Source: a phage. From it: 64,000 bases of DNA. Below the pieces are notes generated by a model, which was given only the letters and a program-made list of their open reading frames with translations, ran no database searches and was not told the origin of the DNA. The translations under genes were made by a program, and so were the position numbers. The number at the start of each line of letters is the position of its first letter. Positions within the stretch are counted from its first letter, which is position 1. Below, piece by piece: positions 1-64,000 of the stretch. The stretch lies in sequence record PZ386970.1; one strand, written 5' to 3'.

Positions 1-30
1 CCTCAATGGGAGCTTCGGCTCCCAGTTAAA

Positions 31-396
31 TTAGATATCAAATTCGTTAAGAACTACATCAAAGATTGCTTCGAGATGTTCATGTTTAGCTCGGTTACTC
101 AGGATATGACGAATCCAAGTTTTAACCAGAAGTTTACGATTAACACCGTTCCAGCAAGGATGAGTACCTAAATCACGTTGACGAAAATCATCATCCAGAG
201 CGATTTTAAAGTTGGAACCTTCCATCGTGATTGAAACCGTGATGCCATTTTCAAATCGCATATAAACGTAATTAGGAGTCATATACTGTTCAATTTCGCA
301 TACTGATCCATTTTGATGTTTCCATAAGCAAATAACTTCAGAAGAACCAGCGATACCGTTAGAAACATATTTGCGTTCGAAGTTGGTGTAGTTCAT
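31..396 (-). CDS. hypothetical protein (T4 30.x-region ORF)
   Basis: 121-aa ORF from track; early-type promoter immediately upstream; no recognisable domain. Confidence 0.5.
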   Translation of the reverse strand: MNYTNFERKYVSNGIAGSSEVICLWKHQNGSVCEIEQYMTPNYVYMRFENGITVSITMEGSNFKIALDDDFRQRDLGTHPCWNGVNRKLLVKTWIRHILSNRAKHEHLEAIFDVVLNEFDI

Positions 397-437
397 TTTA
401 TTCTCCAGATGTTTAAGTTGTTTGTTGGTACAGGTCT

Positions 438-466
438 ATAATATCATAACCTGTACCAAAGTAAAC
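438..466 (-). promoter_or_regulatory. T4 early-type promoter (GTTTAC -35, 17-nt spacer, TATTAT -10) flanked by inverted repeat GGTACAGG/CCTGTACC
   Basis: read on minus strand: GTTTAC tttggtacaggttatga TATTAT; drives ORF 31..396; coordinates approximate. Confidence 0.5.
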
Positions 467-470
467 ATTT

Positions 471-842
471 TTATTTGATTTTTGTCCACTTAGCTGAATC
501 AATAACACCTTTTGCTTTAATCTTCTTGATTAATGACTCTGCACGATTTCTGGCATTTTCGTACCATACAACATCTTCAGAGTAACCAGTTTCTTCATCT
601 TCGTAAGTTTTAGAACGAATACAACCATAAACTGTAGAATTCAGACGGTAAATTTCACCGGTGAAAAAGTTTTCTATTTCGATATGATAACAAAAATCAT
701 CTGAAGGACCATCAGGAGTTGTACAATAAACCACATCACCTTGAACTGAACGAACCATCCATTGTAACTCGTTAACAACTTGAGATTTATATCCATCATG
801 GTCACGGCATTTAATTGTAGCATTTAAATTGATAGTGTTCAT
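471..842 (-). CDS. hypothetical protein
   Basis: 123-aa ORF from track, Cys-containing, no recognisable domain. Confidence 0.5.
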   Translation of the reverse strand: MNTINLNATIKCRDHDGYKSQVVNELQWMVRSVQGDVVYCTTPDGPSDDFCYHIEIENFFTGEIYRLNSTVYGCIRSKTYEDEETGYSEDVVWYENARNRAESLIKKIKAKGVIDSAKWTKIK

Positions 843-942
843 TTTATTCTCCGGTTGTTTTATTGATTAGGTGGTACAAGACTATAGTAACACATCCTAC
901 AGGAGAGTAAACATCTTTTTTAAACTTTTTCTGCCCTAAACG

Positions 943-967
943 CACAAAAGGGAGACCGAAGTCTCCC
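943..967 (-). terminator. intrinsic terminator-like hairpin GGGAGAC-UUCG-GUCUCCC followed by U-tract
   Basis: perfect 7-bp stem with UUCG tetraloop then TTTTGTG on minus strand; approximate coordinates. Confidence 0.55.
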
Positions 968-972
968 TAAAA

Positions 973-1152
973 TTATGCAACAACCTTTCCAAAACGAGAA
1001 GCATCATCTCGAAGAACTGCACGTGCTCTGCGCATGATCTTCTCAACTGTTTGATTAATACGAGAGTTCGACCCACGCTTGTATCCAGCGCGTTTAGAGG
1101 TACCATCAACTTTCTTTTCAACTGCTTTCTTTGCTTTAGCTTGTTTTGCCAT
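973..1152 (-). CDS. small highly basic protein (~59 aa), hypothetical
   Basis: manually read ORF MAKQAKAKKAVEKK...RFGKVVA in a different frame from track ORF 936..1121; followed directly by the hairpin terminator; coordinates +/-2. Confidence 0.35.
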   Translation of the reverse strand: MAKQAKAKKAVEKKVDGTSKRAGYKRGSNSRINQTVEKIMRRARAVLRDDASRFGKVVA

Positions 1153-1164
1153 TATAAATTCTCT

Positions 1165-1398
1165 TTAAATGAAAATGCAGGACTTATTGACATTGCCTGC
1201 GCAAGCCCTCAAGGGGAACATAGGTTTTGGATATTTAACGACAGGATAACCATAAACCTCGTCATCATACCAACCACGACTTAAACAGATAACCCTTTTC
1301 TGACGCGTGATAGTACAAATACATTCAAGAGGTACACCGTAAAATTGTCGGGGCGGTACTTCTAAAACATACCGATTCGCAAATCGATAATCAGACAA
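1165..1398 (-). CDS. hypothetical protein
   Basis: 77-aa ORF from track; same strand and operon context as neighbours. Confidence 0.35.
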   Translation of the reverse strand: MSDYRFANRYVLEVPPRQFYGVPLECICTITRQKRVICLSRGWYDDEVYGYPVVKYPKPMFPLRACAGNVNKSCIFI

Positions 1399-1420
1399 TT
1401 CGACGGCTCCTCGATTTAAC

Positions 1421-1669
1421 TTACTTCAGGGTAATAATAAAATGACGTACTGCTTTACGAGCTGCTGAAGCCAAAGGCTTAGCATATTTCAGTTCATCTT
1501 TTGCTTCCAGTTCAGTAGCCAGTGCGGCCTGGGCTGGGTTCAGATGTTTGAAATAACGCAGGATTTCAAGAGCTTCGGCTTCAACATCAATAGATGCGCC
1601 ATAGTTTTCATGACCGTTATTCCATGCGTTGCGTTGCAGTTCAAGAGCGTGTTGTAATTGTTTAATCAT
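1421..1669 (-). CDS. rIII: RIII lysis-inhibition accessory protein
   Basis: 82-aa ORF, same length as T4 RIII, position immediately before gene 31 as in T4. Confidence 0.75.
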   Translation of the reverse strand: MIKQLQHALELQRNAWNNGHENYGASIDVEAEALEILRYFKHLNPAQAALATELEAKDELKYAKPLASAARKAVRHFIITLK

Positions 1670-1793
1670 TTTAAATTCTCAATTCGAGATAATATTTAGT
1701 AGCCACGTTCGTCTGAATTTCACCTTCTTTCGACAAGTCTCTCAGTTGTAGGCTACCGCTTAGAAGAGTGTTCTCTTCATATAGTTATTTATA

Positions 1794-2126
1794 TCACTTA
1801 TAAAGACACGGAATAGCTTTATAGTGGCATGTTACGAATTTCTGTTTAATTTCTTTAGGTTGTTTAAGTCCCAAAGCCACAAATGGATGTGGAACATTTC
1901 GAATTTGTCCAACCGGTAGTGGAGTCAAATCACCGACTTCAACAAAACCTTCAGGAACATCAGGACCTACAGAATGAACTACACATAGTTCAGGAACTTC
2001 ACCTTGAACACGTTTACCAATCACAAGTCCTGATTCGGTAACTTCTTCATCACCTGCTTGAGCGGGTTCAGAAACCAAAATGACATATTCACCAACAGCA
2101 CGAATTGGGAGTTGTACTTCAGACAT
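1794..2126 (-). CDS. 31: gp31 co-chaperonin (GroES-like) for major capsid protein folding
   Basis: 110-aa [31 protein letters not shown]... matching T4 gp31 nearly residue for residue (from memory). Confidence 0.85.
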
Positions 2127-2183
2127 CTTATTTCCTTGTTGTTTGACGATAGATTAATAATACCATACTATTCGTAAAGCATA

Positions 2184-2492
2184 TTACATAAGAAGCAAAC
2201 GTTCTACCGGAGTACCATCAACCGAAATTACTTTATCAAGACGGAAAGAACGCCACTGACCTAACTTGGTATCGAATGCTCGAACTGATTCGCGAGGTTC
2301 ATAACGAACTTCTGTTGCTGGATTGTTATTTTCATATTTGACTTCAAGTTCATCGCGCGAAGCAAACATAGTGCGTACCTCACCATTAGCCTTTTCAAAT
2401 ACAACACAATGAACGCCTACAGACAGAATAGTTTTAATACGTTCACGAAGAACCATAGTTTCTTGTTCAGTTAAAATCATATTATTCACCAC
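2184..2492 (-). CDS. hypothetical protein
   Basis: 102-aa ORF from track between gene 31 and cd. Confidence 0.5.
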   Translation of the reverse strand: MVNNMILTEQETMVLRERIKTILSVGVHCVVFEKANGEVRTMFASRDELEVKYENNNPATEVRYEPRESVRAFDTKLGQWRSFRLDKVISVDGTPVERLLLM

Positions 2493-3063
2493 AAAAGTTT
2501 CGAATTTGTTCCCAATTCAGAGAACGAAGATTATTACGAGAGTACTGAATTACTTCAATACCAGCTTGTTTTAGAATGTCTGCCCAATTTTCAGGAGATC
2601 GGTCATATAATTCTGCATATACAACCTTTTTAATACCTGACTGCGTAATAGCTTTAGTGCAATCAGGACACGGAGAAAGCGTAGTATATAACGTAGCACC
2701 TTCAATAGAATTACCTTTACGAGCTGCAAACAAAATTGCATTCAATTCCGCATGGATTTCGTTATTAGCAGACCATGCACTATGAGCGGCCCGATGTTCT
2801 TTAGCCAAAACAAAATTATCCACCCGTCCAAATGCTGTAGTGCCTTCTTTATGCCCGGCAACGATGACCGGGCTTGGTTTATTCTTCAACCAACCGTTTT
2901 CGGATGCATGTTCGCAACAGTTTGTACCACCTGAAGGAGAGCCGTTATACCCAGTAGAGATAATGCGTCCATCTTTTTCAATGACCGCACCAACTTTCCA
3001 TGAACAACATTTTGATTCTTGAGAAATCAGATATGCAATCTGAAGGTATGTGCTAGCTTTCAT
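2482..3063 (-). CDS. cd: dCMP deaminase
   Basis: 193-aa ORF with cytidine/dCMP deaminase zinc motifs (HAELNAI..., PCPDCTKAI); same length as T4 Cd. Confidence 0.9.
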   Translation of the reverse strand: MKASTYLQIAYLISQESKCCSWKVGAVIEKDGRIISTGYNGSPSGGTNCCEHASENGWLKNKPSPVIVAGHKEGTTAFGRVDNFVLAKEHRAAHSAWSANNEIHAELNAILFAARKGNSIEGATLYTTLSPCPDCTKAITQSGIKKVVYAELYDRSPENWADILKQAGIEVIQYSRNNLRSLNWEQIRNFCGE

Positions 3064-4055
3064 TATTGAACCTTATTAATATAAGTTAACAACTCTTTAG
3101 TTTGTTCCCAACTGATGCACGCATCGGTAATGGAAACGCCATAGGACATATTATCAGAAATTTTTTGATTTCCTTCATGTAGGAACGATTCTATCATAAT
3201 TCCTTTGACCAAATCATTAGCTGCTAAATTTTTACCAATACCAATTTGATTGCTATAATGCCCATCAGCGTTTGCATGGCTACAGTCAACCATTACATAA
3301 TGATTCAGACCTACTGCCCTTGCTTTGTTAGAAGCTTCTTGAATATCAGAAGAATGATAGTTCGGGCCGTTGGTCCCGCCACGCAATACGATATGCGTAT
3401 TCTGATTACCTTCAGCTTCAACAATGCCTACAGTACCATCGACGTCCATACCCATATACCGATGAGGCCAGGCGGCACTATACATCGCGTCTGTAGCTAC
3501 TTTAATAGAACCATTGGTTGCGTTCTTGAAGCCTACGCACATCGGTAGACCTGAAGCAATTTCACGATGTGTCTGACTTTCAGTCGTACGGGCGCCAATA
3601 GCAACCCATGAGAAAATACCAGAAAGATACTTAATCGTGAATGGGTCTAATACTTCAGTTGCTAATGGAAGTCCCATACGTAGAAGTTTACGACACAATG
3701 TTCGTGCAACTATAAGACCGTGGTTCATATCAAAACTTCCGTCAAGATATGGATCATTTACAAGACCTTTCCAACCTACGGTAGTTCGAGGCTTTTCAAA
3801 ATAAACGCGCATCACTAACAGAACATTAGGAAGACGAGTTTGAAGTTCAGCCAGACGTTTGCCGTATTCAACAGCAGCAATAGGGTCATGAATTGAACAA
3901 GGACCTACAACAATAAGTTTGCGTGGGTCTTCACCATTCATAATCGAATTAACTTGTTCGCGATGAGAAGCCACTTGTGATGCGTAAGCTTCCGACAAAG
4001 GAATAATCTCAGCCAGTTCTTTTGGAGAAATAAGTTTTCCGACGACAGGTAACAT
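3063..4055 (-). CDS. 3-deoxy-D-arabino-heptulosonate-7-phosphate (DAHP) synthase, class I (AroF/AroG-like)
   Basis: 330-aa ORF with DAHP-synthase signature blocks GPCSIHD, MRVYFEKPRTTVGWKGL, GARTTESQTHRE, VDCSH, IESFLHEGNQ, SITDACISW; all four metal ligands of E. coli AroG (Cys, His, Glu, Asp) conserved; ATGA overlap with cd start. Confidence 0.85.
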   Translation of the reverse strand: MLPVVGKLISPKELAEIIPLSEAYASQVASHREQVNSIMNGEDPRKLIVVGPCSIHDPIAAVEYGKRLAELQTRLPNVLLVMRVYFEKPRTTVGWKGLVNDPYLDGSFDMNHGLIVARTLCRKLLRMGLPLATEVLDPFTIKYLSGIFSWVAIGARTTESQTHREIASGLPMCVGFKNATNGSIKVATDAMYSAAWPHRYMGMDVDGTVGIVEAEGNQNTHIVLRGGTNGPNYHSSDIQEASNKARAVGLNHYVMVDCSHANADGHYSNQIGIGKNLAANDLVKGIMIESFLHEGNQKISDNMSYGVSITDACISWEQTKELLTYINKVQ

Positions 4056-4175
4056 AACAATCCTTAGGAGATATAAACAGATTCTGATTCAACAATACCT
4101 TTAACCGGATTAGACAGGCTAAGTTGGTAGTGCTCAGATTTATGACCATTCTCGATAGTAATGAGATAGCTCTCA

Positions 4176-4412
4176 TTATAGTGTTCCATATACTCGAGTT
4201 GCTTCAACAAGACCATCACTGCCTAATTTAAGATTAGTAATTTGGTCACCATCTTTAGGATTAACGATTATGAGAAAAGAACGTGGAGATTCTTGAATAA
4301 CTCGTAATGTTGCATCCTGGAAACGTTCAGACACTTTATTGATGAGTGCTTGAGCAAATTCTTTTACTTTAATCTGAAATTCGTGTACTGTAATTGGGGT
4401 TTCACTTAGCAT
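4176..4412 (-). CDS. hypothetical protein
   Basis: 78-aa ORF from track. Confidence 0.45.
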   Translation of the reverse strand: MLSETPITVHEFQIKVKEFAQALINKVSERFQDATLRVIQESPRSFLIIVNPKDGDQITNLKLGSDGLVEATRVYGTL

Positions 4413-4471
4413 TTCGATTTCCTCATTGTGTTGGTAGAGTTATAGTATCACAACTCCACCATGTTGTAAAC

Positions 4472-4747
4472 TTAAATTGCAAAACATTTAATTTCTTGTG
4501 AATCGAAATCAACTTCACACTGAATTACTAGATCAGCGTCAAGTCCAAACACAACAATCACATGAGCAGAGCTGGGCAACAATGTAACAGACACAGAATC
4601 CACTTGGTCAGGCACTAGCGTATTCAAAACATAGAGTAGTTCAGAGTGGACCTTAAGCTCAGTAGCCGTATCCAGCTTATCAAAGAAATGATTTGCAATA
4701 ATCTGGCTAAAAACTACCTTTACAATTTCAGAATATTTAGGGAACAT
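4472..4747 (-). CDS. hypothetical protein
   Basis: 91-aa ORF from track. Confidence 0.45.
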   Translation of the reverse strand: MFPKYSEIVKVVFSQIIANHFFDKLDTATELKVHSELLYVLNTLVPDQVDSVSVTLLPSSAHVIVVFGLDADLVIQCEVDFDSQEIKCFAI

Positions 4748-4754
4748 AATTACC

Positions 4755-4979
4755 TCAGTGCACAGTATTTACTTTAACTCGAACAACAAATCGCTCGGTC
4801 GGTTCACCTACAGGAACAAACTCTACATGATATTCGCCTTTGTATCGAGTATTCAGGTCATTACGAATTCCTGCGAGTTTGTTGATTAATGTAGGACTCA
4901 TATTAAGTCCCACTAGTTTACGAAGCATTTTGTATGCTTCATCTTCGATTTCATGATGTTTATCGTACATAGTTTTCAT
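4755..4979 (-). CDS. hypothetical protein
   Basis: 74-aa ORF from track. Confidence 0.45.
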   Translation of the reverse strand: MKTMYDKHHEIEDEAYKMLRKLVGLNMSPTLINKLAGIRNDLNTRYKGEYHVEFVPVGEPTERFVVRVKVNTVH

Positions 4980-5150
4980 TTAACCATTCAATTGCCTGGT
5001 CGACGTTATCAAATATACCACCGTCCAAACGTTCTTCATGCTCATAGTCCAGCACATCAATACCGAACTGTCCATTTACTAAAGGCCAGGCTACAAACAA
5101 ATATTCTTTATGCTGTTCGATGGCCTCAATCACTTCATATAATCGTTTCA

Positions 5151-5151
<1 letters not shown>
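4960..5151 (-). CDS. hypothetical protein
   Basis: 63-aa ORF from track, immediately upstream of pseT in the same operon. Confidence 0.4.
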
Positions 5152-6237
<1,086 letters not shown>

Positions 6238-6238
<1 letters not shown>

Positions 6239-6537
6239 TATTTTATTCCTAAGAAAGTTTCAAGAATACGAATGTTGAGTTCGCGCCGGTCTTTATTAAT
6301 TTCAGCAACGTTTTTATTAATTGACATACTTCTAACGTTTGAAGAAATAAATTTAATCATATGACTTTTGAGTTGTTGCAAATCCAACCCTTTTTCTTTA
6401 GCAGCTTTACGAAGAGCTTTACCTGCTTCATCTAGTGCCTTTGCTGCATCTTTGTCATAATTGCCAAGTGACATTCCACGACAGATATCAATATACTCAT
6501 CAGACCGTTTGATGTAATTCTCTAGTAATGTTTTCAT
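6238..6537 (-). CDS. hypothetical protein
   Basis: 99-aa ORF from track. Confidence 0.5.
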
Positions 6538-6594
6538 TTAGATTTCCTCAATTATCCATAGGAGCATTATACTCTGCTCCTGAGAGTTTGTAAA

Positions 6595-6819
6595 CTATTT
6601 TACTAAAGATTCAATATACTCGTGAAGAGCTTTAGTCGCTACTGCCCACTTATTCTGATATTCATTTTTCAGATTAGCACGAGACTGAACTAACAATCGG
6701 TCATTAGTCGGAGGCAAAGATTCTAATCGTTGAATCTGGCGCCCATAAATCATAGCCGCCATTTCAGATTCATAGATAAGCCCTTTAATGTATTCATGCT
6801 GTTCTTTAGTCATTGGCAT
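6595..6819 (-). CDS. hypothetical protein
   Basis: 74-aa ORF from track. Confidence 0.45.
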   Translation of the reverse strand: MPMTKEQHEYIKGLIYESEMAAMIYGRQIQRLESLPPTNDRLLVQSRANLKNEYQNKWAVATKALHEYIESLVK

Positions 6820-7100
6820 TTTTCCTCTTTTAAACCACTACGATAATAACATATCATAGTCTTCTGGTCATGTACATATCTTTTTACGTCGTTTAACCAG
6901 ATACGAAATTCTTGAGAGTCTTCAAATGGCATTCCAACCCATGGATTACCATCAATAACCTTTACTTGCCATTTCTGGTTATATTCAACAATAGATTCTG
7001 GCCACGGCGGATGTAAAGTTTCTTTAGGGCTTAAGGGCACATCCTGGGCACACCCAGCCAAAATACCAATAGATAATACAACTGCGGTTAATTTAATCAT
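6810..7100 (-). CDS. outer-membrane spanin (o-spanin) lipoprotein, T4 pseT.2-like
   Basis: 96-aa ORF with signal peptide and lipobox (ILAGC); 4-nt overlap with upstream i-spanin; position between pseT and alc as for T4 spanins. Confidence 0.6.
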   Translation of the reverse strand: MIKLTAVVLSIGILAGCAQDVPLSPKETLHPPWPESIVEYNQKWQVKVIDGNPWVGMPFEDSQEFRIWLNDVKRYVHDQKTMICYYRSGLKEEKCQ

Positions 7101-7453
7101 TCTGAGAGCTTCCTGAGGTCTTCTGCAAAGGAATCGAAGGACTTGTTGATTTGTTTTTCGACCAATCCTGGTTTACTTGCCACCACGTTCTTCTTCTTCG
7201 AATCCTTACGGAGCTTTTCATTTTCGGCCTTAAGTTGGTCAACTAAAACACGATTCTTATATGTCATTTCTTCTATAGACTGATATTGAATCTTGAAGTC
7301 GTCTAATACTTTAGCATTGTTTTTAGCAGTCTCTTTAACAGAAGCCAATTCAGTATTCAGCGAATCGACTTTATGGTTCAGAAATGCTATTGTTACAGTA
7401 GCAACAACCGCAAAAGCTGCCACTACAATATATGATGCATTTACTTTAAGCAT
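7097..7453 (-). CDS. inner-membrane spanin (i-spanin), T4 pseT.3-like
   Basis: 118-aa ORF: N-terminal transmembrane segment (YIVVAAFAVVATVTIAF) followed by predicted coiled-coil periplasmic domain. Confidence 0.6.
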   Translation of the reverse strand: MLKVNASYIVVAAFAVVATVTIAFLNHKVDSLNTELASVKETAKNNAKVLDDFKIQYQSIEEMTYKNRVLVDQLKAENEKLRKDSKKKNVVASKPGLVEKQINKSFDSFAEDLRKLSE

Positions 7454-7941
7454 GTTTGAATAATCTCAATGATTTCGTCTCGGGATAATCCATTGATAAG
7501 AACTGTTTTAGGCCCATCAGTTTGGATTTTGTACGATTCAAACAATACACACAACTCTTCTGCTGTATGATACGGGCTTGAAATTCCGAGACGGTTGAAT
7601 TTGTCGGTAAGAGGGTCGCAAATGATGTAGAATTTTATACCTGCGATATGTACGTTTGGTTGACTAATATTAATGAACACATTAGCGTCATATTTAGTCA
7701 AATTGTTTTGAAGAAATTCTACCATAGCATTAACTGCTTCTGGCATTGCTTCGCGTTTCTCTTCAGCGTATCGGGTGGAATATTCCTTTTGCTTTAACTT
7801 CTTTTTAGCATTTTTCGCTAGAGTAGTACGAAGGTCCGTAAGATAACCAACTGCACGGCCTTTCTTAAAGACCCGGATTCCATCTGTAGAATCACCAAAT
7901 GCTGCCACAACCATATCGTTAGTAATCAATTGCATATTCAT
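7441..7941 (-). CDS. alc: Alc, host transcription termination/unfolding protein
   Basis: 166-aa ORF at the T4 alc position between the spanins and rnlA; length matches T4 Alc (167 aa). Confidence 0.6.
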   Translation of the reverse strand: MNMQLITNDMVVAAFGDSTDGIRVFKKGRAVGYLTDLRTTLAKNAKKKLKQKEYSTRYAEEKREAMPEAVNAMVEFLQNNLTKYDANVFINISQPNVHIAGIKFYIICDPLTDKFNRLGISSPYHTAEELCVLFESYKIQTDGPKTVLINGLSRDEIIEIIQTCLK

Positions 7942-8003
7942 AATTTTCTCCTCGTGTTATTGATAAAAGCCATAGTAACACCTTCCTTGGTGTTTGTAAA
8001 CCA

Positions 8004-9137
<1,134 letters not shown>

Positions 9138-9184
9138 TCAGTTAGTTTTTTTTAAATTGTACCACAATCCTTGTGGTATGTAAA

Positions 9185-9595
9185 CTACTTTTTCTTATGT
9201 TGGATATTCCAAGGCGGGTTGAACTTTTTGATAAAAAGTGGTTCTTCAAGGTCCATTGTTGCGATGGTCATTGAACCAAGTTCATTGGTGACTGAAAGGT
9301 CAAAACATTGGCGGGCCCAGAATTCAACCTTTTTGCCTTGCATTAAGGCATCCAAAATCATAAGTGATTTTCTTGAATCTGAAGTCTGGTCTTTTCGATT
9401 TATGGCTGTTCGATAATAGTTAATGCGTTTCTTTAAATTCTTGGTTTTACCAATATACACAAGTTCGTCATCTATAGCAATAGCGTATATGACATTTTTC
9501 TTATTAGGGACATCAACTGTTTTAATTGTTGCATCTTCTAATAGCTCCAATTCTGTATATTTAATAAAGGAATATTCGGCGGCAATATCTTTCAT
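9185..9595 (-). CDS. denA: endonuclease II (GIY-YIG family)
   Basis: 136-aa ORF (same as T4 DenA) with GIY-YIG-like block VIYAIAIDDELVYIGKT; position between rnlA and nrdB. Confidence 0.8.
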   Translation of the reverse strand: MKDIAAEYSFIKYTELELLEDATIKTVDVPNKKNVIYAIAIDDELVYIGKTKNLKKRINYYRTAINRKDQTSDSRKSLMILDALMQGKKVEFWARQCFDLSVTNELGSMTIATMDLEEPLFIKKFNPPWNIQHKKK

Positions 9596-9621
9596 AATAA
9601 AGTGGGACCGAAGTCCCGTCC

Positions 9622-10797
9622 TTAGAAATATTTTTTGTATGAATTGATTACATTTTGGTCTACATCATTATCAATTTGTGCGACAAGATAAGAACTGATT
9701 TCAACTTCCTGAGGAGCTGCTTGAACTAAATCAGAGTTCAGATATTCACGAATCCAAGGATATGGATGCTTGGTCGGAGCATCAGTGATTGGGCATGGCA
9801 AACCGCACTGTTTCATACGAGACACAGTCAAGTAATCAACAAAAGCACACATACTCTGCGTATTGATACCTGGACATGTACCGTCTTTAAAGAGGTGTGC
9901 AGCCCATTCCTTCTCTTGACTATTTACTTCCATAAAAATGTCAACTGCTTCTTGTTCGCATTCTTTAGCAATTTGAACCCACTCATCACCGTCGGTACCA
10001 GATTGAAGTTGACGGATAATGTACTGAGTACCCTTGAGATGGAGTTGTTCGTCACGAGCAATGAACTTCATAATCTTTGCATTGCCTTCCATAATTTCCA
10101 TATTTTTATGGAAGTTGAAAGTACATGCAAATGACACGTAAAAACGAATAGCTTCTAAGGCGTTGATAACATGCAAACAGAGATAAAGAGACTTCATTAA
10201 ATCACGCTTGGCGTTAAACATTATTTCTTCGTACATCTCAATATCATTCTGCTGGCATGAGCCTAGTGAATACTCATAATTTTCCTTAGCATTTTCCCAA
10301 TGGCGAGTCTTGACTAGAACATCATCGTAATATTTACCTATTGATTCAGCTCGTTTCATGATTGCTTCGTCTAATACAATTTCATCAAATACCTTAGATG
10401 GATCTGTATAAAGATTTCGCATAATATGAGTATACGAACGAGAGTGAATAGTTTCACTGAATGTCCATGTTGCAACCCACGTATCTAATGAAGGGTCAGA
10501 AATCAGTGCCATAAGTACCGCAGATGGGGCCCTGCCTTGGATAGAATCTAATAATGATTGATACTTAAGATTGTTTGTAAAGATGTCCTGTTGGAACTGA
10601 GGAAGCTTATTGAACTGCGCAGAGTCCAACATCAAGTTTACCTCTTCTGGGCGCCAGAAAAACGACAATTGCTTTTCAATAAGTTCTTCGAAAACTTTAT
10701 GACGCTGAATATCATACCGTGCAAGACCAAGACCAGAACCAAAGAACATCGGTTCATTCAAAACATCGACTTGTTGTGTGTTAAAAACTGTACTCAT
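9622..10797 (-). CDS. nrdB: ribonucleotide reductase small subunit (aerobic)
   Basis: 391-aa uninterrupted ORF; class Ia R2 di-iron/tyrosyl radical fold by similarity to T4 NrdB; no intron detected. Confidence 0.9.
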   Translation of the reverse strand: MSTVFNTQQVDVLNEPMFFGSGLGLARYDIQRHKVFEELIEKQLSFFWRPEEVNLMLDSAQFNKLPQFQQDIFTNNLKYQSLLDSIQGRAPSAVLMALISDPSLDTWVATWTFSETIHSRSYTHIMRNLYTDPSKVFDEIVLDEAIMKRAESIGKYYDDVLVKTRHWENAKENYEYSLGSCQQNDIEMYEEIMFNAKRDLMKSLYLCLHVINALEAIRFYVSFACTFNFHKNMEIMEGNAKIMKFIARDEQLHLKGTQYIIRQLQSGTDGDEWVQIAKECEQEAVDIFMEVNSQEKEWAAHLFKDGTCPGINTQSMCAFVDYLTVSRMKQCGLPCPITDAPTKHPYPWIREYLNSDLVQAAPQEVEISSYLVAQIDNDVDQNVINSYKKYF

Positions 10798-10852
10798 TAT
10801 ATTTTCTCACTTAGTTATTAACTCATCCATGAGTAAATTATAATCAAAAGTC

Positions 10853-13108
10853 TTAAAGCTTACAAGCAGAGCAATCTTCGGCTTTAGGTGTTTCTAATTC
10901 GTAGTCATCTGTACCTGACCCATCACGAGTGTTATGATAGTAGAGGTTTTTTCCGCCAAAGTACCAGAAGTAAAGCAGATCGTCAAGCATTACCGACATT
11001 GGCACTTTACCTTTCTCAAATACTGCAGGGTCATAGTAAGTATTAGCAGAAGCAGATTGGCACACCCATTTCAACATGATAGCAACTTGGGACAAATAAG
11101 GTTTATTACCTTTCTTAGCAAGTTTCCACGCGTAGTCGTAAAGACTCATGTTATGTTCGATATTAGGAACAACCTGTCGGAAGTTGCCTTCTTTAGATTC
11201 TTTAATACTTACAGGTCCACGAGGTGGTTCTATACCGTTTGTGCTATTTGAGACTTGACTGCTTGATTCGCACGGCATGAGTGCAGACAACGTTGAGTTA
11301 CGAATTCCGTGTTCTTTGAGTTCAGCTCGAAGTTCTTCCCAGTCACAGACGTAGTTCGGGGCTGCGATTTGGTCAATCTTTTTATTGTACCAGTCAATAG
11401 GTAATTCGCCTCTAGACCATTTAGTGTCTGAATAATACTCACAAGGTCCTTTTTCTTTGGCGAGTTTGATTGAAGCTTTGATAAGGCCATATTGTAATCT
11501 CTCGAACAATTCATGAGTCAAATCGTTAGCGTCTTCATATGAAGCAAAGTTAGAAGCTAACCATGCAGCATAGTTCGTAACACCAATACCAAGATTACGA
11601 CGCTTTTTAGCTTTTAAAGCTTCTGGGACCGGATAATCTTGATAGTCTAACAGGTTATCAAGTGCACGTACTTGTACTTCAGCAAGTTCATTAATTTTAT
11701 CTTGGTCTTGCCAATCAAATTTATCTAATACAAAAGCAGATAATGTGCATAAACCAATTTCAGCATCAGGACCATTCACATCATTAGTTGGAATAGCGAT
11801 TTCACAACATAAGTTACTCTGTCGAATTGGAGCTTTTTCACGAATAAATGGAGTGTAGTTATTCGTGTTATCAACAAACTGTGGATAAATTCGAGCAGTA
11901 CCAGAACGTTCAGTCATGAACAATTCAAAGAGTTCTAGTGCTTTGATTCTTTTCTTTCTGATTGTTGGGTCTTTTTCAGCTTTCTCATAAAGCTCACGGA
12001 ATTTATCTTGATCTTCAAAGAACGAGTAGTATAGTTCGCCTGACATTTCGTGAGGGCTAAATAAAGTAATATAATCATTTTTACCAAGGCGTTCCATCAT
12101 AAGGTTATTAATCTGAATTCCGTAGTCCATATGTCGAATACGGTTTTCATCCACGCCTTTGTTATTTTTCAGAACTAATAGGTTCTCTACTTCTAAGTGC
12201 CACATCGGATAATACGCTGTAGCAGCACCACCACGAATACCACCTTGAGAACAAGATTTTACTGCAGTTTGGAAATGTTTCCAGAATGGAATAACACCCG
12301 TATGTCGAACTTCACCCATACCGATCTTAGAACCTTCTGCACGAAGCATACCAACGTTGATACCAATACCAGCTCGTTTAGAAATATATTCAATAATTGA
12401 TGCTGAAGTTTTGTTAATAGATTTTAACGAATCACCGGCTTCAATAACTACACAACTAGAGAACTGGCGAGTTGGAGTACGAGCACCTGCCATAATTGGG
12501 GTTGGCAATGAAACTTGATGAGTAGAAACGGCATCATAAAAACGAATAATATGTTTCAAACGGTCATGGGTTTCGTCTTGGTGTAAGGCCATACCAATAG
12601 CCATGATAGCAAACTGAGGAGTTTCATAAATCTTCCCAGTTGTTTTATCTTTAACTAGATATTTTTCTTTAAGCTGCATAGCACCAGCATAAGTCAGGTC
12701 AAAGTCTCGTTCATGTTTAATCTGTGAATCGAGATAAATGATTTCTTCTGCTGAATATTGAGACAACAGCTCAGGGTCGTATTTGCCTTCATTAACACAG
12801 TAAGAAATATGGTCGATAAAAGCAGGTGGTTCAAACTGCCCATATACATCTTTACGAAGTGCAAACATTAGCCCTTTGGCGGCGACATACTGATAATCAG
12901 GTTCTTCGACAGAAATCGAGTTAGCTGCAACTTTAATACAAATCTTCTGGATATCTTTGGTGCTCATCCCATCAACCAGATGAGTCTTAATTTCTTCATA
13001 CAATTCGTATGGGTCGATTTGTGTTCCTTCACACTGCCAAGTTAAGACTTGAATAATTTTCTGTGCATCAAAATTTTGGGATACACCACTGCTCTTAGTT
13101 ACTTGCAT
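10853..13108 (-). CDS. nrdA: ribonucleotide reductase large subunit (aerobic)
   Basis: 751-aa ORF; class Ia R1 with ATP-cone N-terminus and C-terminal active-site cysteines; size matches T4 NrdA. Confidence 0.9.
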   Translation of the reverse strand: MQVTKSSGVSQNFDAQKIIQVLTWQCEGTQIDPYELYEEIKTHLVDGMSTKDIQKICIKVAANSISVEEPDYQYVAAKGLMFALRKDVYGQFEPPAFIDHISYCVNEGKYDPELLSQYSAEEIIYLDSQIKHERDFDLTYAGAMQLKEKYLVKDKTTGKIYETPQFAIMAIGMALHQDETHDRLKHIIRFYDAVSTHQVSLPTPIMAGARTPTRQFSSCVVIEAGDSLKSINKTSASIIEYISKRAGIGINVGMLRAEGSKIGMGEVRHTGVIPFWKHFQTAVKSCSQGGIRGGAATAYYPMWHLEVENLLVLKNNKGVDENRIRHMDYGIQINNLMMERLGKNDYITLFSPHEMSGELYYSFFEDQDKFRELYEKAEKDPTIRKKRIKALELFELFMTERSGTARIYPQFVDNTNNYTPFIREKAPIRQSNLCCEIAIPTNDVNGPDAEIGLCTLSAFVLDKFDWQDQDKINELAEVQVRALDNLLDYQDYPVPEALKAKKRRNLGIGVTNYAAWLASNFASYEDANDLTHELFERLQYGLIKASIKLAKEKGPCEYYSDTKWSRGELPIDWYNKKIDQIAAPNYVCDWEELRAELKEHGIRNSTLSALMPCESSSQVSNSTNGIEPPRGPVSIKESKEGNFRQVVPNIEHNMSLYDYAWKLAKKGNKPYLSQVAIMLKWVCQSASANTYYDPAVFEKGKVPMSVMLDDLLYFWYFGGKNLYYHNTRDGSGTDDYELETPKAEDCSACKL

Positions 13109-13195
13109 ATATTCCTCAGTATAGGTTGATAGACATTACTCCAAACGGGATAGTATTTATCCCGTTAATTTATTATACACTTTTAAACTGAAGCG

Positions 13196-13450
13196 TTAAT
13201 TATCCTCAGCAATAATTTCTTCATATTCTTTAGGAGTCAAGACTGTAATATCGAAATAAACCAGAGGCTCTTTTTCCATACCGAATCCACCACAGAATTC
13301 ACGATATTCATAAATTCGTTCATGTGAATGGCAAATGAATCGTTCACCTTTAACTGTGATTTCACTATTCGGTGAAGGGATATCTAGTTCGGTAGGATTT
13401 TTCATTTCAAAAATTGTGGTGCCATATGAATTAATAAAACGTAAAATCAT
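13196..13450 (-). CDS. hypothetical protein (nrdA.1-position)
   Basis: track ORF 13196..13513 trimmed to first in-frame ATG after the td stop (start by codon arithmetic). Confidence 0.4.
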   Translation of the reverse strand: MILRFINSYGTTIFEMKNPTELDIPSPNSEITVKGERFICHSHERIYEYREFCGGFGMEKEPLVYFDITVLTPKEYEEIIAEDN

Positions 13451-13451
13451 T

Positions 13452-14312
13452 TTATACCGCCATTTTAGCTTTGATAGCTGGATGTGATTCGTAATTTTTA
13501 AGAATGAAATCACTCAGATTCATATGCTCTGTTACCCAATGAAGCTGTAATGTCGTGCTCCAATCAGAGAATCCTTCAGGCCAATCAATTTTAAGTTCAC
13601 ACAGTTCTTTAGGCTCACGACGTAAAACTTCTTTGCATTGCTCTACGTGGTTGCTGTAGATATGCGTATTGCCGCCTGAGAACACTAAATCACCCGGGAT
13701 AAGATTACACATCTTAGCCACAATATGCGTCAAGGCGGCGTACGAGGCAATGTTGAATGGCAAGCCCAAGAAAACATCAACACTTCTCTGGTACCATTGT
13801 AAATCAAGATGTCCATTACGCACATTGAACTGATAGAACATGTGGCAAGGAGGAAGAGCCATTTGATTTATTTCGGCCGGATTCCAGGCAGAAACAATTT
13901 GACGACGATCAGTTGGTAATTTTTTAATACGGTCGATTGTTTCAACTAATTGGTCCACACCACCGAAATCACGCCATTGTTTACCATATATAGGACCAAG
14001 TTCACCACTATGATAACCAAGGTCTTTTGCCTGATTTTCGTAATTATCGTCCCAAATAGTTTTACCTTCAATTAGGCTACCATGAGTACGAAGTCGTAAT
14101 TCATTAACATTAGTAGAACCAGACATGAACCACAGTAACTCGGCAATACAAGCTTTCCATGCTAATTTCTTAGTTGTTACTGCAGGGAATCCTTTAGTCA
14201 GGTCCCAACGTAATTTAGTTCCGAACAGGGCAATAGTGCCGGTACCTGTACGGTCGTCTGTTTCATAGCCATTTTCTAAGATATCTTTAATCAAATCTTG
14301 ATATTGTTTCAT
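13452..14312 (-). CDS. td: thymidylate synthase
   Basis: 286-aa uninterrupted ORF with TS motifs (PPCH, YQRSVDVFLGLPFNIASYA); same length as spliced T4 Td; no group I intron. Confidence 0.9.
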   Translation of the reverse strand: MKQYQDLIKDILENGYETDDRTGTGTIALFGTKLRWDLTKGFPAVTTKKLAWKACIAELLWFMSGSTNVNELRLRTHGSLIEGKTIWDDNYENQAKDLGYHSGELGPIYGKQWRDFGGVDQLVETIDRIKKLPTDRRQIVSAWNPAEINQMALPPCHMFYQFNVRNGHLDLQWYQRSVDVFLGLPFNIASYAALTHIVAKMCNLIPGDLVFSGGNTHIYSNHVEQCKEVLRREPKELCELKIDWPEGFSDWSTTLQLHWVTEHMNLSDFILKNYESHPAIKAKMAV

Positions 14313-14896
14313 TTATACACGCTCTCAGTAATTTCGGTGAGTTCATCGATTCTGTAGTAATGAGATTCTACCATAGAACGTTGAAGCATAATATCTTGGA
14401 CGAAATCTTTATCAAGTTGAACATCGGAATTAACCCGACATTTCTTAATGATTTTAGTCATCACGATTTCATCGGCATAAGGCAGTGCTTGTTTCAGTAA
14501 AGCAGGGCCACCGATAACAGATACATCAACATGTTCAGTAGAAAGTTTAAACGGTGCATCGGATGCAGGGCTAAACAGATTAATTTCACTACCCATTACC
14601 AAGGTAATAAATTCTGCTTGAGTGATATAGAAATGCGCAAGTTTGTTGGTTTTATTCCTAGGCAGTTTTCTGGCCATATCAGTGACAACCACATGAGTAC
14701 GATCCGGGAGTAGACGAGGTAATGATGCAAATGTCTTAGCACCCATAACCATTACGGTGTTTTTAGTACGAGCAACAAAGTTACTCATATCTTGTTTGAT
14801 ATGCTTCCATGGCAGCCCATCACCTAATCCAAAAGCATATTCCAGTTTATCATCAACGGCTTTAGACGGTGCGCATGCGAACACTAATTTAAGCAT
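14309..14896 (-). CDS. frd: dihydrofolate reductase
   Basis: 195-aa ORF directly upstream of td with 4-nt overlap; size and position as T4 Frd. Confidence 0.85.
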   Translation of the reverse strand: MLKLVFACAPSKAVDDKLEYAFGLGDGLPWKHIKQDMSNFVARTKNTVMVMGAKTFASLPRLLPDRTHVVVTDMARKLPRNKTNKLAHFYITQAEFITLVMGSEINLFSPASDAPFKLSTEHVDVSVIGGPALLKQALPYADEIVMTKIIKKCRVNSDVQLDKDFVQDIMLQRSMVESHYYRIDELTEITESVYK

Positions 14897-14898
14897 TT

Positions 14899-15147
14899 TT
14901 ATTTCCTCAGATTTTTCTTAACAACTTTCCAATCGGCTTTAAACGATTCAACATCAGAGTGGTGAATCCAGAATCCTGCGCTTTCACCATCTTCGTAGAG
15001 TGGACATCTGTCACATTCTTCGTTCCAACCCATTTCGCGTAAAGCTTCTTCAGCTTGTTCAAGGAGTTCGGCGTCTTTACCAATGATGTTGAAGTACCAT
15101 TTACCTCTAACTTCAGAATCTTTGATGCTCTGGCGTTGCAATCTCAT
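14899..15147 (-). CDS. hypothetical protein (frd.x-region)
   Basis: 82-aa ORF from track. Confidence 0.5.
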   Translation of the reverse strand: MRLQRQSIKDSEVRGKWYFNIIGKDAELLEQAEEALREMGWNEECDRCPLYEDGESAGFWIHHSDVESFKADWKVVKKNLRK

Positions 15148-15210
15148 TTTATTCTCCTCTTCACTTTTATTTGATAGGGCTATTATAACATAACCCTATC
15201 CGATTGTATA

Positions 15211-15615
15211 CTACTTTTTAAAAGTTTTTTGCAAAAGTTTGATGATTTCGTCGACGTTGGTTTCATCTACGATACAATGGATTTTTGTTACACCTAAAGT
15301 TATACCTTCGTTAGTAGGTTGAGGCTTTACTAAATCTACCTCAGTAAAGTACTCAATAAAGTATTTAAACTCGTCAGGATAAATCTCAAAATAAGTTTCA
15401 ATTTCACCACCGGCAGAACATACAGTACCATCTTCCATAGTTACACTTACTACGTTTGACGTATCGCTATCATAATCAGGTTCCATTCCGTTTACAACAA
15501 AACTAGGCCCGTGGAGTTCAATCAGTTTTAACATCTTAGCGTTATTATGTGGTGCTTCTTGAACAAAGTCGTCTTTAAATAAAGGGTTAATGATATAAGA
15601 TTTTCCGATTTCCAT
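15211..15615 (-). CDS. hypothetical protein (frd.x-region)
   Basis: 134-aa ORF from track. Confidence 0.5.
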   Translation of the reverse strand: MEIGKSYIINPLFKDDFVQEAPHNNAKMLKLIELHGPSFVVNGMEPDYDSDTSNVVSVTMEDGTVCSAGGEIETYFEIYPDEFKYFIEYFTEVDLVKPQPTNEGITLGVTKIHCIVDETNVDEIIKLLQKTFKK

Positions 15616-15696
15616 TTTGATTTCCTCATGTTGTTGATATGTCTATACTAATACATCCAGGGAAGAAGTAAACAACTTTTTCGGCAATTTACAGAT

Positions 15697-15721
15697 ACTC
15701 AAAAGGGAGACCGAAGTCTCC
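15697..15721 (-). terminator. intrinsic terminator hairpin downstream of gene 32 (GGGAGAC-UUCG-GUCUCCC + U-tract)
   Basis: same hairpin sequence as at ~950; located just after gene 32 stop. Confidence 0.6.
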
Positions 15722-15728
15722 CAATTTA

Positions 15729-16631
15729 TTATAGACCGGCTAACAGGTCATCGAGGTCACCATCATCAGAGGATGAGGTAGAGCTCATGAAGTCATCTTC
15801 AGTTTTTGCAGAACTAAAGGCTTCCATGTCTTTATCAAAATCGTCAAGGTCAGAAGCAACTTTATCTGCAACAGAAGCTGCTGCGGCTGCTGCACCACCA
15901 AGAGCGGCAGTACCAAGAACCTTAGCGAAAGATTCATTTAATTTTTCAAAAGATTTGAACTGGTCTTTAGCCGTCAAAGTAGTAAGGTCTACCATCTGGT
16001 CATATAGTTCTTTCTGGAATGCTTCGTCATTAATACGAGGAATTTCAGATTGACCCAAGAATTTAGATTCGTCATAGTTGCTAAAACCGGAAACCTGCTT
16101 AGCTTTCAGAACGAAGTTGGCACCTTCAAACGGACAAGTAACATCAACTGGAGTTTCACCCATTTCGGTATCAACTGCAATCATTGCATTGATTTTGTCC
16201 CAAATCTTTTTACCGAAACGATATTTAAATACTTTACCTTCGTTATCTGGAGCTTGAGGGTCTTTAACAACCAGAATATTAGCCCAATAAGAAGTTTTAC
16301 GTTTCAGTTGAGAATATTCAGTTTTGTTGGTATTGTACAGGTCATTTTTACTAATGTACTGACATACAGGACAAGAGTCGTAATCACCATGTGTAGAAGA
16401 GCAATTTTCAATATACCATTTACCATTTTTCTTGAAACCGTGGTTAACAAGAATTGCAAATGGTAGTGCGTCATCAGTTTTTGCTGGCAAGAAACGAATT
16501 ACCGCTTGACCATTACCTGATGCATCTAGCTTCAGCTTCCATTCGCCTTTATCTTCTGAAGAAAAACCTTTGTTACCGTTCAGTTTAGCCATTTGAGCAG
16601 CGAGGTCAGCAGTAGATTTACGTTTAAACAT
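15729..16631 (-). CDS. 32: gp32 single-stranded DNA-binding protein
   Basis: 300-aa ORF; N-terminus [35 protein letters not shown] and zinc-binding Cys/His region match T4 gp32; acidic C-terminal tail. Confidence 0.92.
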
Positions 16632-16747
16632 TATATTTACCTTTATTTAGATTATTTAATTTATTTACAGTTGGTTGCTACGACACTTATACCTCGTAGC
16701 TGGTATGATTTATTTATAAAGTAATTTTAACACACAAGAAATAAAGC

Positions 16748-17401
16748 TTAATACTTACATGATTTGATTGTTTCTATGAACAATTTCTTAGCAGCATTTC
16801 CATCGATTTGGAGTATTTTTCGATATGCCTTTAATTTGGTAGAATAATTTTGCCAGACTAAATTGTCAGTAAGTTCGTCGTGTTTATCTATAATATTCAA
16901 GAATGAATCCAACAACAAGAAGGTTTCAAACGAAATTATATTGCTTTGTAGCAATTTAAATATGTAGCTCGACTGAACTTTATTATTATAATCAAATATC
17001 TCTTGAAGCGCACTAACTTCCACTTTCTTACTGAAATAGTAGATGTTACGTACATCTTCAGCAAACGTCTCCTTGGCTTGTTTGAGACGTCCAATATATT
17101 CCCTATAGAAAACTAATGCATCAGCGTCTGATATCTCACCAATCCATGCATCTTGGTTAGCAACTAAGTTACTGATGAATATCAAGGTGAGTTCCTTTAA
17201 CTTATATTTCTCTGCTAGTTTCTCAAAGAAATATTTATCTCGGCGTTTTTGATACGCATTATCCGAAACACGCATGCACCAGTTATATTTGATTACGTCA
17301 TACCGACCATTAAAATGTTGTTTGCACATCAAGTATAGTTTGTATACCGATTTTCCGTTAATATAACGTTCTCCATCAGGAGGCATGCGTATTTTAATCA
17401 T
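16748..17401 (-). CDS. 59: gp59 helicase-loading protein
   Basis: 217-aa ORF (same as T4 gp59) directly upstream of gene 32. Confidence 0.8.
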   Translation of the reverse strand: MIKIRMPPDGERYINGKSVYKLYLMCKQHFNGRYDVIKYNWCMRVSDNAYQKRRDKYFFEKLAEKYKLKELTLIFISNLVANQDAWIGEISDADALVFYREYIGRLKQAKETFAEDVRNIYYFSKKVEVSALQEIFDYNNKVQSSYIFKLLQSNIISFETFLLLDSFLNIIDKHDELTDNLVWQNYSTKLKAYRKILQIDGNAAKKLFIETIKSCKY

Positions 17402-17736
17402 AATAAGAAATCTAACGTATTAGTTTTTTCACCACGAGCAACTGATGGGCGAAGCATGTTTTCGTCAATTGCTTCGCTTGTAATTTTTTCAACAATTCCT
17501 GTAGGAATAAATTTAGCAAATTGTGTTTCTGGAATAGAATTTTCTTCCAAGAAAGCAGTTGTTGCTTCTAAATAAGACATACCAAATTGTTCAACCATAG
17601 ATTCGATAATGAATCCATTTTCTTGGCGGTCAAGCAATTTAGCGATATCATCTTTATCGTGTTTTACTGCTAATTCTTGTTCAGATAAACCGGCCTCATC
17701 AACCGGTTTAATATCACTTAGTGAAAACTGTGTCAT
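17398..17736 (-). CDS. 33: gp33 late-transcription co-activator
   Basis: 112-aa acidic ORF (same length as T4 gp33) between 59 and dsbA. Confidence 0.75.
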   Translation of the reverse strand: MTQFSLSDIKPVDEAGLSEQELAVKHDKDDIAKLLDRQENGFIIESMVEQFGMSYLEATTAFLEENSIPETQFAKFIPTGIVEKITSEAIDENMLRPSVARGEKTNTLDFLL

Positions 17737-17983
17737 AAAGCTCGACTACCTCTTCGTTTTCAGCTTCAAATTGGTCACGAGCATCTTTATGATAAAGAGC
17801 TAACAAACGATTAAACATTTTTCCATCGACACCAAGCTCTTCTTTAGCACGAGTACGAATGTCTTTAATCAGTTCATTATAACCAGAAATTTTAAGTTTG
17901 TTATCGGAAGCTTCCTTGACTAGTTTAGCAAGTTCTTCACCATGCACATCTTGATTAAATTCAACTGCTTCTTTCTTAGCCAT
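17714..17983 (-). CDS. dsbA: DsbA double-stranded DNA-binding protein
   Basis: track ORF 17714..18001 trimmed to internal ATG (MAKKEAVEF...) 8 nt after rnh stop; ~89 aa as in T4. Confidence 0.65.
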   Translation of the reverse strand: MAKKEAVEFNQDVHGEELAKLVKEASDNKLKISGYNELIKDIRTRAKEELGVDGKMFNRLLALYHKDARDQFEAENEEVVELYDTVFTK

Positions 17984-17990
17984 GTTTACC

Positions 17991-18908
17991 TCAGAATTCA
18001 TTAATTACACTTGTTAATTTAGAAAGACCAGATTTTACAAAGTATGAATAAATCTTGCCTTTAGGTTGTTGTTTATATGAGTTATAATACTCTATAATGG
18101 TTGAAGCAATATTATCAGGGATATAATCAAAATCAATGAGAACCAAATTTTCTTGGTATCGTTTATATTCTTCAGCACTTAATAATACTTCAGCTTGAGA
18201 ACGGTCATTAGCAATTGCTTCAATAATCGTTGTTTTCATGCTCGGAGTTCGTTCACCTTCAACTCGAGTAAACCAGAAGTCACCACGAACTCGAACAGAT
18301 GCAACACCATCCTTACGGTCGCCTTTAAGAATTTTAGTCATGCAATCAATTTCAGCAGAACCGTTCTTAATTTTAACCCATTTTTTCTGTGGTGGCGACC
18401 ACTGTTTAACGTTAGGATATTTGTGTAATTGTGTAAAGTCACCATCTGATGCAACAATACATACCTTATGACCGGCTAATGACAAATATTTAGTTAATAC
18501 ACCGATATGGTCATCCGCTTCATACTTGTCAATATCCATTACAACGTATGGCATGTATTTCTTAATCTCATCAACAACTTGATGGAGTGCAGTAAAATAT
18601 CCTTCCCAATCCCACTTTGAAGCTTCACGATCGGTTTTACGATTTTTCTTGTAATAGTAAGCAAAGTCGCGTCGCCAATAACCTGAAGTAGCATTATCCA
18701 TACACAATACAAATTTTGTATAACCTTGCTTACGGAACATCACTACGTTTTTACGAATTGAATTCAAGATTACATGGCGAACCATTGGAACAGTAATTTT
18801 ATCACCGTCTTCAAAGTTGTTTAATGCGGCAGCCAATGCAATGTTACTAAAGTCAGCAAGTGCAATACCTTCTTTGTAATCTTCATCCAACATCATTTCT
18901 AAATCCAT
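17991..18908 (-). CDS. rnh: RNase H (5'-3' exonuclease, FEN family)
   Basis: 305-aa ORF, same length as T4 RNase H; FEN-1-like acidic clusters. Confidence 0.85.
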   Translation of the reverse strand: MDLEMMLDEDYKEGIALADFSNIALAAALNNFEDGDKITVPMVRHVILNSIRKNVVMFRKQGYTKFVLCMDNATSGYWRRDFAYYYKKNRKTDREASKWDWEGYFTALHQVVDEIKKYMPYVVMDIDKYEADDHIGVLTKYLSLAGHKVCIVASDGDFTQLHKYPNVKQWSPPQKKWVKIKNGSAEIDCMTKILKGDRKDGVASVRVRGDFWFTRVEGERTPSMKTTIIEAIANDRSQAEVLLSAEEYKRYQENLVLIDFDYIPDNIASTIIEYYNSYKQQPKGKIYSYFVKSGLSKLTSVINEF

Positions 18909-18939
18909 ATGAACCTCTTGTTCAGTTAGTCAACTTGTC

Positions 18940-18970
18940 TATAGTAACATACTCATTTGAAAGCGTAAAC
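18940..18970 (-). promoter_or_regulatory. early-type promoter for rnh
   Basis: minus strand GTTTAC ~18 nt TACTAT upstream of rnh start; approximate. Confidence 0.4.
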
Positions 18971-18973
18971 TGG

Positions 18974-18981
18974 TATAAATA
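18974..18981 (+). promoter_or_regulatory. T4 late promoter (TATAAATA) for gene 34
   Basis: exact TATAAATA ~30 nt upstream of gene 34 ATG, followed by AAGGA RBS. Confidence 0.7.
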
Positions 18982-19011
18982 AGTATTATTGAAACAATAA
19001 AGGAAAAACGA

Positions 19012-22000
19012 ATGGCCGACATCAAACGTAAGTTCAGAGCCGAAGACGGTCTGGACGCCGGTGGCGACAAGATTGTTAACGTAGCATTAGCCGACCGTAC
19101 AGTAGGTACTGATGGCGTAAACGTTGACTTCCTGGTACAAGAAAACACCGTTCAAGTATATGATTCTACGCGTGGATATAACAAAGGATTTGTTGTTCTT
19201 TATGACAACCGTTTATATCAAGCAATAAATGATATCGTGTCTCCTTCAGGGGCATTTAACCTTTTACAATGGCGTGCAGTTCGTACTGATGCACAATGGA
19301 TAACTGTCGCTTCTGGGGCTTATCAACTTTCTTCAGGTGAATCGATTTCGGTTAACACTGGTGCCGGCAATGATATGGTTTTCACGTTGCCAAATGCGCC
19401 GGTTGATGGCGATACTGTTGTTTTGGCTGATATTGGTGGAAGAACCGGGACAGTTAAAGTACAGATTAACGCGTCTGTACAGAGTATTTTAAACTTTAGA
19501 GGTGAACAGGTTCGTACGGTTTTAATGACGCGACCACGTTCACAACTATTGTTTGTGTTTAGTAATCGTTTGTGGCAGATGTATATTACCGATTATGGTA
19601 AAGAATCAATCACTGTTACACCTGCGACACCATATCAAGCACAAGCAAATGATTTTATCGTTCGTCGTTTTACTAGTGCAGCACCAATCAACATTACACT
19701 TCCACGTAATGCTAACAATGGTGATATAATCAGCCTAGTCGATTTAGATAGATTAAACCCACTGTATCATACATTTGTTAAAACATTTGATGATACAACG
19801 TCTATTGGTGAAGTCGGGACTCATATTGCCGAAGGCAGAAATGACTCTGACGCGTTTTTTGTTTTTGATGCTGCAAATAGTTTATGGCGTATATGGGAAG
19901 GCGACCAGAAATCGCGTCTTCGTATTATCCGTGCGGATTCAAATATTCGTCCAAATGAAGAAGTTCTTATTTTTGGCACAAATAACATTACTACAGGAAC
20001 TATTAATCTTACGCTGCCTTCCGGAATTTTGAGTGGTGACACTGTTAAAATTTCAATGAACTACATGCGTAAAGGCCAAACGGTAAAAATTAAAGCTGCC
20101 GAAGGTGATACAATTGCTTCCACTGTTGCATTGCTTCAGTTCCCTAAACGTTCTGAATATCCACCTGATGCTCAATGGGTTTCTGTTACTGAACTAGAAT
20201 TCAATGGCACTACTTCATATGTTCCTGTATTAGAATTAGCGTATATCGAAGACACCGTTGCTGGTACACGTTATTGGGTTGTTCAACAAAACGTCCCAAC
20301 CGTAGAACGTGTTGATGCTGGAACTGATGCTACACGAGCTCGTTTAGGTGTTATTGCTCTTGCTACTCAAGCGCAAGCAAATGTTGATTTAGAGAATACT
20401 CCTGCTAAAGAAGTTGCTATTACTCCTGAAACGTTGGCAAATCGTACAGCAACTGAAGCTCGACGTGGTATCGCTAAAATTGCTACAACAGCACAAGTTA
20501 ACCAGAATTCCACAGCAACATTTGTGGACGATACTATTGTTACGCCTAAAAAACTAAATGAGCGTACAGCAACTGAAACTCGCCGTGGTCTTGCTGAAAT
20601 TGCTACTCAGGCTGAAACCGATGCAGGTCTTGATGACACAACGATTATTACGCCTAAGAAATTACAGGCACGTCAGGGTTCTGAAACACTATCTGGTATA
20701 GTTAAATATGTATCAACTACTTCTGCTACTCCTGCTGAAACTCGTGGGACTGCAGGCACTAACGTTTATAATAAAACCGTAAATAATTTAACTATTTCTC
20801 CTAAAGCCCTTGACCAATATAAAGCAACTTATGCTCAACAAGGTGCAGTAATTTTAGCTGTTGATAGTGAAGTAATTGCTGGACAATCTCAGTCTGGATA
20901 CTCTCACGCTGTAGTAACTCCTGAAACACTACATAAGAAAACTTCTACTGATGGACGTATTGGTTTAATTGAAATTGCTACGCAAGCAGAAACTAATGCT
21001 GGGACTGATTATACACGTGCAGTAACGCCTAAGACGTTAAATGATAGGAAAGCTACGGAAGGATTATCCGGCATAGCCGAAATTGCTACGCAAGTTGAAT
21101 TTGATACTGGAACTGATGATACTCGTATCTCGACTCCACTGAAAATTAAAACTCATTTTGATTCTTCTGACCGTACCAGTGTTAATTCTGATTCCGGACT
21201 TATTGAAGAAGGAACCTTGTGGAACCATTATACTCTTGATATTTCTAAAGCAAATGAAACACAACGTGGTACACTTCGCGTAGCGACTCAGGCAGAATCT
21301 AATGCAGGAACTTTAGATGATGTTCTTATTACTCCTAAAAAGCTTTTAGGGACTAAGTCCACTGAAACGTCTGAAGGCGTAATTAAGGTTGCTACTCAGG
21401 CTGAAACTGTAACAGGAACTTCTGCTAATACTGCTGTATCTCCTAAGAATTTAAAATGGATTGTCCAAAACGAACCAACATGGGCTGCTACTACAGCAAT
21501 TCGCGGATTCGTTAAAACTTCATCCGGTTCAATTACATTCGTTGGCAACGATACTCAAGGTAGTACCCAGGACCTGAATCTTTACGAGAAAAATAGTTAT
21601 GCTATTTCTCCATATGAATTAAACCGTGTATTAGCAAATTATTTGCCATTAAAAGCAAAAGCTGCTGACGCAAATTTATTAGATGGACTAGATTCATCTC
21701 AGTTCATTCGTAGAGATATTGCACAGACGGTTAATGGTTCACTAACCTTAACCCAACAAACTAACCTGAGTGCCCCTCTTGTATCAACTAGTACTGCTAC
21801 GTTTGGTGGTTCGGTATCTGCCAATAGTACATTGACTATTTCTAATACGGGAACAGCTACTCGTCTGATTTTTGAGAAAGGACCTCAAACTGGAACTAAC
21901 CCAGCGCAGACGATGAGTATCAGAGTTTGGGGAAATCAGTTTGGTGGCGGTTCAGATACAACACGTTCTACTGTATTTGAAGTTGGTGATGAAACGTCTA

Positions 22001-22887
22001 ATCATTTTTATTCTCAACGTAATAAAGATGGGAATATAGCGTTTAGCATTAATGGCACTGTAATGCCAATAAACATTAATGCTTCCGGTTTGATGAATGT
22101 GAATGGTGTTGCAACATTCGGTCGTTCAGTTACAGCCAATGGTGAATTCATTAGTAAGTCTGCAAATGCTTTCAGAGCAATTAGTGGTGATTACGGATTC
22201 TTTATTCGTAATGATGCTGCTAATACCTATTTTATGCTTACTGCATCAGGTGATCAGACTGGCGGATTTAATGGATTACGTCCTTTAGCTATTAATAATG
22301 CATCCGGCCAAGTAACGATTGGTGAAGGCTTAATCATTGCCAAAGGTGCTACTATAAATTCAGGTGGTTTAACTGTTAACTCGAGAATTCGTTCTCAGGG
22401 TTCTAAAACTGCTGATTTATACACTCGTGCTCCTACTGCTGATACAGTCGGATTCTGGTCAATTGATATTAACGATTCAGCCACTTATAACCAGTTCCCA
22501 GGTTATTTTAAAATGGTTGAAAAAACTAATGAAGTGACTGGGCTTCCATACTTAGAACGTGGCGAAGAAGTTAAATCTCCTGGTACTTTGACTCAATTTG
22601 GTAATACGCTTGATTCTCTTTACCAAGATTGGATTACTTATCCAACAACTCCAGAAGCACGTACAACCCGTTGGACACGTACATGGCAGAAAACTAAAAA
22701 TTCTTGGTCAAGTTTTGTTCAGGTATTTGATGGTGGAAACCCTCCTCAACCTTCTGATATTGGTGCTTTACCTTCTGATAATGCAACAATCGGAAACTTG
22801 ACAATAAGGGATTTCTTAAGGATTGGTAATGTCCGCATTATTCCAGACCCTGTGAATAAGTCTGTTAAATTCGAGTGGATTGAATAA
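19012..22887 (+). CDS. 34: gp34 long tail fibre proximal subunit
   Basis: 1291-aa ORF (T4 gp34 1289 aa); repetitive beta-structure motifs; first gene of the 34-38 late block. Confidence 0.9.
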   Translation: MADIKRKFRAEDGLDAGGDKIVNVALADRTVGTDGVNVDFLVQENTVQVYDSTRGYNKGFVVLYDNRLYQAINDIVSPSGAFNLLQWRAVRTDAQWITVASGAYQLSSGESISVNTGAGNDMVFTLPNAPVDGDTVVLADIGGRTGTVKVQINASVQSILNFRGEQVRTVLMTRPRSQLLFVFSNRLWQMYITDYGKESITVTPATPYQAQANDFIVRRFTSAAPINITLPRNANNGDIISLVDLDRLNPLYHTFVKTFDDTTSIGEVGTHIAEGRNDSDAFFVFDAANSLWRIWEGDQKSRLRIIRADSNIRPNEEVLIFGTNNITTGTINLTLPSGILSGDTVKISMNYMRKGQTVKIKAAEGDTIASTVALLQFPKRSEYPPDAQWVSVTELEFNGTTSYVPVLELAYIEDTVAGTRYWVVQQNVPTVERVDAGTDATRARLGVIALATQAQANVDLENTPAKEVAITPETLANRTATEARRGIAKIATTAQVNQNSTATFVDDTIVTPKKLNERTATETRRGLAEIATQAETDAGLDDTTIITPKKLQARQGSETLSGIVKYVSTTSATPAETRGTAGTNVYNKTVNNLTISPKALDQYKATYAQQGAVILAVDSEVIAGQSQSGYSHAVVTPETLHKKTSTDGRIGLIEIATQAETNAGTDYTRAVTPKTLNDRKATEGLSGIAEIATQVEFDTGTDDTRISTPLKIKTHFDSSDRTSVNSDSGLIEEGTLWNHYTLDISKANETQRGTLRVATQAESNAGTLDDVLITPKKLLGTKSTETSEGVIKVATQAETVTGTSANTAVSPKNLKWIVQNEPTWAATTAIRGFVKTSSGSITFVGNDTQGSTQDLNLYEKNSYAISPYELNRVLANYLPLKAKAADANLLDGLDSSQFIRRDIAQTVNGSLTLTQQTNLSAPLVSTSTATFGGSVSANSTLTISNTGTATRLIFEKGPQTGTNPAQTMSIRVWGNQFGGGSDTTRSTVFEVGDETSNHFYSQRNKDGNIAFSINGTVMPININASGLMNVNGVATFGRSVTANGEFISKSANAFRAISGDYGFFIRNDAANTYFMLTASGDQTGGFNGLRPLAINNASGQVTIGEGLIIAKGATINSGGLTVNSRIRSQGSKTADLYTRAPTADTVGFWSIDINDSATYNQFPGYFKMVEKTNEVTGLPYLERGEEVKSPGTLTQFGNTLDSLYQDWITYPTTPEARTTRWTRTWQKTKNSWSSFVQVFDGGNPPQPSDIGALPSDNATIGNLTIRDFLRIGNVRIIPDPVNKSVKFEWIE

Positions 22888-22895
22888 GAGGTATT

Positions 22896-24023
22896 ATGGA
22901 AAAATTTATGGCTAAGTTTGGACAAGGATACGTCCAAACGCCATTTTTATCGGAAAGCAATTCAGTACGATTTAAATTAAGCATAGCGGGCTCTTGTCCG
23001 CTATCAACATCTCCTACTTATATTAAGTTCCAAGATAATCCACTCGGGTCCCAGGTTTTTTCCGTTGGATTAAACGTTCGTGTAATAAATCCTACAACAG
23101 GTGCAGTAGTTGAATCTAAGTCATATAATTTCTCTACTGAAAACGACGCCACGTCAAGTGCATTTGTTACTTACATGGACACATATGCTTCAAATTTTAT
23201 ATTTGCTCTTGTTACTAACGCTAAAACAAACTTTCCTCCTGAAGTTCTTGCATGGTTTACTAAAGCTGGAAGTTCTGTTATTCCATTAGCTCAACAAGTT
23301 TTAAATATAGTGGACATTTCTTATTCGGCATTTTATATTTCTGGTAAGAATGCTATAGCACTAGAACATATTAAGTATAGTAATAAGAAAACTTCAACTG
23401 ACTATAGTACACCACTTGATGTTGTGTACGACACTATCAATGATATCGGTGCTACCGGCTTCCCTAGTCGTACGTATGAATCGACAGACACATTTTTATC
23501 TGCTGTTGGGGGTACTAATAATGAAATTAAAAGGATGCCTACAACATCCCTTATTACACCTCTCGCCGGGTATAAATTGAAGCCTGGAGATTTCCTTTAT
23601 ACGAAATTCCAACTAACAGCAGATGCTGATTTGTTAGCACAAGGGACGACACGACTTTCTATTCGTTTCTTTAAATCTCCTTCTACTTCACCTATTTCAT
23701 TTAAGGATATAAACTTTGATGGGAACGCAGGTGAATGGAAGATATATGAAGACTACATAGAAATTCCTGCTGGTGCTGACGGGTTCACGATTTATTGTTA
23801 TCGTACAGCTCCAGTCGGGCAAGGTGGATTAAGAAACGTTATATTCACTGAAGTATCATGTAATGGAAGCGTTTCAAAACCTGCCGAGTTTGGTATAAAT
23901 GGTATTCGTGTAAATTATGTTTCAGAATCTTTAAGTGCCCCAGACATAATGACATTACCTACTCAATCTTCAACCGATACTGGTAAGGTATTTGGACAAG
24001 AATTTAAAGAAGCATCAGAATAA
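22896..24023 (+). CDS. 35: gp35 long tail fibre hinge connector
   Basis: 375-aa ORF immediately after 34. Confidence 0.85.
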   Translation: MEKFMAKFGQGYVQTPFLSESNSVRFKLSIAGSCPLSTSPTYIKFQDNPLGSQVFSVGLNVRVINPTTGAVVESKSYNFSTENDATSSAFVTYMDTYASNFIFALVTNAKTNFPPEVLAWFTKAGSSVIPLAQQVLNIVDISYSAFYISGKNAIALEHIKYSNKKTSTDYSTPLDVVYDTINDIGATGFPSRTYESTDTFLSAVGGTNNEIKRMPTTSLITPLAGYKLKPGDFLYTKFQLTADADLLAQGTTRLSIRFFKSPSTSPISFKDINFDGNAGEWKIYEDYIEIPAGADGFTIYCYRTAPVGQGGLRNVIFTEVSCNGSVSKPAEFGINGIRVNYVSESLSAPDIMTLPTQSSTDTGKVFGQEFKEASE

Positions 24024-24028
24024 ATTTA

Positions 24029-24053
24029 GGGAGACTTCGGTCTCCCATTTTTG
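24029..24053 (+). terminator. intrinsic terminator hairpin after gene 35 (GGGAGAC-UUCG-GUCUCCC + U-tract)
   Basis: perfect hairpin followed by ATTTTTG; directly upstream of gene 36 late promoter. Confidence 0.6.
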
Positions 24054-24061
24054 TATAAATA
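24054..24061 (+). promoter_or_regulatory. T4 late promoter (TATAAATA) for genes 36-37
   Basis: exact TATAAATA ~25 nt upstream of gene 36 ATG. Confidence 0.7.
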
Positions 24062-24085
24062 TGGTATACATATAAGGAGACAACT

Positions 24086-24745
24086 ATGGCCGATTTAAAA
24101 GCTGGTAGTACAACTGGTGGTGCCGTTATATGGCATCAAGGTAATTTCCCTTTAATGCCAGCAGGTGATGACGTCCTGTATAAAACGTTTAAACTCTATT
24201 CAGAATATAATAAACCACAAGCTGTTGATAACGATTTCGTTTCTAAAGCAAATGGTGGTACTTATTTAAATAAGGTAATTTTTAATAAAGGAATGACTGT
24301 CCCTGGCGCAGGATCAGGTGACAATGGTATTTTTGCTGGTCCTGGTGATAATGCCACGTATGATACTACAAATATGGATATTGTTTCGTGGTACGGTATT
24401 GGTTTTAAATCATCACAAGGTTCAGCAGCCCGAACTGTTGTAATTAATACACGTAATGGTGATATTAGCACAAAAGGTGTTGTATCAGCATCAGGTCAAG
24501 TAAGAAGTGATGCGGCTGCTCCTATAGCAGCAAATGACCTTACTCGTAAAGATTATGTTGATGGACGAATAAATATTGTTACGGATAACGCAAATTCCCG
24601 TGTATTGCGTAAAGGCGATACCATGACTGGTACTTTAACAGCACCAAACTTTTTCTCACAGAATCCGGCCTCCGAGGCTAATCATGTTCCTCGTTTCGAC
24701 CAGATTGTAATTAAAGATTCTGTTCAAGATTTCGGCTATTATTAA
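24086..24745 (+). CDS. 36: gp36 long tail fibre distal connector
   Basis: 219-aa ORF (T4 gp36 221 aa). Confidence 0.85.
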
Positions 24746-24753
24746 GAGGACTT

Positions 24754-27700
24754 ATGGCTACATTAAAACAGATACAATTTAAAAGAAGCAAAGTGGCAGG
24801 AGTTAATCCTACTGCAGCACAATTAGCCGAAGGCGAATTAGCGATAAACTTAAAAGACCGAACTCTTTTTACTAAAGATGACCTCGGTAATATTATTAGC
24901 CTAGGCTTTGCTAAGGGCGGGGATATTAACGGTAATGTAACTCAAACCGGCGATTATTTACAAAACGGCACATATAATCTTAATGGAAACCAGTTTGTTT
25001 ATGCAGGAAAGTATATTGAATTCTTGCCAAAAACTGCTGGAAACGGCGCCTGGGCTAACCAACATCTGAATAAAGCCCCTATCTTTACAGATTTGAGTTC
25101 AACTACTTCAACTTCTGAATATCATCCGCTGATTAAACAACGCTATAAAGATGGAACTTTTTCTGTCGGTACATTAGTAAATGAAGGAAGTTTTAAGATT
25201 CATTATATCAATGAATCTGGGGATTCGAAATATTGGACTTTTAATCGAAACGGTAATTTCATCGTAGATTCTGGTAGTATTGAAGTTCGTGCTGGTAATA
25301 TTTCCGCTTCTGGAAATATTAATTCAGCTACTGGTGTAATTTCTGCACCTCGTGTTATCACAAAAAATATTAATTTAAGTACAAAGACTTTTATTCCTAA
25401 TAACGACGCTGGGTATGATTTAGTTTCTTTGCCTACTTGGATTTATAATCCGCCGGCAGATGGTTCTGACCGTAATACAAATGGTCTTAACTACATCCGT
25501 AAGATGAGGGCTTCAAATACTTCTAGTATTTTCCATGAAATAGTTGATTGTCGTTCAGGAAAGCCACAAGAAATTTCTTGGTGGACAGGCGTAGGTCCAG
25601 AATCTTTCCAATGGGCGTTTGATACTTCTGGGCGTATTACCGCAGGTAAATCTATTTCAGTAGGTCTTCCTGATAACGGTTCAAATGGACGTTATCCTTT
25701 AGATTCTGCCATTTCTATTGGTATTGCAATTGGTGATAACGACACCGGTATTAAATGGGTCCGCGACGGTGTTATTGATTTCATGGCTAACGGTATTTCA
25801 TCCGCTACCATTTTGAATAACGGTATTAACAGCACCAAGAAATTGATGGTTGGTTATAGCCGAGATTCAGGTTCTACTTGGGATTTCCCAAATAACAACC
25901 AAGCAATGTTTACTGCTCGTACTGATATTGATGGCAATAATAACGGTGATGGTCAGACTCATATCGGTTATAACAGCAATTCTAAAATGTATCACTATTT
26001 CCGTGGCACGGGTCGTATGGCTGTTGGTATGGCAGAAGGTTTAATTGTTGAGCCTGGCATTTTAGATATTAAAACCGGTTCAAATTCGTTAAATTTGCGT
26101 GCTGATGGTACCATCGCTTCGGTTCAAACGTTAAAACTTAATAATGGATTATATTTTAATGGTGATGGAACTAATGCTTCTCTAGTTTTTAAAGCAGCTT
26201 CAGGTATTGATGGTACTAAGCAAATAATGTGGGAAGGTGGTACTCGTGCTGGGCAGAATAAAAGCTACGTAACTGTTAAAGCATGGGGTAATTCATTTAA
26301 CGCATCCGGCGATCGTAATCGTGAAACTGTATTTGAAGTTAGTGACGGGCAAGGATATTATTTTTATTCACAGCGTGTGGCTCCAAGTGGCTCTGAAACT
26401 ACTGGGCCTGTTGTAACCCAGTTCAATGGACAAGTTAATGCTAGAGGAAGCTTAATAACCGACGGAAGTCTTAGAGTTAACGGATTAAGCACTCTAGTTG
26501 GCAACGTTACAATGAATAATGGATTGTTTGTTCAAGGTGGTGCCTCAATTACCGGACAGGTTAAAATTGGTGGAACAGCTGATGCATTAAGAATTTGGAA
26601 TGCTGAATACGGGGCTATTTTCCGCCGCTCGGAAGCATCATTATATATTATTCCGACTCCTAAAGATGCTGGTGAAAGCGGTGGAATAAGTAATCTTAGA
26701 CCATTGATAATAGAACTGAACACTGGCACAGTTAAAATGTCGCATGATGTTCATTTAGGAGATTCTGGATCTGGTACAGGATTATTACAAGTAAGTAATA
26801 GTCTTAAAACTATTAAAATGATATGCCCAGTAACTATTAACGAACGTAATGCAGCGCTTACTCTAGATTCTCCTTCATCTTCTTCTGCTAATTATTTACA
26901 GGGTTCTAAAGCTGGAACTAGATCGTGGTATGTTGGTCTTGGTGGCTCAGGAAATGATTTATCACTTTATAGTCAATCTTATGGCCATGGTATTGTTATA
27001 AGCGATAATTTCGTGTCAATTACTAAACCATTAAAAGTTGGTAATGCTCAATTCGGTACCGATGGTAACATCACTGGCGGTACTGGTAATTTTGCTAACT
27101 TGAATACCACAATAAATAACCTTAAGACGGATATTGTGTCGAGTTACCCAATTGGTGCTCCGATTCCTTGGCCTACTGATACACCTCCTGAAGGTTATGC
27201 CATAATGGAAGGCCAGACGTTTGATGTTGGCTTGTATCCTAAGTTAGCTGCGGTGTATCCTTCTGGCGCTCTGCCTGATATGCGTGGTCAGACGATTAAA
27301 GGTAAACCATCTGGGCGTGCTGTATTGAGTACAGAAGCAGACGGTGTTAAGTCACATAGTCATAGTGCAAGTGCATCAAGCACAGATTTGGGTACTAAGA
27401 CCACTTCTAGTTTTGATTACGGTAGCAAAACGACTTCAAGCTTTGATTATGGTACTAAGACCAGTAATACCACTGGCAACCACAACCATACAGTGAGTGG
27501 TAATACTAGTTCAGCAGGAGCTCACCAACACGCTCGTTCAGGCCCTCAAATGCAAGGCGGCATACCAACTAGCATATTCTATGATGGATACAATAGCGCG
27601 GGTCCAAACGGCAACGCTAAAATCACTGGAACCGTGAGTGGTGCTACTGCATCGTCGAATATGGCCAAAACTTCTTCAGATGGTGCCCACACCCACAGTT

Positions 27701-27900
27701 GGTCAGGAACCACTAGTGCTACGGGTAACCATGCTCATACCGTGGGTATTGGTGCTCATACCCATTCGGTAGGTATTGGTGCTCATACTCATACTGTTGC
27801 AATTGGTTCCCATGGACATACAATAACTGTAAATGCCACAGGAAATACAGAAAACACAGTTAAAAACGTTGCTTTTAACTATATCGTTCGTTTAGCATAA
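24754..27900 (+). CDS. 37: gp37 long tail fibre distal subunit (receptor-binding)
   Basis: 1048-aa ORF; C-terminal His-x-His boxes ([34 protein letters not shown]) and terminal [11 protein letters not shown] as in T4 gp37. Confidence 0.9.
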
Positions 27901-27906
27901 GGAGAA

Positions 27907-27925
27907 GGGACTTCTGTCCCTTTTT
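27907..27925 (+). terminator. hairpin + U-tract after gene 37
   Basis: GGGAC-TTCT-GTCCC followed by TTTTT. Confidence 0.5.
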
Positions 27926-27930
27926 ATAAT

Positions 27931-28482
27931 ATGAAACTCTATCACTATTATTTTGACACTAAAGAATTTTACAAAGAAGAAAATTATAAACCATTAAAAG
28001 GCGTAGGATTTCCGGCTCATTCGACACCAAAAAAACCTTTAGACCCTAAAGAAGGCTATGCTGTTATATTTGACGAACGCGAACAAGAATGGGTATATGT
28101 TGAAGACCATCGCGGAAAAACAGTATGGACTTATGATAAACAAAAAATTGTTATTGACACTCCAGGTGCTCTTCAAAATGTTACTACAGAAGAACCTGGT
28201 GAATTTGACATTTGGACCGACGACGGGTGGAAGGAAGATGAAGCATATAAACGTGTAGTTCAACGTGATAAGAAAATTCATGAACTCTATAAATTATTCA
28301 GTGTTTTAAGTTCTCTTATTGACGCAGAGGTTGCTAATAGAGAAGAAAAACGAAAATTTAAAGAGCTCAAAAAATTCTTTGCCCTTTTAGAAAAACATGA
28401 ACATCTTGGCGGCGAATTCCCTAAATTCCCTGACCTTGAAAACAAATCTATTATCAAAGCGATTATAAATATCTTTAAGTAA
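27931..28482 (+). CDS. 38: gp38 tail fibre assembly chaperone (T4-type)
   Basis: 183-aa ORF MKLYHYYFDTKEFYKEENYKP... equal in length and N-terminus to T4 gp38. Confidence 0.85.
   Translation: MKLYHYYFDTKEFYKEENYKPLKGVGFPAHSTPKKPLDPKEGYAVIFDEREQEWVYVEDHRGKTVWTYDKQKIVIDTPGALQNVTTEEPGEFDIWTDDGWKEDEAYKRVVQRDKKIHELYKLFSVLSSLIDAEVANREEKRKFKELKKFFALLEKHEHLGGEFPKFPDLENKSIIKAIINIFK
28464..28471 (+). promoter_or_regulatory. T4 late promoter (TATAAATA) for holin t
   Basis: exact TATAAATA followed by AAGGAGG RBS and ATG at 28492. Confidence 0.7.
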
Positions 28483-28491
28483 GGAGGTATT

Positions 28492-29151
28492 ATGGCAACA
28501 CCAAAAGTGTCATTTTCGCCTAGTGATATTCTATTTGGGTTGCTAGATCGTATTTTCAAAGATAACGCTACTGGAAAGGTTTTAATGTCCCGAGTAGCGG
28601 TAATTATTCTTTTGTTCCTAATGGCACTAATATGGTACAAAGGAAGTATTTTGCTGGATTATTATGTAAGATCTAAGTATGATACTTATACTGAAATAAT
28701 CCAAAAAGAACGAGCTTTACGTTTTGAATCTGCGGCTCTAGAACAACTGCAAATAGTTCATATCTCATCTGGTGCAGATTTTAGTGCTGTGTATTCTTTC
28801 AGACCTAAAAACTTAAATTATTTCGTCGACCTTATAGCTTATGAAGGCAAACTGCCTAGCACAATTTCTGAAAAGTCCCTTGGAGGATTCCCAGTAGATA
28901 AAACGGCCAATGAATATATAATTCATTTAAGTGGCCGTCATTTCTCGTCTAAATCAGAATTTGCATTTTTGCCTACAAAATCTAAGACTGCCGAACTTTC
29001 TTATATGTATAGTTGTCCATACTTTAATTTGGATAACATCTATGCTGGAACTGTGACGATGTATTGGTATAAGGGGAATAATATACTTGAGGAAGATCGC
29101 TTAGCGGCTATATGCAACCAAGCGGTCCGAATACTAGGAAGGGCTAAATAA
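28492..29151 (+). CDS. t: holin
   Basis: 219-aa ORF with single N-proximal transmembrane segment and large periplasmic domain; sequence closely matches T4 T. Confidence 0.9.
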   Translation: MATPKVSFSPSDILFGLLDRIFKDNATGKVLMSRVAVIILLFLMALIWYKGSILLDYYVRSKYDTYTEIIQKERALRFESAALEQLQIVHISSGADFSAVYSFRPKNLNYFVDLIAYEGKLPSTISEKSLGGFPVDKTANEYIIHLSGRHFSSKSEFAFLPTKSKTAELSYMYSCPYFNLDNIYAGTVTMYWYKGNNILEEDRLAAICNQAVRILGRAK

Positions 29152-29424
29152 TTAGTTGTTAGAATACATCGCTAAATGACGATAAATATTTTCAAAACCT
29201 TCATTGAATTCACTAATCAGTGTTTTCTTTTCTTCGGCAGTTAAATTTGTAATTAGTTTTCTGAACGAATTCTGATTTAGCTGCCGACCATCTTTTTTAA
29301 TTCCAATCTCATTCAAGAATCCGATGAAACTTGCTCGGTCTTCAACAATATCTTCCCTAGAGAATTTAATCAAAATAGAAGCAATAGTAATAATTTCACG
29401 TACGATTTCAATATCTTTATTCAT
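29152..29424 (-). CDS. asiA: AsiA anti-sigma70 factor
   Basis: 90-aa ORF MNKDIEIVREIITIASILIKFSREDIVE... matching T4 AsiA. Confidence 0.88.
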   Translation of the reverse strand: MNKDIEIVREIITIASILIKFSREDIVEDRASFIGFLNEIGIKKDGRQLNQNSFRKLITNLTAEEKKTLISEFNEGFENIYRHLAMYSNN

Positions 29425-29470
29425 AACGTTTTATTCATTCCACTTAATTGATAGGAGTATAGTACCATTA

Positions 29471-29632
29471 TCAGTGTTGATTGTAAACGACTTTTTCTAC
29501 GCTTTTAACGTAATCAATGTAGTCTTCCTGTTCGTACGAGTTTAAGGCTAAGAACGAGGCTAATAGTTCATTATAGACTAAAGCCTCACGCTCACGTTCG
29601 GCCTCTACTACGTTCTGAAGATTATGACTCAT
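29471..29632 (-). CDS. hypothetical protein
   Basis: track ORF 29471..29686 trimmed to internal ATG with AAGGAA RBS. Confidence 0.4.
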   Translation of the reverse strand: MSHNLQNVVEAEREREALVYNELLASFLALNSYEQEDYIDYVKSVEKVVYNQH

Positions 29633-29921
29633 ATCGTTCCTTATAGCTATCAATGTAGTCCTGTATGTCAAAGAATGACATTTCATATTCTAGGACATTA
29701 AGAGCCCGTTCTTCAGTATAGTCAGAACCAAAGACGATAGTGATTTCACCAGGCTTCATATGGTTGAAATCGACACTAAAAGGAATACGAGAACACACTT
29801 CGTCTGCCATATCTACGATAACACTACGGCACACTTCTCGGTTAACCTGATAAAGCTCTGCAAGTTCTTCACAACGAATAACAAGTTCAGTGGCAGGATT
29901 TTCTTTGATTTTAGTAAACAT
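29622..29921 (-). CDS. hypothetical protein (occupies T4 arn/motA.1 region)
   Basis: 99-aa acidic ORF from track; T4 Arn sequence not recalled so no homology claimed. Confidence 0.45.
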   Translation of the reverse strand: MFTKIKENPATELVIRCEELAELYQVNREVCRSVIVDMADEVCSRIPFSVDFNHMKPGEITIVFGSDYTEERALNVLEYEMSFFDIQDYIDSYKERYES

Positions 29922-29995
29922 AGTCTTTACCCTTATGTTTTTGTTTGCGTTTAGATTGAAGTTCTGATTTCTTCTTGTCCTTATGGACAGAAGCC

Positions 29996-30223
29996 TTATT
30001 GAAATCGTGTTTTGCTACAAGATTGTTCATAATGATTTATAACCTCGTTTAAACATTTATCGGTAAAAGAAAACTTTTTAGCCACAGAACATTCGATAAT
30101 GTGCTCTTTCAAATCTTTAGGGTCGGTATAACCCATCTCAGTAATAAAGTGGCGAATTAAAGCTTTATTCTTATCATTAACAGAATTAAAATAATCTGCT
30201 TTAGAATCAATTATTCTCATCAT
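29996..30223 (-). CDS. hypothetical protein
   Basis: 75-aa ORF from track. Confidence 0.4.
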   Translation of the reverse strand: MMRIIDSKADYFNSVNDKNKALIRHFITEMGYTDPKDLKEHIIECSVAKKFSFTDKCLNEVINHYEQSCSKTRFQ

Positions 30224-30488
30224 CTAATTTCCTTAATTGATATTGCAACGAGCTAATAATTTCTTCGTTCATTTTAATATACATGTCGCGCAAGAAAGGT
30301 TTTAACCCATCACGAATAATTGCTAACGTATCACCTTTACATAAATTAACCAAATAAGGATGATCTAAAGCATCCCAACCAGGCTGATTAGCATACATAC
30401 CATAATTTTCTTCCATCATAGCATTCAGGCGTTTGATATGATTAATGTGGGCTTCAATAGCATCAATCTGGAGTTGTTTAAGATTCAT
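30207..30488 (-). CDS. hypothetical protein
   Basis: 93-aa ORF from track. Confidence 0.45.
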   Translation of the reverse strand: MNLKQLQIDAIEAHINHIKRLNAMMEENYGMYANQPGWDALDHPYLVNLCKGDTLAIIRDGLKPFLRDMYIKMNEEIISSLQYQLRKLDDENN

Positions 30489-30949
30489 TAGTAAAGGTCC
30501 TCAGAGTAAAGTTCTTTTTCATTACCACCACGTTCAATACGTACTTGTCCAGCGTAAGTTGCAATAATCATTGCTTCTTCACGTGTCCAATAATTACTAT
30601 ATTGGTCAATAAACCCTTGGTCATCATCACAAACTTGTTGAGTAACTAATTGAGGTTTAACTACATCTAAAACTTCTGCCATATCTTTAGAATAATGACG
30701 AGCACCTGGAATAATAAGAGTTCGTCCATCTTTTAATTTAAAACGGTTGGCTGCACAGACAATTCGTCGTTGATACTTTTGGTTTTCATCCCAATACAAA
30801 GTCTGCCAACAGATTTCAGGAACTTCATCTAAAACATTTTGTTCTGTATATTCACCACCATAAGAAGCTAATTTGGCAGCCAGACTTTCCGGGGTCTCAC
30901 GCGACAAAGCTTTATCTAACAGAGCTAAACGTTCTTTAAAAGTTTTCAT
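30488..30949 (-). CDS. hypothetical protein
   Basis: 153-aa ORF from track. Confidence 0.5.
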
Positions 30950-31290
30950 TTAAACCATCCTTTAATACGTTGCCACAAAGTTTTCTGCTGAGCTTTGTTA
31001 ACACCAATTGAACGAATAACCGGTTGTGACTGCTGATATTCTTTATAATCTTCTTTATAGATTTCGTAAGCTGCATCAACAAATGAACTGATCGCTGCCA
31101 TGTAGTTTTTACGTATACCGCCAGGAGCTACTCCATTAGGGAATTCAGAATTTTCGCGAATAATTAAATATAGCCCAGCTCTAACTTTAACGATAGTTCC
31201 AAGATAAGCCCCGTGGTACCAAATATCCCATCCTTCCTGAGTAGGTTCTGCACATTTACGAAGTTCGTTAATAATATTCAGCTTATTCAT
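30946..31290 (-). CDS. hypothetical protein
   Basis: 114-aa ORF from track. Confidence 0.5.
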
Positions 31291-31300
31291 TATGTATTCC

Positions 31301-31933
31301 TCACAGTACGTTAGTTACAAGGGTAATGATTTCTTTGGACACATTAGGGAAGTCAATGTAAGTATATTTACCACCGATTTTAATCTTAACATCATTTTCA
31401 AGAGAAGTAAACAGCTTTGATTCAGTTTCTGACATGTTGTATGCAAAGATTCTAAGAGCGCCATCTCGTCGAATTTCAATTTGGCGAATACCTAGAACTC
31501 GTTTTGCAAATCGAACTTCTAAGTTACTACGGTTTTCACCAATTTCTTTAACTTCAACTTTATCTTTAATATTTTCAAAAACAAAGTTTGCTAGTTCATG
31601 CATTTCAGGAGTAACTCCACGTGCTTTTCTAGTGTTACGTTTCTGAAGAAGTTCTGGAGCATTTTCTTGGGCAAAGAGGTCTGCAGCTTTTTGGATAATA
31701 TCCATTGCTTCGCCTGTTGCTACAAGTCCATCACCGGATTTTTCGACTAAACCTTTCTTAATCAATACACCAATGTTAGAGTTAACAACTGATGCATTGT
31801 ATTCTGCTTCCAGAGCTTCACGGACATTGGCAGCAGTGGTGAAGTTGTTCTTAATGATATAAACCATTATTGCAGCAGTTTTTTCATTCAGAGCGTTTTC
31901 AGAAGCTTTGATGATGTAAGTAACTTTAGACAT
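31301..31933 (-). CDS. motA: MotA middle-transcription activator
   Basis: 210-aa ORF (T4 MotA 211 aa), N-terminus MSKVTYIIKAS... and GVLIKKGLVEKSGDGL block as in T4. Confidence 0.85.
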   Translation of the reverse strand: MSKVTYIIKASENALNEKTAAIMVYIIKNNFTTAANVREALEAEYNASVVNSNIGVLIKKGLVEKSGDGLVATGEAMDIIQKAADLFAQENAPELLQKRNTRKARGVTPEMHELANFVFENIKDKVEVKEIGENRSNLEVRFAKRVLGIRQIEIRRDGALRIFAYNMSETESKLFTSLENDVKIKIGGKYTYIDFPNVSKEIITLVTNVL

Positions 31934-31970
31934 TTTATTTCTCCAAATTAGTATTTGTTTTGATAGGTCT

Positions 31971-31999
31971 ATAATATCATGTTTGAAGCAAAAGTAAAC
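31971..31999 (-). promoter_or_regulatory. T4 early-type promoter upstream of motA
   Basis: minus strand GTTTAC, 17-nt spacer, TATTAT; nearly identical copy at 32292-32320. Confidence 0.55.
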
Positions 32000-32036
32000 T
32001 TTATTTTGGGCTCTTTTTCAAAAGCCCTGGTAAAAT

Positions 32037-32252
32037 TTACAAACTCATTTCTTTAATAAGGCCAATAAGTTTTGCCTTTTTAGAACGAAGCTTTTCTAAA
32101 TGATATCCGTTTGAACCGCGAACAACTAAAGAATTGATTTCAACTTCTAAGAAATTTAATTCTTCAACAAGTGCTTTACGGGGAGCATTCATACCAGGTT
32201 TAGCTTTACCGAAACGAGTAGTTGTGTTTTGGGTTAATTTCATTTTAGACAT
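32037..32252 (-). CDS. hypothetical small basic protein
   Basis: 71-aa ORF from track with own duplicated promoter/5'UTR. Confidence 0.5.
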   Translation of the reverse strand: MSKMKLTQNTTTRFGKAKPGMNAPRKALVEELNFLEVEINSLVVRGSNGYHLEKLRSKKAKLIGLIKEMSL

Positions 32253-32291
32253 TTTATTTCTCCAATTTGGTTGTTTTGTTTTGATAGGTCT

Positions 32292-32320
32292 ATAATATCA
32301 TGTTTGAAGCACATGTAAAC
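32292..32320 (-). promoter_or_regulatory. T4 early-type promoter (duplicate of motA promoter cassette)
   Basis: ~70 bp of promoter and leader nearly identical to 31931-31999. Confidence 0.55.
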
Positions 32321-32336
32321 TGTTTTGTGAGAAAAA

Positions 32337-32361
32337 TGCACAAAAGGGAGCCGAAGCTCCC
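32337..32361 (-). terminator. terminator hairpin after gene 52 (GGGAGC-UUCG-GCUCCC + U-tract)
   Basis: perfect 6-bp stem, tetraloop, TTTTG on minus strand. Confidence 0.55.
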
Positions 32362-32437
32362 TAATCATGTTTGTCCAACCAATACAACCAAATCACTAGT
32401 GCAGCTATTGCACCGAGAAATCCTAAGGCTAGGGCAC

Positions 32438-33763
32438 TCAAAGTGCCTCCAAGTCTTTAGTGTACTCTGTCACAACATCAGTAGACTTCCAATACTCATT
32501 TTCTTCTTTCTTAGCTTTAGCTTCTTCTGCTAGTTTACGTGCTTCGTCAGAAGTGATATGGAAGATGTTAAGACCTACCAGCTTATCGACATGTTCTTTA
32601 TACATTTCTATTTGTGCTAGCTCTTCAGTCAAAGCTTTACGAGTCTTGCCTTGAATCACAATTTCGCCACTGATAACTTTTTTGATGAAGTGTGCCTTAG
32701 CAAAAGCCAGTTTAAATGCTTTTTCAGATTCAAGAATTTTGTTGTCGATACGTTTCTGAACGTAAGTCTTACGGACTTCAACAAAATCTTTGATTAAGTC
32801 TACTACATTATCGTAGACCGCTAATTTACCTTTTTCATTAATCACTGTGATGTTTTGTGAACGACGTTCGATGAGACTAAAATCTTTCATGATTTTTTCA
32901 TGACGTAGCTCTTCATCGTCTGGAAGCGAGTACTCTTTACGGAACTTCACCTTAAACCCAAAGCCGTGTTCACCACAATCATCTTCCCATGAGATTAGAC
33001 CTTTGTCTTCCAACGGGTCAAGAACCTTACTCACATACGTTTCACGGTCGAATTTATATGGTATTTCAGTTATCTGCATTTGAGTACGAGATGTGAACTT
33101 ATATGTTCCGTGAATCTCATAACGCCCATCAACTTCATGCACTTCACCACGGAATTCTGGGAATTCAACTTTTGGCTTAGCGACATTTTTACCTTGAAGA
33201 GCTTGTAATACAGCCTTTTTGACAGATTTAAAACTATGAGGCAGAATATTTGTTGCGTAACCGGTTGCAATACCAGAGACACCATTCAAAAGAACTGTCG
33301 GAATAATAGGAAGATAGAATTTTGGTGGAACGTGTTCTTTATCTTCATGAGCTGGAGCATATTCAGTATCTTTATAGACATTATAGAAATTTTTACTTAC
33401 ACGAGCAAAAATATAACGAGATGCTGCAGCTTTTTGGACTGTTCGAGAACCAAAGTTGCCTTGACCATCTAATAGTGGATAGTTGTTATTCCATGTGTTA
33501 GCCATCAATGCACCTGCATCTTGTGCAGAAGATTCACCATGGTGATAACCTAAATCTGCAACACCGCCTGCAATTGACGCAAGTTTATGAAATTTTTCTT
33601 TATTACCACGAGCCAAATCTAATGCACGATGAACCACAAAACGTTGAACCGGCTTAAATCCATCAATCATATTTGGGATTGCACGGTTTTCAACGGTGTA
33701 CATCGCATATGCTAAGGCTTCGTTATCAATAATACTTTTTAGATTACGAGAATTCAATTGCAT
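32438..33763 (-). CDS. 52: DNA topoisomerase II medium subunit (GyrA-like)
   Basis: 441-aa ORF (T4 gp52 442 aa); GyrA-type catalytic domain with active-site Tyr region. Confidence 0.9.
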   Translation of the reverse strand: MQLNSRNLKSIIDNEALAYAMYTVENRAIPNMIDGFKPVQRFVVHRALDLARGNKEKFHKLASIAGGVADLGYHHGESSAQDAGALMANTWNNNYPLLDGQGNFGSRTVQKAAASRYIFARVSKNFYNVYKDTEYAPAHEDKEHVPPKFYLPIIPTVLLNGVSGIATGYATNILPHSFKSVKKAVLQALQGKNVAKPKVEFPEFRGEVHEVDGRYEIHGTYKFTSRTQMQITEIPYKFDRETYVSKVLDPLEDKGLISWEDDCGEHGFGFKVKFRKEYSLPDDEELRHEKIMKDFSLIERRSQNITVINEKGKLAVYDNVVDLIKDFVEVRKTYVQKRIDNKILESEKAFKLAFAKAHFIKKVISGEIVIQGKTRKALTEELAQIEMYKEHVDKLVGLNIFHITSDEARKLAEEAKAKKEENEYWKSTDVVTEYTKDLEAL

Positions 33764-33906
33764 ATTTTCACCATATTAATGAACGAATATCCATTATAAC
33801 ATCTGAAATGAAAAGCACTACTTGGATTAGTCCAAACATCACACCGTAGTACAGAACCGTAAGCAACAACAAGAGCCCGAAGGCTCCTGCTAAGATTTTC
33901 TTAATC

Positions 33907-34053
33907 ATTACTCGCCTTTTAGCACGTTAATAAGAGCTAAGACCGCTAAGGTACCTTGTGATACGGCCTGTTGAAATACTGTTGTTTCGCCTGTAACTAA
34001 AGTGTTAACGAATAAAAACGACCAACACAGCAATGCAATAATCCATGCTACCA
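33907..34053 (-). CDS. small hydrophobic protein (~48 aa), possible membrane protein
   Basis: manually read ORF MVAWIIALLCWSFLFV... with GAGGT RBS; below track length cut-off; coordinates +/-2. Confidence 0.3.
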
Positions 34054-34075
34054 TTTTAATTACCTCAAAAATAAA

Positions 34076-34098
34076 TTAAAGGCCCTATTAAGTTGGGC
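34076..34098 (-). terminator. hairpin + U-rich tract downstream of ndd
   Basis: GGCCC-9 nt loop-GGGCC followed by T-rich run on minus strand. Confidence 0.4.
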
Positions 34099-34107
34099 CT
34101 GTATAAA

Positions 34108-34554
34108 TTAGTAACTCTGCAGAATGAATTTGAAATTATCAGCCAGAAGACGGTTCATTTCAGTGAGTGTTTGATATTCTGATGTATGGTTGCGAGTGAA
34201 TGCCAGAGCCAATTGACCTTTACCATAACCAGTGGTCAGTGGTTTCATGTTCTTAGCTGCAACAAAGATTACATCATATTCAATATTGTTAGTGCCCATG
34301 GTACGGGCTAGTTGCGAACGGCCTTGACGAATGTGAGAAAGAATTGCATCCAACCCTTGTTTAGAACGTTGACGTCCTACAAAGAATCGTGCTGCTACTT
34401 GTCGCCAATCAGATGAACCTTTAACGAAGAAGTAAAAACCTTCACGAGAACGAAACTCTTTAGAAACTTCAGAACCGTATTCGCCATTACGAACTACTGC
34501 AACAACTTCACCGCCAACTGCCAGAAGGTCTTTACGAGTTAAATATTTGGACAT
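34108..34554 (-). CDS. ndd: Ndd nucleoid disruption protein
   Basis: 148-aa ORF; central/C-terminal blocks ARFFVG.QRSKQG..A.LSHIRQ.RSQLART and [36 protein letters not shown] match T4 Ndd. Confidence 0.85.
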
Positions 34555-34630
34555 GCTAATTTCCTCAATTGATTAATGTTTTTGTAATCCATGAGAGCAT
34601 TATACTCTGCTCTCAAGAGTTTGTACAATT

Positions 34631-34831
34631 TTATTCGGCTATATCAGAACGTTCAAAAAGCTCTTCAACAGTTAAACATTCAGTGTCATCTTCAATAAAG
34701 AATCGAGTCCAACACGTTGGGGCGATACAGTTATGAGTTTGTCCGGCGATAGAAGCTACACGAATAAGCTGCTGACCATTATTCAGAACAAATTTTTCAC
34801 CAATTTCAACATCTTTAAAAAGCTTAGCCAT
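34631..34831 (-). CDS. hypothetical protein
   Basis: 66-aa ORF from track with upstream early promoter. Confidence 0.45.
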   Translation of the reverse strand: MAKLFKDVEIGEKFVLNNGQQLIRVASIAGQTHNCIAPTCWTRFFIEDDTECLTVEELFERSDIAE

Positions 34832-35081
34832 TTTGTATTCCTCGTGTTTTGATAGGTCTACTATACCATAATCCTACCGTGATGTAAACAATTAAATTAC
34901 ATTAAAATACGTTAAAGCCAACCATGTTCCAGTGAACGAACATGCGATGTAAAAACCCGTATCACAAATTGTTCTTAGTACAATAAGAAGTGCATTTTTC
35001 ATAAGTACCTCAATGCAATTGAAAATATTATACAAATCATAGGGATACTAAGCAACCATATTCCGATCCACATTTTAGAAC

Positions 35082-35345
35082 TCATATCTCAACTTCCGCG
35101 AGTTCCATATATCCTTTGTTGATAACCTCTTTAAGGTCTTTAGAAAGAATAACATTAAAATGGTCGTTCATATGCCCGTTAACCAGACGAGTTATTTCGG
35201 CTTCAGATGACATATAAGGCACGTCTGAGTCCCAATGAGATAGACCTAAATGAGTATAAATCATCCCTTCGTCATCTGCGGTGTTGTACATTGAAACAAA
35301 CTCACCAGTCACTTTATGTTTTGCGTAGAAAAATTTAAATTTCAT
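35082..35345 (-). CDS. hypothetical protein
   Basis: 87-aa ORF from track. Confidence 0.45.
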   Translation of the reverse strand: MKFKFFYAKHKVTGEFVSMYNTADDEGMIYTHLGLSHWDSDVPYMSSEAEITRLVNGHMNDHFNVILSKDLKEVINKGYMELAEVEI

Positions 35346-35413
35346 GGTGTTATCCTCTTTTAGATAGGACTACTATATCATAGACCTACTTAGGTGTAAA
35401 CACTTTTATGAAA

Positions 35414-35971
35414 TTAAAGATGAAGATACCACCCGTTGTAGTTGCTCTTGCGGACGATTTTCTTTAGGTCTTCATGGTCTCCCACAAACTTTATAGAATA
35501 AGAGAAGACGTCAGGTGAGGTTTCTTTGACATCTAATATAATAATGCAATCTGCGACTCGATGGTTCAAGAAGGGCCCTATATTGATTCCATTACCACCC
35601 GGATAATCACCACTGTATCCTGTGGTAACCGAAATCCATTTAGAATCTATCTGGTGTGTCTTGACTTCGACACGCAGCCCGCAGTATTTAGGATGAGCTA
35701 ACACGTCCCATGCATACGTGTACGGGTCTTCTACGTCTTCAATACCTTTATTAACATATCCGTCTAGCCAATTTGCTACTACATACTCGGCAAAGACTGC
35801 AACCTTACAACGTCGAACTACGTCTTCTTTTATTTGACCTGGATCTTGTTTCAACGAGTACCGAGCGGTATCAGCGATCTTCACCTTCATTTCGCTAGTC
35901 AAAAACTCATTCGACAGGATAAATGTCGGAAGATTCTTCAGTCTCAACAGCCCCAAGTTCGTCTTTACCAT
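35414..35971 (-). CDS. denB: putative endonuclease IV (DenB) at the T4 denB position
   Basis: track ORF 35414..36034 trimmed to internal ATG with GAGGT RBS gives 185 aa, the length of T4 DenB; assignment by position and size only. Confidence 0.45.
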   Translation of the reverse strand: MVKTNLGLLRLKNLPTFILSNEFLTSEMKVKIADTARYSLKQDPGQIKEDVVRRCKVAVFAEYVVANWLDGYVNKGIEDVEDPYTYAWDVLAHPKYCGLRVEVKTHQIDSKWISVTTGYSGDYPGGNGINIGPFLNHRVADCIIILDVKETSPDVFSYSIKFVGDHEDLKKIVRKSNYNGWYLHL

Positions 35972-36194
35972 AGATACCTCTGATGTGTAGTTCGCCAAAA
36001 TAAATGCGGTCACCTTCTTCAAGATATTCTGCATCTACAGGCGGAATTTCAATAACAACTTCGTCGCATTCTAACCAGCCGTAGTGTGCGTCGCCAGGAT
36101 GTTTTACCAATTTAGCGCAATAAACTGATTTACACTTATGATGACCACGAAGATTAGCAATTTTGGATTCTGATACGTCAAATGGATGAATCAT
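35907..36194 (-). CDS. hypothetical Cys/His-containing protein
   Basis: track ORF 35907..36248 trimmed to internal ATG downstream of rIIB terminator. Confidence 0.4.
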   Translation of the reverse strand: MIHPFDVSESKIANLRGHHKCKSVYCAKLVKHPGDAHYGWLECDEVVIEIPPVDAEYLEEGDRIYFGELHIRGIYGKDELGAVETEESSDIYPVE

Positions 36195-36206
36195 AATTAC
36201 CCCTAA

Positions 36207-36232
36207 AGAAAAAAAAGGGGACCGAAGTCCCC
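36207..36232 (-). terminator. terminator hairpin after rIIB (GGGGAC-UUCG-GUCCCC + U8)
   Basis: perfect hairpin followed by 8 T on minus strand. Confidence 0.6.
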
Positions 36233-36237
36233 AATTA

Positions 36238-37185
36238 TTATTCTGCAAATAATTCAGTAACGTCTGAAATTACTTCATAACGACAAGTACGCATCTTAGC
36301 ATCACCATAGTCAACTGGGATGGATACAACATCACGCGGATGAACTTTAACCTTAACAACTTTATCTGAGCTAGAACCAAAGTAACGAATATATGATTTA
36401 GCGCAAACATGTAGACCACGGGAGCAGGTTTGAGTATCATCATCGTTAACACGAGTACGAGGCATTGAAACAACTTTACCTGGTGAGTTATCAAATGTAC
36501 CACTATAACAGTCTAAATAGTCCTTACGAACTACTTTCCATGCATAGAAATGTCCATCTTCAGTGATTTCAATGTCATTTGCAACCAAGAAGTCGAATAA
36601 ACGTTGTACAGCTTTTTCGCTTGGGTTTTCTAACAGGTTTTCAAGGAACGGCAGATAGAATTTAAAGTCTTCACCTTTTTCCATGGAATCAATAATACGA
36701 TTAACCAGTCCTGAACGAATTTCTATACCTTGATAAAATAAACTACCACCTTCAATAGTAACATTACCGTCAACAAACTTACTAATAGCTTTCTTGATGT
36801 TAATAAGTTCGACAGCTTTACTAAGGTTTCCTGCGACCAGATTAGCTTTAATTTCTTCAAAATTTGCATGACTTGATGGGGTCGCATTGTATGCTACGCG
36901 TCCTTCAATAATTGAAATAAATTTAGATGACGCGTTCCATACGATTTCAGGACGATGTCCGCCGATAATAGGTTCATCATTTTCTGGAACTTCTTCGATT
37001 ACATAAGAGGCATCGTTTGCTTCAGGGACAACGCCTTCTGCTTTAAAATTCTTAACAATCTTACGAAGAGTATCTGTTGAAATGTCGAAGTAATCGGCAA
37101 TTTCTTTACGAGTCCATTTGCCTGATTCAACCAGGCCGTAAGCTTCTAACTGTTCTTCTTGGGACAAGCATTTGATATTGTACAT
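36238..37185 (-). CDS. rIIB: RIIB rapid-lysis/membrane-integrity protector
   Basis: 315-aa ORF; N-terminus MYNIKCL and long blocks (GGSLFYQ.IE.RSGLV.RI.DSMEKGE.F.FY.PFLENLLENPS.KAV.RLFDFLVANDIEITEDG) match T4 RIIB. Confidence 0.9.
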   Translation of the reverse strand: MYNIKCLSQEEQLEAYGLVESGKWTRKEIADYFDISTDTLRKIVKNFKAEGVVPEANDASYVIEEVPENDEPIIGGHRPEIVWNASSKFISIIEGRVAYNATPSSHANFEEIKANLVAGNLSKAVELINIKKAISKFVDGNVTIEGGSLFYQGIEIRSGLVNRIIDSMEKGEDFKFYLPFLENLLENPSEKAVQRLFDFLVANDIEITEDGHFYAWKVVRKDYLDCYSGTFDNSPGKVVSMPRTRVNDDDTQTCSRGLHVCAKSYIRYFGSSSDKVVKVKVHPRDVVSIPVDYGDAKMRTCRYEVISDVTELFAE

Positions 37186-37194
37186 AATGTTTCC

Positions 37195-39408
37195 TTATTT
37201 GGCTGCTTCCACAGCCTTCATGAATTTAACGATTTGAGCGACCTGTTCTTTGGAAAGAGTACCACGTCGTCCCATGTATTCTGACACAATATGATAATTG
37301 GTTTCGAATTCAATAACCATTTTATCATCATTATCGTAAGCATTATCTTTAAGCTTATCGAAAATTTTAGCACACAATTCTAACTTCCTGTTCAGGTCTG
37401 TATTAGTAGCACCTGCGAATCGATTCCATCCCCAACGATTATTTACTGTTGAGAGTTTTGCAAAGTCTTTACTGATTTCTTTGTTCTTAGAGCTAAAATA
37501 CTTACTAAGGAAATTAAGCTCTTCATTACGAGTAATATGATTCAAATAAGGCTGTGCTCTACGACTTGGTGATACATACTCATCATAATCTACTTTATCG
37601 ATTAGCATAATATAGTCATTAATTGATTTTTCAAACAAACATTCTACTTCACCGAGTTTACGAACTTTCTTAGCAATCTGTGGGCGGACTACAGTGAACT
37701 CTTTAATACCTGACAAATCGGCAATACGGGTCAAGAAATTAGAGTCATAGTTCAACCAACCTTTATCTGCGTCAAGACATTCAGCATTAGAACGATTACG
37801 AACTATAGCATAACCTTGGATTTCATCAGCTTCACTCGCTGGAATAAAGAGATCTTCTGATACCCAAACATCGTTTTCATTCTTAAAGAACCGATGAGCA
37901 CTTGGGGATTTAGGACGAGGCTCATTAGTCCGTTTCCTGACTTCAATCCATGGCTTAACGATTTGTAAAAGCTCTGAAGTCTTGTACATGTTAATGTTGT
38001 CGCCATCAAAGATAACTTTAAGGCGTTCCAGAAGTTTCATTGCATCTTCGTCTGTAGGGTCAACGAATAGTACGCTTTTACCAAAACCACGTGGAACTTT
38101 ACCTGATAATTTAACCTCGTCTTTAGACATTTCAATTGAATTAAGAGCTCGCATTAATGGAACGCGTCCCTTAACGTCGTCAATAACAATTTCAACGTTT
38201 TTAATGTTAATGCCGATCAGGCTGTTAATTGAAATGGTTGATGATGAGCTACCACTTTCACGAATACGACGAAGACGAGGAGATTCAACGATATCGTATA
38301 CGACGCCAAGATTACACCACTCAGGCCCCATTTTAAAACGTTTGTACAACTCAGAATAAGTTAGTTGTTCTTTAGAGTATTTCAGTGATTCAATATTAGA
38401 CCCAGCCTTTTCCATGTATTTACGAGCGGTATAGCCAAGAGAATCAATTTCGCGGAACACATGACGTGGGTATTTACAATCAATCCATTTCTTAGAATCT
38501 TCAGCGAACAATTTAGCATCGATTTCTGCAACGCGTTTATGGATATTTGCTACTGTACGTTTATCAAATGACAATGCTTCACGAGACGGGGCTACATCTA
38601 GTTCACCCATAGGGAATTTAATATAAGCTGTAGTGCATCGCGTCATCATCCATGTTTGTTCTTTAATAACACTTCCGATTGGATATACAATGCCGCCATA
38701 AACAGCCATGATATTACCACGTTCACCCCATGGAGCTTCCTTGGCTAAATAAACATCATCGAATTCCGGGAAGTATTTGATATCTTTAACACCACGAACT
38801 TCTGCAATATCGCCGAGAGGACGCATAACATAAGCAATTTCGGATGCAAACTTTTCAAAATCTTCCGGGTTAACCGGTACAACTACTTCTACACCCGTAC
38901 GGTCATCAGGACCCATCTTATCTACAAAGGTCGGCTTAATCTGTGGACCACTGTCATCTTGATAAATTACATAACCACGAACTTCACCATTATGATAAGA
39001 CGTAAGGTTAAACGTATCAGTATATGCTAATGGAGCTTTAGAGCCGAGTCCGAATCCACCAATGAAATCGTTACTCGATGTTTTAGTTGAAGCAAAATAT
39101 GAGTTATAAATTCCTGGCTCTTCGTCATTACCACGAATAGTGAAATCACTCATACCCGGACCAAAGTCTCGAACTACAAAACGTGGGTCTAAACGACCTG
39201 GAGCCTGAACAATAAACTTATCAGTGCAACCATTAAGAATTTGCCCATCAATACAGTTTGTGATTAATTCACGTACACAAGCCAATTCTTTGTTTGTATA
39301 AAGGTCATTAGACAAAATCTTATAAACTTTGCTATTGCCTTGAATAGTGAATGCTGTGCTCTTACCGCCTGAACCAATAATCGTTTCTTTAGCCGTTTCG
39401 ATAATCAT
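37195..39408 (-). CDS. rIIA: RIIA rapid-lysis protein
   Basis: 737-aa ORF directly upstream of rIIB on same strand; N-terminal GHKL-like ATPase region similar to T4 RIIA. Confidence 0.9.
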   Translation of the reverse strand: MIIETAKETIIGSGGKSTAFTIQGNSKVYKILSNDLYTNKELACVRELITNCIDGQILNGCTDKFIVQAPGRLDPRFVVRDFGPGMSDFTIRGNDEEPGIYNSYFASTKTSSNDFIGGFGLGSKAPLAYTDTFNLTSYHNGEVRGYVIYQDDSGPQIKPTFVDKMGPDDRTGVEVVVPVNPEDFEKFASEIAYVMRPLGDIAEVRGVKDIKYFPEFDDVYLAKEAPWGERGNIMAVYGGIVYPIGSVIKEQTWMMTRCTTAYIKFPMGELDVAPSREALSFDKRTVANIHKRVAEIDAKLFAEDSKKWIDCKYPRHVFREIDSLGYTARKYMEKAGSNIESLKYSKEQLTYSELYKRFKMGPEWCNLGVVYDIVESPRLRRIRESGSSSSTISINSLIGINIKNVEIVIDDVKGRVPLMRALNSIEMSKDEVKLSGKVPRGFGKSVLFVDPTDEDAMKLLERLKVIFDGDNINMYKTSELLQIVKPWIEVRKRTNEPRPKSPSAHRFFKNENDVWVSEDLFIPASEADEIQGYAIVRNRSNAECLDADKGWLNYDSNFLTRIADLSGIKEFTVVRPQIAKKVRKLGEVECLFEKSINDYIMLIDKVDYDEYVSPSRRAQPYLNHITRNEELNFLSKYFSSKNKEISKDFAKLSTVNNRWGWNRFAGATNTDLNRKLELCAKIFDKLKDNAYDNDDKMVIEFETNYHIVSEYMGRRGTLSKEQVAQIVKFMKAVEAAK

Positions 39409-39420
39409 GTTTTTCTCTCA

Positions 39421-39621
39421 TCACAAGTTACGTTTAAAAATTTCTGCTACTTCAAGAAGTTCTTCTTTAGTAGCTGTGTCGGTTTGTATTTTATATCGAA
39501 TTTCCTTAAAGCGTTCTTTAAAGGCTTCAGCTGATTCGATATCAAAAAATCTTTGGATAAGCCGGAATTCCCGGAGCACTGCTTTATCAAAAAGTTCCAA
39601 GTCCACGTTATATGTTCTCAT
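39421..39621 (-). CDS. hypothetical protein (rIIA.1-position)
   Basis: 66-aa ORF from track. Confidence 0.5.
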   Translation of the reverse strand: MRTYNVDLELFDKAVLREFRLIQRFFDIESAEAFKERFKEIRYKIQTDTATKEELLEVAEIFKRNL

Positions 39622-39713
39622 AATATTCTCTTCAGTAGATTCCTAGGGCACTATTACTAAAGACCATATAATCTATCATCTTATGTGTAATAGTGCCTCA
39701 GGCGATTCAGGAT

Positions 39714-40814
39714 TTACGCTGTGAAGATTTTATCCCACATCGCAACAACTGCATCTCGATTATACTTCTTCCATACTGCTTCAGCACGTTTAACTCGAGC
39801 TTCGTATGTGTCAGTGAATTCTAATACAGCTTTTGTGTAAAGCGCAACTACTTCTTTCTTAGGAGTAGAAGAATCAATTTCTACACGCACAGTATCTGGG
39901 TCATATTCGAATGTCGCATGAGGATAATCCTTAAAAACTAACTGGATTACAGGGACACCTTTAGAGATGGCTTCAATAGAACTATTCTCTACCGTACCTG
40001 TGTCAGGACACGTATTAATAAGTGCTTTAGCTGTTTTAAGACGTTCCATAATTTCACTGTGTGGAGCATCAATAATAACAGGATATTTAGCTGGTGGTGC
40101 CCATTTACTAGGACAGTATCCTGCACCATTTTCGCCTAGTGCTTTAATCGCTTCAAGAGCAACATCAGTACGACGCATTTTAGTGTCATAACGTTGTGCA
40201 CTAATAATCAGATCAGTCGCCGGAAGAACTTCAGGTTTCTCATTCAAACAAATAACCGGATAATCTTCGGCTTCAAACAACGGATTTGCTCGCCAATAAT
40301 CATAATCAATTTTGTCAGTCAGTCCCGAAGTCATATAACAATATTTACGTTCAAATTCACGGAAGGCTTTAGTAGGAGCATAACTCTTACCACCATTCTT
40401 ATGAATTTGAATAGTCTGGTCCCAAATTTGAACAATGCCACGAGATACCGGCTCAAATGGTGTTGCCATAAAATTCTTATGAACTTTAGAGAGACCTGCG
40501 TCTTTAATTGCCTGAACGGTTAGTTTGGTCGGTTCCATTGTAACAACGAAATCGTACTCATTAATGCCGGCTAGTTCAACAATCTTACGAGCCATAGTAT
40601 AACTCATACCTAGACTGAATTTAGTCAGATGACCAACAGGATGATGATTAACCTTCCAATCACCAAATGTGTCATTATCAAAGCCGATATAATCAATATC
40701 AGCACCGATGGACACAAGATATTTCAACACATTTAAATGTACTGCTTCAAGACCACCTTGTACACGTTCTGGGTTAAATGGGACTGCGCGAGATGGGATA
40801 AACATAACTTTCAT
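39714..40814 (-). CDS. putative GT-B-fold glycosyltransferase (candidate DNA hydroxymethylcytosine sugar transferase)
   Basis: 366-aa ORF; N-terminus MKVMFIPSRAVPFNPERVQGGLEAV...IGADIDYIG and C-terminal block TGTVENSSIEAISKGVPVI resemble GT-B donor-binding motifs; not similar to T4 alpha- or beta-gt as recalled; sits where T4 carries gene 60. Confidence 0.5.
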   Translation of the reverse strand: MKVMFIPSRAVPFNPERVQGGLEAVHLNVLKYLVSIGADIDYIGFDNDTFGDWKVNHHPVGHLTKFSLGMSYTMARKIVELAGINEYDFVVTMEPTKLTVQAIKDAGLSKVHKNFMATPFEPVSRGIVQIWDQTIQIHKNGGKSYAPTKAFREFERKYCYMTSGLTDKIDYDYWRANPLFEAEDYPVICLNEKPEVLPATDLIISAQRYDTKMRRTDVALEAIKALGENGAGYCPSKWAPPAKYPVIIDAPHSEIMERLKTAKALINTCPDTGTVENSSIEAISKGVPVIQLVFKDYPHATFEYDPDTVRVEIDSSTPKKEVVALYTKAVLEFTDTYEARVKRAEAVWKKYNRDAVVAMWDKIFTA

Positions 40815-40837
40815 AATTAAGCCTTATTAAAATTAAA

Positions 40838-40858
40838 ATGAAGCTCCCGAAGGAGCTT
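40838..40858 (-). terminator. hairpin (AAGCUCC-UUCG-GGAGCUU) downstream of HNH endonuclease gene
   Basis: perfect stem with tetraloop followed by AT-rich tract. Confidence 0.45.
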
Positions 40859-41669
40859 AGGACATCCAACACATTTTATAACCTTTGCAGGTTCTGTTAG
40901 GATTATTTAATGCTTTCAATATATTAGAAGACCCTATACCTAAATACTCCCTTAATTCATAAAGATAGTTAAAATCAATAGTTTCACCTGTTTTTACACT
41001 TGTGATTCTTATAGGCCTTCTTTCATATTTAGATTTATACAACTCTCTAGTCTTAGCTTTAGTTTCTTCTGACCTAGGAGTGTATGGTTTAAATCCTTTT
41101 GTTTTAAATGTTTCCATTCTTGATTTAGTTATTTTATCCTGGTGTTCTTTTGTTTTTACAGGTGCTTTTCGCCCATTCTCCCAAGATAACTTGTTGGCCT
41201 GTATTATTTTATCTATTGCTTCTTGCGTATGAGTTTTACCATAAAATGGATTTAATTCGCCTATACGTTGTGAAGCAATATGTGACATTAATTCTCTTGT
41301 TGCTTTAGTATGTTTTTTACCTTTAAATGGGTTGCCATTTTTAGCAATCCATTCTTTCATAAATCTAGAGTGCTCTTTAGAGAATTCTTGTTTAAGCCAA
41401 TCATAATCTCTAGAATTTCTAGCTCCCATGTAAAAAGCTCTAATAGCCATAAGCGTAGAACGGTTCTTATGAATTTTATAAAGCAATAAATGGGCGATAA
41501 AATGCTCTCTAGGGGTCATTTTAACTAGATTTGATTTAGCATTACTCCCGCCCATAGATTTAGGCAAAATATGGTGAGTTTCAGTATAATTAGGAATAGT
41601 GCTGCGGTTTTTAGCCGCAGCGATAAGTTTATCATAAATTTTACGATAATTCATTATCCTAGCATCCAA
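40857..41669 (-). CDS. HNH-family homing endonuclease with NUMOD3 repeats (MobA-like position)
   Basis: 270-aa ORF; HNH motif ETHHILPKSMGGSNAKSNLVKMTPREHFIAH; repeated NUMOD3-like units NPFKGKKHTKATRELM / NPFYGKTHTQEAIDKI; probable start at internal ATG overlapping gene 39 stop. Confidence 0.8.
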   Translation of the reverse strand: MDARIMNYRKIYDKLIAAAKNRSTIPNYTETHHILPKSMGGSNAKSNLVKMTPREHFIAHLLLYKIHKNRSTLMAIRAFYMGARNSRDYDWLKQEFSKEHSRFMKEWIAKNGNPFKGKKHTKATRELMSHIASQRIGELNPFYGKTHTQEAIDKIIQANKLSWENGRKAPVKTKEHQDKITKSRMETFKTKGFKPYTPRSEETKAKTRELYKSKYERRPIRITSVKTGETIDFNYLYELREYLGIGSSNILKALNNPNRTCKGYKMCWMS

Positions 41670-43474
41670 TCTTTACGGAGTTCAGGGTCGTTACCCATGA
41701 GCATTTCAAATAGTTCTTTCCAATTTTCAGGAAGTTTAACTACGTCGTACACAGGGTTTTGAATCATTTCTTTATATTCATCCCGCTGAAGTGAGCCCAA
41801 TCCCTTGATGTATCGAATACTATGCTTAGGCAGTGTATCTTTAGCTTCTTCATACTCAGCTACAGTATAAAACCATTTTTGAGATTTGCCAATTTGTGCA
41901 ATAATTACAGGTGTTTTAACAAAGCGAATACGTCCTTGTTCAAACAATTCAGGCCAATTACTAAAGAAAGCAAGCAAAGCCGGATAGATACTTCCAAGAC
42001 CGTCATGATCGGCATCGGTCATAATTGCAATATTACGATAGTTCGTATTCTCTGCCTTTTCACCAAGAATAAGACCTGTGATAGCACAGATATCAAAGAG
42101 CTCTTTGTTCTTCATCATATCAGCATATGACATACCCCAGCTATTCATCACCTTACCACGTAACGGGAATCCACCATGTAGTTCACGGTCACGAACATCA
42201 ATGAGATAACCAATTGCCGAATCACCTTCTGTTAAGAACAATGTCGTATCTGCATCTTTACCACATTGGTTAGCTTTAATATGCTTATGAACCTTAGCTT
42301 TAGTTGCCTTTTTAGCTGCTTTAGTTTCTGCAGCCTTTTCTGCTGCCAATTTACGAGCTAATGCTGCTTCAACAATAGGCATAATCAAGGCTTCGTTTTT
42401 AAGAAGCGCCTGAGCAATTTTCTTAGCATCTAATTGGATATGATTACGAATATCACCATACGTTGACGTTAAACGTTCTTTAGTCTGAGAATCAAAACGC
42501 ATGTTGCTCATGTCTCTAATAAACATCAACATTGTGAGACATTCTTTAACACGAGCTTTAGTGACTTCAATACCCTTATATTTCTTTTTAATACCCGGCA
42601 AAAGATGTTCGCAGATATCATCCATTACACATTCAACATGATGACCGCCATTTTTAGTATGGATGTTATTAACATAAGTTAAATGACGGAAGCCATCTGG
42701 TGATGTTGTGAATGCTATAGAGACTTTATCATTTTCTTGAATGATGTTATCTTCACCAAATTGTTTAGCAAATCGTTTAAAATTACCATCAACCTTTTTA
42801 CCATTAAATGTGAACTTGATATCAGGATAAACGACTGCCAATGTTTGAAGTCGGTCTAAAGTAATATCTAAATAAATTTGAGATAAATTATGCTCTTCAA
42901 ATGAAGAGAAATCAGGAGTGAAGATTACTTTAGTGCCTTTACCTTTAGATTTCTTAGAAGACCATGATTTGTTTTCCATTCCATTTGAACAGTTAACAGT
43001 GATTTCATTTTCACCATCTGACGTGATGCCTGTAAACAACGTAGAGAAGATATTAGTTAAACTACTCCCGACGCCGTTCATACCACCAGTCTTGCGTTCA
43101 GAATCATCACCAAAGTTACCACCAGCTTTTGGAATAGTCCAGGCTGCTACAGGCCCAGGAATTTGTTCACCTGTTTGGTCGGTAACTAAACCTTGAGGAA
43201 TACCACGTCCGTTATCTTCAACCGAAACTTGATTATTTTTAATTTGCACATCAATTTTATTTGCAAACTTAAATGATGTACGAATAGCTTCATCAACTGA
43301 GTTGTCAATAATCTCATCGATTAATTTAACCAGGCCAGGAACATATTCAACTTGTTGATATTTACCAAACAAAAAACGCTCATGTGCTTCTTTGGCCGAA
43401 GAACCAATATACATACCACTACGTTTCTTAATATGTTCTACATCTGACAATACCTTAATTTCATTTTTAATCAT
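41654..43474 (-). CDS. 39: DNA topoisomerase II large subunit (GyrB-like ATPase + TOPRIM), unsplit 39/60
   Basis: 606-aa continuous ORF with GHKL ATPase N-terminus and TOPRIM C-terminus; no separate gene 60. Confidence 0.9.
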   Translation of the reverse strand: MIKNEIKVLSDVEHIKKRSGMYIGSSAKEAHERFLFGKYQQVEYVPGLVKLIDEIIDNSVDEAIRTSFKFANKIDVQIKNNQVSVEDNGRGIPQGLVTDQTGEQIPGPVAAWTIPKAGGNFGDDSERKTGGMNGVGSSLTNIFSTLFTGITSDGENEITVNCSNGMENKSWSSKKSKGKGTKVIFTPDFSSFEEHNLSQIYLDITLDRLQTLAVVYPDIKFTFNGKKVDGNFKRFAKQFGEDNIIQENDKVSIAFTTSPDGFRHLTYVNNIHTKNGGHHVECVMDDICEHLLPGIKKKYKGIEVTKARVKECLTMLMFIRDMSNMRFDSQTKERLTSTYGDIRNHIQLDAKKIAQALLKNEALIMPIVEAALARKLAAEKAAETKAAKKATKAKVHKHIKANQCGKDADTTLFLTEGDSAIGYLIDVRDRELHGGFPLRGKVMNSWGMSYADMMKNKELFDICAITGLILGEKAENTNYRNIAIMTDADHDGLGSIYPALLAFFSNWPELFEQGRIRFVKTPVIIAQIGKSQKWFYTVAEYEEAKDTLPKHSIRYIKGLGSLQRDEYKEMIQNPVYDVVKLPENWKELFEMLMGNDPELRKDWMLG

Positions 43475-43521
43475 GTTGTCTCCTCGTTATGAAGGTATTC
43501 TATCATCCGAAATCTAAAGCA

Positions 43522-43537
43522 AAAAGGGCCGAAGCCC
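43522..43537 (-). terminator. hairpin GGGC-UUCG-GCCC + U-tract
   Basis: short GC stem with tetraloop followed by TTTTTGC on minus strand, between 141-aa ORF and gene 39. Confidence 0.4.
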
Positions 43538-43963
43538 TTATTTAAATTTAATTTTCTGAAGTGCATCAATTGCAGCCAAACGCCCTTGTTCACTTTTAAC
43601 TGTAATGACCACATCGCCGGATACGATCACCGAACCATCAACAAATTCTATAGAGCCTTTTTTGAAATCGACAGCTGTATCTGGTTCCGGAACTTCTTCA
43701 AAGAATTTAAATTCTGCACCATAAAGCAGAATATCACCTTGCATACTATGAATAGTTCGGCCATAATCGCCTACGGCTTCTACAGCAATAACCGAAACGC
43801 CGTAACCAATCATCTCTTCCACAATAAAATCTTTGGACAATAAAGTAGTATGCAGATTAGTATTAAGACGTTTACCAGTTGTATTAAGAATTCTCAAGAA
43901 ATTATCTTCTTGACCTTTGATAATACGATATTTCTTACCAACTTCAAAACCTTTAAAAGCCAT
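43538..43963 (-). CDS. hypothetical protein
   Basis: 141-aa ORF from track. Confidence 0.5.
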   Translation of the reverse strand: MAFKGFEVGKKYRIIKGQEDNFLRILNTTGKRLNTNLHTTLLSKDFIVEEMIGYGVSVIAVEAVGDYGRTIHSMQGDILLYGAEFKFFEEVPEPDTAVDFKKGSIEFVDGSVIVSGDVVITVKSEQGRLAAIDALQKIKFK

Positions 43964-43965
43964 AA

Positions 43966-44145
43966 TTAACCCTTCTTAAGTAAGTCGTAAAAACCGCCGT
44001 TCACATGTTTAGGAGCAGAAACCCGACGAGTAGACAGACGATGACATTCAGGGCAAACATCATTTTCTCGTTCAGAAATCCTTTTAATTTTTTCATATTC
44101 ATGACCACAATCTTCAGATTGACATTTATAGTCGTATAACGGCAT
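43966..44145 (-). CDS. small zinc-ribbon protein (FmdB-like CxxC...CxxC), ~59 aa
   Basis: manually read [40 protein letters not shown]...; start overlaps upstream stop; coordinates +/-2. Confidence 0.4.
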   Translation of the reverse strand: MPLYDYKCQSEDCGHEYEKIKRISERENDVCPECHRLSTRRVSAPKHVNGGFYDLLKKG

Positions 44146-44558
44146 TATTGTTCCTTAAAGTGAGCTTTCAACATTTGATACAAAGACCATGCCTGGTCGT
44201 TATTTTCGATAGTAATCGTCATCACCGGAAATTCAGACAATTCGTCAAGTTCACTAGAATCTTGCTCTTCGGGCGCTTGATATGGATTTCCAACTTCGTC
44301 AAAGAACTCTGCTTCATTCGTGGAGAGCCAGATAAAGTTTTCATCAAGAATATCACCACCTGTTGCGTATCCAACCATGCCAGTAGATGTCACAATTTTA
44401 GTAGGTCGTCCAAGATGGTCAACATCTAATACTTTAAATGGTTCCATGCCAAGACGTCGTGCATAAATCCCATTATCAGTGTGGTCTTTAATAAACTCTT
44501 CTTGGGCACGTTTATCTTTAAATTGGTACCATGAGTTAACACGGAATTTATTAGCCAT
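44145..44558 (-). CDS. hypothetical protein
   Basis: track ORF 44145..44576 trimmed to ATG (MANKFRV...) overlapping upstream stop. Confidence 0.5.
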
Positions 44559-44785
44559 TAGTAAGTTTCCTTCCAATAAGTTGTACCGTTTTCAGTGATT
44601 TCACGGAAGATACCATAGATAGGCATTTCATCACCAAGTTTTTCGTAAACGTAAACCACTTCAGTGTAGCATAAAAATTCGGTCCAGTTTTTCTGTACAA
44701 CAACTAAATCAGGATTAAACAAAACATCTTCAAACTCATCGATGTTTGAATCAGTAGTTACGTTTTTAATGATTTGACGTTTCAT
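44558..44785 (-). CDS. hypothetical protein
   Basis: track ORF 44558..44830 trimmed to ATG with GAGGAGA RBS; track start lies inside an early promoter. Confidence 0.5.
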
Positions 44786-44842
44786 AATATTCTCCTCTTG
44801 TTTTGATAGGTCTATAGTATCATAGACCATAGTTGTTGTACA

Positions 44843-45367
44843 TCATTTTAGCAAAATAAAATCAACTTGTTCTGCCAATGAACGTCTAAACATTAATTGA
44901 CAACTTCCGAGTATGAAATCAGGTGCTTCATAGACCGCGATGTAGTATCCTTTAGCTTTCAAGAGTTCAACATCCACTTGGTCATCAAACCATGCATAAA
45001 CCGCGTCAACACTTTCAAATCCAAAATAGAACCCTTGAGCCCAATCTTCGCTCAATTCAAATGTGTGCTCAATTCTATAGTATCTTAAGATATTTTGTTC
45101 AAGGAGTTTGTCTTCATTTACTGTAGGACGATTAGGGACGTTATAGTTGTCGCCGTGATGGTAGAAGTTACCTGAGAGTATTCCATGCTTATCAAGGAAC
45201 TCCCATGTTTCTTCAGAGTTGTCGGTGCCCGACCAACCGTATGGTGAGCGAGGTTCTTTATTCCAAGAGGTTTCCCAAATTCTGACGGCTTTGCCGTCTT
45301 CGATAGCAATTCCTGGTAATGATTCACGTTGAGTACAAAAACTACGTTCTACGCGGTAAACTAACAT
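44843..45367 (-). CDS. hypothetical protein
   Basis: track ORF 44843..45436 trimmed to ATG with GAGGAGA RBS downstream of early promoter. Confidence 0.5.
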   Translation of the reverse strand: MLVYRVERSFCTQRESLPGIAIEDGKAVRIWETSWNKEPRSPYGWSGTDNSEETWEFLDKHGILSGNFYHHGDNYNVPNRPTVNEDKLLEQNILRYYRIEHTFELSEDWAQGFYFGFESVDAVYAWFDDQVDVELLKAKGYYIAVYEAPDFILGSCQLMFRRSLAEQVDFILLK

Positions 45368-45428
45368 ATTATTCTCCTCTGGTTGATATGGCTCTATAAT
45401 ATCAAATCCAGAGGAGAAGTAAACAACT

Positions 45429-45848
45429 TTATGCAAAAGATGCTGGACAATATTTTTTGATTCGGAACTCAGGAACTACCATGAACTGCCCGGCAAAAAC
45501 AATGTTGTAAAGCTTGACACCATCTTCAACCCATTGGTCGCTAATAAATCCGGCAATTTGCTTAGTTTTCCATGGTGTTCCATCAGTTGCAGCAGAAATA
45601 GTAAATTCATGGTCTTTTACAACTAAAACAGACCTGCACAGTTTCCATTTGAATGCTTTTTCTTCTGGTTCAATGAACCGGCTTTTAACGTAACCAATGT
45701 TACCATCAGCGTCACGAACTTTAACTTCGTTACGTCCAAAAACCGGATCACTTACATAAAGGACTTCAACCAACTTCCCAGCAACTTTAGAGCGAGAAGC
45801 ATCTGATACGTGTACATAATCACCAATAGAGAGATTTGCAATATTCAT
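45429..45848 (-). CDS. paralog family member A (conserved C-terminal GFISDQWVEDG...LYNIVF.G.F.VV motif)
   Basis: 139-aa ORF; shares N-terminal S.ASRSK.AG.LVEV and C-terminal motif with the next gene. Confidence 0.55.
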   Translation of the reverse strand: MNIANLSIGDYVHVSDASRSKVAGKLVEVLYVSDPVFGRNEVKVRDADGNIGYVKSRFIEPEEKAFKWKLCRSVLVVKDHEFTISAATDGTPWKTKQIAGFISDQWVEDGVKLYNIVFAGQFMVVPEFRIKKYCPASFA

Positions 45849-45857
45849 AATAATTCC

Positions 45858-46313
45858 TTAAGCTTTACGAGGAGATACATAGCGAGTGATTTCAGATTCT
45901 TTAACAACTCGGAAGTCACCTAAGAATACGATATTGTATAACTTTTCACCATCTTCAACCCATTGGTCACTAATGAAGCCACACATAGTATCAGTTTTGC
46001 TTGGATAACCGTATTCATCGATGAAGTCAAATTCTTTATCAGTCTGGAATTCAACACCTTTACACAAGACCCATTTGAACTGTACATTAGGTTCAGTAGA
46101 AGCAAAATGAGCGCTCACATGAGTTTCCAAGAATTTAGGACTTACGTAAGCGTACTGAGTTTCAGTTTTTCCAGAACTAGGAATGATTCGAACTTTAACT
46201 TCTTTAACACGACCAGTACCATTAGTACGAAGTCCTACCACTTCAACTAGACGACCTGCAGCTTTAGAACGAGATGCAGACGATACACGCTTAATTTCAC
46301 CAATAGTAATCAT
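45858..46313 (-). CDS. paralog family member B
   Basis: track ORF 45858..46376 trimmed to ATG (MITIGEIKRVSSASRSKAAGRLVEV...) downstream of its own promoter. Confidence 0.55.
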   Translation of the reverse strand: MITIGEIKRVSSASRSKAAGRLVEVVGLRTNGTGRVKEVKVRIIPSSGKTETQYAYVSPKFLETHVSAHFASTEPNVQFKWVLCKGVEFQTDKEFDFIDEYGYPSKTDTMCGFISDQWVEDGEKLYNIVFLGDFRVVKESEITRYVSPRKA

Positions 46314-46375
46314 AATTTCTCTCTCTTTGTTTAAATTGAATTCACTATACTCCATCCATCCTTGGATGTACAACA

Positions 46376-46870
46376 TTAATTTAGAATATTAACCACAGCA
46401 CTACGTGGAACTACACTAAAATCACCTGCATGAACAACGTTCAGAAGTTCAACACCGTCTTCAATCCACTGATCAGTTACCCATCCACTCACTGGTCCTG
46501 CGAACGGACGACGAATTGAAACAGCTTTACACAACAAATCAGTAGGCTCAATAGGCTTAATCAGAGTACCGTACATACAAGCGATATCCATATCAAAGTG
46601 GAGACCATCTTTAACAGGTGCTTCTTCAATCAACAGTTCAAAGTCGGTGCTTGGAAGGGCGGTAGTAGAAATTGTACCGTATGAATTTTTAATTTCTAAG
46701 AATAACCAAGGGCCTTCAGCTTGTTTGATGAAGTTAACAATAGTGAAACTATTACCTTGAGTGGCACCTAAAATTTCACAAAACTTTTCATAAGCTCGCA
46801 CTGAAGCACCGTACCAGTTGATTTGTTTTTCGTCTTTCAGGATGTAAGTAGCCGTAGTATTGATATTCAT
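46376..46870 (-). CDS. paralog family member C (divergent N-terminus, conserved C-terminal motif)
   Basis: track ORF 46376..46912 trimmed to first ATG (MNINTTATY...) after promoter; C-terminus GWVTDQWIEDGVELLNVVHAGDFSVVP. Confidence 0.55.
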   Translation of the reverse strand: MNINTTATYILKDEKQINWYGASVRAYEKFCEILGATQGNSFTIVNFIKQAEGPWLFLEIKNSYGTISTTALPSTDFELLIEEAPVKDGLHFDMDIACMYGTLIKPIEPTDLLCKAVSIRRPFAGPVSGWVTDQWIEDGVELLNVVHAGDFSVVPRSAVVNILN

Positions 46871-46900
46871 AATGGTTTCCCGTTTGGTTAAGATAGAAAG

Positions 46901-46930
46901 ATTATACTCCAACCATCCTTGGTTGTAAAC
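46901..46930 (-). promoter_or_regulatory. early-type promoter with palindromic spacer (CCAAGGATGG) upstream of paralog C
   Basis: minus strand GTTTAC aaccaaggatggttggag TATAAT; similar promoter upstream of paralog B. Confidence 0.5.
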
Positions 46931-46935
46931 TGTTT

Positions 46936-47613
46936 TTATCGCTGTTTTACACTTAACGGGTCAGGATTCTCAGGGACATCTTCAAGGCCAAGCGCATAAC
47001 GCTGAGCATATTTTAACATCAAAATATCTTTAGCACAATCATGAATACTATCATGGGCAACGAATCCTTTTAGCGTACCCATCGGTAATGGACACATACT
47101 TAATCCTCGTGTCAACGAGTAAGCTTCGATTGCTGTACGAATATCACGTTGAGCCCAGAATTTAACCGGTTCTAATTTATCAGTATCAATATCTGGTTCA
47201 AGAACACCTTCATCACGATAGAGGTCACGAATCAAATCGACCAAGATTGGGAAGTCAAAGCTCATACCACGGCACCACATCTGTGATTTCCATTGGTCAA
47301 CTTTATTAGCTCGGCAATAGTCTAAAAAGATTTTAATGCCTTCAAGCGTAGTGACATCGTCTTCAGACGGGGCCAAGTTTTTACGTGCTTCAGCCGATTG
47401 TTCTTTCCACCATTTCATAGTGGATTTAGCGAAAACTCGCTTCCCTTTCTGAGAAGCTAAATTAAATTTAATTCGTTTACCTCGTTGAACAAGTTCTTCA
47501 AATGATTCAACAACTTCAGGGTCGGAATTATATGCAATAACCGCAAGGTCAATAACAGCCGCTTTTGATGTATTGCCGAATGTTTCAAAATCTATAATAA
47601 CATCAGTGCTCAT
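46936..47613 (-). CDS. dexA: exonuclease A (DEDD 3'-5' exonuclease)
   Basis: 225-aa ORF with DEDD motif I (IIDFETFG) at N-terminus; position adjacent to dda. Confidence 0.85.
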   Translation of the reverse strand: MSTDVIIDFETFGNTSKAAVIDLAVIAYNSDPEVVESFEELVQRGKRIKFNLASQKGKRVFAKSTMKWWKEQSAEARKNLAPSEDDVTTLEGIKIFLDYCRANKVDQWKSQMWCRGMSFDFPILVDLIRDLYRDEGVLEPDIDTDKLEPVKFWAQRDIRTAIEAYSLTRGLSMCPLPMGTLKGFVAHDSIHDCAKDILMLKYAQRYALGLEDVPENPDPLSVKQR

Positions 47614-47622
47614 AATTTTCTC

Positions 47623-48936
47623 TCAAATAAAATGGACGTCAAAACGACCACGAGTTGTGCCTACATACAATAATTGTTTAGCTAATTCTGAATCGGCATA
47701 ATGGATACACGGTGTATAAACAAAGGCCGTGTCAACAGACATACCTTGGGCCTTATGGAAGGTTGATACTGGTAGTGCCTTCACCTTAGTGAACATACGT
47801 TTAGCATCCCAGAATTCGCTCCATGGAGCTTTACCACCTTTATTCCAAAATTTGTATGTTTCTGCGGTCTTAGCCAAAAACAAATTGAATTTATAAAGCT
47901 CTTCTTCGGAAGAAATAACCTTTATATCCTCGCGGACATATTCTTCGTCATCCCCATATGTTTCTACTGTAAGATTCCAGTATCGTATCATATATTCGCC
48001 TGAAACACCACGTGCTTTAACAAATGTAGACGTTTCTACAGCATCTCGAATACGAACGAATTGCCCGTTATTGAAAAGCATTTCAGTCATATTTTTGCCA
48101 TCTAGCTTGTACGTCTTAGTAAACGGCTCTTGTAGAACAATGACTTCGTCTTTAATAAATGGCTTTTCTGTTTCAAGAAGTTTTCGGCGAATAATTGAAT
48201 TTAACTTGTCCACCGACTTATTTGTGAATGCCATCATTCGATTTTCGAAAAGGTCTTCAGGAGTTTTAACGACGTTAAAATAGTTCATCATATACGATTT
48301 AAGGTCTGTATATCCATGAACACCGTGTCCATCAACTACTTTATCGTAAATCCATTTGCCATTACGAATATCAGTCGCAACATCAATAATTGGTGCATTG
48401 CTACGTTTAACTTCTGTAAGGTTGCATTGCACGAAGTCTTTGTGAGTGAAGAAAGGACTTAGATACGCAGTTGATTCGCCTGGGTCGACCGGACGAATCT
48501 GACATCGGTCACCAATTCCAATTACTGTACACCATTTAGGGATACTAGCTAACATTATTTTAAACAGAGAACGGTCACACATTGACGCTTCATCAAATAA
48601 CAGTACACGGCACAAGGCTAAGTCGGGAACCTTTTTCTGTTCAAACAATACGTTTTCTTCGTATGTAGTTGGGTTGATTTTAAGAATGCTATGAATAGTC
48701 GATGCTTCTTGACCCGCAAGTTTGCTTAGAACCTTTTTAGCAGCATGTGTAGGGGCTGCTAAAATAATACCTGATTCTCCAGAAGAAATAAGGGCTTCAA
48801 CGATGAATCTAGTGAGGGTTGTTTTACCTGTACCAGCAGGCCCATTAATAGTTACGTGATGTTTCTTTTCTTTAATAGCGTTCATAACAACGTTGAAGGC
48901 GTTTTTCTGGCCTTCAGTCAAATCATCAAATGTCAT
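47623..48936 (-). CDS. dda: Dda DNA helicase (SF1B)
   Basis: 437-aa ORF; Walker A GPAGTGKTT; N-terminus MTFDDLTEGQKNAFN.VMNAIKEKKHHVTINGPAGTGKTTLT matches T4 Dda. Confidence 0.9.
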   Translation of the reverse strand: MTFDDLTEGQKNAFNVVMNAIKEKKHHVTINGPAGTGKTTLTRFIVEALISSGESGIILAAPTHAAKKVLSKLAGQEASTIHSILKINPTTYEENVLFEQKKVPDLALCRVLLFDEASMCDRSLFKIMLASIPKWCTVIGIGDRCQIRPVDPGESTAYLSPFFTHKDFVQCNLTEVKRSNAPIIDVATDIRNGKWIYDKVVDGHGVHGYTDLKSYMMNYFNVVKTPEDLFENRMMAFTNKSVDKLNSIIRRKLLETEKPFIKDEVIVLQEPFTKTYKLDGKNMTEMLFNNGQFVRIRDAVETSTFVKARGVSGEYMIRYWNLTVETYGDDEEYVREDIKVISSEEELYKFNLFLAKTAETYKFWNKGGKAPWSEFWDAKRMFTKVKALPVSTFHKAQGMSVDTAFVYTPCIHYADSELAKQLLYVGTTRGRFDVHFI

Positions 48937-49244
48937 CGTAAAGTCCCTGCAATTGGAATACTAACAATACGGCCTGTATCCAGGATTCGTTGATACAATT
49001 TTTGCGTCTCCGCATCTAGTTTAATGTGTTTCATTTCAAGCTTATTAAACCAGAACTTACGCGGAGTTTCGACCATTCTTAGAACTCCCATTTTTAAATC
49101 TGTTTTATACTGGGTTTTCAAAGTATCGAAAACTTTATCTGCAATATCCTTTCTAAAAAATACTGCAGGACGATGCTCATCAAGTGGAACCGGGACAGTA
49201 AATCCTTCCATATCTCGATAAACTATTGCATATACATAAACCAT
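48933..49244 (-). CDS. hypothetical protein (dda.1-position)
   Basis: 103-aa ORF from track. Confidence 0.5.
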   Translation of the reverse strand: MVYVYAIVYRDMEGFTVPVPLDEHRPAVFFRKDIADKVFDTLKTQYKTDLKMGVLRMVETPRKFWFNKLEMKHIKLDAETQKLYQRILDTGRIVSIPIAGTLR

Positions 49245-49246
49245 AA

Positions 49247-49993
49247 TTAACCTTTAATAAGTTGGAATAATGATGCGCTAAGTGGTAAGCCACGTTTCAA
49301 TTTTAATTTACCAATGAAACCGATCTTTTCAAAACGTTGCAGACCTTGGATAACTTTATCATATGTATCGAAAAGCGATTCAGCGTCAGTTAATTTAGTT
49401 TTAGTTTTCCAGTCAGAGCCTTTAAGAAGAACGTTGAGTTTAGTAAGTTCATGGCCTTCTGCTTGATGTGAGCCATTAATGCGTGCTTTCAAAGCAACAA
49501 TTCTAAGTTTAGATTCGTTAGATAAAGGTTGATTTTTCGTCATGTTCGCCATATGCTTAACACGATTTTCACGTTTTGCTCGGATTTTTAAAATAGTACC
49601 ATAAACCTTTTTGATTTGGGCCCATTTCTTCTCGTCGAGATTAAGTTTCTCTACTTTACGGGCAGAAGGATTAGCGATACGCCTTGCAATGGCATCACGT
49701 TTCTCAATAAGTTCTTCTAATGTTAAATCAGAACGAGCAGTGTTATATTTTTTCTTAACTGGGATAACATTACCTTTAATGTAGCCGATATCGTTATTAA
49801 AACGTTCTAAGGATAATTTCTCACCTTCAACAGAGTTATTGAAAGATTCACCTGAGTAAGCGCAGACCTTTTGATCAAGAATGTTTTTAAGGTAATTAAA
49901 GTCTAAGTTAAAATCCTTAGAGCGTCTCTTCGCAGAAGCTCTGGTGTGGTCAAGACGACGATTGATTTTGTTAATTTTATTATTTGATAACAT
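49247..49993 (-). CDS. hypothetical protein (position equivalent to T4 srd)
   Basis: 248-aa basic ORF from track between dda.1 and modA-like gene; identity to Srd not verifiable from memory. Confidence 0.45.
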   Translation of the reverse strand: MLSNNKINKINRRLDHTRASAKRRSKDFNLDFNYLKNILDQKVCAYSGESFNNSVEGEKLSLERFNNDIGYIKGNVIPVKKKYNTARSDLTLEELIEKRDAIARRIANPSARKVEKLNLDEKKWAQIKKVYGTILKIRAKRENRVKHMANMTKNQPLSNESKLRIVALKARINGSHQAEGHELTKLNVLLKGSDWKTKTKLTDAESLFDTYDKVIQGLQRFEKIGFIGKLKLKRGLPLSASLFQLIKG

Positions 49994-50146
49994 AATATTT
50001 TCCTCTGTCTTACGGACGTTAAGGTCATTTAGCTGATAAGTCTATAATATCATGCCCTCAGGTAGTGTACACTCTTTTTTCATAAAATGCTTTAATTTTT
50101 TATGTGTTATAATGGTTCTGAGTTCCATCCGGTTATTCCAATTCAG

Positions 50147-50755
50147 TCAGTAACTGACAATAGACAGATTCCAGATTGTATAACGTCCATTTTGAATAAT
50201 AGAATCTACACGCAGTGTAGTCCCTATAGGGAGCATAAATTCACATTCGTCAGATATAAGTCTAGCATTAGACCGTCTTGTCGCTTCAGGGAAAGCTCCA
50301 TTGAACTCACAAGATGGCGCAGCCAGAATCATGTTAAGCATATGTTCACGGAAGTTGAAAGCAAATGGTGCATCTTTGATGCAGAACATATTAAATGTTC
50401 CATAAAAATTATACGAAGCAAAGTTACGTGCTACACTGAACACTGGGCTGAAGCTCATTACTCTGTCAAATTTAATAATACTACCAATGCCTTTATCATC
50501 GAGTGTGGCCATAGTTTTCTTAGAGATTCCACGATACATTGTCTCAGGAACAGAAGACGTCCAATTTCTACGAACAATTGAACTTAAATCTTGTTGGATG
50601 CTATCAGGCTTGTTTTCCATACACTGCCACAGTACACTTTGTTCAATGTCGCTGAATTGACTATCAATTTCATACTGCAATTCATCTTGATATTCAGGGT
50701 TTTGAGCACGACGAACCATTTCTTCAATTTCACACTCGTTATACGGCATAAACAT
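50147..50755 (-). CDS. modA: ADP-ribosyltransferase, ModA-like
   Basis: 202-aa ORF; paralogous to next gene; position and size as T4 ModA. Confidence 0.55.
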   Translation of the reverse strand: MFMPYNECEIEEMVRRAQNPEYQDELQYEIDSQFSDIEQSVLWQCMENKPDSIQQDLSSIVRRNWTSSVPETMYRGISKKTMATLDDKGIGSIIKFDRVMSFSPVFSVARNFASYNFYGTFNMFCIKDAPFAFNFREHMLNMILAAPSCEFNGAFPEATRRSNARLISDECEFMLPIGTTLRVDSIIQNGRYTIWNLSIVSY

Positions 50756-50812
50756 TTAGGTTTCTCCTGTGGTTGATAAAGGTATAGTATCATCATCGGA
50801 AGAGTTTGTAAA

Positions 50813-51394
50813 CTAAAAATTCAACATCTTTAAGTGAATGATTTTGTATACTCGAGACAAAGGGTCATACTCTAACTCTTCGATTTCCACAATCTCAAAT
50901 CTAGAGATGCCTGAGACCATGTACTCTTGTTCAGATTCAATCATATCTAGGACGTCAACACGCGTTTCTTCCATAACATGCTTAGGATTCTTTCCGGCAA
51001 GTACAATGTTAACCATGTTTTGGTAGTAATCAAAAATGAATGGAGCATTCCTGAGACTAAGAATAGTGTACGTCTGATATTCCCATCTCCCAGAGAATTG
51101 ACGAGCTGTACTGAAATCAGTTGTGAACGATGTTACTCGTCCAGGAGACCAATGGCATCCAACAGAAAGAAGGGAAAGACGTTCTACTTCTTCTGGAGTT
51201 ACACCACGGTAGAGTTCTACTGGTACTGTAGAAGTCATATGCTTACGAACAAGATGGTCTAATTCATAGTGGAAATCTGGGTCTTCCTTAGAATCAGTGC
51301 AAGCCCAGAGAATGTTTTGTTCTTGGCGGGTGAATTTACTATCAATCAGATTTGTTAGGTATTCGCGTTCTTGAAGTTCAGATTGACATGTCAT
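50813..51394 (-). CDS. modB: ADP-ribosyltransferase, ModB-like
   Basis: 193-aa ORF; paralog of the preceding gene (shared blocks ...ILWAC.D.K.D....L..LVR...TS.VP...YRG...). Confidence 0.55.
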   Translation of the reverse strand: MTCQSELQEREYLTNLIDSKFTRQEQNILWACTDSKEDPDFHYELDHLVRKHMTSTVPVELYRGVTPEEVERLSLLSVGCHWSPGRVTSFTTDFSTARQFSGRWEYQTYTILSLRNAPFIFDYYQNMVNIVLAGKNPKHVMEETRVDVLDMIESEQEYMVSGISRFEIVEIEELEYDPLSRVYKIIHLKMLNF

Positions 51395-51610
51395 GATAGA
51401 CCTCCATTTAAAGATAAGTCTATCATAACACGAGAGGAGGGAATGTAAACTACTTTTTAAGCTTTCCTACTAAAGGACCGTCAGGACCGGGTTGTTCTAA
51501 CATGAATAAAGATGCTTTAAAAAGCAATGTCAACCCTTTCACCATTCGATACCATGTCTCAAAGTCTTTTTCCTTGATTTCTAGTAAGAATTTCTCTTTA
51601 AATTTCTCTT

Positions 51611-51799
51611 TCATTTCCAAGGACTCCATGGCGGAGGGTCGTCATAATAAGAGGCAAGGTCTTTCAGGGCTTCAACAGGTAAACTAAAGCCGTGTCGTTG
51701 TATAATACTATCTAGTTCATCAACAAGTTCACTACGATGCACTTTAGGAGCCTTGACTTCAGGCTCGTCAAACATACTCATAAGGTCCATATTATTCAC
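51611..51799 (-). CDS. hypothetical protein
   Basis: 62-aa ORF from track. Confidence 0.4.
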   Translation of the reverse strand: MNNMDLMSMFDEPEVKAPKVHRSELVDELDSIIQRHGFSLPVEALKDLASYYDDPPPWSPWK

Positions 51800-52256
51800 C
51801 TAAATAAAAACTAGCAGGTTCAGAGAATGTTTCTAGTGCTACACCTTTTGTCTTAAAAAATTTCCAAATAGCTCGTTGCAAATGGGTTAAATCTGCTAAT
51901 GATGTAATAAAGTATTTTTTGGCAAAATACTTATGGTCTCGCTTTTCAAACAAGTCTAAACGCTTTTCAGGATTCACATAAACGGCATTTTCCGTAGATT
52001 CATAACCTAAGTCCTTTATGCCTTCTTCAAGACTAAACGGAGAATTTTTAGAATGAGTAATAGCTCCAACTCGTTCTACACGAATTTTGTAACCTTTAGG
52101 AATCTGCAATTTGTAGAATTCTTCTACAATATATTGCGGATTATTTAGACTTTTGTTAATGAGAATAGCTATTTCTAGTGGAGTCTTATCTTCTACCGGT
52201 ATATGTTTAAATGACTTGGCTTCAAGCAAATACATTTTAAATAGCATAGCATCCAT
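51792..52256 (-). CDS. hypothetical protein
   Basis: 154-aa ORF from track. Confidence 0.5.
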   Translation of the reverse strand: MDAMLFKMYLLEAKSFKHIPVEDKTPLEIAILINKSLNNPQYIVEEFYKLQIPKGYKIRVERVGAITHSKNSPFSLEEGIKDLGYESTENAVYVNPEKRLDLFEKRDHKYFAKKYFITSLADLTHLQRAIWKFFKTKGVALETFSEPASFYLGE

Positions 52257-52648
52257 TATAATTTCCTCGATGGTTCACCCATATAAAGTTTTACAATACG
52301 TTCGCCTTCATCTTCGACGAGCTTTTCTTCATGTTTCTGGAATTCTTTAGCCATATTCTCTTCAAGAACATCCAGCCAATCTTCTGGACCGACACCATCG
52401 TCCCAGCTTTTAAACCATTTTACTATTCTGTTCATTAATCACAACTCCCGGAGCTTGAACTACAATCAGAATAACTTGACCCAGAATCTCCAGACCAGGA
52501 TGATACGTAAGAATGATTATAACTTGAAGAGCTTGAAGCATTCGCCTGTTTTGTTTTTGGGCGAATAACTTCTTCCATCATTCCGTCACCAATATATTCC
52601 CAACTTTTTTCATGTGTATCAGGAATAGGCATCATACCTTCGCCTGGT

Positions 52649-52876
52649 TTAACAGCAAATAACTTCTTCAGTATCGTAAGCATTAATTGTTCCTCGAACA
52701 AAACGAACACCACCATCATCCCAACGGATTTCGGCGTTAAATTTGACGTCTTCACCATCCATCATGAATGAGTGTACGACTACATCATCGTAATATCCAA
52801 GACCATATTTCAACGAAACTTCTTGAGCAATCAAAGCACCTAATGTGTTATTAGGTTTAATCCAACGATTTAACAT
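52649..52876 (-). CDS. hypothetical protein
   Basis: 75-aa ORF from track. Confidence 0.45.
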   Translation of the reverse strand: MLNRWIKPNNTLGALIAQEVSLKYGLGYYDDVVVHSFMMDGEDVKFNAEIRWDDGGVRFVRGTINAYDTEEVICC

Positions 52877-52942
52877 ATTGTTCTCCTCTTGAGTAAGTAA
52901 GAATATCTTAACATAGTTTTTAGTGGTTGTAAACTCTAGAAA

Positions 52943-52968
52943 CGAAAAAAGGAATCCTTCGGGATTCC
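52943..52968 (-). terminator. terminator hairpin after soc (GGAAUCC-CGAA-GGAUUCC + U-tract)
   Basis: perfect 7-bp stem, tetraloop, TTTTTT on minus strand. Confidence 0.55.
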
Positions 52969-52977
52969 TTAAATTAT

Positions 52978-53214
52978 TTAACCACTTACTGGTGTAGGGG
53001 TAAACATTGCAGCGTTCTTAGTACGCCAATCTGCTGCGTCAGTCACCACAGTAGTGTAAGCAGCTTTTTCAGATGGGAAAGTCTGATAATGAGCATCAGC
53101 AATCCGATGTTCGTTTGAATAAATCTCAAACGGTACAGAAACTTCCATACCTTTAACTTCTTTACCTTCACCAGCAGGATGCGTAAAGGTTTTGATGTTT
53201 ACATAACCACCCAT
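52978..53214 (-). CDS. soc: Soc small outer capsid protein
   Basis: 78-aa ORF; GYVNIKTF...AHYQTFPSEKAAY matches T4 Soc. Confidence 0.85.
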   Translation of the reverse strand: MGGYVNIKTFTHPAGEGKEVKGMEVSVPFEIYSNEHRIADAHYQTFPSEKAAYTTVVTDAADWRTKNAAMFTPTPVSG

Positions 53215-53245
53215 AATTAACTCCTTTGTTGTTTAATTACAGGTG

Positions 53246-53253
53246 TATTTATA
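53246..53253 (-). promoter_or_regulatory. T4 late promoter (TATAAATA) for soc
   Basis: plus strand reads TATTTATA = TATAAATA on minus, ~30 nt upstream of soc ATG. Confidence 0.6.
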
Positions 53254-53259
53254 ACTTAA

Positions 53260-53781
53260 TTAGTAACCATTATCCTGACGTTCAAAGTTGTGTTGGTTTT
53301 TCAGATAATACAGTTTGAAGATTTCTTCAGCAGAAAGTCCTAGACCTTGGAACATATTTAGAACGAAATGCAGAATATCAATCATTTCGAATTTAATTTC
53401 AAGCTGGTCTTCAGGAGACAGTTCATCGATACGACGATTACGATATTCAGCATGCTGTGCCTTCCACGGCTTCCATACACTGCTGGCGGCTTTTTCACCA
53501 TTGCTCATACCACCAAGTGAAGTCAGCAGTTCACGGAATTCATCATCAATATAATCTTTCTGATTACGCAGCCAATCAACAACATCACCAGCAGTAGCCA
53601 ATTCATCAGGATGTTTGTTATGTTCAGGCTTGTCATTTGCCAGACGAACCTGTAAAGATTTCTGCATATCAAGCATTACCTGCAGTGGGTCTTTATCTTC
53701 GTGAATCAGAGCATTAAAATAAGCTTCTTCTGCTTTATCAACACCAGAAATAAGTTGTGAACATTCGTTAAAGTGTGCCAT
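53260..53781 (-). CDS. 56: dCTP pyrophosphatase (dCTPase/dUTPase, MazG-like)
   Basis: track ORF 53260..53796 trimmed to MAHFNEC... start with AAAGGA RBS; sequence closely matches T4 gp56. Confidence 0.85.
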   Translation of the reverse strand: MAHFNECSQLISGVDKAEEAYFNALIHEDKDPLQVMLDMQKSLQVRLANDKPEHNKHPDELATAGDVVDWLRNQKDYIDDEFRELLTSLGGMSNGEKAASSVWKPWKAQHAEYRNRRIDELSPEDQLEIKFEMIDILHFVLNMFQGLGLSAEEIFKLYYLKNQHNFERQDNGY

Positions 53782-53870
53782 TATTTTTCCTTTCAATTCA
53801 GTATAAGAGAGTTAATTCTAACATTAATTTTATAAAGCGTAATAAATAATAAGGTAACTAAGGAGATATT

Positions 53871-54068
53871 ATGTTTAAACTTCCATCGTTAATCAACGCT
53901 ATTAAAGGCAATAAAAAGAAAACTGCTATCGCTGCAATAGTTGTAGGTGGCATTATTTCATGGAACTTCGGGATTGCACCATTGTTAGTTGCCCATGGTA
54001 TTATAGTTCCTTCTGTTCCATTGGATACTGTTGTTGACCTAGCTTTTGCTGTTATAGGGCTAGTCTAA
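53871..54068 (+). CDS. small hydrophobic protein (65 aa), plus strand
   Basis: track ORF with strong RBS (TAAGGAGAtattATG); two predicted hydrophobic segments; lies in the 56-61 intergenic region antisense to flanking genes. Confidence 0.4.
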   Translation: MFKLPSLINAIKGNKKKTAIAAIVVGGIISWNFGIAPLLVAHGIIVPSVPLDTVVDLAFAVIGLV

Positions 54069-55087
54069 ATTTTAGAATACCGAGATAATCTCATTTTAGC
54101 ATGCAACCCACTTGAAATATTCTGTTTCATATATTCTAAAATTTCTTGTGGTGTTGCATTTTCTTTCATTACCATATCATTCACATCCTTTGAACTCCAT
54201 GGAGCTCTATCCCAGAACATAACACGTTCACCTGCATCTACTAATCGCTTCATACGAGCTATAGTATCCGGATGCCTAGGTTCATTATCCATTACCCATA
54301 CCCGACGTTCTTTAAATGGTACCACATCTAAATCTATTGAGCCGCCTGTAATAGCGATTGCATTGGGTATGAATAAACTATCAATAGGGCCTTCCATTAC
54401 CCAGACGTCTCCTTCCTTAACACGTTCAACACCATAAATTTTTGTTGCGGTCTCAAACGCTTTAATAGTGATATATTTTTGAGGAGCATCTTTACGAAGT
54501 GCACGTCCTTGGAATGACTCAGCCTTCCCATCTTTATTAAAAATAGGAATAACTAAACGTGGTTCTGGAATCTCTTTCTTATACGTACCAGGTTGAATCT
54601 TGTTGACCAATTTGGGCCATTCTAATGTGAACCATAATCTGTTCCATGATTCTTTAGGAATACACCGAGACTTAACATATTTCACAATAGGATGCTCTTC
54701 AGGCAACTTGTCCAGACGAGAACAAGACGGCAAAGAATTTATAGTCTTTTTCTCTGGCTCCGGCTTAGCTTCAGGAACCTTTTCAATCTTTGGTTCCATT
54801 CTAGCTTTTTCTTTACGAACTTCCATTAGATACTCGCGATAAAGCTCTTCATCGTACTCTTTTAAGTATCCGGAAATTGTATTGTGGTATTGACAGTTAT
54901 AGCAATGTACATTACCAGGAGTACCACCGTAATACCAACCGCGGGCTTTCATTGCATCTGTCTGAGAGTCGCCACAAACTGGACAACGAAATGTTAATTT
55001 AAATGTGCTTGAATTATTGATTTGTCTAAAACGAGGGAGGTGAGAAAACGCACGATAAGCAAATTCATTATCTATCCATTCAGCCAT
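54065..55087 (-). CDS. 61: gp61 DNA primase
   Basis: 340-aa ORF; zinc ribbon FRCPVCGDSQTD...ARGWYYG and TOPRIM region; closely matches T4 gp61. Confidence 0.9.
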   Translation of the reverse strand: MAEWIDNEFAYRAFSHLPRFRQINNSSTFKLTFRCPVCGDSQTDAMKARGWYYGGTPGNVHCYNCQYHNTISGYLKEYDEELYREYLMEVRKEKARMEPKIEKVPEAKPEPEKKTINSLPSCSRLDKLPEEHPIVKYVKSRCIPKESWNRLWFTLEWPKLVNKIQPGTYKKEIPEPRLVIPIFNKDGKAESFQGRALRKDAPQKYITIKAFETATKIYGVERVKEGDVWVMEGPIDSLFIPNAIAITGGSIDLDVVPFKERRVWVMDNEPRHPDTIARMKRLVDAGERVMFWDRAPWSSKDVNDMVMKENATPQEILEYMKQNISSGLHAKMRLSRYSKI

Positions 55088-55126
55088 AGTATTCTCCAGA
55101 GGCCTTAAATTAATAAGGCCATCTTA

Positions 55127-55621
55127 TCACAACTTATTAATATTTACTTTAATTCGCTTTCTTTTCTTGGAAGGAATTTGTTCTGGACCTTTATTTACAA
55201 TTGCGCCTGTAGTAGTTCCTGATGCAATAGCTTGAGGACTGCCGCCTGAATCACCAGCAACCATATCCTCAAATAAAGGGAGTTCTTTAAATATTTCTTT
55301 CTGCTGTTCTTCTGTAATGTTATAGCGGGATGCTACAGCACTCCAGGCAGACATCATTGAGGCCATTCCATTAAGACCTGGAACAGTACTCATCATTCGC
55401 TTCATTGAACGAACTGAAGCATGAAAAGGTGTATAAGCCACTTTCTCTTCGGGAGTAGAAGGACGTTTAAGAACACTTCCACGTTCGTCGATGATTTTGG
55501 CTTCGTATGCTTTCCATTCGGTAAAAGGTTTTTGCATTAGTCGAATAAACTTATATGCGTAAACAGAATCTATTGCAGTGTTAATAATACCCATAGGTAC
55601 CTCCTGAGTATATTTAATCAA
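55127..55621 (-). CDS. hypothetical protein (61.1-position)
   Basis: 164-aa ORF from track (true start may be internal ATG). Confidence 0.5.
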   Translation of the reverse strand: MIKYTQEVPMGIINTAIDSVYAYKFIRLMQKPFTEWKAYEAKIIDERGSVLKRPSTPEEKVAYTPFHASVRSMKRMMSTVPGLNGMASMMSAWSAVASRYNITEEQQKEIFKELPLFEDMVAGDSGGSPQAIASGTTTGAIVNKGPEQIPSKKRKRIKVNINKL

Positions 55622-55811
55622 TCACAAAGATCGCTTTATCACCGTTCGCATCTGTGACTTCATATGTAGTGCCTTCATACTGTGGAATATTCCAAATTAC
55701 ACCGTCATTAGCTTTTACGCTAATATGGCATTGGTGTTTTGAAACAACTTCATAATCTTCAAAACTTGTAAAAACACTAATTTTAGAACCAGTGCAAATT
55801 GCAGTAGTCAT
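55614..55811 (-). CDS. hypothetical protein
   Basis: 65-aa ORF from track. Confidence 0.45.
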   Translation of the reverse strand: MTTAICTGSKISVFTSFEDYEVVSKHQCHISVKANDGVIWNIPQYEGTTYEVTDANGDKAIFVID

Positions 55812-55812
55812 T

Positions 55813-56472
55813 TTAACCTCGATTCATAAATGCATTAAATATTTGGTCATCAACAGAAATTTCTAATTCGACTTCAATTGTTTCAGCCTTTTCTTCAGGT
55901 GGTAATTCGTATCCACACACTACAATTTTTTCATCGATATCAAAATATACAGAAGCAATACGATTAATGTTACTTTCAGTTAAGTCTAAATCAACATCAA
56001 CATCTTTTTGACCTACACTTAAAGGATAACTAATACGGGTTATTTTATTATCTTTAACAAAGAGTCCGCCAACATACTCTGTACTACGTTTGAAGTTTAC
56101 ACGTTTCCGAATTGAAAGATATGATACATCTTTACCATGAGCTCGGCTCATAGGACATAATGAATAGCTAGAATAAGAGATGTCAAATCCTACGCCTTCA
56201 ACATGTGCTAGAGTATCATGAGTAAACCAATTATAGTCGTATGCCAAATCCATTAAATTATAATATGTGAAAGGCACTGGATTAACATCGTATGTTGTAC
56301 CTTTAAAATCTGCCCAGGCGACGATTTCGTTATCTTTAACAATTACAAAAATTACACCAATATGATATCCGTTATTATTTTCATTCGGCGTTATATTATA
56401 ACATTGTGCATTAGGAAATTTACCATATTTAAATGGCGCATTTTTGTGCATATAATAAATCATATTATTCAC
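55813..56472 (-). CDS. hypothetical protein (61.2-position)
   Basis: 219-aa ORF from track. Confidence 0.5.
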   Translation of the reverse strand: MNNMIYYMHKNAPFKYGKFPNAQCYNITPNENNNGYHIGVIFVIVKDNEIVAWADFKGTTYDVNPVPFTYYNLMDLAYDYNWFTHDTLAHVEGVGFDISYSSYSLCPMSRAHGKDVSYLSIRKRVNFKRSTEYVGGLFVKDNKITRISYPLSVGQKDVDVDLDLTESNINRIASVYFDIDEKIVVCGYELPPEEKAETIEVELEISVDDQIFNAFMNRG

Positions 56473-56758
56473 CTGTGATTTCGGTTACGATATCTTTGTT
56501 ATCGAAATTAGGGTCACAATACAAAACATAGTTGTACTGCATGATACCGCCAGACTTAAGTTGTTCAACAACTTTATTAACCATATTAGGACGGTCTCGT
56601 TTAGTGATGTTCATGATATCAGAGAAGATTTGTTGTTCAACATCTTCTTGATTTGCAGTCATTGACCACTCACAGAGGTCTTTATCATAACCTGCCGTAA
56701 CTGGAGCTGGTGCACATGATACTGCAAGTAAGATTGCTGCCAATGATAACTTTTTCAT
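56465..56758 (-). CDS. sp: Spackle periplasmic protein (superinfection exclusion / lysozyme inhibitor)
   Basis: 97-aa ORF with signal peptide; mature region AGYDKDLCEWSMTA...GG.MQYNYVLYCD.NF.NK.I matches T4 Sp. Confidence 0.8.
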   Translation of the reverse strand: MKKLSLAAILLAVSCAPAPVTAGYDKDLCEWSMTANQEDVEQQIFSDIMNITKRDRPNMVNKVVEQLKSGGIMQYNYVLYCDPNFDNKDIVTEITGE

Positions 56759-56821
56759 TTTAACTCCTTAGTTGATTTGATAGGACTACTATACTATAGT
56801 CCATCTATAATGTAAACAAAT

Positions 56822-57070
56822 TTATTCTTTTTCGCGAATAATAATTACTTGTTGAGGCTGCTGAGCCGATTTCTTTTCGGCAACGATAGACCAAATTAAA
56901 GTTCCAATCCAACCAACCATCGTCCAGTTAAAGAGTAAAGATACAAAGAAGATTGCTGTTGTGCTTTTTGTGCCACGAATAAGTGCGATTACCCAAGGCA
57001 ACATGTAAATGATGATTGAACCAATACCTGCGATTAAAACTGCTACTGAACTAGCTACGAATAATTCCAT
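56822..57070 (-). CDS. small integral membrane protein
   Basis: 82-aa ORF with two hydrophobic segments. Confidence 0.5.
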   Translation of the reverse strand: MELFVASSVAVLIAGIGSIIIYMLPWVIALIRGTKSTTAIFFVSLLFNWTMVGWIGTLIWSIVAEKKSAQQPQQVIIIREKE

Positions 57071-57131
57071 GTTAATTTCCTCTTGATTTGTTATGTTTAT
57101 AATATCTTGTTTTAACTTTGGTGTAAACCAA

Positions 57132-57500
57132 TTAATTAAATTTGTTTAAACGTTCAATACACTGGACGTAGTTATTCGCGATTTGTTTCTGGGTAGGCTC
57201 TTTACCAGTTGTTTCAACATAGCGAATGAATGCGATTTCAGTAGCCTGTAGGCAATGTTCTTTAACGCGTTGTTCTTTTGACAATGCGACAGTATCAGAA
57301 TCACGATAACGTTGAGCATGAGCATCAGCTTGAATCATTCGATTACCTACAGTAACCGGGTCTTCCACTTCAACTTTAGGTTGGTCGTACTGTTTAACAT
57401 TCGGATTGTAAATCAGTTGGCCAACGTTATTAGGGATAAAGCCATGAGCACCACATCCAGTTAATCCAAATACCATTGCTAAAGCGATTAATTTTTTCAT
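57132..57500 (-). CDS. putative lipoprotein
   Basis: 122-aa ORF with signal peptide and lipobox LTGC. Confidence 0.55.
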   Translation of the reverse strand: MKKLIALAMVFGLTGCGAHGFIPNNVGQLIYNPNVKQYDQPKVEVEDPVTVGNRMIQADAHAQRYRDSDTVALSKEQRVKEHCLQATEIAFIRYVETTGKEPTQKQIANNYVQCIERLNKFN

Positions 57501-57560
57501 TTCAATTTCCTCTGTAGTTGATAGAAAGATAGTAACACAGTACGTGGTGCTTGTAAACAG

Positions 57561-57773
57561 CTATTTTAAACTTTTGCGAAATTTGCGTTTTTCTTGACGA
57601 ATCTGTCGTTTAGTCGGACGTACAGCAAATTTAACGAAGTCCACTTTGCCGTGTGGAAACTTTTCAGATGCTTCACAGTCCATCATTAGTTCCCATCCTT
57701 CCAGAATAAGAGCTTTCCATGGAGTGGTTGACACAAATTCGTACGGGGATGGTTTAAATACTGTTGAATACAT
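57561..57773 (-). CDS. hypothetical basic protein
   Basis: track ORF 57561..57818 trimmed so as not to overlap dmd; start uncertain. Confidence 0.35.
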   Translation of the reverse strand: MYSTVFKPSPYEFVSTTPWKALILEGWELMMDCEASEKFPHGKVDFVKFAVRPTKRQIRQEKRKFRKSLK

Positions 57774-57774
57774 A

Positions 57775-57966
57775 TTAACCTCTGAAATCAGCTTCGAAAA
57801 CTTTCTCGTCATTAACAAATGCTTTAACTAATGCTTTGTTCACTTCAGCAAGTTGTACCGTAACCCACTCGATTTCTTCACGATCACCTGATAACATGAT
57901 ATCTTTAGTGAACATCTCACCGCTTTTAAACCAGCCAATAAAAGTAACTTTAGTTAATTTGCTCAT
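57775..57966 (-). CDS. dmd: Dmd antitoxin (discriminator of mRNA degradation)
   Basis: track ORF trimmed to internal ATG; ~63 aa; blocks F.GWFK...MFTK.I and AEVNKALVKAF..D.KV.E.D.RG match T4 Dmd as recalled. Confidence 0.7.
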   Translation of the reverse strand: MSKLTKVTFIGWFKSGEMFTKDIMLSGDREEIEWVTVQLAEVNKALVKAFVNDEKVFEADFRG

Positions 57967-58280
57967 ATTTCCTCGCAAAAGGCCCATTCAGCGTGATAAA
58001 CTGTAGCACCTTTAGTATCATTCATTTGAACTACGTCTACCGGAGAAATTACTCGATAGAGACGTGGTTCACCTCCATAAGAGCGTGCTGCTCGTCCTGC
58101 ATAAATCTTTGCTAAACCGATATCTTCAGTAAAGAATACACGATCCAAGTTTTTCTTACGTCCAGTTTCAGACAGAACTCCTGTTTCTTCAGGAGGACAA
58201 AGCATGTTTTCGATGTTAGCTGAACTACTTGAACCGTGATAAAAAATCTTAAATTCTGCTTTACAATCGATGGTTTTCAT
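57963..58280 (-). CDS. hypothetical protein with weak Arr-like ADP-ribosyltransferase features
   Basis: 105-aa ORF; FYHGSSS near N-terminus and later Y/E-containing blocks loosely resemble rifampin ADP-ribosyltransferase (Arr) family; own early promoter. Confidence 0.45.
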   Translation of the reverse strand: MKTIDCKAEFKIFYHGSSSSANIENMLCPPEETGVLSETGRKKNLDRVFFTEDIGLAKIYAGRAARSYGGEPRLYRVISPVDVVQMNDTKGATVYHAEWAFCEEI

Positions 58281-58306
58281 TTTGTTCTCCAGTAGTTGAT
58301 AGGTCT

Positions 58307-58336
58307 ATAGTAACATGATTTAGGAGTGTTGTAAAC
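58307..58336 (-). promoter_or_regulatory. early-type promoter adjacent to gene 41 terminator hairpin
   Basis: minus strand GTTTAC ~18 nt TACTAT; hairpin AGGAGAC-UUCG-GUCUCCU immediately upstream at ~58343-58360. Confidence 0.5.
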
Positions 58337-58365
58337 CCCGAAAGGAGACCGAAGTCTCCTTTCTA

Positions 58366-59808
58366 TTAAAATTTTAACTCATTGGCTAAGCTATCTAGGT
58401 CAGCACGTGTTGCTTTGGCTTTACCTACGCGTTCCGTACGATTCACCTCTGCCTGACGCATCTGAGCACCTGCGTTTTCATTTACTGTGTTAGGTGTGTT
58501 CATTCCTTCTTGCTCAATCTCAACCCATTTCTGATTGCCTTTACGTACACCCATCAGGAATTTATTCCACTTATTCTTATCACCATATCGTGATTTGATT
58601 TGTTTGATAAGTTGTTGTTCAGCTTGTGCAAGTTCTTCGGTTTCAATTACGGCCAACATGAAATCTGCCGTTGCTGGTAAACCTGCTGATTCTGCGATAT
58701 CACTCATGTTCATGTCTGAAGCATCCCATGCTGCACGTCCTACTTGAGCTGCAGTCCATAGAACTGTTTCAGATTCTACTGCTAATGCACGAAGTTCTTC
58801 TGCGATAGCTTTAACTAATGTGTAGCTATTTTCAGTGTAAACTCTGATACGACAAGACCCACAAATACCTAAGTAATCGACTATAATTACAGACGGCACA
58901 AAGTTCTTCTTGAGTTTTAACTCATTAAGCAATGCACGGAATGTATTAGCATTAGCTCCACCAGTAGGATACTGTTTGACTACTAAACGTCCTAATGTGG
59001 ATTTTGAACGCCATTTTTCCATTTTGGCTTTATATTCAGCATAAGATACGTTACCATCATCGATATCATCGAGTGATACGTCAAGCATGTTTGCATCTAT
59101 ACGCTTAGCACAAACTTCTTCAGCCATTTCCATGGAAATATAAAGAACATTATGGCCTGTTTGAAGATAATCTGCAGCAAGTGAACAAAGGCCTAAAGAT
59201 TTACCAACGTTAACACCGGCCATTAAAACATTCAGTGTACCGGTTTCAGCACCACCTTTAGTGATTTTATTCAAAATGTTTAATTTGAACGGGACCTTAC
59301 GTGCTTTGTTCAGATAAGAAAGCCAGCGTGCTTCGTAGTCTTCCATCCAGTCATGTCCAACATAACTATCAAACGAAATTGAAAGTGCTTGACGCATAAT
59401 ATCAGGAATAGCTCCTACGTCAGGCATTTTCTTGTTACGTTGTTCTGGAGGTAATTCAGCATTAGACTGAATCTCAATGATTTTGGATGTAGCATTATAC
59501 ATCGCTTTTTGCTGGACATATTTCTCAGTTTCTTTAACCAACCATTCGTGGTCTTCAGGAGTATCAGCCAATTTTTCAATTAGGTCTGAAGTTCCTTTAT
59601 ATTCGGCTTCAGTTAAAGAACTGTTATCTAAAGCCACCTTTAACGCATTGATAGACGGCATTGCATTATATTCGTTAACGTGGCTCTTTATAATTTTAAA
59701 GACATTTTTTGCCGGTCCACGCTCAAAATACTCAGAATCCATATAAGGCCAGACCTTAGAAAAATAAGCCTGGTCGTATACTAGATGAGACAAAATAATT
59801 TCTACCAC
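58366..59808 (-). CDS. 41: gp41 replicative DNA helicase (DnaB-like)
   Basis: 480-aa ORF; Walker A GVNVGKS, DnaB-family architecture; size as T4 gp41. Confidence 0.9.
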   Translation of the reverse strand: MVEIILSHLVYDQAYFSKVWPYMDSEYFERGPAKNVFKIIKSHVNEYNAMPSINALKVALDNSSLTEAEYKGTSDLIEKLADTPEDHEWLVKETEKYVQQKAMYNATSKIIEIQSNAELPPEQRNKKMPDVGAIPDIMRQALSISFDSYVGHDWMEDYEARWLSYLNKARKVPFKLNILNKITKGGAETGTLNVLMAGVNVGKSLGLCSLAADYLQTGHNVLYISMEMAEEVCAKRIDANMLDVSLDDIDDGNVSYAEYKAKMEKWRSKSTLGRLVVKQYPTGGANANTFRALLNELKLKKNFVPSVIIVDYLGICGSCRIRVYTENSYTLVKAIAEELRALAVESETVLWTAAQVGRAAWDASDMNMSDIAESAGLPATADFMLAVIETEELAQAEQQLIKQIKSRYGDKNKWNKFLMGVRKGNQKWVEIEQEGMNTPNTVNENAGAQMRQAEVNRTERVGKAKATRADLDSLANELKF

Positions 59809-59817
59809 GATAACTCC

Positions 59818-60186
59818 TTAAAAGAATTTAAATTTTTTCTTGGTCCGTTCATTAAAAGCTTGTTGTACTTGCATTGTAACACATTTTTCAACATGTGGTG
59901 CAAGTTCTGCTTTTCTGTCTTGGTCAAGAACTGCAAAGTCCATTACGATTTTACCATCAACCCAGTCTAGTTTTGTAATATAGACTATATGATGAGAACC
60001 ATCTTCAAGTGTAATCAGAATCTCTTGAATGACATTTTCCATTGCTGAACGGATAATTTTAAGAGATTCATTAAACACTCGTTCTTTGCGAATGTCTTCC
60101 CCTTCCGAAGAAGGGGATTCATCAACGATTTCTAGATTTAAATCATCAAGATTATTCATCGAAATCTTCCATTTCGTCAAGGTCAT
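59818..60186 (-). CDS. 40: gp40-position protein (head vertex assembly chaperone in T4)
   Basis: 122-aa ORF between uvsX and 41 as in T4 (uvsX-40-41 operon); assignment by synteny and size. Confidence 0.5.
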   Translation of the reverse strand: MTLTKWKISMNNLDDLNLEIVDESPSSEGEDIRKERVFNESLKIIRSAMENVIQEILITLEDGSHHIVYITKLDWVDGKIVMDFAVLDQDRKAELAPHVEKCVTMQVQQAFNERTKKKFKFF

Positions 60187-61324
60187 TTTCTATATCTGCT
60201 GCAGACGGAGCATCAGAAGTTTTAACCGGAACTTTAGTTGTTGCTTTGCAATTAATAAGGTCGTTAACAGCGTCATCAACTTCTTTAATAGAAGAGATAG
60301 CACCTAGTTTATATTTAGTTTCAATTGCATCTCGGAAAGGTTTGTGTTTAAACAACGGTCCCCAGAATTCTACACAATCAGTAGCTTTAGCACGCCACGA
60401 TTTCTCTTCACGAATCATTTCACCTGTTTCTTCGTCAAGGAATTCACGAGCATACCAACCAGCTTTAGGCTTAACAACAAATCCAATTTCAGTTGCCATT
60501 TCTAACAAGCCACTGAATGGGTCGATACCACCATCAAAATTAACTGTGATTGGGAAAGTAGATTTTTCTTTAACAGTACGAGATTTTTCTGCTTTCAACG
60601 TGAAGTCATAACCTGTCAATTCTGTACCTTCTTTAACCTGACGTTTAGAGATAAAGAATACAGTGTTAGCAGAGTAAAGAATACCTGTACCACCACCCAT
60701 AATCTCTTTAGGATACAATCCACCAATTTCCATTGCGGTATGGTTAATTGCAACACACGGAATATCTTTAATAGTCAGATACGGGGTCACAATACGGAAA
60801 AGAGATTTAAGTGCCTTAGCACGAGACATATCACCTACGACTTTCTCGTTCAATGCATCTTCGGTTTCTTTCTTAGATGCAGTATTACCGATTGAATCGA
60901 TAAAGATAATAACTTTATCACCGCGTTCAATTGCATCAAGCTGATTAGTCATATCAACTTTAAGTTGTTCGACGGACTGAATTGGTGTATGAACTACACG
61001 GTCTAAATCAACACCCATTGAACGGAAGTAAGATTCTGAAGCACCGAATTCCGAGTCATAAAACAAACAGATTGCATCTTTATATTTCTTCATATACGCT
61101 GCAACCATGGTCAGCCCAAACAATGTTTTAAAGTGTTTAGAAGGAGCAGCAAAAATAGTTAAGCCTGATTGCAACCCGGCATTCAGTGCACCACCTAATG
61201 CAATATTCAACATCGGAATACGAGTAGGGACTTCATCACGATTATTAAACAGCTTAGACTTAGTCAAGTCGGCAGTCATTTTAGAAGTAGAAGCTTTAAT
61301 CAGACGAGATTTTAAATCAGACAT
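60152..61324 (-). CDS. uvsX: UvsX recombinase (RecA-like)
   Basis: 390-aa ORF; N-terminus MSDLKSRLIKASTSK and long blocks (DAIERG.KV..FIDS.GN.ASKKETEDALNEKVV.DM.RAK..KSLFRIVTPY) match T4 UvsX. Confidence 0.9.
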   Translation of the reverse strand: MSDLKSRLIKASTSKMTADLTKSKLFNNRDEVPTRIPMLNIALGGALNAGLQSGLTIFAAPSKHFKTLFGLTMVAAYMKKYKDAICLFYDSEFGASESYFRSMGVDLDRVVHTPIQSVEQLKVDMTNQLDAIERGDKVIIFIDSIGNTASKKETEDALNEKVVGDMSRAKALKSLFRIVTPYLTIKDIPCVAINHTAMEIGGLYPKEIMGGGTGILYSANTVFFISKRQVKEGTELTGYDFTLKAEKSRTVKEKSTFPITVNFDGGIDPFSGLLEMATEIGFVVKPKAGWYAREFLDEETGEMIREEKSWRAKATDCVEFWGPLFKHKPFRDAIETKYKLGAISSIKEVDDAVNDLINCKATTKVPVKTSDAPSAADIENDLDEMEDFDE

Positions 61325-61422
61325 TGTATTTTTCCATAGGCATCATTATATTTTACTCATGTTTAAAAGATAAGATGATTATATACTAAGGGTTATACAG
61401 CATTTAAAACTTTAAATGGCTC

Positions 61423-61971
61423 TTAACGAGCCCATTTAATGATTTCTGTAATCAAATAATTACGTTCGCTTGCATTAAATCCTATAACTTTGTTAGCACC
61501 ATCATGATTAAGTAATTGATACGTTTGGATTTTGTTATGAATTGCAAACTCTTCAAAATATGAAATGACTGTATTAAAACCGAATGAAGACAAAGTAATA
61601 AGGTCGTCTTCAAAACTTTCAGTCATTTCGTTACGTGTTAAAATAATTGTGAACACATCATGGTTTTGGCAAAGACGAACATAATCCTGTTCATAAACGT
61701 CAAGAACCGAGTCCACATCTTGTCGAATACGTCCATAAACCCAGTTACTAATATATCCACGGTCTAACAGATAAATCTTAGTAGGGTCTAAATAATTCAA
61801 CATCGTTTCGAAACAACCAACTTCATTTCGAGACTTAACATCGAAACGCCCATCAACTGTTCGTTTAGGGAAATCAATCTTTACATATCTTTCACTAATT
61901 TCCATTATGTCATTAATGAAAGTTGTTTTACCAGCATTATCTGGGCCGTCTACTAAAATAATTTTAGCCAT
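61423..61971 (-). CDS. P-loop nucleoside/nucleotide kinase-like protein
   Basis: 182-aa ORF with N-terminal Walker A (ILVDGPDNAGKTT); occupies part of the locus where T4 encodes beta-glucosyltransferase. Confidence 0.5.
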   Translation of the reverse strand: MAKIILVDGPDNAGKTTFINDIMEISERYVKIDFPKRTVDGRFDVKSRNEVGCFETMLNYLDPTKIYLLDRGYISNWVYGRIRQDVDSVLDVYEQDYVRLCQNHDVFTIILTRNEMTESFEDDLITLSSFGFNTVISYFEEFAIHNKIQTYQLLNHDGANKVIGFNASERNYLITEIIKWAR

Positions 61972-61972
61972 T

Positions 61973-62872
61973 TTATTCCTCGATTACGACATCTTCGTAT
62001 TTAGGTATATTATACGGTGAAGAAATTAAAGCATTAAAGTAGATGAACTCACCAAGACCTGGATGGAATACTTCTTCAGGATTTTCGAAATATTGAATTT
62101 TCGGACGTCCTTTAAGAATTTGATAGTACTCAGTTTTAGTTGGATTAAAAATTCGAATCAGCGCTTCTTCAGGATACTTATTTCTGTCGAAACTATTATT
62201 TGGATCAGTTATATAAAGCGGTTGACCTAATTGAATTGCGCATTCAACAACTTGTTCAAAACGATAGCATGGGTCACTAATTCGAAATGGATGAAAAATA
62301 CCATCTAGATGAATAGGAGCCAAATCACCTACAAGACGCTGCATGATGGAAGGACGTATAACTTTCTGAGTTACGATAATCTTATTACCATCTGCACCTG
62401 CGTTAACCAGCACTTCTTTTTGACGTTCATTCAACACAGTAGTTTGAAGTGAACGATTAACTGACAACATATCGGTTTTTAAGAATTCGTCAATATAAAA
62501 ACGTGGTTTATTAGGGTCTGCCGTGATATTGAAATTGAATTCTACATCAAAAGCGCCGTCATATCCAGTGATATCTGTTATTAGAAAATCACAATCATAA
62601 TAAGCAATTAATGAATCAACCACAAATTCATTTTCAGACCAGAAATATTTACGAGTGTTATACGCGTTATCTTTATACCATAATGGAACAAACTTAAATT
62701 CCGGGAAAAGACGTTCACATTCTTTAATATCAGATGCATTACGTGGATATGTAATCACATCACCCGGATTAGCACGGTGCAAATGAAGTTGGAAGTTGCC
62801 ATCCTTAAGGATAGCATACTGTCCAGTTTCATAAGACCGCATACTCAAGATTGGTACGCGGAAAATAGCCAT
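61973..62872 (-). CDS. hypothetical protein (non-T4 gene at beta-gt locus)
   Basis: 299-aa ORF; no similarity to T4 beta-gt as recalled. Confidence 0.5.
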   Translation of the reverse strand: MAIFRVPILSMRSYETGQYAILKDGNFQLHLHRANPGDVITYPRNASDIKECERLFPEFKFVPLWYKDNAYNTRKYFWSENEFVVDSLIAYYDCDFLITDITGYDGAFDVEFNFNITADPNKPRFYIDEFLKTDMLSVNRSLQTTVLNERQKEVLVNAGADGNKIIVTQKVIRPSIMQRLVGDLAPIHLDGIFHPFRISDPCYRFEQVVECAIQLGQPLYITDPNNSFDRNKYPEEALIRIFNPTKTEYYQILKGRPKIQYFENPEEVFHPGLGEFIYFNALISSPYNIPKYEDVVIEE

Positions 62873-63588
62873 TAGTCAAGGAATCCTTTAACATAATCAA
62901 AATCACGTTCAAACACATGGGCACTTACCATGGTATGAGTATAATCACCAACTTCTACACCACATTCGTTAGCGATATAATGAAGTAATTTTCCTTGGAG
63001 ATAAAAATCCAACTGCATAACAACAGCACAATTCTGAGAACGCATATGACAGTGGGTATAAAGCTTACCATCACGAATATAATAAGTCACTGAGTCAGTA
63101 CATGGATATTCAAGCGTTTCGTCCGAATCAAGCAAAGCCTGATCAGAACTTTCTAGAATTTGGAACACAACTCTTCGGGAGTTAGGCTTCTCTTTAAGTT
63201 CTTTTAGAAGAGCTGGTAATTGGGCCGCAATTCGAGGACCATAGAAAGTGTTGAAGTTCGCAGGCAAAGCATCTGATTTTGGTTTAGAAATAAATTTAGC
63301 GACATTAGGATATGCCTTAAACGCTTCTTCTGCATCAGTACCACCAGAAATCATAAACTTCCAGAAATCTTCGGCATATTCATAAGAGATGCGGTTAATA
63401 CGTGGGTCGGTCATTTTGAATGATGATGGAGTGTCAACAACTACTGTCATGGACCCAATTTCATTACAACGTCCAATACGAGAATCAGTTACGAATTCCG
63501 GGTTTTCTAAAATTTCACGATTGACTGCTTTAAATGCGGCTTGAAAATCTGCTGCTTTGATATATTTCATTGTGTTATGTTTTCCCAT
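62872..63588 (-). CDS. thymidylate-synthase-fold pyrimidine hydroxymethylase, divergent gene 42 homologue
   Basis: 238-aa ORF; catalytic Cys block EYPCTDSVTYYIRD and downstream Asp (QLDFY) align with T4 dCMP hydroxymethylase Cys148/Asp179, but overall similarity to T4 gp42 is only ~30% by eye. Confidence 0.6.
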   Translation of the reverse strand: MGKHNTMKYIKAADFQAAFKAVNREILENPEFVTDSRIGRCNEIGSMTVVVDTPSSFKMTDPRINRISYEYAEDFWKFMISGGTDAEEAFKAYPNVAKFISKPKSDALPANFNTFYGPRIAAQLPALLKELKEKPNSRRVVFQILESSDQALLDSDETLEYPCTDSVTYYIRDGKLYTHCHMRSQNCAVVMQLDFYLQGKLLHYIANECGVEVGDYTHTMVSAHVFERDFDYVKGFLD

Positions 63589-63630
63589 GTTTACCTCAAT
63601 ACAATTTATTATATACTCAATTCGTAAAGC

Positions 63631-63870
63631 TTATTTGAATTTCTTGGCAATGTTGATATAACGTAAAGCTTCAGAATCTATACTTCCAAGAACACTATGA
63701 AGGAATGCATCAGTGTAGTATTCCAATTGAACAGGTTCTTTAATCACTTTAGCCGCTTTGGTTTCAAACAGGCCCATCAGGGCCTTTTTAAGAATTTGTT
63801 CGTTAGTGTTCAGTTTTATAGTCAAAATCTCTTCATTAAGTTTATAATTAAAAGTTTTTCTAGAAATCAT
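63631..63870 (-). CDS. hypothetical protein
   Basis: 79-aa ORF from track. Confidence 0.4.
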   Translation of the reverse strand: MISRKTFNYKLNEEILTIKLNTNEQILKKALMGLFETKAAKVIKEPVQLEYYTDAFLHSVLGSIDSEALRYINIAKKFK

Positions 63871-63931
63871 TCCGGGTACCTCAAAGCGTCATCAGAGTTA
63901 GTTATATCAATAATAGATATAGAGTTTTCTG

Positions 63932-64000
63932 CTAACCCGTTTTTAGATAATTGACGTTTATAATACCTTTCACAATATGTACACGTTGACCCACAGATTT
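63932..64000 (-). CDS. 3' end of a gene extending beyond the window (partial)
   Basis: open minus-strand frame running into the window edge, ending ...HIVKGIINVNYLKTG*; identity unknown. Confidence 0.25.
   Translation of the reverse strand, partial: KSVGQRVHIVKGIINVNYLKTG

Follow-up and report, generated by a model that had tools for sequence, protein, structure and literature searches.

MotB of phage T4 has a toxic effect on E. coli; the protein binds DNA tightly and without sequence preference, H-NS and StpA co-purify with it, and it raises the burst size two-fold (PMC6070864, PMC7827196). In 2021, MotB and MotB.1 were described as having a common C-terminal domain and unlike N-terminal domains (PMC7827196, section 3.2), and RB69 was reported to have two motB genes plus one motB.1 (PMC7827196). 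The published assignment of the C-terminal domain of MotB is an OB-fold or cold-shock DNA-binding domain, like the C-domain of eIF5A or CspA. T4 MotB.1 has been placed with GoF and Frd.2 in an LSm-like family (Kim et al. 2025, PMC12152347), and a T4 delta-motB.1 phage, in work that used the T4 reference form of the gene, had no growth phenotype (PMC12152347). The other described system of relevance here is that of the PeSL (promoter-early stem-loop) cassettes (Arbiol 2010, PMC2839356; Comeau 2014, PMC4122927). In PeSLs, a Shine-Dalgarno sequence and then a start codon come after a sigma-70-like early promoter (TTTACW-N17-TAYWAT), and a stem-loop that serves as a terminator lies just upstream of the promoter. 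They form direct repeats around small non-essential genes of the hyperplastic region, near relatives differ by exactly the DNA between the repeats, and mini-circles arise by excision of the cassettes (Arbiol 2010).

We analyzed a stretch of 64,000 nucleotides of phage DNA (PZ386970.1, hereafter the window), in which an earlier note had pointed out three tandem paralogs. In our reading, to which we give a probability of around 85%, the DNA comes from an RB69-like Mosigvirus and the paralogs lie in its MotB locus, made of MotB-family early genes and of a promoter-flanked motB.1 cassette. The paralogy of the three genes is already known and not new, since a paper of 2021 (PMC7827196) reported both the paralogy and the gene set of RB69. 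The genes also bear MotB-like annotations in public genome records.

Results

The three consecutive minus-strand ORFs described between 45429 and 46912 are indeed present (Table 1), and their description as tandem paralogs in a T4-type hyperplastic region was borne out. The DNA of the locus is 95.5-96.4% identical to that of RB69 and p000v, and the gene order is unchanged: dexA, (P1) motB.1, (P2) motB, second motB copy, (P3) motB.2, cef. The presence of dexA as the upstream neighbour fixes the synteny. The RB69 locus with motB.1, motB and RB69ORF010c (AY303349) has identical genes in identical order, with 93-95% amino-acid identity. T4 MotB is encoded at the same place, between dexA and cef, with an early-type promoter directly upstream, but T4 has a single motB copy where the phage of the window has two. 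Two of the ORF ends first given, 46912 and 46376, proved to be those of maximal ORFs, extended to TTG or ATG codons across the promoters. The conserved starts, preceded by ribosome-binding sites, are the ATGs at 46870 (motB.1) and 46313 (motB). The N-terminally extended ORFs of 172 and 178 aa were rejected because the extensions run across promoters and that of motB contains a stop codon in RB69.

Table 1. Coordinates of the genes, promoter repeats, and inverted repeats of the locus in the window.
Feature	Coordinates	Strand	Evidence or remarks
dexA (exonuclease A)	46936..47613	-	phrog_255, E=9.5e-82; agrees with RB69 annotation
P1, promoter-leader repeat copy 1	46864..46927	-	-35 region to motB.1 start codon; D3
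Inverted repeat CAACCA-AGGA-TGGTTG, P1 spacer	46910..46925	-	DNA fold -5.5 kcal/mol, z = -3.65
motB.1 (164 aa, full length)	46376..46870	-	phrog_2333, E=1.5e-81; PF17613 36.8 bits, residues 88-159
P2, promoter-leader repeat copy 2	46307..46370	-	-35 region to motB start codon; D3
Inverted repeat CATCCA-AGGA-TGGATG, P2 spacer	46353..46368	-	DNA fold -5.3 kcal/mol, z = -3.50
motB (151 aa)	45858..46313	-	PF17613 131.7 bits, full length; phrog_1671, E=1.8e-64
Second motB copy (139 aa, RB69ORF010c type)	45429..45848	-	PF17613 85.2 bits
motB.2 (174 aa)	44843..45367	-	phrog_1106; 97% identical to RB69 MotB.2

All three proteins pass the gathering threshold of the Pfam family PF17613 (motB), which is 25 bits. 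Alignment recovered the C-terminal motif G(F/W)(I/V)(S/T)DQW(V/I)EDG...VV in all three genes exactly as the earlier note had quoted it, and the N-terminal block S.ASRSK.AG.LVEV in both lower-coordinate genes. The two MotB copies have 45% identity to one another over 145 aa, each is 44-59% identical to MotB.1 over 29-36 aa, and the DNA coding for the shared domain makes up a three-copy repeat family of 68 nt (D1). Across 23 diverse domain sequences, those of all three genes included, the motif has invariant D, Q, W, E, G, L, N, V, G, and V. The similarity of the motif among the three genes is not due to chance. The neighbouring motB.2 was considered as a fourth paralog and ruled out, as it has no PF17613 hit and its sole match is 18 aa long and at chance level. 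This gene has its own promoter-like site (45424-45396) and lies between 40-nt direct repeats (D6, 45365-45404 and 44783-44822) with 80% identity and a period of 582 nt. A PDB sequence search with MotB gave no match at E up to 1, and no RNA family of Rfam reached its gathering threshold anywhere in the window.

The genes motB and second motB copy encode MotB proper (PHROG 1671; Category 1 of PMC7827196), with the motif VS..SRSKAAG.LVEV. The product of motB has a basic KOW-like N-terminal domain with the SRSK motif (charge +7.5), a variable linker, and an acidic C-terminal domain (-4.3). Its identity is 95% with RB69 MotB and 48% with T4 MotB, and its AF2 model has a pLDDT of 83.6. The second copy starts 9 nt past the stop codon of motB, has a short linker and a KOW-like N-terminal barrel, and is 93% identical to RB69ORF010c and 40% to T4 MotB. 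It represents a discrete orthologue group, found at 80% identity or more in around 208 of 774 phage records and in none at 60-80%. T4 MotB (PF17613) has the same KOW-like SRSK N-terminal and DQWVEDG C-terminal domains. However, the MotB proteins of the window are less basic (pI 8.5 vs 9.23; net charge +1.7 for each copy vs +5.8), and their linkers are shorter, above all in the second copy.

The third protein belongs to the MotB.1 group (PHROG 2333; Category 2 of PMC7827196). In its AF2 model a small N-terminal beta-barrel, of non-KOW type and with helices, is followed by a disordered linker (residues 86-103) and a MotB-type C-terminal domain. The VS..SRSKAAG.LVEV motif is missing, and the C-terminal domain carries the signature of the group, DPTDLLCKAV...GWVTDQWIEDGVELLNVVHAG, in the alignment. 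The protein is acidic (pI 4.65, whole-protein charge -8.3). Its residues 1-123 are 94% identical to RB69 MotB.1, and its N-terminal domain and that of T4 MotB.1 are homologues, with 38% identity over 134 aligned positions. It has an extra linker segment, FDMDIACMYGTLIKP, common to T6-type proteins.

The MotB.1 records of T4 and RB69 deserve a separate comment: the T4 reference protein (119 aa) and RB69 ORF012c (29 aa) are products of single-base frameshifts. In the RB69 record, two single-T insertions split motB.1 into an ORF of 132 aa and the 29-aa ORF012c, whereas motB.1 of the window is intact. In T4, exact-protein look-ups found an uninterrupted MotB.1 of 143 aa in T4T and 256 contigs, and the 119-aa form on 2 contigs. 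We rejected a programmed ribosomal frameshift in T4 motB.1 on these counts. The complete MotB-type C-terminal domain is present in MotB.1 of the window and of most T4 isolates, and absent from the 119-aa T4 reference form. These frameshift products bear on the reading of published MotB.1 experiments and of the 'Category 3 peptide'.

The AF2 models of MotB and MotB.1 contain beta domains. The C-terminal barrel common to the family spans around 60 aa, and a 3-10 turn precedes its last strand in both proteins, as it does in the N-terminal domain of MotB. The common C-terminal domain models as an SH3/Tudor-like barrel. The predicted likeness to Royal-family and SH3-like barrels (Tudor, chromo, PWWP, BAH, KOW) is one of fold only, at 10-20% sequence identity. 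In a search of 1.84 billion proteins, a profile of the domain matched no more than 33 cluster representatives. Its 24 best hits (E up to 3.3e-10) are proteins of 101-251 aa, and the distant ones that were sampled have KOW-like N-termini. Matches to multi-repeat proteins of 500-860 aa (P0248 and others, E from 1e-7 to 4e-4) were discarded as spurious, since around 20 profile positions were covered repeatedly. The MotB.1-type form of the domain is near-invariant in proteins of 143-250 aa that have at least four N-terminal architectures. A MotB.1 search of IMG/VR gave 11 loci, and distribution counts were taken from the INPHARED phage collection instead. The PF17613 family is one of small early proteins, restricted to a lineage and kept in hundreds of Tevenvirinae genomes.

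Early-type promoters had been described before two of the three paralogs. Promoter-like sites do precede motB.1 (46929-46901) and motB (46372-46344); the third gene has no promoter of its own. The promoter scan gave P1 as TTTACA-17-TATAAT (-35 at 46929-46924, -10 at 46906-46901), with 11 of the 12 consensus positions, and P2 as TGTACA-17-TATAGT (-35 at 46372-46367, -10 at 46349-46344), with 9 of 12. Each is followed by a 30-nt leader before the ATG. From the -35 through the -10, the two sites share a block of 29 nt with 25 identical positions. This block lies inside the 64-nt direct repeat D3, whose copies are 70% identical and spaced by 557 nt. P1 and P2 are most probably copies of one promoter-plus-leader unit. 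They flank a 557-bp cassette (promoter and motB.1) that most probably comes and goes through recombination inside the repeat, the mechanism published for the PeSL elements of hyperplastic regions in T4-type phages (PMC2839356, PMC4122927). That a promoter repeat brackets motB.1 explains the likeness of the two promoters.

In the relatives VIPECOMC06, JK45, and JM17, motB.1 and the rest of the 557-bp unit are missing, and one hybrid promoter remains, whose left part resembles P1 and whose right part resembles P2. Among 30 sampled full-coverage records, the cassette was present in 25 and absent in 5. Read from these sequences, the hybrid promoter of the relatives without motB.1 is a signature of PeSL cassette shuffling rather than a motB-specific operator. 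P1 matches the PeSL promoter consensus and P2 does so less well. As in PeSLs, direct repeats surround a small gene, and close relatives differ at motB.1 by exactly the inter-repeat DNA. The stem-loop is placed differently, as the described PeSLs have it upstream of the promoter while here an inverted repeat sits inside the spacer; upstream of P2 there is only a weak hairpin of 5 pairs (46408-46393).

The weaker boxes of P2 (-35 TGTACA, -10 TATAGT) might indicate a recombination remnant that no longer works, with all three paralogs in one operon transcribed from P1, and the overlap of the motB.1 stop codon with an in-frame ATG (TAATG) in the window would fit such an arrangement. We consider this unlikely, because in T4, T6, and JS98 alike motB comes right after a strong GTTTAC-17-TATAAT promoter, P2 of the locus L019 has a perfect TATAAT, and the in-frame extension is interrupted by a stop codon in RB69.

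The earlier note had also proposed that the paralogs are host-takeover or anti-defence factors under diversifying selection. The two MotB copies do vary more among relatives (76-98% and 84-96% amino-acid identity) than dexA (>99%) and motB.2 (97-100%), some close relatives have motB.1 and others lack it, and N-terminal modules have been swapped across the family. One might thus think of anti-defence or host-range factors that diversify under selection. Yet the gene-wide dN/dS of 0.13-0.22 (medians among orthologues of 0.15, 0.22, and 0.135; pairwise Nei-Gojobori estimates on 5-9 sequences) is well below 1 for all three genes. The common domain is nearly invariant, the family is retained across hundreds of Tevenvirinae genomes, and the phenotype in T4 is a two-fold effect on burst size on ordinary hosts with no host-specific block (PMC6070864). 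We found no evidence pointing to anti-defence and regard this explanation as improbable.

The spacers of both promoters had been said to contain a palindrome, CCAAGGATGG. The 64 kb have precisely two copies of this sequence, both in these spacers (46913-46922 in P1 and 46356-46365 in P2), but it is not a palindrome, as its reverse complement is CCATCCTTGG. It is instead the core of a 16-nt inverted repeat with arms of 6 bp, CA(A/T)CCA-AGGA-TGG(T/A)TG, the 16-mer form being CAACCAAGGATGGTTG. Between P1 and P2 the arms differ by a complementary change from A-T to T-A. If the repeat were an operator, it would let a regulator that binds as a dimer, possibly of the MotB family itself, control motB.1 and motB together. 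The arms of 6 bp give a better fold than shuffled sequence does (z around -3.6), the only two differences between the spacers are complementary at paired positions (by our estimate, a chance of around 2% if unconstrained), and the P1 copy is invariant in all 9 loci read. However, inverted repeats are general in the early promoters of this phage: 11 of 18 promoter-like sites have one of at least 5 bp and 8 of 18 one of at least 6 bp, vs 10.5% of random windows. Another, at 9185, has an identical position in the spacer and a similar core. The P2 of RB69 carries CCAAGGACGG, in which one pair is broken, and the spacers of the motB promoters of T4, T6, and JS98 are unrelated. Moreover, T4 MotB binds DNA without sequence specificity (PMC7827196), and the likeness between P1 and P2 takes in all of the promoter and the leader, pointing to common descent and not to a 16-bp site. 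An operator is therefore very improbable, and the promoter repeat accounts better for the shared sequence.

Discussion

The part of the earlier proposal that concerned host takeover is reasonable by homology to T4 MotB. By this analogy, MotB of the window is most likely a non-specific DNA binder acting on H-NS/StpA-DNA complexes, which it would reshape early in infection, modestly raising the burst size. The second motB copy plausibly has a related job. Such a transfer of function from T4 MotB rests on 48% identity for MotB and 40% for the second copy. MotB.1 is unlikely to bind DNA, as both of its domains are acidic. More probably it would use the common C-terminal barrel to reach the partner of MotB or to pair with MotB itself.

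As the common barrel is acidic in both MotB and MotB.1, one may doubt whether it is the DNA-binding part. Tentatively, and as a possibility that we hold to be less probable than its negation, the barrel could be an acidic Tudor/SH3-like docking module that brings interchangeable N-terminal barrels to one partner. These would include the KOW-like barrels (basic in MotB), the different and acidic one of MotB.1, the T6-type, and the double-module forms. The candidate partners would be H-NS/StpA filaments or another member of the family, and the module would be shuffled between phages as promoter-flanked cassettes.

The motB.1 gene provides a clean and multiply attested case of PeSL-type gain or loss of one defined gene. 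If the C-terminal barrel is a docking module, the null results obtained with the 119-aa form of T4 MotB.1 may not describe the natural protein of 143-164 aa.

Gene order and identity of the array

The window derives from an RB69-group phage (Mosigvirus) of the T4 type; in DNA comparison, positions 44800-47700 share 96.4% identity with phage p000v and 95.5% with RB69 over the full length. The array consists of three consecutive genes (A, B, and C). An earlier note had described them as paralogs sharing a C-terminal motif and, in the first two, an N-terminal SRSK block, and alignment recovered both features. It had extended the ORFs to 46912 and 46376, which are indeed the limits of the maximal ORFs, but the additional N-terminal codons cross the promoters. 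Conserved start codons lie at 46870 (gene C) and 46313 (gene B); both are ATG with a ribosome-binding site 5' of it, and the N-terminal extension of motB is interrupted by a stop codon in RB69. Gene A starts 9 nt past the stop codon of gene B and has no promoter of its own.

Genes of the motB locus, with assigned identities
Gene	Coordinates	Strand	Family match
cef	44558-44785	-	
motB.2	44843-45367	-	
gene A (second MotB copy)	45429-45848	-	
gene B (MotB)	45858-46313	-	phrog_1671
gene C (MotB.1)	46376-46870	-	phrog_2333, E=1.5e-81
dexA	46936-47613	-	
dda	47623-48936	-	

All three proteins score above the curated threshold (25 bits) of the Pfam family PF17613 'motB', with 85.2 bits for A, 131.7 for B, and 36.8 for C. 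A and B show 45% identity across 145 residues, the identity of both to C (44-59%) is confined to the last 29-36 residues, and the DNA encoding the domain forms a three-copy repeat family (D1). Taken together, these comparisons place the similarity far above what chance would be expected to give. We assign gene C to MotB.1, gene B to MotB (95% identity to RB69 MotB, 48% to T4 MotB), and gene A to a second MotB copy (93% identity to RB69 ORF010c, annotated there as 'similar to motB').

The array is real but already described. According to Patterson-West et al. 2021 (PMC7827196, section 3.2), MotB and MotB.1 have different N-termini and a conserved C-terminal domain in common. The authors proposed that duplication of one gene gave the other, and listed two motB, one motB.1, and one 29-aa peptide in RB69. 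Kim et al. 2025 (PMC12152347) placed the N-terminal domain of MotB.1 in an LSm-like group with GoF and Frd.2, and observed no growth phenotype for T4 delta-motB.1.

Promoter repeats and a probable motB.1 cassette

Promoter-like sites are found upstream of gene C (P1, TTTACA-17-TATAAT) and gene B (P2, TGTACA-17-TATAGT). The element CCAAGGATGG does occur in both spacers, as previously noted, and exactly twice in the 64 kb. It is not itself a palindrome, but sits in the middle of a 16-nt inverted repeat with 6-bp arms, CA(A/T)CCA-AGGA-TGG(T/A)TG, whose two copies fold with -5.5 and -5.3 kcal/mol (z about -3.6) and differ by a complementary pair of arm changes.

The best explanation is that this element belongs to a promoter repeat flanking a mobile motB.1 cassette. 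A regulator site is a possible but weaker reading, and several observations argue against a motB-specific operator. The likeness of P1 and P2 spans the whole promoter-leader unit: 25 of 29 positions from -35 through -10, and 70% over 64 nt reaching the start codon, with copies 557 nt apart and leaders of equal length (30 nt). In phages VIPECOMC06, JK45, and JM17, which lack motB.1, a single hybrid promoter lies between dexA and motB; its left part resembles P1 and its right part P2. The 557-bp unit is absent from 5 and present in 25 of 30 records, a spread sample of those covering a junction probe. Inverted repeats are also common across the early promoters of this phage: those of at least 6 bp occur at 8 of the 18 promoter-like sites, against 10.5% of random windows, and those of at least 5 bp at 11 of the 18, against 33%. 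Finally, the repeat is broken in the P2 copy of RB69. For these same reasons, the motB.1 promoter repeats fit the model of promoter-early stem-loop (PeSL) cassettes, in which recombination between promoter repeats adds or removes the intervening gene (Arbiol 2010, Comeau 2014). Recombination between P1 and P2 would then lead to the gain or loss of motB.1.

Along the minus strand of the whole window, perfect inverted repeats are overrepresented at early-promoter-like sites (GTTTAC-N17-19-TATAAT), located within the spacer or bracketing the -10 (e.g., at 466, 6595, 9185, 15211, and 56817). The one at 9185, TACCACAA-GGA-TTGTGGTA, occupies the position in the spacer that the inverted repeat has in the motB.1 promoter.

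Direct repeats of 40 nt (44783-44822 and 45365-45404, 80% identity, 582-nt period; repeat family D6) lie on both sides of motB.2 and cover the -10, leader, Shine-Dalgarno sequence, and ATG. The gene follows the MotB copies here, whereas in T4 it lies directly after dexA. These two observations suggest that motB.2 likewise moved as a promoter-flanked cassette. A perfect 9-bp inverted repeat on the minus strand, CTCCTCTGG...CCAGAGGAG (45374-45382 / 45408-45416), pairs the spacer of the motB.2 promoter with the Shine-Dalgarno sequence of the gene. This pairing could mask the ribosome-binding site in transcripts that read through from upstream, and RNA begun at the gene's own promoter would be missing the 5' arm.

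Selection and distribution of the family

The earlier note expected diversifying selection. Median pairwise dN/dS values, which rest on 5-9 orthologues, were 0.15 for A, 0.22 for B, and 0.135 for C, compared with 0.07 for motB.2 and 0.03 for dexA. The three genes are under purifying selection, more relaxed than in these flanking genes. Medians of 0.135-0.22 thus lend no support to diversifying selection, and pairwise dN/dS among the 5-9 orthologues gave no sign of gene-wide positive selection.

A profile of the common domain had 33 matches among 1.84 billion representative proteins; the 24 strongest (E up to 3.3e-10) were proteins of 101-251 aa, and the distant matches that were read retained a KOW-like N-terminus. 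Across proteins of 143-250 aa with at least four N-terminal layouts (LSm-like, T6-type, double module, and KOW-like), the C-terminal domain of the MotB.1 type hardly varies. Hence, the family is narrow and modular: N-terminal modules and gene content vary, the common motif does not.

The A-type copy forms a discrete orthologue group: of 774 phage records, about 208 reach at least 80% identity, and the 60-80% range is empty. In phage RB10 (Tequatrovirus RB3; locus L016, 694-2620), the order is T4-like (dexA, motB.2, motB.1, motB) and an A-type copy directly follows motB, with the 9-nt gap found in the window. Hence, motB and the second copy move together as one unit between genera. Two proteins from short Logan contigs, P0029 (172 aa) and P0035 (173 aa), are chimeric MotB with a B-type front and an A-type tail, switching at the conserved DQWVEDG motif and at the FKW motif, respectively. 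They reflect either unequal crossing-over between tandem paralogs or assembly artefacts.

Function and domain properties

In E. coli, T4 MotB is toxic. It is a tight, non-specific DNA binder that co-purifies with H-NS and StpA, alters H-NS footprints, and doubles burst size (PMC6070864, PMC7827196). By homology, this function may be carried over to gene B and, more weakly, to gene A. The suggestion of host takeover was thus partly right, while anti-defence, like diversifying selection, found no support.

The AF2 model of the gene B protein (pLDDT 83.6) has two all-beta domains; in that of gene C (pLDDT 78.2), a beta-barrel and two helices make up the N-terminal domain, and the C-terminal domain is all-beta. 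A short helical turn precedes the last strand of the common domain in both models, and of the N-terminal domain in B. The charge of B is split between the N-terminal (+7.5) and C-terminal (-4.3) domains, and MotB.1 is acidic throughout (pI 4.65, net -8.3). These charges point to the KOW-like half as the likely DNA-binding part and to another role for the common half, e.g., protein docking.

Reference-sequence frameshifts and the MotB.1 linker

Compared with T4T (locus L014) and protein P0116, the T4 reference motB.1 (L002, NC_000866, about 2292-2310) has one extra G, ATTGGAAG in place of ATTGAAG. Its 119-aa product ('13.8 kDa', the size given in the 2025 study, PMC12152347) terminates within the DQWIEDG motif and loses most of the conserved C-terminal domain; the frame downstream is intact. 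In T4T, the gene is intact and encodes 143 aa, a sequence encoded by 256 contigs (2 for the 119-aa form). The RB69 record (L001, AY303349, 3071-3567) differs from the window and from other Mosigviruses by two single-T insertions in motB.1, giving a truncated 132-aa ORF and the 29-aa ORF012c. Hence, the 'Category 3' 29-aa peptide of PMC7827196 is the frameshifted tail of MotB.1.

The segment HFDMDIACMYGTLIKPIE (MotB.1 residues about 84-103, window 46561-46620) is absent from T4 MotB.1. KOW-type Enterobacter phage proteins carry it, as do the T6-type 180-aa proteins, there at the N-terminus. The segment is disordered in the model (pLDDT 41-53) and may be a short conserved linear motif.

To what was known of this family, the analysis makes a modest addition: the cassette junctions, the fold and charge of the common domain, and the two reference-sequence frameshifts.

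Follow-up and report, generated by a model that had tools for sequence, protein, structure and literature searches.

The region between the primase gene 61 and the helicase gene 41 is best described as an RB69-type (Mosigvirus) accessory early-gene region, composed of small, mostly independent early cassettes that form an envelope group and an anti-toxin group; we estimate the probability of this reading at about 85%. The window analysed is the whole 64,000-nt stretch of phage DNA (PZ386970.1), the source of which is a Mosigvirus, an RB69-like member of the T4 family. The interval under study, 55127–57966, carries eight genes, all on the minus strand, and the gene order of the region, which is ~97% identical to RB69, is common to RB69 and more than 150 Mosigvirus records at ~97% identity. 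The features are as follows.

54065–55087, minus strand: gp61 primase, 99.7% identical to RB69 gp61, flank of the interval
55127–55594, minus strand: 61.1-like gene, 155 aa; phrog_2086 (E = 5e-73, residues 10–162)
55614–55811, minus strand: RB69ORF033c homologue, 65 aa, 98% identical to RB69ORF033c; phrog_3249 (E = 1e-33)
55813–56451, minus strand: adfA (gene 61.2), anti-DarT factor A, RB69-type R164 allele; Pfam PF23813
56465–56758, minus strand: sp (spackle), predicted periplasmic inhibitor of the gp5 tail lysozyme; Pfam T4_Spackle PF25676
56788–56817, minus strand: early-promoter motif upstream of sp, GTTTACA-N17-TATAGT
56822–57070, minus strand: imm, predicted inner-membrane superinfection-immunity protein, 82 aa; PF14373, phrog_1039
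57099–57128, minus strand: early-promoter motif upstream of imm, GTTTACA-N17-TATTAT
57132–57500, minus strand: imm.1, predicted lipoprotein, 122 aa; lipobox LTG↓C with Gly at +2; DUF5481
57529–57558, minus strand: early-promoter motif upstream of imm.1, GTTTACA-N17-TACTAT
57561–57773, minus strand: tifA (gene 61.4), predicted ToxN inhibitor, 70 aa; Pfam DUF7279
57775–57966, minus strand: dmd (gene 61.5), predicted inhibitor of the RnlA and LsoA toxins, 63 aa; Pfam PF17587
57963–58280, minus strand: RB69ORF040c homologue, 105 aa, predicted minimal H-Y-E ADP-ribosyltransferase (ART), just outside the interval
58307–58362, minus strand: PeSL-like terminator–promoter cassette after gene 41, a hairpin (58341–58362) directly followed by a promoter motif (58307–58336)
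58366–59808, minus strand: gp41 helicase, 99.2% identical to RB69 gp41, flank of the interval

The sequence-only reading had proposed a superinfection-exclusion and anti-defence cluster here, and every element that it named lies where it had been placed, on the minus strand. The core of that proposal is supported more strongly than was known when it was made, with 61.2 being AdfA and 61.4 being TifA; of the "several unknown proteins" it listed, these two are published anti-defence factors. The island is real, yet already described, and the interpretation was largely right but not new: the locus is an ordinary, well-annotated T-even accessory region in which six of the eight interval genes have named, studied orthologues, and Srikant, Guegler and Laub (eLife 2022; PMC9391042) had already proposed that its T4 version may be an "anti-TA island". 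The present analysis adds the pairing of imm with an Imm.1-family gene in 23 of 23 loci, the presence of 4 of 13 early-promoter motifs in 1.55 kb, and the ART gene beside the interval. Gene identities rest on homology and activities are inferred for this phage; others have demonstrated them for Sp (PMC7677548), Imm and Dmd (PMC9391042) of T4 and for TifA and AdfA of both RB69 and T4 (PMC9391042, PMC11825919), and the role suggested for Imm.1 derives only from conserved gene linkage.

All four intergenic gaps contain the sequence GTTTACA-N17-TAnnnT, with CTATCAA and a Shine-Dalgarno sequence after it. The motif occurs 13 times in the window, always on the minus strand, compared with 0.07 occurrences expected by chance, and its density here is clearly non-random; early expression of these genes is predicted from these motifs. 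The full PeSL arrangement of hairpin plus promoter is present only after gene 41, where the hairpin has 10 bp, a UUCG loop, a free energy of −16.4 kcal/mol and z = −3.8; the other three sites have the promoter alone. A search of positions 53500–60000 against Rfam gave no match.

Three envelope proteins in a row, given 11 among the 97 ORFs of the window, would be expected by chance with a probability estimated at ~10%, and envelope-gene clustering alone is therefore weak evidence of non-chance grouping; however, the imm.1–imm pairing recurs in 23 of 23 T4-type loci, and the promoter density exceeds chance.

There is roughly an even chance that the co-location is a by-product of shuffling, with the 61–41 gap hyperplastic and the mixture of exclusion and anti-toxin genes a historical accident. 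Non-essential early genes with their own promoters would then be gained, lost and moved by recombination between PeSL (promoter/stem-loop) repeats, a mechanism that has been published together with the T-even consensus TTTACW-N17-TAYWAT (PMC4122927) and with which the mutual alignment of the four intergenic cassettes is consistent. The comparison of gene content across T4-like phages suggested in the sequence-only reading points the same way, as each genus examined has its own set of genes between 61 and 41 (5 genes in T4, 10 in RB69, 9 in the window, 9 in RZ, 4 in Merlin and 5 in JD18). In 21 of 23 T4-type loci the imm.1–imm pair adjoins gene 43; only in Mosigvirus does it lie beside sp, in the 61–41 region, the two genes having moved there as a pair. 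Likewise, ORF041c, which in RB69 is flanked by two GTTTAC promoters, is absent here, and one hybrid promoter is left in its place. Phage TH58 aligned with the region in one piece of about the length seen in the window and thus probably lacks ORF041c as well.

Against shuffling as the whole account stand the dmd–tifA and ART–dmd operons, which are translationally coupled and conserved across genera, and sp, which stays at the 61–41 locus in all genera examined. The two explanations are not mutually exclusive, since shuffling can be the way in which an island assembles; in part, the grouping seen here may have arisen because cassettes were shuffled at the early promoters of a variable region and not because selection favoured their proximity. 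No mechanism is known to connect the envelope and anti-toxin groups, which may lie together simply because the site tolerates insertions.

In the accessory-region reading, the cytoplasmic group would bind and neutralise toxins of host toxin–antitoxin systems, AdfA acting against DarT-type DNA ADP-ribosyltransferases, TifA against ToxN, and Dmd against RnlA and LsoA. AdfA matches PF23813 over its full length (E = 2.2e-118, profile positions 1–211 of 211) and is 97% identical to RB69 gp61.2 and 65% identical to T4 gp61.2; its start at 56451 gives a protein of 212 aa by RB69 numbering. Residue 164 is Arg, shared with wild-type RB69, and not the His of T4, which is the allele linked to binding and neutralisation of E. 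coli DarT1. The R164 allele has been reported neither to bind nor to neutralise DarT1 (PMC11825919), and because this allele is carried here, the AdfA of this phage, like that of wild-type RB69, is predicted not to neutralise the tested DarT1. The sensitivity of the phage to DarTG1 would depend also on gene 30.3 (adfN).

TifA (DUF7279, E = 8.2e-20) is 96% identical to the 70-aa RB69 gp61.4, for which inhibition of ToxN has been shown experimentally (PMC9391042), and 57% identical to T4 gp61.4; its central basic cluster is RPTKRQIRQEKRKFRK. The gene lies directly downstream of dmd, with its ATG at 57773 located 1 nt past the dmd stop codon. The presence of Dmd, named in the sequence-only reading, was confirmed with Pfam PF17587 (E = 8.8e-22), and the end coordinate proposed there, 57966, is exactly the dmd ATG, which overlaps the stop codon of the upstream gene as ATGA. 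Dmd shares 97% identity with its RB69 counterpart and 57% with T4 Dmd, which neutralises RnlA and LsoA (cited in PMC9391042). An 85-aa form of 61.4 with a TTG start and a 70-aa form of dmd, both given by the ORF finder, were rejected in favour of the ATG starts because the latter agree with the RB69 and T4 genes and directly adjoin the stop codons of the genes upstream.

The first gene of this operon is the ORF040c homologue, so that a very conserved 105-aa predicted ART heads the dmd–tifA anti-toxin genes, with which it would be co-transcribed. Its ART fold and invariant His, Tyr and Glu are well supported, and the family was predicted earlier as "p0068", paired with Dmd (Iyer et al. 2022; PMC9503650). 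According to that published proposal, the ART and Dmd would form a phage-borne toxin–antitoxin pair, and the first job of Dmd in RB69-type phages would be to restrain the phage's own ART. The ATGA overlap between the ART stop and the dmd start, the occurrence of the same pair in Gaprivervirus RZ, and the well-supported fold and triad agree with this idea; nevertheless, we regard it as rather unlikely, given that T4 has Dmd without the ART, that Dmd has a proven host target in RnlA/LsoA (PMC9391042), that the ART is very widely conserved, at 60–90% identity, in large phages of many hosts, and that the fold would suit an AcrIF11-like anti-defence role or a part in host takeover just as well.

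The 61.1-like gene and the ORF033c homologue lie on the primase side of the interval. The former, for which the ATG at 55594 was adopted and a longer 164-aa form with a TTG start is unlikely, matches RB69p031 and RB69p032, a single ORF that the RB69 record splits in two; the protein is 84% identical to Merlin gp35, and at its C-terminus it shares 67% identity with T4 gp61.1, which is 54 aa long. The ORF033c homologue was also found in Gaprivervirus RZ. None of the nine proteins searched had a match in NCBIfam.

The envelope group consists of three genes in a row, sp, imm and imm.1. By analogy with T4, Spackle would be exported to the periplasm and block the gp5 tail lysozyme of later-arriving phages, and Imm in the inner membrane would stop the DNA of later phages from crossing. 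Imm.1 may act as an accessory of Imm, tethered to the outer membrane, as suggested by the lack of Asp at +2, with a disulfide-bonded helical hairpin in the periplasm.

Spackle matches PF25676 over its full length (E = 1.1e-42, residues 1–96 of 96) and shares 66% identity with T4 Sp across 97 aa. Its N-terminus carries an export signal, MKKLSLAAILLAVSCAPAPVTA, with cleavage predicted before GYDK, and Cys29 and Cys81, the pair that forms the disulfide in T4, are both conserved. The mechanism, signal peptide and Cys29–Cys81 disulfide of T4 Sp have been described, and the mature protein is soluble, periplasmic and 75 aa long (PMC7677548); for this last reason we rejected Spackle as a lipoprotein, although a PROSITE-style lipobox rule flagged LAVS↓C.

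The 82-aa membrane protein, considered uncharacterised in the sequence-only reading, was misjudged there: it is Imm, matching the RB69 protein at 100% identity and T4 Imm at 64% across the full length (82 of 83 aa). Both Pfam Imm_superinfect PF14373 (E = 2e-15; 56.9 bits, gathering cut-off 27.9) and phrog_1039, annotated as "immunity to superinfection" (E = 1e-30), support the assignment, and a heuristic Kyte–Doolittle scan predicts two hydrophobic segments, at about 1–34 and 40–59. The 122-aa lipoprotein, in turn, has a name, being the Imm.1 of RB69 and T4, and is still uncharacterised as had been stated, as a literature search for imm.1 gave no functional study of the protein.

Imm.1 is 99% identical to RB69 Imm.1 and 32% identical to the T4 protein, whose lipobox is LAG↓C, and belongs to DUF5481 (PF17578, E = 4e-9, 37.3 bits against a cut-off of 27) and phrog_1754 (E = 5e-29). 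Its N-terminus, MKKLIALAMVFGLTG followed by the lipobox Cys, has a positively charged start, a hydrophobic core and the L-[AST]-[GA]-C pattern within the first 15–25 residues. Conservation of L13, G15 and C16 reaches at least 90% among 27 family members, and both the lipobox Cys and a C-terminal Cys are conserved in the family. Position +2 is Gly here and Val, Gln or Ala in relatives, which predicts Lol-dependent sorting to the outer membrane. In the AF2 model, residues 1–45 are disordered and are followed by a helical hairpin (48–98/104–121); a Foldseek comparison with the PDB gave nothing, with a best E of 2.4, the confident part being just a helical hairpin and the fold thus uninformative. 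An exhaustive HMMER search returned only 7 representatives among 1.8 billion proteins, and a profile search returned 26 clusters, all of ~110–170 aa and apparently from T4-like phages; neither search gave a bacterial relative from which a function could be borrowed. Between RB69 and T4, Imm.1 has diverged much faster than Imm (32% versus 64% identity).

Here imm.1 and imm are on the same strand with a spacing of 61 nt. In the T4-type IMG/VR loci found with the Imm alignment, imm and an Imm.1-family gene are adjacent and on the same strand in every case, in three different arrangements, and the adjacency was also found in T4, RB69, Merlin, JD18, fDHCT2 and RZ. On this purely genomic basis, with the pair intact in all 23 loci through an order flip and a translocation, we tentatively suggest, at odds well below even, that Imm.1 is a working partner of Imm and that exclusion could be a three-part, envelope-spanning system of Imm.1, periplasmic Spackle and inner-membrane Imm. 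If this is true, T-even exclusion is a three-part rather than the textbook two-protein system, and Mosigviruses have united all three parts in one early block. Imm.1 is probably not strictly required for immunity, because plasmid-borne imm alone reportedly confers it in T4 (Lu and Henning in 1989). This lipoprotein, invariably linked to imm in T4-type phages, is the one lead at the locus and would be cheap to test.

Imm.1 might instead be a receptor- or porin-blocking outer-membrane lipoprotein independent of Imm, preventing the adsorption or irreversible binding of further phages, or the inactivation of progeny on cell debris; T5 Llp is said to be a precedent, and Imm.1 is small, predicted to be early from its promoter motif, encoded by a phage among exclusion genes and devoid of a signal for retention in the inner membrane (Gly at +2 here, replaced in relatives by Val, Gln or Ala), yet we consider this very improbable, as the searches returned nothing similar in sequence or fold, the strict linkage to imm in its different arrangements points to a role tied to Imm rather than to a receptor, and T4-infected cells still adsorb superinfecting phage, the DNA of which is then degraded in the periplasm.

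Of the known systems, T5 Llp and Cor resemble Imm.1 in being small phage-encoded lipoproteins, early and tied to exclusion; they differ in lacking sequence or structural similarity to Imm.1, predicted as a tethered helical hairpin. The ORF040c homologue differs from the minimal H-Y-E ARTs Tpt1/KptA, Arr and AcrIF11 in its length of only 105 aa and has no detectable sequence similarity to them.

The closest locus is the 61–41 region of RB69 (NC_004928, RB69p030–p042), with the same genes, order and orientation and proteins that are 96–100% identical. RB69 has ORF041c (375 bp) between ORF040c and gene 41, whereas the window does not, and the 61.1-like gene split in the RB69 record is one intact 155-aa ORF here. 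At the T4 locus, 61.1, adfA (61.2), sp, tifA (61.4) and dmd keep the order seen here and likewise have early promoters; this locus lacks the ART, ORF033c and ORF041c, its 61.1 corresponds to the 54-aa C-terminal part only, its TifA has a C-terminal extension, and its AdfA has His164 in place of Arg. In T4, imm.1–imm lies 6 kb away between genes 43 and 42, whereas in the window it lies beside sp.

A literature search found no test of exclusion by Imm and Sp in any RB69-type phage. Compared with the two-protein exclusion system of T4 (Lu and Henning; Kanamaru/Shi et al.), this phage has orthologues of both proteins, at 64% and 66% identity, and retains their key features, namely the two predicted transmembrane segments of Imm and the signal peptide and Cys29–Cys81 pair of Sp; unlike in T4, sp and imm are adjacent, with the gene of the Imm.1 lipoprotein beside them.

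The interval 55127–57966, on the minus strand, is bounded by the primase gene 61 (54065–55087) and the helicase gene 41 (58366–59808) of a T4-family phage. Megablast assigns it to the genus Mosigvirus: RB69 is among 155 phage records that align with 80% or more of the region, at about 97% identity. The genes were identified by comparing their proteins with those of RB69 and T4 and by Pfam and PHROG scans, and the gene order matches the RB69 annotation and one recent relative:

57963–58280, minus strand: RB69ORF040c homologue, 105 aa, just beyond the interval
57775–57966, minus strand: dmd, 63 aa
57561–57773, minus strand: tifA (61.4), 70 aa
57132–57500, minus strand: imm.1, 122 aa
56822–57070, minus strand: imm, 82 aa
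56465–56758, minus strand: sp, 97 aa
55813–56451, minus strand: adfA (61.2), 212 aa
55614–55811, minus strand: RB69ORF033c, 65 aa
55127–55594, minus strand: 61.1-like gene, 155 aa

Everything listed in the sequence-only reading was found (spackle, Dmd, the lipobox protein of 122 aa, the membrane protein of 82 aa, and several unknowns), and its idea of a superinfection-exclusion/anti-defence island is right in substance but already in print (PMC9391042). The membrane protein, which it had taken to be uncharacterised, is actually Imm, a PF14373 member that has 100% identity to RB69 Imm and shares 64% identity with T4 Imm across its full length. Two of the proteins it left as unknowns are the published anti-defence factors AdfA (61.2) and TifA (61.4). 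The sole lead worth an experiment is Imm.1.

T4 Imm resides in the inner membrane, where it prevents DNA transfer, and cloned imm by itself confers immunity. T4 Sp is an exported inhibitor of the gp5 lysozyme carried by incoming tails (PMC7677548); the Sp of the window keeps the signal peptide and Cys29/Cys81. In the proposed mechanism, Sp would block the gp5 lysozyme of incoming tails and Imm would prevent DNA transfer. The Sp signal peptide (56714–56758) also carries a lipobox-like LAVS/C motif, and a similar one is presumably present in T4 Sp. We rejected Sp as a lipoprotein: simple lipobox rules over-call here, since T4 Sp is described as soluble, with cleavage after residue 22 (PMC7677548).

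The second functional set would be directed at toxins. Gene 61.2 encodes AdfA, the anti-DarT factor (PF23813, E = 2e-118), and gene 61.4 encodes TifA, a ToxN inhibitor by homology, with 96% identity to RB69 TifA, the more potent homologue, which has been assayed directly (PMC9391042). Because dmd, tifA, and adfA cluster in the T4 genome, it was proposed that this region "may be an anti-TA island" and that the remaining genes there are attractive candidates (PMC9391042). Dmd, TifA, and AdfA, all of them small, would act by binding the toxins of host TA systems (PMC9391042, PMC11825919). Position 164 of AdfA is Arg in the window and in wild-type RB69 and His in T4; with Arg164, AdfA does not bind or neutralise the tested DarT1, and the R164H change is the route by which RB69 escapes DarTG1 (PMC11825919). 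The window and RB69 AdfA proteins differ by seven substitutions.

The neighbouring RB69ORF040c homologue (57963–58280, minus strand) gave no sequence match in Pfam, NCBIfam, or PDB; its model is confident (pLDDT 84) and predicts an ADP-ribosyltransferase (ART) fold, and its H-Y-E triad (H15, Y60, E103) is invariant. It is extremely conserved, its homologues forming more than 149 clusters, at 60–90% identity, among large phages that infect many hosts. The gene is predicted to be translationally coupled to dmd. The predicted ART–Dmd pairing is not new: a "p0068-family" ART paired with Dmd was predicted in enterobacterial phages and suggested to be a phage TA pair (Iyer et al. 2022, PMC9503650), and no experiment on the "p0068" ART was found in the literature searched.

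The four genes ORF040c, imm.1, imm, and sp are each preceded by an intergenic gap with a common layout of about 60 nt: GTTTACA, 17 nt, TA(C/T)(T/A)(A/G)T, CTATCAA, a Shine–Dalgarno sequence, and ATG. The motif GTTTACA-N17-TAYWRT has 13 copies in the 64-kb window, all of them minus-strand, where shuffles give an expectation of 0.07; four of the copies lie between 56788 and 58336. It fits the T-even early-promoter/PeSL (promoter/stem-loop) consensus TTTACW-N17-TAYWAT (PMC4122927), and from these promoter motifs we infer early expression of the cluster genes. Ahead of the first promoter site, right after the gene 41 stop, is a strong hairpin of 10 bp with a UUCG loop (−16.4 kcal/mol, z = −3.8). 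Since the dmd start overlaps the ORF040c stop (ATGA) and tifA starts 1 nt past the dmd stop, ORF040c, dmd, and tifA would form a single operon; imm.1 and imm would each be served by a promoter of their own, as would sp together with its downstream genes.

The content of the 61–41 interval varies in every genus examined. Only sp is retained everywhere examined; dmd is found at this locus in the window, RB69, T4, and the Gaprivervirus RZ, adfA in the window, RB69, and T4, the ART gene in the window, RB69, and RZ, and imm and imm.1 in the RB69 group only. In RB69, two GTTTAC early promoters flank RB69ORF041c (124 aa), a gene absent from the window, where 58281–58365 (compared with 4781–5297 of the RB69 sequence used) contains a single hybrid promoter that matches the first RB69 copy in its upstream part and the second in its downstream part. 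Such a hybrid would be the footprint expected of promoter/PeSL-mediated cassette loss or gain (PMC4122927). Among the matches listed, TH58 is the only one to span the ORF041c region in one piece, which implies that it also lacks this gene. Because the ORF041c promoter footprint fits cassette shuffling, the "island" may be as much a permissive insertion zone rich in promoters as it is a selected unit, and the two views are compatible.

Several further observations concern the flanks and other parts of the window. Within 55127–55621, the window carries the 61.1-like gene as a single intact 155-aa ORF, and CAU_ECP01 does likewise; the RB69 reference (1628–2094 of the sequence used) lists two ORFs, RB69p031 and RB69p032, and thus probably contains a frameshift or sequencing error. 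Its product has 84% identity to gp35 of Citrobacter phage Merlin, well over the 61% for the adjoining primase. At 53871–54068, on the plus strand and convergent with gene 61, lies RB69ORF029w, which encodes a 65-aa protein containing two hydrophobic segments; the annotations of RZ, Merlin, and JD18 include an ORF that agrees with it in size, position, and orientation. By hydrophobicity scan only, a 96-aa lipobox protein (ILAG/C) overlapping a 118-aa N-terminally anchored protein at 6810–7453 resembles an o-spanin/i-spanin pair, and a 219-aa single-TM protein at 28492–29151 (plus strand) is similar in size to the T4 holin.

The predicted 122-aa lipoprotein is Imm.1, with 99% identity to RB69 Imm.1 and 32% to T4 Imm.1, the N-terminus of which likewise has a lipobox (LAG/C). 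Across 27 family members, conservation is at least 90% at L13, G15, and C16, and a C-terminal Cys is invariant. In E. coli, a lipoprotein without Asp at +2 is sorted to the outer membrane; Asp was never found after the lipobox Cys in the family sequences compared, which predicts outer-membrane sorting of Imm.1. The AlphaFold model comprises a disordered tether (1–45) and a helical hairpin (48–98 and 104–121, pLDDT 80–92), and a Cys83–Cys113 disulfide is plausible in this model because the two residues lie on separate hairpin helices. The structure search returned no informative neighbour, and the family is tiny, with seven matches among 1.8 billion representative proteins and 26 clusters by profile search. 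It should be noted that RefSeq names the product of T4 imm.1 (NC_000866, 9137–9514) "iduronate sulfatase"; nothing in the T4 imm.1 sequence backs this name, which has spread to other records, e.g., Yersinia phage fPS-2.

Among 80 IMG/VR loci retrieved with the Imm profile, an Imm.1-family gene lies on the same strand as imm, no more than a few hundred bases away, in 23/23 loci with T4-type marker genes, which stem from about seven lineages and cannot be counted as independent, and in none of the 57 remaining loci, which are without such markers. The pair is beside gene 43 in 21 of the 23, and only the two Mosigvirus loci place it between dmd/tifA and sp. The adjacency kept in all 23 argues that imm and imm.1 behave as a two-gene module, which appears to have relocated as a unit beside sp in the window's lineage. 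Imm.1 would be an outer-membrane-tethered, periplasm-facing accessory of Imm, a tentative reading, drawn wholly from the conserved linkage, to which we give a probability of roughly 0.25–0.35; the immunity conferred by cloned imm without other genes speaks against it. In T4, the imm.1–imm pair lies between genes 43 and 42; in Merlin and JD18, the phrog_1754 lipoprotein is encoded directly upstream of imm, whereas in Dhakavirus and Gaprivervirus it is directly downstream.

Follow-up and report, generated by a model that had tools for sequence, protein, structure and literature searches.

The window analysed here, a stretch of 64,000 nucleotides from phage record PZ386970.1, belongs to an RB69-like T-even phage (Mosigvirus), and the region of interest shares about 97% identity with phages HX01, ST0 and CAU_ECP01. 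The genes of this region are read from the minus strand, in the order uvsX (60152-61324), gene 40, gene 41 (helicase, 58366-59808), an ORF of 105 aa, dmd, a 61.4-like DUF7279 gene, a DUF5481 gene, imm, sp and AdfA (gp61.2). The 105-aa ORF occupies positions 57963-58280 of the minus strand, from an ATG at 58280-58278 to a TGA at 57965-57963, and a Shine-Dalgarno sequence, GGAG (58287-58290, minus strand), can be read 6 nt upstream of the start codon; the sequence at this site, GGAGAACAAAATG, is also present in the HX01 and JS98 orthologues. The gene is the orthologue of RB69 orf040c, to which its JS98 orthologue is annotated as similar, and it belongs to PHROG 2110, a family whose annotated function is unknown. 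At its 3' end, the TGA overlaps the ATG of dmd in an ATGA (57966-57963), in agreement with the HX01 annotation. The dmd gene itself (63 aa; 57775-57966, minus strand) is recognised by Pfam PF17587 (E 8.8e-22) and by phrog_2102. The original prediction had placed an ORF of 105 aa, with an early promoter of its own, between gene 41 and dmd: the coordinates were borne out exactly, on the minus strand, and every part of that observation was confirmed.

Other genes related to ADP-ribosylation are found in the window. An AdfA homologue of 219 aa (anti-DarT factor A; 55813-56472, minus strand; PF23813, E 2e-118; T4 gp61.2) is encoded 1.5 kb downstream of the 105-aa gene, in a cluster shared with Dmd, Imm and Spackle, so that a counter to a host DNA ADP-ribosyltransferase (ART) is located close to a phage ART-fold gene. 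Two tandem genes for RNA polymerase ADP-ribosylases of the Mod type (phrog_832, E about 1e-39) lie at 50147-50755 and 50813-51394, on the minus strand, and neither of them matched any Pfam model.

Upstream of the 105-aa gene, a T4-type early (sigma-70) promoter is found at 58307-58336 (minus strand), made of GTTTACA, a 17-nt spacer and TG-TACTAT, with 9 of 12 matches to the consensus. A consensus scan alone does not rise above chance, as it returned 4 sites where 5.7 were expected. The claim of an own early promoter is supported instead by recurrence: a GTTTAC or GTTGAC -35 followed by a TAtAAT-like -10 immediately precedes the homologue in almost all of the T4-like lineages compared, including those where the neighbouring genes differ, and these upstream sequences match the published consensus for T4-type early promoters, in which GTTTAC is placed at -36 to -31 (PMC1524935). 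Directly 3' of the gene 41 stop codon, the sequence contains a stem-loop, AAAGGAGAC-UUCG-GUCUCCUUU (58341-58362, minus strand), and an identical hairpin follows gene 41 in HX01, in JS98 and in three loci of our survey (L017-L019). Because it has no T run, this stem-loop was not called a terminator by the scan. Together, stem-loop and promoter form a stem-loop-plus-early-promoter cassette. An early transcription unit opens with the 105-aa gene, whose product is therefore made in the first minutes after infection.

The spacer between gene 41 and the ART-fold gene (58281-58365, minus strand) is a chimera of two HX01 spacers (positions 2076-2145 and 2506-2610 of the HX01 locus). Its 5' half, with the stem-loop and GTTTACA, is that of the HX01 gene 41/orf124 spacer, its 3' half, with the -10, the Shine-Dalgarno sequence and the ATG, is that of the HX01 orf124/ART spacer, and the crossover falls within the early-promoter spacer. 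A 124-aa ORF (phrog_10668, function unknown), which is common to most Mosigviruses, is missing here, and given the chimeric spacer we conclude that it was lost by promoter-to-promoter recombination. Such a chimera resembles the shuffling of 'promoter-early stem-loop' modules in T4-type phages.

Comparison with relatives indicates that the 105-aa ORF is a real gene. By tblastn, a homologue was found in 610 phage records, at 62-100% identity, and the hosts of these phages include Escherichia, Klebsiella, Acinetobacter, Aeromonas, Enterobacter, Cronobacter and Vibrio. A large protein collection yielded 149 matching clusters, all of them close homologues. Against orthologues, dN/dS is 0.09-0.11, with synonymous sites near saturation, a sign of strong purifying selection. 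Outside phages, the domain is very rare: 185,579 prokaryotic species genomes yielded only 6 loci, 3 of them on what appear to be phage contigs, and the 6 loci of this bacterial scan offered no informative operon context. Two Patescibacteria (candidate phyla radiation) chromosomes carry standalone homologues of 143-148 aa, at 48-51% identity (L060, 4902-5348; L061, 4923-5354). No obvious partner gene lies beside the homologue at these two loci; in L060 it adjoins an ORF that, judged by eye, is transposase/integrase-like.

From short motifs loosely resembling those of Arr (rifampin ADP-ribosyltransferase) or Tpt1, the original prediction had suggested an ART fold, to be verified by structure prediction and fold search. 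An AlphaFold2 model built from a 40-sequence alignment reached a pLDDT of 85.7 and a pTM of 0.78, its least confident part being the loop with E38-R41 (pLDDT of the block 64-73). Its elements follow one another as a strand, two short helices, a strand, a long helix and four strands, and the predicted structure has the split beta-sheet core of ARTs, with a putative NAD cleft between the sheets. Fold comparison of the model placed the Tpt1 RNA 2'-phosphotransferase (9ld3) at 8.3, Arr (9iaf) at 7.2, AcrF11 at 6.8 and diphtheria toxin at 6.1, followed by PARPs, pertussis-like toxins, DarT, RES/ParT and Rhs ART toxins. Foldseek found nothing significant in the PDB; among the viral predicted structures of BFVD, it matched a 94-aa 'Rifampin ADP-ribosyl transferase' (E 4e-7, TM 0.72-0.80) and also an ART-PolyVal protein. 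The predicted ART fold is thus upheld by the AlphaFold2 model and by the fold comparison, the Foldseek search of the PDB being not significant.

At the level of sequence, the link to Arr is transitive, since the 105-aa protein matches no curated sequence model. Searched alone, it gave no match in Pfam (0 families at E<=10), NCBIfam or PADLOC, and PDB sequences were matched neither by the single protein nor by a profile of its close homologues; only a broadened family profile reached Arr among PDB sequences. With that profile, Arr-ms (2hw2) was the best PDB sequence match (E 0.0058), and Arr-2 (9iba) was also at the top. A profile search of 1.84 billion representatives returned 222 relatives at E<=1e-3, many of them as domains of larger proteins. 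Six multidomain relatives pass the gathering score of Pfam Arr-ms on the homologous stretch (26.9-31.5 bits, for a cut-off of 25), and 20 of the 49 members of the broadened alignment match Pfam Arr-ms and no other family. In the alignment, H19-G-T, E40-x-G-R43 and Y49-I-T51 of Arr-ms correspond to H15-G-S, E38-x-G-R41 and F49-F-T51 of the 105-aa protein, and the aligned region spans Arr residues 13-82 of 143 only. Since the 105-aa protein fails Pfam Arr-ms while distant members pass, the relation is one at superfamily level, and at that level the profile matches indicate that the homology of the family to Arr is real. The family profile reaching 2hw2, the Arr-ms matches within the alignment and the BFVD match all support the Arr-like reading proposed at the outset, and we hold the assignment of the protein to the ART fold and to an Arr-related family with high confidence.

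Conservation was counted in 40 close and 102 distant homologues. Among the 102 distant representatives, H15, G16, S/T17, E38, R41, F49, T51, A57, Y60, A61, R/K63, G69 and G70 are conserved at 96-100%. H15 and G16 are invariant in both sets, S/T17 is kept at 100%, and the three positions align with H19-G20-T21 of Arr; H15-G16 would be the His and Gly of strand 1 that contact NAD+ in ARTs. This invariant pair lies in the FYHGS block (residues 13-17) that had first drawn attention to the protein, and the 'Y block' noticed at the same time is Y60, conserved at 99%. Position 49 is Phe in 97% of cases and Tyr in 3%, and T51 is conserved at 97%; F49-x-T51, together with Y60, appears to provide the aromatic/Ser-Thr motif of strand 2 and, on the next helix, the second aromatic residue, which in ARTs stacks on nicotinamide. 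The 11-residue spacing of F49 and Y60 equals that of Tyr54 and Tyr65 of diphtheria toxin. Taken together, H15-G16-S17 (strand 1), F49-x-T51 (strand 2) and Y60 (the helix that comes next) read as the signature of the NAD pocket in His-type ARTs, except that a Phe replaces the usual Tyr.

The 'E block' of the original prediction fared less well. It corresponds to E103, a residue whose invariance is limited to the T4-like subfamily: in about 87% of distant homologues, it is absent or replaced by a gap. E103 is therefore not a catalytic residue of the family as a whole, and it was rejected as the catalytic Glu. Another Glu, E38, is conserved at 97% across the family. The Glu, Asp or Gln of ARTs at the start of strand 5 was not found either: strand 5 comprises residues 94-97, and position 93 is Thr in the 105-aa protein (T 53%, E 18% and S 14% across the family). 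Position 84 is E in 52% of the family and Val in the 105-aa protein, position 88 is D in only 26%, and no acidic residue of the C-terminal half is invariant among the 102 distant homologues. As read from these alignments, the family triad is best described as H-F-[T/S/E], and would be H-F-T in the 105-aa protein. A basic cluster, formed by R41-K42-K43 and R63, is also conserved.

Outside T4-like phages, the domain is fused within phage proteins of up to 3,900 aa, with partners including CHAP and DUF7178. Multidomain phage proteins embedding distant homologues measure, for instance, 954 aa (P0165), 1955 aa (P0162), 1046 aa (P0180) and 530 aa (P0155). The fusion architectures of these proteins comprise a lambda-type portal with the ART and a 2H/Acb1-like phosphoesterase, an ART-PolyVal domain with an Arr-like ART and NUDIX, GNAT and Toprim with the ART, and DUF7178 with the ART. 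Judging from their domains, the portal-fused and polyvalent architectures are those of predicted effectors that are carried in the virion and injected along with the DNA; T4-like phages reach equal timing by means of an early promoter instead of injection. In two IMG/VR contigs (L051 and L052, 3509-4324), the ART domain forms the C-terminus of a 271-aa protein, and 20 nt after it begins a 276-aa ORF which, judged by eye, resembles Thg1-type tRNA-His guanylyltransferases.

The reading that we favour, and that we consider rather probable as a whole, is that this minimal single-domain, Arr-related ART-fold protein is an early NAD+-dependent effector of host takeover or counter-defence. The protein would bind NAD+ and transfer ADP-ribose as a mono-transferase, its target may be conserved across Gammaproteobacteria, and the purpose would be either to take over the host or to counter its defences; other phages would deliver the same domain within portal-fused or polyvalent injected proteins. 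As T93 occupies the canonical Glu position, catalysis would have to be substrate-assisted, or else use E38. In the first case, an acidic or phosphate nucleophile might provide the assistance, as in PARP10-type enzymes or Tpt1; in the second, the conserved E38 itself would serve catalysis. In Tpt1, which has an H-H-V motif, the attack is made by the substrate phosphate (PMC10415124). Tpt1-type ARTs without an acidic residue are active, which makes a catalytic activity of the 105-aa protein plausible, and we lean, with some reserve, towards an active enzyme; the protein could also have a non-catalytic binding role. The proposal of an additional small ART-like effector in a T4-like phage thus holds as the prediction of an Arr-like family member.

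A binding role would be that of a catalytically dead ART fold, acting as a sponge or decoy for NAD+, ADP-ribose or a derived immune signal, or as an inhibitor of a host NAD-utilising defence enzyme. Such a role would be consistent with the lack of a conserved acidic residue at the third catalytic position, with the replacement of Tyr49 of Arr by Phe and with the non-conservation of Asp84, and the predicted pocket residues are nevertheless invariant, which suggests that ligand binding is under selection. However, ARTs with H-Y-hydrophobic or H-H-hydrophobic motifs are active mono-transferases, as exemplified by the H-H-V of Tpt1 (PMC10415124), and Glu is kept at position 93 in 18% of the family. 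In addition, the domain is embedded among enzymes (NUDIX, 2H, GNAT or a second ART) in polyvalent proteins, and both E38 and R41 are conserved outside the classical pocket. We consider a dead ART fold to be unlikely.

If the protein is active, its acceptor may be hinted at by three features, namely the basic cluster, the missing catalytic Glu and the 2H and NUDIX fusion partners. We speculate that R41-K42-K43 and R63 would suit a protein side chain less well than an acceptor that bears a phosphate, be it a nucleotide or the end of an RNA or DNA molecule. An active H-F-T ART that modifies a phosphate or hydroxyl on a nucleic acid or a nucleotide, and not a protein, for example RNA ends or a nucleotide immune signal just as infection begins, is a proposal to which we give a small chance.

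The neighbouring dmd gene, as an anti-toxin and anti-defence factor, had been part of the original argument for an effector, and the adjacency has also received attention in the literature. Iyer et al. 2022 (PMC9503650) described a 'p0068-family' ART beside Dmd in Escherichia, Shigella and Salmonella phages and proposed a toxin-antitoxin pair; the same study reported that Dmd adjoins a Mod-like ART in certain Klebsiella phages, and counted the 'p0068-like' family among the most frequent viral ARTs. In this type II pair, the ART would be toxic, perhaps via RNA modification, and Dmd would be the antitoxin, binding and neutralising the ART besides host RnlA/LsoA. The window and its Mosigvirus and Dhakavirus relatives, where the two genes are adjacent and translationally coupled (ATGA), have just the arrangement described in that study. 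However, four-base overlaps are usual among the packed early genes of T4, and the distribution of the two genes argues against a pair. In a survey of 55 ART loci (49 from IMG/VR, 5 GenBank records and the window), with Dmd sought within 4 kb, it was found adjacent in 14 only, all of them close relatives (ART at least 88% identical), so that the genes are not kept together wherever the putative toxin occurs. At the other surveyed loci, what lies downstream differs from one lineage to the next: a gene for a membrane protein of 55-60 aa, for a Cys-rich acidic protein of 41-46 aa, for proteins of 79-124 aa or for the Thg1-like protein. Conversely, T4 has dmd directly after gene 41 and no ART gene. 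Dmd is present in 801 records, 564 of which are less than 60% identical to the Dmd of the window, a band that includes every Tequatrovirus-type match listed, and, among the 610 ART records, about 350 belong to identity bands for which Dmd was never seen as a neighbour.

The low adjacency, the T4 dmd without an ART and the differing record counts and identity bands indicate that ART and Dmd are distributed largely independently. The variable 41-61 cluster, where imm, sp and AdfA are found as well, seems to account for the adjacency, and on this comparison of loci dmd is probably a neighbour rather than a functional partner of the 105-aa gene. Accordingly, the functional tie to dmd that had been suggested finds no support in the gene distribution, the adjacency was dropped as functional evidence after the survey, and the published idea of an ART toxin with Dmd as antitoxin (Iyer et al. 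2022) is weakened; we now judge it improbable. Among the alternative downstream genes, the predicted membrane protein of 55-60 aa abuts or overlaps the ART stop codon in Slopekvirus/Karamvirus-type phages (for example L003, 2815-2991), and the Cys-rich, very acidic peptide of 41-46 aa (MEEFECVVCGC...) directly follows the ART gene at loci L017-L019.

Another scenario is a Tpt1/KptA-type RNA-end enzyme, which would add ADP-ribose onto the terminal phosphate or 2'-phosphate of RNA cut by host RNase toxins, and so contribute to repair or protection alongside Dmd. The conserved basic cluster is compatible with such a substrate, as are the fusions to a 2H phosphoesterase and to NUDIX, both processors of ADP-ribose products, and the surroundings of homologues, with RNA ligase 2 a few genes away in a Slopekvirus and the Thg1-like gene alongside in L051 and L052. 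However, Tpt1/KptA enzymes consist of a winged-helix RNA lobe and an NAD+ lobe with an H-H-V motif (PMC10415124), and the 105-aa protein has neither the N-terminal RNA lobe nor an H-H-hydrophobic motif: of its 105 aa, only 75 residues align with the NAD lobe, and the second motif residue is Phe (97%), never His. As the nearest family by sequence is moreover Arr rather than Tpt1, we regard this scenario as quite improbable.

Arr itself (PF12120; 2hw2, 9iaf, 9iba) belongs to resistance cassettes, whereas the 105-aa protein is phage-borne and expressed early. Arr is about 143 aa long, and its residues beyond about 85-90 have no counterpart here: instead of the about 140 aa of a full-length Arr with its C-terminal part, the protein ends at residue 105. 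The C-terminal part of Arr helps to line the rifampin cleft. Arr requires the catalytic residues His19, Tyr49 and Asp84 (PMC13246000, citing Baysarowich 2008); in the 105-aa protein, the His is kept as H15, F49 stands for Tyr49, and the Asp84 region (QMND, 85-88) is variable. With Tyr49 changed to Phe, no conserved acidic third residue and no C-terminal part, the protein is an Arr-like relative, not an Arr. A true Arr, which would ADP-ribosylate rifamycin-like antibiotics and thereby shield the host RNA polymerase needed by the phage, is therefore hardly credible: sequence comparison does place Arr nearest, and the homologue is called 'rifampin ADP-ribosyl transferase' in some GenBank entries, but the alignment stops at Arr residue 82 of 143 and leaves out the C-terminal third, two residues required for Arr activity are not kept, the 105-aa protein scores nothing against Pfam Arr-ms, and Iyer et al. 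assign true Arr homologues to phages of actinobacteria, discussing the T4-like family apart from them (PMC9503650).

Database labels call for some caution. In the HX01 RefSeq record NC_018855, product names of small genes look unreliable (933-1574): a 70-aa protein is named 'DNA polymerase' and a 122-aa DUF5481 protein 'iduronate sulfatase'. Given such neighbours, the label 'ADP-ribosyl transferase' in this record is not independent evidence.

Our preferred reading, an early Arr-related effector, can also be set beside other known systems. T4 Alt, ModA and ModB are likewise ARTs of T4-type phages used immediately after infection. They form the R-S-E clade, with Arg-Ser-Glu motifs. They are about 200 aa or larger and have an Arg on strand 1, where the 105-aa protein has a His, and BLASTP of the latter against the Mod-type protein of the window (phrog_832) revealed no similarity (E 22). 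With the anti-CRISPR AcrF11 (PDB 6kyf), which is close by fold comparison, no sequence relationship was detected in any search; AcrF11 is narrowly distributed, whereas the 105-aa family is conserved across T4-like phages of many hosts, a pattern better explained by a conserved target than by a single defence system. The 'p0068-like' family (PMC9503650) likewise lies directly beside Dmd in enterobacterial phages, and its frequency fits the 610 records. Matched by description, the 105-aa gene very probably belongs to this family of Iyer et al. 2022.

The fold assignment itself had already been made, in Iyer et al. 2022 and in several GenBank and RefSeq records that label the homologue 'ADP-ribosyl transferase' or 'rifampin ADP-ribosyl transferase'. 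What is new here is the testing of the Arr link by structure and by transitive sequence searches, the proposed H-F-T triad, with the apparent loss of the Tyr, Asp and C-terminal part of Arr, and distribution data that argue against an obligate ART-Dmd pair. In the literature, we found no experimental characterisation of the 105-aa protein or of its T4-like and RB69 homologues; the mentions of ORF040c in PMC1524935 belong to ORFs of other phages. Until activity is shown, the practical value of these findings is modest.

T4-type phages are the classical model of viral ADP-ribosylation, through Alt, ModA and ModB. If active, the 105-aa protein would be a fourth ADP-ribosylation enzyme of T-even-type phages, from a different, Arr-related clade, and its size is close to the minimum for an ART. 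Its gene is among the most conserved small early genes outside T4 itself, at 62-100% identity from Escherichia phages to those of Aeromonas, Acinetobacter and Vibrio. Should the acceptor be a nucleic acid or a nucleotide, this would be a mechanistically distinct and widespread counter-defence or RNA-protection enzyme, present in more than 600 sequenced phages. Since the same domain is found in portal-fused and polyvalent injected proteins, knowing its acceptor would probably explain a general tactic of the first minutes of infection, common to many phages.

Follow-up and report, generated by a model that had tools for sequence, protein, structure and literature searches.

We have found that three tightly packed genes on the minus strand of the window, i.e. 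the whole stretch of 64,000 nucleotides of phage DNA that was analysed, very probably form the base-modifying core of a DNA hypermodification system, that of arabinosyl-5-hydroxycytosine (ara-5hoC) in the Mosigvirus phages (RB69, HY126, Bas46/47); we put the probability of this reading at roughly 0.9. The genes are located between uvsX and the sugar-nucleotide genes, and encode a 238-aa thymidylate synthase (TS) homolog, a 299-aa protein and a 182-aa P-loop kinase; the functions that we propose for these enzymes have been transferred from near-identical orthologs.

Layout and phage background of the locus

The three open reading frames that the first-pass annotation had read in this region, of 238, 299 and 182 aa, are confirmed, all on the minus strand; profile and fold searches of their products have returned the TS family (PF00303), the GT-B fold and the thymidylate kinase (Tmk) fold, respectively. 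As the three genes are kept in about 345 phage genomes and their fold predictions are of high confidence, we regard them as real genes and not as chance reading frames. The features of the locus, together with two further genes of the window that are connected with it, are listed below:

61411-61439, minus strand: terminator-like hairpin that overlaps the stop codon of the kinase gene and would end the three-gene unit
61423-61971, minus strand: thymidylate-kinase-fold P-loop nucleotide kinase, 182 aa, ortholog of RB69 gp45
61973-62872, minus strand: compact GT-B glycosyltransferase, predicted arabinosyltransferase 1, 299 aa, the intact form of RB69 gp47+gp46
62872-63588, minus strand: TS homolog, 5-hydroxy-dCMP (5hodCMP) synthase as judged from its ortholog RB69 gp48, 238 aa, occupying the T4 gene 42 slot
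63608-63630, minus strand: middle-promoter-like motif read from the sequence, GCTTTA (MotA-box-like), 11 nt, TATAAT, located 20 nt upstream of the TS start codon
63631-63870, minus strand: 79-aa ORF, RB69 gp49 ortholog (90% identical), between the gp50 homolog and the TS gene
63867-64000, minus strand: C-terminal 43 codons of the RB69 gp50 homolog (40/43 identical to RB69 gp50 residues 347-389), the gene being truncated at the window end
39714-40814, minus strand: second GT-B glycosyltransferase, RB69 gp3 ortholog (99.2% identical), predicted arabinosyltransferase 2
53260-53781, minus strand: gp56 dCTPase/dUTPase, 97.1% identical to RB69 gp56 over 173 aa, for dCMP supply and dCTP exclusion

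The TS, glycosyltransferase and kinase genes form one unit, which is headed by the middle-promoter-like motif, is joined by one TAATG overlap and one 1-nt gap, and is closed by the terminal hairpin. The motif resembles the T4 middle-promoter consensus and is presumably a promoter; the hairpin has a computed RNA folding energy of -11.5 kcal/mol (z -3.0 versus shuffled sequences) and a weak U-tract. A generic sigma-70 promoter scan has returned 12 sites versus 12.7 expected, i.e. no enrichment, and a terminator consensus scan has called none. In the record of phage SA79RD, a feature labelled 'terminator' is annotated below the kinase gene.

By sequence identity, the window is a segment of a Mosigvirus (RB69/PhAPEC2-like) genome: the locus is 98.6% nucleotide-identical to Mosigvirus genomes, and collinearity with RB69, at 94-97% identity, extends over the window. 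The flanks are also those of RB69, with uvsX on one side and the gp49 and gp50 homologs on the other; a Pfam search of the 79-aa gp49 ortholog has returned no match, while the gp50 homolog is U32-peptidase-like, a 'sugar or heterocycle reductase'. The remaining UDP-arabinose genes would be located past the window end, judging from the gene context in Bas46 and RB69.

One close counterpart is the Afh cluster of phage HY126 (He et al., Nat Chem Biol 2026; PDB 9IQC, 9IR2, 9IQU and 9IQZ). Both this cluster and the RB69 genes gp45, gp46:47 and gp48 (Lee et al., NAR 2026, PMC13326640) correspond to the locus gene by gene and in the same order; the proteins are 97.8-99.6% identical to their RB69 counterparts, and the solved HY126 structures are near-identical in sequence. 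The differences from RB69 are trivial: the RB69 reference record splits into two ORFs the 299-aa gene that is intact here, and a homing-endonuclease-like insertion beside the second glycosyltransferase gene and a DAHP synthase gene are found in the window and are absent from RB69.

The thymidylate synthase homolog and the modified base

The TS homolog is identical to RB69 gp48 at 237 of 238 residues (99.6%) and to the solved structures PDB 9IQC, 9IR2 and 9IQU at 235 of 238, and it matches the Pfam thymidylate synthase family (PF00303) with an E-value of 2.4e-15 (56.9 bits versus a cutoff of 24.3). The published residue signature is complete: Cys163, Glu160, Asn186 (corresponding to D169N in E. 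coli) and Asp194 (N177D). Cys163 and Asp194 are the catalytic cysteine and the cytosine-specifying aspartate that the first-pass annotation had recognised; the former occupies an invariant column and is aligned with the cysteine of T4 gp42, while the latter specifies dCMP and not dUMP; Glu160 is the acidic residue at the L143 position (L143E). The column of Cys163 is presumably that of Cys146 of E. coli ThyA; in the same alignment, Asn186, within 'RSQN', stands opposite the aspartate of 'RSCD' in ThyA and of 'RSND' in T4 gp42.

The substitution D169N has been proposed as the diagnostic residue of this activity, asparagine being present at that position in every tested 5hodCMP synthase (Lee et al., PMC13326640). 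According to the same study, RB69 gp48 converts dCMP to 5-hydroxy-dCMP with O2 and a flavin and is no hydroxymethylase, the data comprising formation of 5hodC in vivo, incorporation of 18O2 and a bound FMN-like flavin; flavin/O2-dependent 5-hydroxy-dCMP formation by the HY126 enzyme is summarised there as well (PMC13326640). With its function carried over from RB69 gp48, from which it differs by one residue, we assign the 238-aa TS homolog as a flavin/O2-dependent 5hodCMP synthase. [quoted passage not shown]

The DNA of RB69, NP and Bas46/47 contains mono- and di-arabinosyl-5hoC, and in RB69 DNA an ether link straight to C5 has been established by NMR and MS. The suspicion of the first-pass annotation, that a divergent TS-fold enzyme produces a different modified base within a non-T4 hypermodification locus, is thus borne out by an enzyme that is near-identical to one that forms 5hodCMP, and by relatives that carry arabinosyl-5-hydroxycytosine and not glucosyl-hmC.

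The glycosyltransferase, the kinase and the timing of arabinosylation

The 299-aa protein has no Pfam match and no PDB sequence match, and its comparison with T4 beta-gt has detected no sequence similarity (best E-value 3.6). Its predicted structure comprises the two Rossmann domains of the GT-B fold, and its nearest structural neighbours are members of the GT4 family; R12, K23, R33 and R74 are invariant residues of its N-terminal domain. GT4 enzymes are retaining, which would fit the alpha linkage of the base-proximal arabinose. Since the protein is 99% identical to RB69 gp46:47 over both fragments and occupies the same position, flanked by the kinase and TS genes, we predict that it is a GT4-like arabinosyltransferase 1 of the RB69 gp46:47 / DLP3 gp79 group. 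The first-pass annotation had correctly found it dissimilar in sequence to beta-gt, but it is not the unrelated unknown that had been supposed: it is predicted to be a functional analogue of beta-gt that shares its GT-B fold class and likewise glycosylates a DNA base.

The 182-aa protein carries the Walker-A motif GPDNAGKT at its start, in line with its earlier description as kinase-like, and has a P-loop NMP-kinase fold that is nearest to Tmk, with genuine thymidylate kinases as its top structural matches. A PDB sequence search has found no Tmk match at E ≤ 1, and the Pfam Tmk family (PF02223) is matched by the P-loop alone, at 12.3 bits versus a cutoff of 27. The two genes adjacent to the TS gene, for which a sugar- or nucleotide-modifying pathway had been suggested, are an ortholog of the predicted arabinosyltransferase 1 and a thymidylate-kinase-like gene.

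In the second step of the proposed pathway, 5-hydroxy-dCMP would be converted by phosphorylation into its triphosphate, which would be built into DNA instead of dCTP, while gp56 would destroy the dCTP; the first phosphorylation could be carried out by a dNMP kinase of the T4 gp1 type. In the third step, the 299-aa glycosyltransferase is predicted to use UDP-Araf as the donor of the first, alpha-linked arabinofuranose, which it would attach to the 5-hydroxyl of 5hoC, and the gp3-like glycosyltransferase at 39714-40814 would add the second arabinose; the latter is the ortholog of the HY126 glycosyltransferase, matching PDB 9IQZ/9IR0 ('phage HY126 glycosyltransferase') with an E-value of 2.6e-248. 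The need for the operon kinase in this sequence is less evident, as RB69 gp159, which is homologous to gp1, is already able to turn 5hodCMP into 5hodCDP (Lee et al., PMC13326640); in the papers covered, assays of RB69 gp45 and its homologs have not been found. Most likely, the Tmk-like protein acts on 5hodCMP, or on a compound derived from it, as a dedicated or additional kinase.

One such derivative would arise if the first arabinose were added before replication: the 299-aa glycosyltransferase would arabinosylate free 5hodCMP, the Tmk-like kinase would phosphorylate ara-5hodCMP, which the gp1-type kinase could not handle, and DNA itself would be the acceptor of the later sugars only. We consider this order of events unlikely, although it survives better than the other alternatives. 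The experiments of Lee et al. do not, by their own account, separate nucleotide-level from post-replicative first arabinosylation, and the DLP3 homolog gp79 alone was inactive in vitro on 5hoC-DNA with UDP-Ara (PMC13326640). The coupling of the three genes in one unit is also in keeping with this order, as is the co-occurrence of the triad in about 345 genomes, which, like RB69, are expected to possess a gp1-type dNMP kinase in any case. Moreover, the triad persists in distant phages: in a 216-kb metagenomic phage, it adjoins an AfhE-like NTP-transferase/APH enzyme, and in Acinetobacter phage DLP3 (gp78-gp80) and Rhizobium phage RL38J1 (gp214-216), the same kinase, glycosyltransferase and TS (D169N) genes feed glycosylated 5-hydroxycytosine; a distant TS homolog has asparagine at the D169 position too, within 'RSNN'. 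The gene order of the triad, on the other hand, is not constant between genera. The members of the arabinosyltransferase 1 family are all acidic (median pI 5.2, net charge -10.5), whereas T4 beta-gt has a pI of 9.05; this argument is weak, however, because mild acidity (pI 6.1) is also found in T4 alpha-GT, which genuinely acts on DNA. To our knowledge, all characterised T-even phage DNA glycosylation is post-replicative, which counts against addition of the sugar to the nucleotide. Furthermore, the TS homolog and the gp1-type kinase suffice for unglycosylated 5hoC to appear in E. coli DNA, so 5hodCTP is made and can be polymerised (Lee et al., PMC13326640). If the pre-replicative order were true, a glycosylated dCTP analogue would be incorporated by the phage polymerase, which would be the first nucleotide-level glycosylation of a DNA base in phage.

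It is still less probable that the Tmk-like protein serves the general supply of nucleotides as an ordinary dTMP kinase, which would lie outside the modification pathway and be placed here by chance of genome organisation. Its structural matches and the annotation 'thymidylate kinase' in many records speak for such a role, but its score is far under the Pfam Tmk threshold, the annotation of RB69 already assigns dTMP to a gp1-type kinase, and the T4 interval from uvsX to gene 42 has no such kinase gene. The distribution of the kinase also follows that of the glycosyltransferase nearly one-to-one across genera (344 versus 349 phage records, with matching genus counts), and their linkage is kept in the distant phage lineage.

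Comparison with the T4 system and significance of the locus

In T4, gene 42 and beta-gt occupy the same genomic slot, between uvsX and the DNA polymerase gene; we have checked the order uvsX / segA / beta-gt / 42 in NC_000866. The two systems also share their logic, i.e. a TS-fold enzyme that acts on dCMP, followed by GT-B transfer of a sugar from a UDP-sugar, and T4 gp42 and the TS homolog of the window have in common the catalytic cysteine, the acidic residue 143 and Asp177. The identity between the two enzymes, however, is 25% over 218 aa, and T4 gp42 has Asp169 where the TS homolog has asparagine, which sets the latter apart from the gp42-type hydroxymethylases. The strong divergence relative to the neighbours that the first-pass annotation had noticed is therefore real, with uvsX at 68%, gp40 at 83% and gp41 at 86% identity to T4, although uvsX falls slightly under the 70% that had been estimated for most of them; the identity to gp42 is far below the 60% that the first-pass annotation had named as speaking against its reading, and the 299-aa protein is no beta-gt ortholog. 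When T4 gp42, alpha-gt and beta-gt were sought across the RB69 genome, gp42 matched no other RB69 gene, and no alpha-gt or beta-gt homolog was found.

The chemistry differs in the published systems: T4 uses methylene-THF and water to form 5-CH2OH, whereas the ara-5hoC system uses O2 and flavin to form 5-OH (PMC13326640). Unlike T4, the ara-5hoC phages attach arabinofuranose through an ether at C5, must make their own UDP-arabinose and have the extra Tmk-like kinase. The best non-phage near-full-length match of the TS homolog is MilA, the mildiomycin CMP 5-hydroxymethylase (PDB 5B6D/5JNH; residues 14-237, E-value about 2e-11), which is likewise a cytosine-specific TS homolog, but hydroxymethylates CMP with folate and is no hydroxylase (PMC13326640). 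Among the more distant phages, the kinase and glycosyltransferase homologs of the DLP type are about 46% identical to those of the window; DLP3 adds a third arabinose via extra glycosyltransferases, while RL38J1 uses galactose and glucose and not arabinose (Lee et al., PMC13326640).

That the 238-aa protein is a divergent gp42-type dCMP hydroxymethylase and the DNA carries arabinosyl-5-hydroxymethylcytosine, as RB69 was originally interpreted (Thomas et al. 2018) and as the residues shared with gp42 and the GenBank labels 'dCMP hydroxymethylase' or 'thymidylate synthase' would have it, is highly improbable in view of the asparagine at the D169 position, the 5hodC with 18O from O2 that was obtained with RB69 gp48 (PMC13326640), the direct C5 ether link in RB69 DNA, and an independent paper that has called the hmC assignment erroneous; for RB69 itself, this reading is already refuted by the published chemistry.

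The ara-5hoC system is already known, having been published in 2025-2026 in RB69-like phages, in whose DNA 5-hydroxycytosine decorated with arabinose takes the place of cytosine, and the value of the window is one of annotation: the public labels of these genes are still 'thymidylate synthase', 'dCMP hydroxymethylase', 'thymidylate kinase' and 'hypothetical protein', while the D169N signature leads to a correct prediction of the base chemistry. In this system, the TS fold, otherwise used for one-carbon transfer from folate, has been adapted to hydroxylation with flavin and O2, and 5-hydroxycytosine serves as a new sugar attachment point on phage DNA; the modified DNA of this phage would accordingly be expected to resist restriction enzymes and CRISPR, the resulting DNA of such phages evading restriction, CRISPR and glycosylase defences.

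The three-gene unit and its surroundings

The first-pass annotation had described three ORFs at 61423-63588, and this observation has been confirmed, with all three found at its exact coordinates, on the minus strand:

62872-63588, minus strand: TS homolog, 238-aa ORF of the thymidylate synthase family
61973-62872, minus strand: glycosyltransferase (GT) gene, 299-aa ORF
61423-61971, minus strand: kinase gene, 182-aa ORF

The three genes form a compact unit: the TS homolog's stop codon overlaps the start codon of the GT gene (TAATG), and a single base separates the GT gene from the kinase gene. The motif GCTTTA-11 nt-TATAAT, located 20 bases upstream of the TS homolog, resembles, by the T4 consensus, a MotA-dependent middle promoter; a hairpin spans the kinase stop codon (-11.5 kcal/mol, z -3.0), and a related record annotates a 'terminator' feature under the kinase gene. 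A second MotA-box-like motif, seen by eye (TGCTGTA, 12 nt, TATAAT; 61378-61402, minus strand), lies within the 98 nt that separate the kinase gene from uvsX and suggests that uvsX may have its own middle promoter. Directly upstream of the TS homolog, inside the modification cluster, lies a conserved 79-aa ORF (63631-63870, minus strand), 90% identical to RB69 gp49, for which no family match was found.

By megablast, 152 phage records cover at least 80% of the locus, the best at 98.6% identity; among the matches listed, the best are all RB69/PhAPEC2-type coliphages. The whole window is collinear with the Mosigvirus phage RB69 (131189-167560, then 1-26625), mostly at 94-97% identity. In RB69 and in Bas46, also classified in Mosigvirus, the order along transcription is DNA polymerase, arabinose-5-phosphate isomerase, bifunctional nucleotidyltransferase/kinase, phosphatase, U32-like protein, 79-aa ORF, TS homolog, 299-aa gene, kinase and uvsX; since the window breaks off within the U32-like gene, the sugar-nucleotide half of the cluster lies beyond it.

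Elsewhere in the window, the tail-fibre region (21807-28462, equivalent to RB69 genes 34-38) is 75-88% identical to RB69 or unaligned, far more divergent than the remainder, as is typical of host-range variation. Next to the dCMP deaminase gene (2482-3063) is one for a 330-aa class I DAHP synthase (3063-4055, minus strand; PF00793, E 4e-75), a shikimate-pathway or KDO8P-synthase-family enzyme unusual for a T4-like phage; megablast finds no RB69 match for this stretch of ~1.1 kb. A 270-aa HNH/NUMOD3 homing-endonuclease-like ORF (40857-41669, minus strand), inserted between topoisomerase gene 39 and the gene for the second arabinosyltransferase, is missing from RB69 at the same site.

A predicted 5-hydroxy-dCMP synthase

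The 238-aa protein had been described as a TS-fold enzyme far more diverged than its neighbours, and both points hold: it matches PF00303 (E 2.4e-15) and is 25% identical to T4 gp42, the dCMP hydroxymethylase, versus identities to the T4 counterparts of 68% for uvsX, 83% for gp40 and 86% for gp41. It is identical to RB69 gp48 at 237 of 238 residues, and to PDB entries 9IQC, 9IR2 and 9IQU at 235 of 238. RB69 DNA carries beta-D-Araf-(1-3)-alpha-D-Araf, joined by an ether bond straight to cytosine C5 (Lee et al., NAR 2026, PMC13326640; bioRxiv June 2025). Expression of gp48 with a phage dNMP kinase in E. coli yields 5-hydroxy-dC in DNA, 18O2 is the oxygen source, and gp48 purifies yellow with an FMN-like flavin (PMC13326640); for the homolog from phage HY126, a flavin-bound crystal structure and in vitro reconstitution come from He et al. 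(Nat Chem Biol 2026), as summarised in PMC13326640.

Relative to E. coli ThyA, the signature of Lee et al. comprises the retained catalytic C146, N177D, which confers dCMP specificity, an acidic residue at L143, and the diagnostic D169N, present in each enzyme that yielded 5hodC (PMC13326640). In our alignment with T4 gp42, RB69 gp48 and E. coli ThyA, the corresponding residues of the TS homolog are C163, D194, E160 and N186; the catalytic Cys and the cytosine-specifying Asp are thus kept, as first read, whereas T4 gp42 has Asp at the D169 position. Because of the near-identity to gp48 and the four signature residues, we assign the TS homolog, on sequence grounds, as a 5-hydroxy-dCMP synthase and not as a hydroxymethylase. 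Its extreme divergence from gp42 reflects a change of chemistry. In the complete RB69 genome, a T4 gp42 query matches the gp48 gene only, and no alpha-gt or beta-gt homologs were found.

The glycosyltransferases and the Tmk-like kinase

No sequence similarity of the 299-aa protein to T4 beta-gt was found, in line with the initial reading, nor any Pfam family or PDB sequence relative; its 138 homologs in a large protein collection are all unnamed and without Pfam domains. It corresponds to RB69 gp47 (residues 1-181, 98.9%) joined to gp46 (residues 184-299, 99.1%). Hundreds of related genomes share the intact ORF of the window; the RB69 reference record (NC_004928) has two ORFs instead, ORF046c and ORF047c, with the break near residue 182. 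This supports a frameshift or a sequencing error in NC_004928, the latter being what Lee et al. state (PMC13326640).

The AlphaFold2 model of the protein (48-sequence alignment) reaches pLDDT 94.7 and pTM 0.89. Its closest structural neighbours belong to GT4, a family of retaining enzymes, and a retaining GT4-like fold would fit the alpha-linked arabinose next to the base. We thus read the protein as a predicted functional analogue of beta-gt, located in the same genomic slot. Lee et al. predict arabinosyltransferase 1 for this family, from synteny and from the mono-arabinosylated phage Thanatos, which has this GT only; the DLP3 homolog alone is inactive on 5-hydroxycytosine (5hoC) DNA (PMC13326640). 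The predicted arabinosyltransferase 2 is encoded elsewhere:

39714-40814: second GT; 99% identity to RB69 gp3, and almost the same sequence as the solved HY126 enzyme 9IQZ

GPDNAGKT is present in the 182-aa protein, bearing out its description as a Walker-A kinase-like protein, and the identity to RB69 gp45 is 97.8%. The family has the invariant motifs GxDNxGKT, FPK, DRG..SN.VY, R113 and DDLI. The 182-aa protein itself scores far under the Pfam Tmk threshold and has no counterpart in the homologous interval of T4; no experiments on it were found in the accessible literature. By tblastn, the kinase occurs in 344 phage records and the GT in 349, with matching kinase/GT counts in Escherichia (177/177), Acinetobacter (57/57), Shigella (15/15), Proteus (7/7) and Yersinia (6/6). 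Because the counts match per genus and the module recurs in a distant metagenomic phage, the kinase appears tied to the modification pathway, not to general dTMP supply.

Order of steps, distribution and annotation

Near-identical orthologs of the TS homolog convert dCMP to 5ho-dCMP with O2 and flavin, and a gp1-type kinase can turn 5ho-dCMP into the diphosphate, both demonstrated (PMC13326640); mono- and di-arabinosyl-5hoC occur in virion DNA of RB69, Bas46/47 and NP. The 299-aa GT would add the first arabinose from UDP-Araf, and the Tmk-like kinase may phosphorylate 5ho-dCMP or its derivative. The data of Lee et al. do not distinguish a first sugar placed on the free nucleotide from one placed on DNA (PMC13326640). 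Placement on the nucleotide seems to us unlikely: it is hinted at by the tight TS-GT-kinase linkage, by the redundancy of the kinase with the gp1-type kinase and by the acidic GT (family median pI 5.2), but T4 alpha-GT is acidic too (pI 6.1), and unglycosylated 5hoC readily enters DNA (PMC13326640).

The distant module is located on a JGI metagenomic contig (3300028586, Ga0265798_10000068, 216.6 kb), from a distant, probably large phage:

1857-7607: AfhE-like bifunctional NTP-transferase/APH protein, 179-aa ORF, TS homolog, three small ORFs, 358-aa GT, Tmk-like kinase

Its TS homolog is 36% identical and has Asn at the position of D169; its kinase, directly after the GT homolog, is 29% identical (E 2e-19). 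Next come genes for a YAcAr-domain protein and for a dCMP deaminase. The module indicates that 5hoC glycosylation may reach well beyond the named Straboviridae.

Three groups working independently (2025-2026) have already described the arabinosyl-5hoC system, including its chemistry, its enzymology and crystal structures, in phages 98-99% identical to the window phage. GenBank labels for the three genes are inconsistent ('thymidylate synthase', 'dCMP hydroxymethylase', 'deoxycytidylate 5-hydroxymethyltransferase', 'thymidylate kinase', 'RNA polymerase binding protein' and, over the GT, 'cysteine desulfurase'), and none of the public records listed names the hydroxylase function. The value of the locus lies in the correction of such mislabelling, which is widespread, and in the parts that the kinase and the predicted first arabinosyltransferase play.
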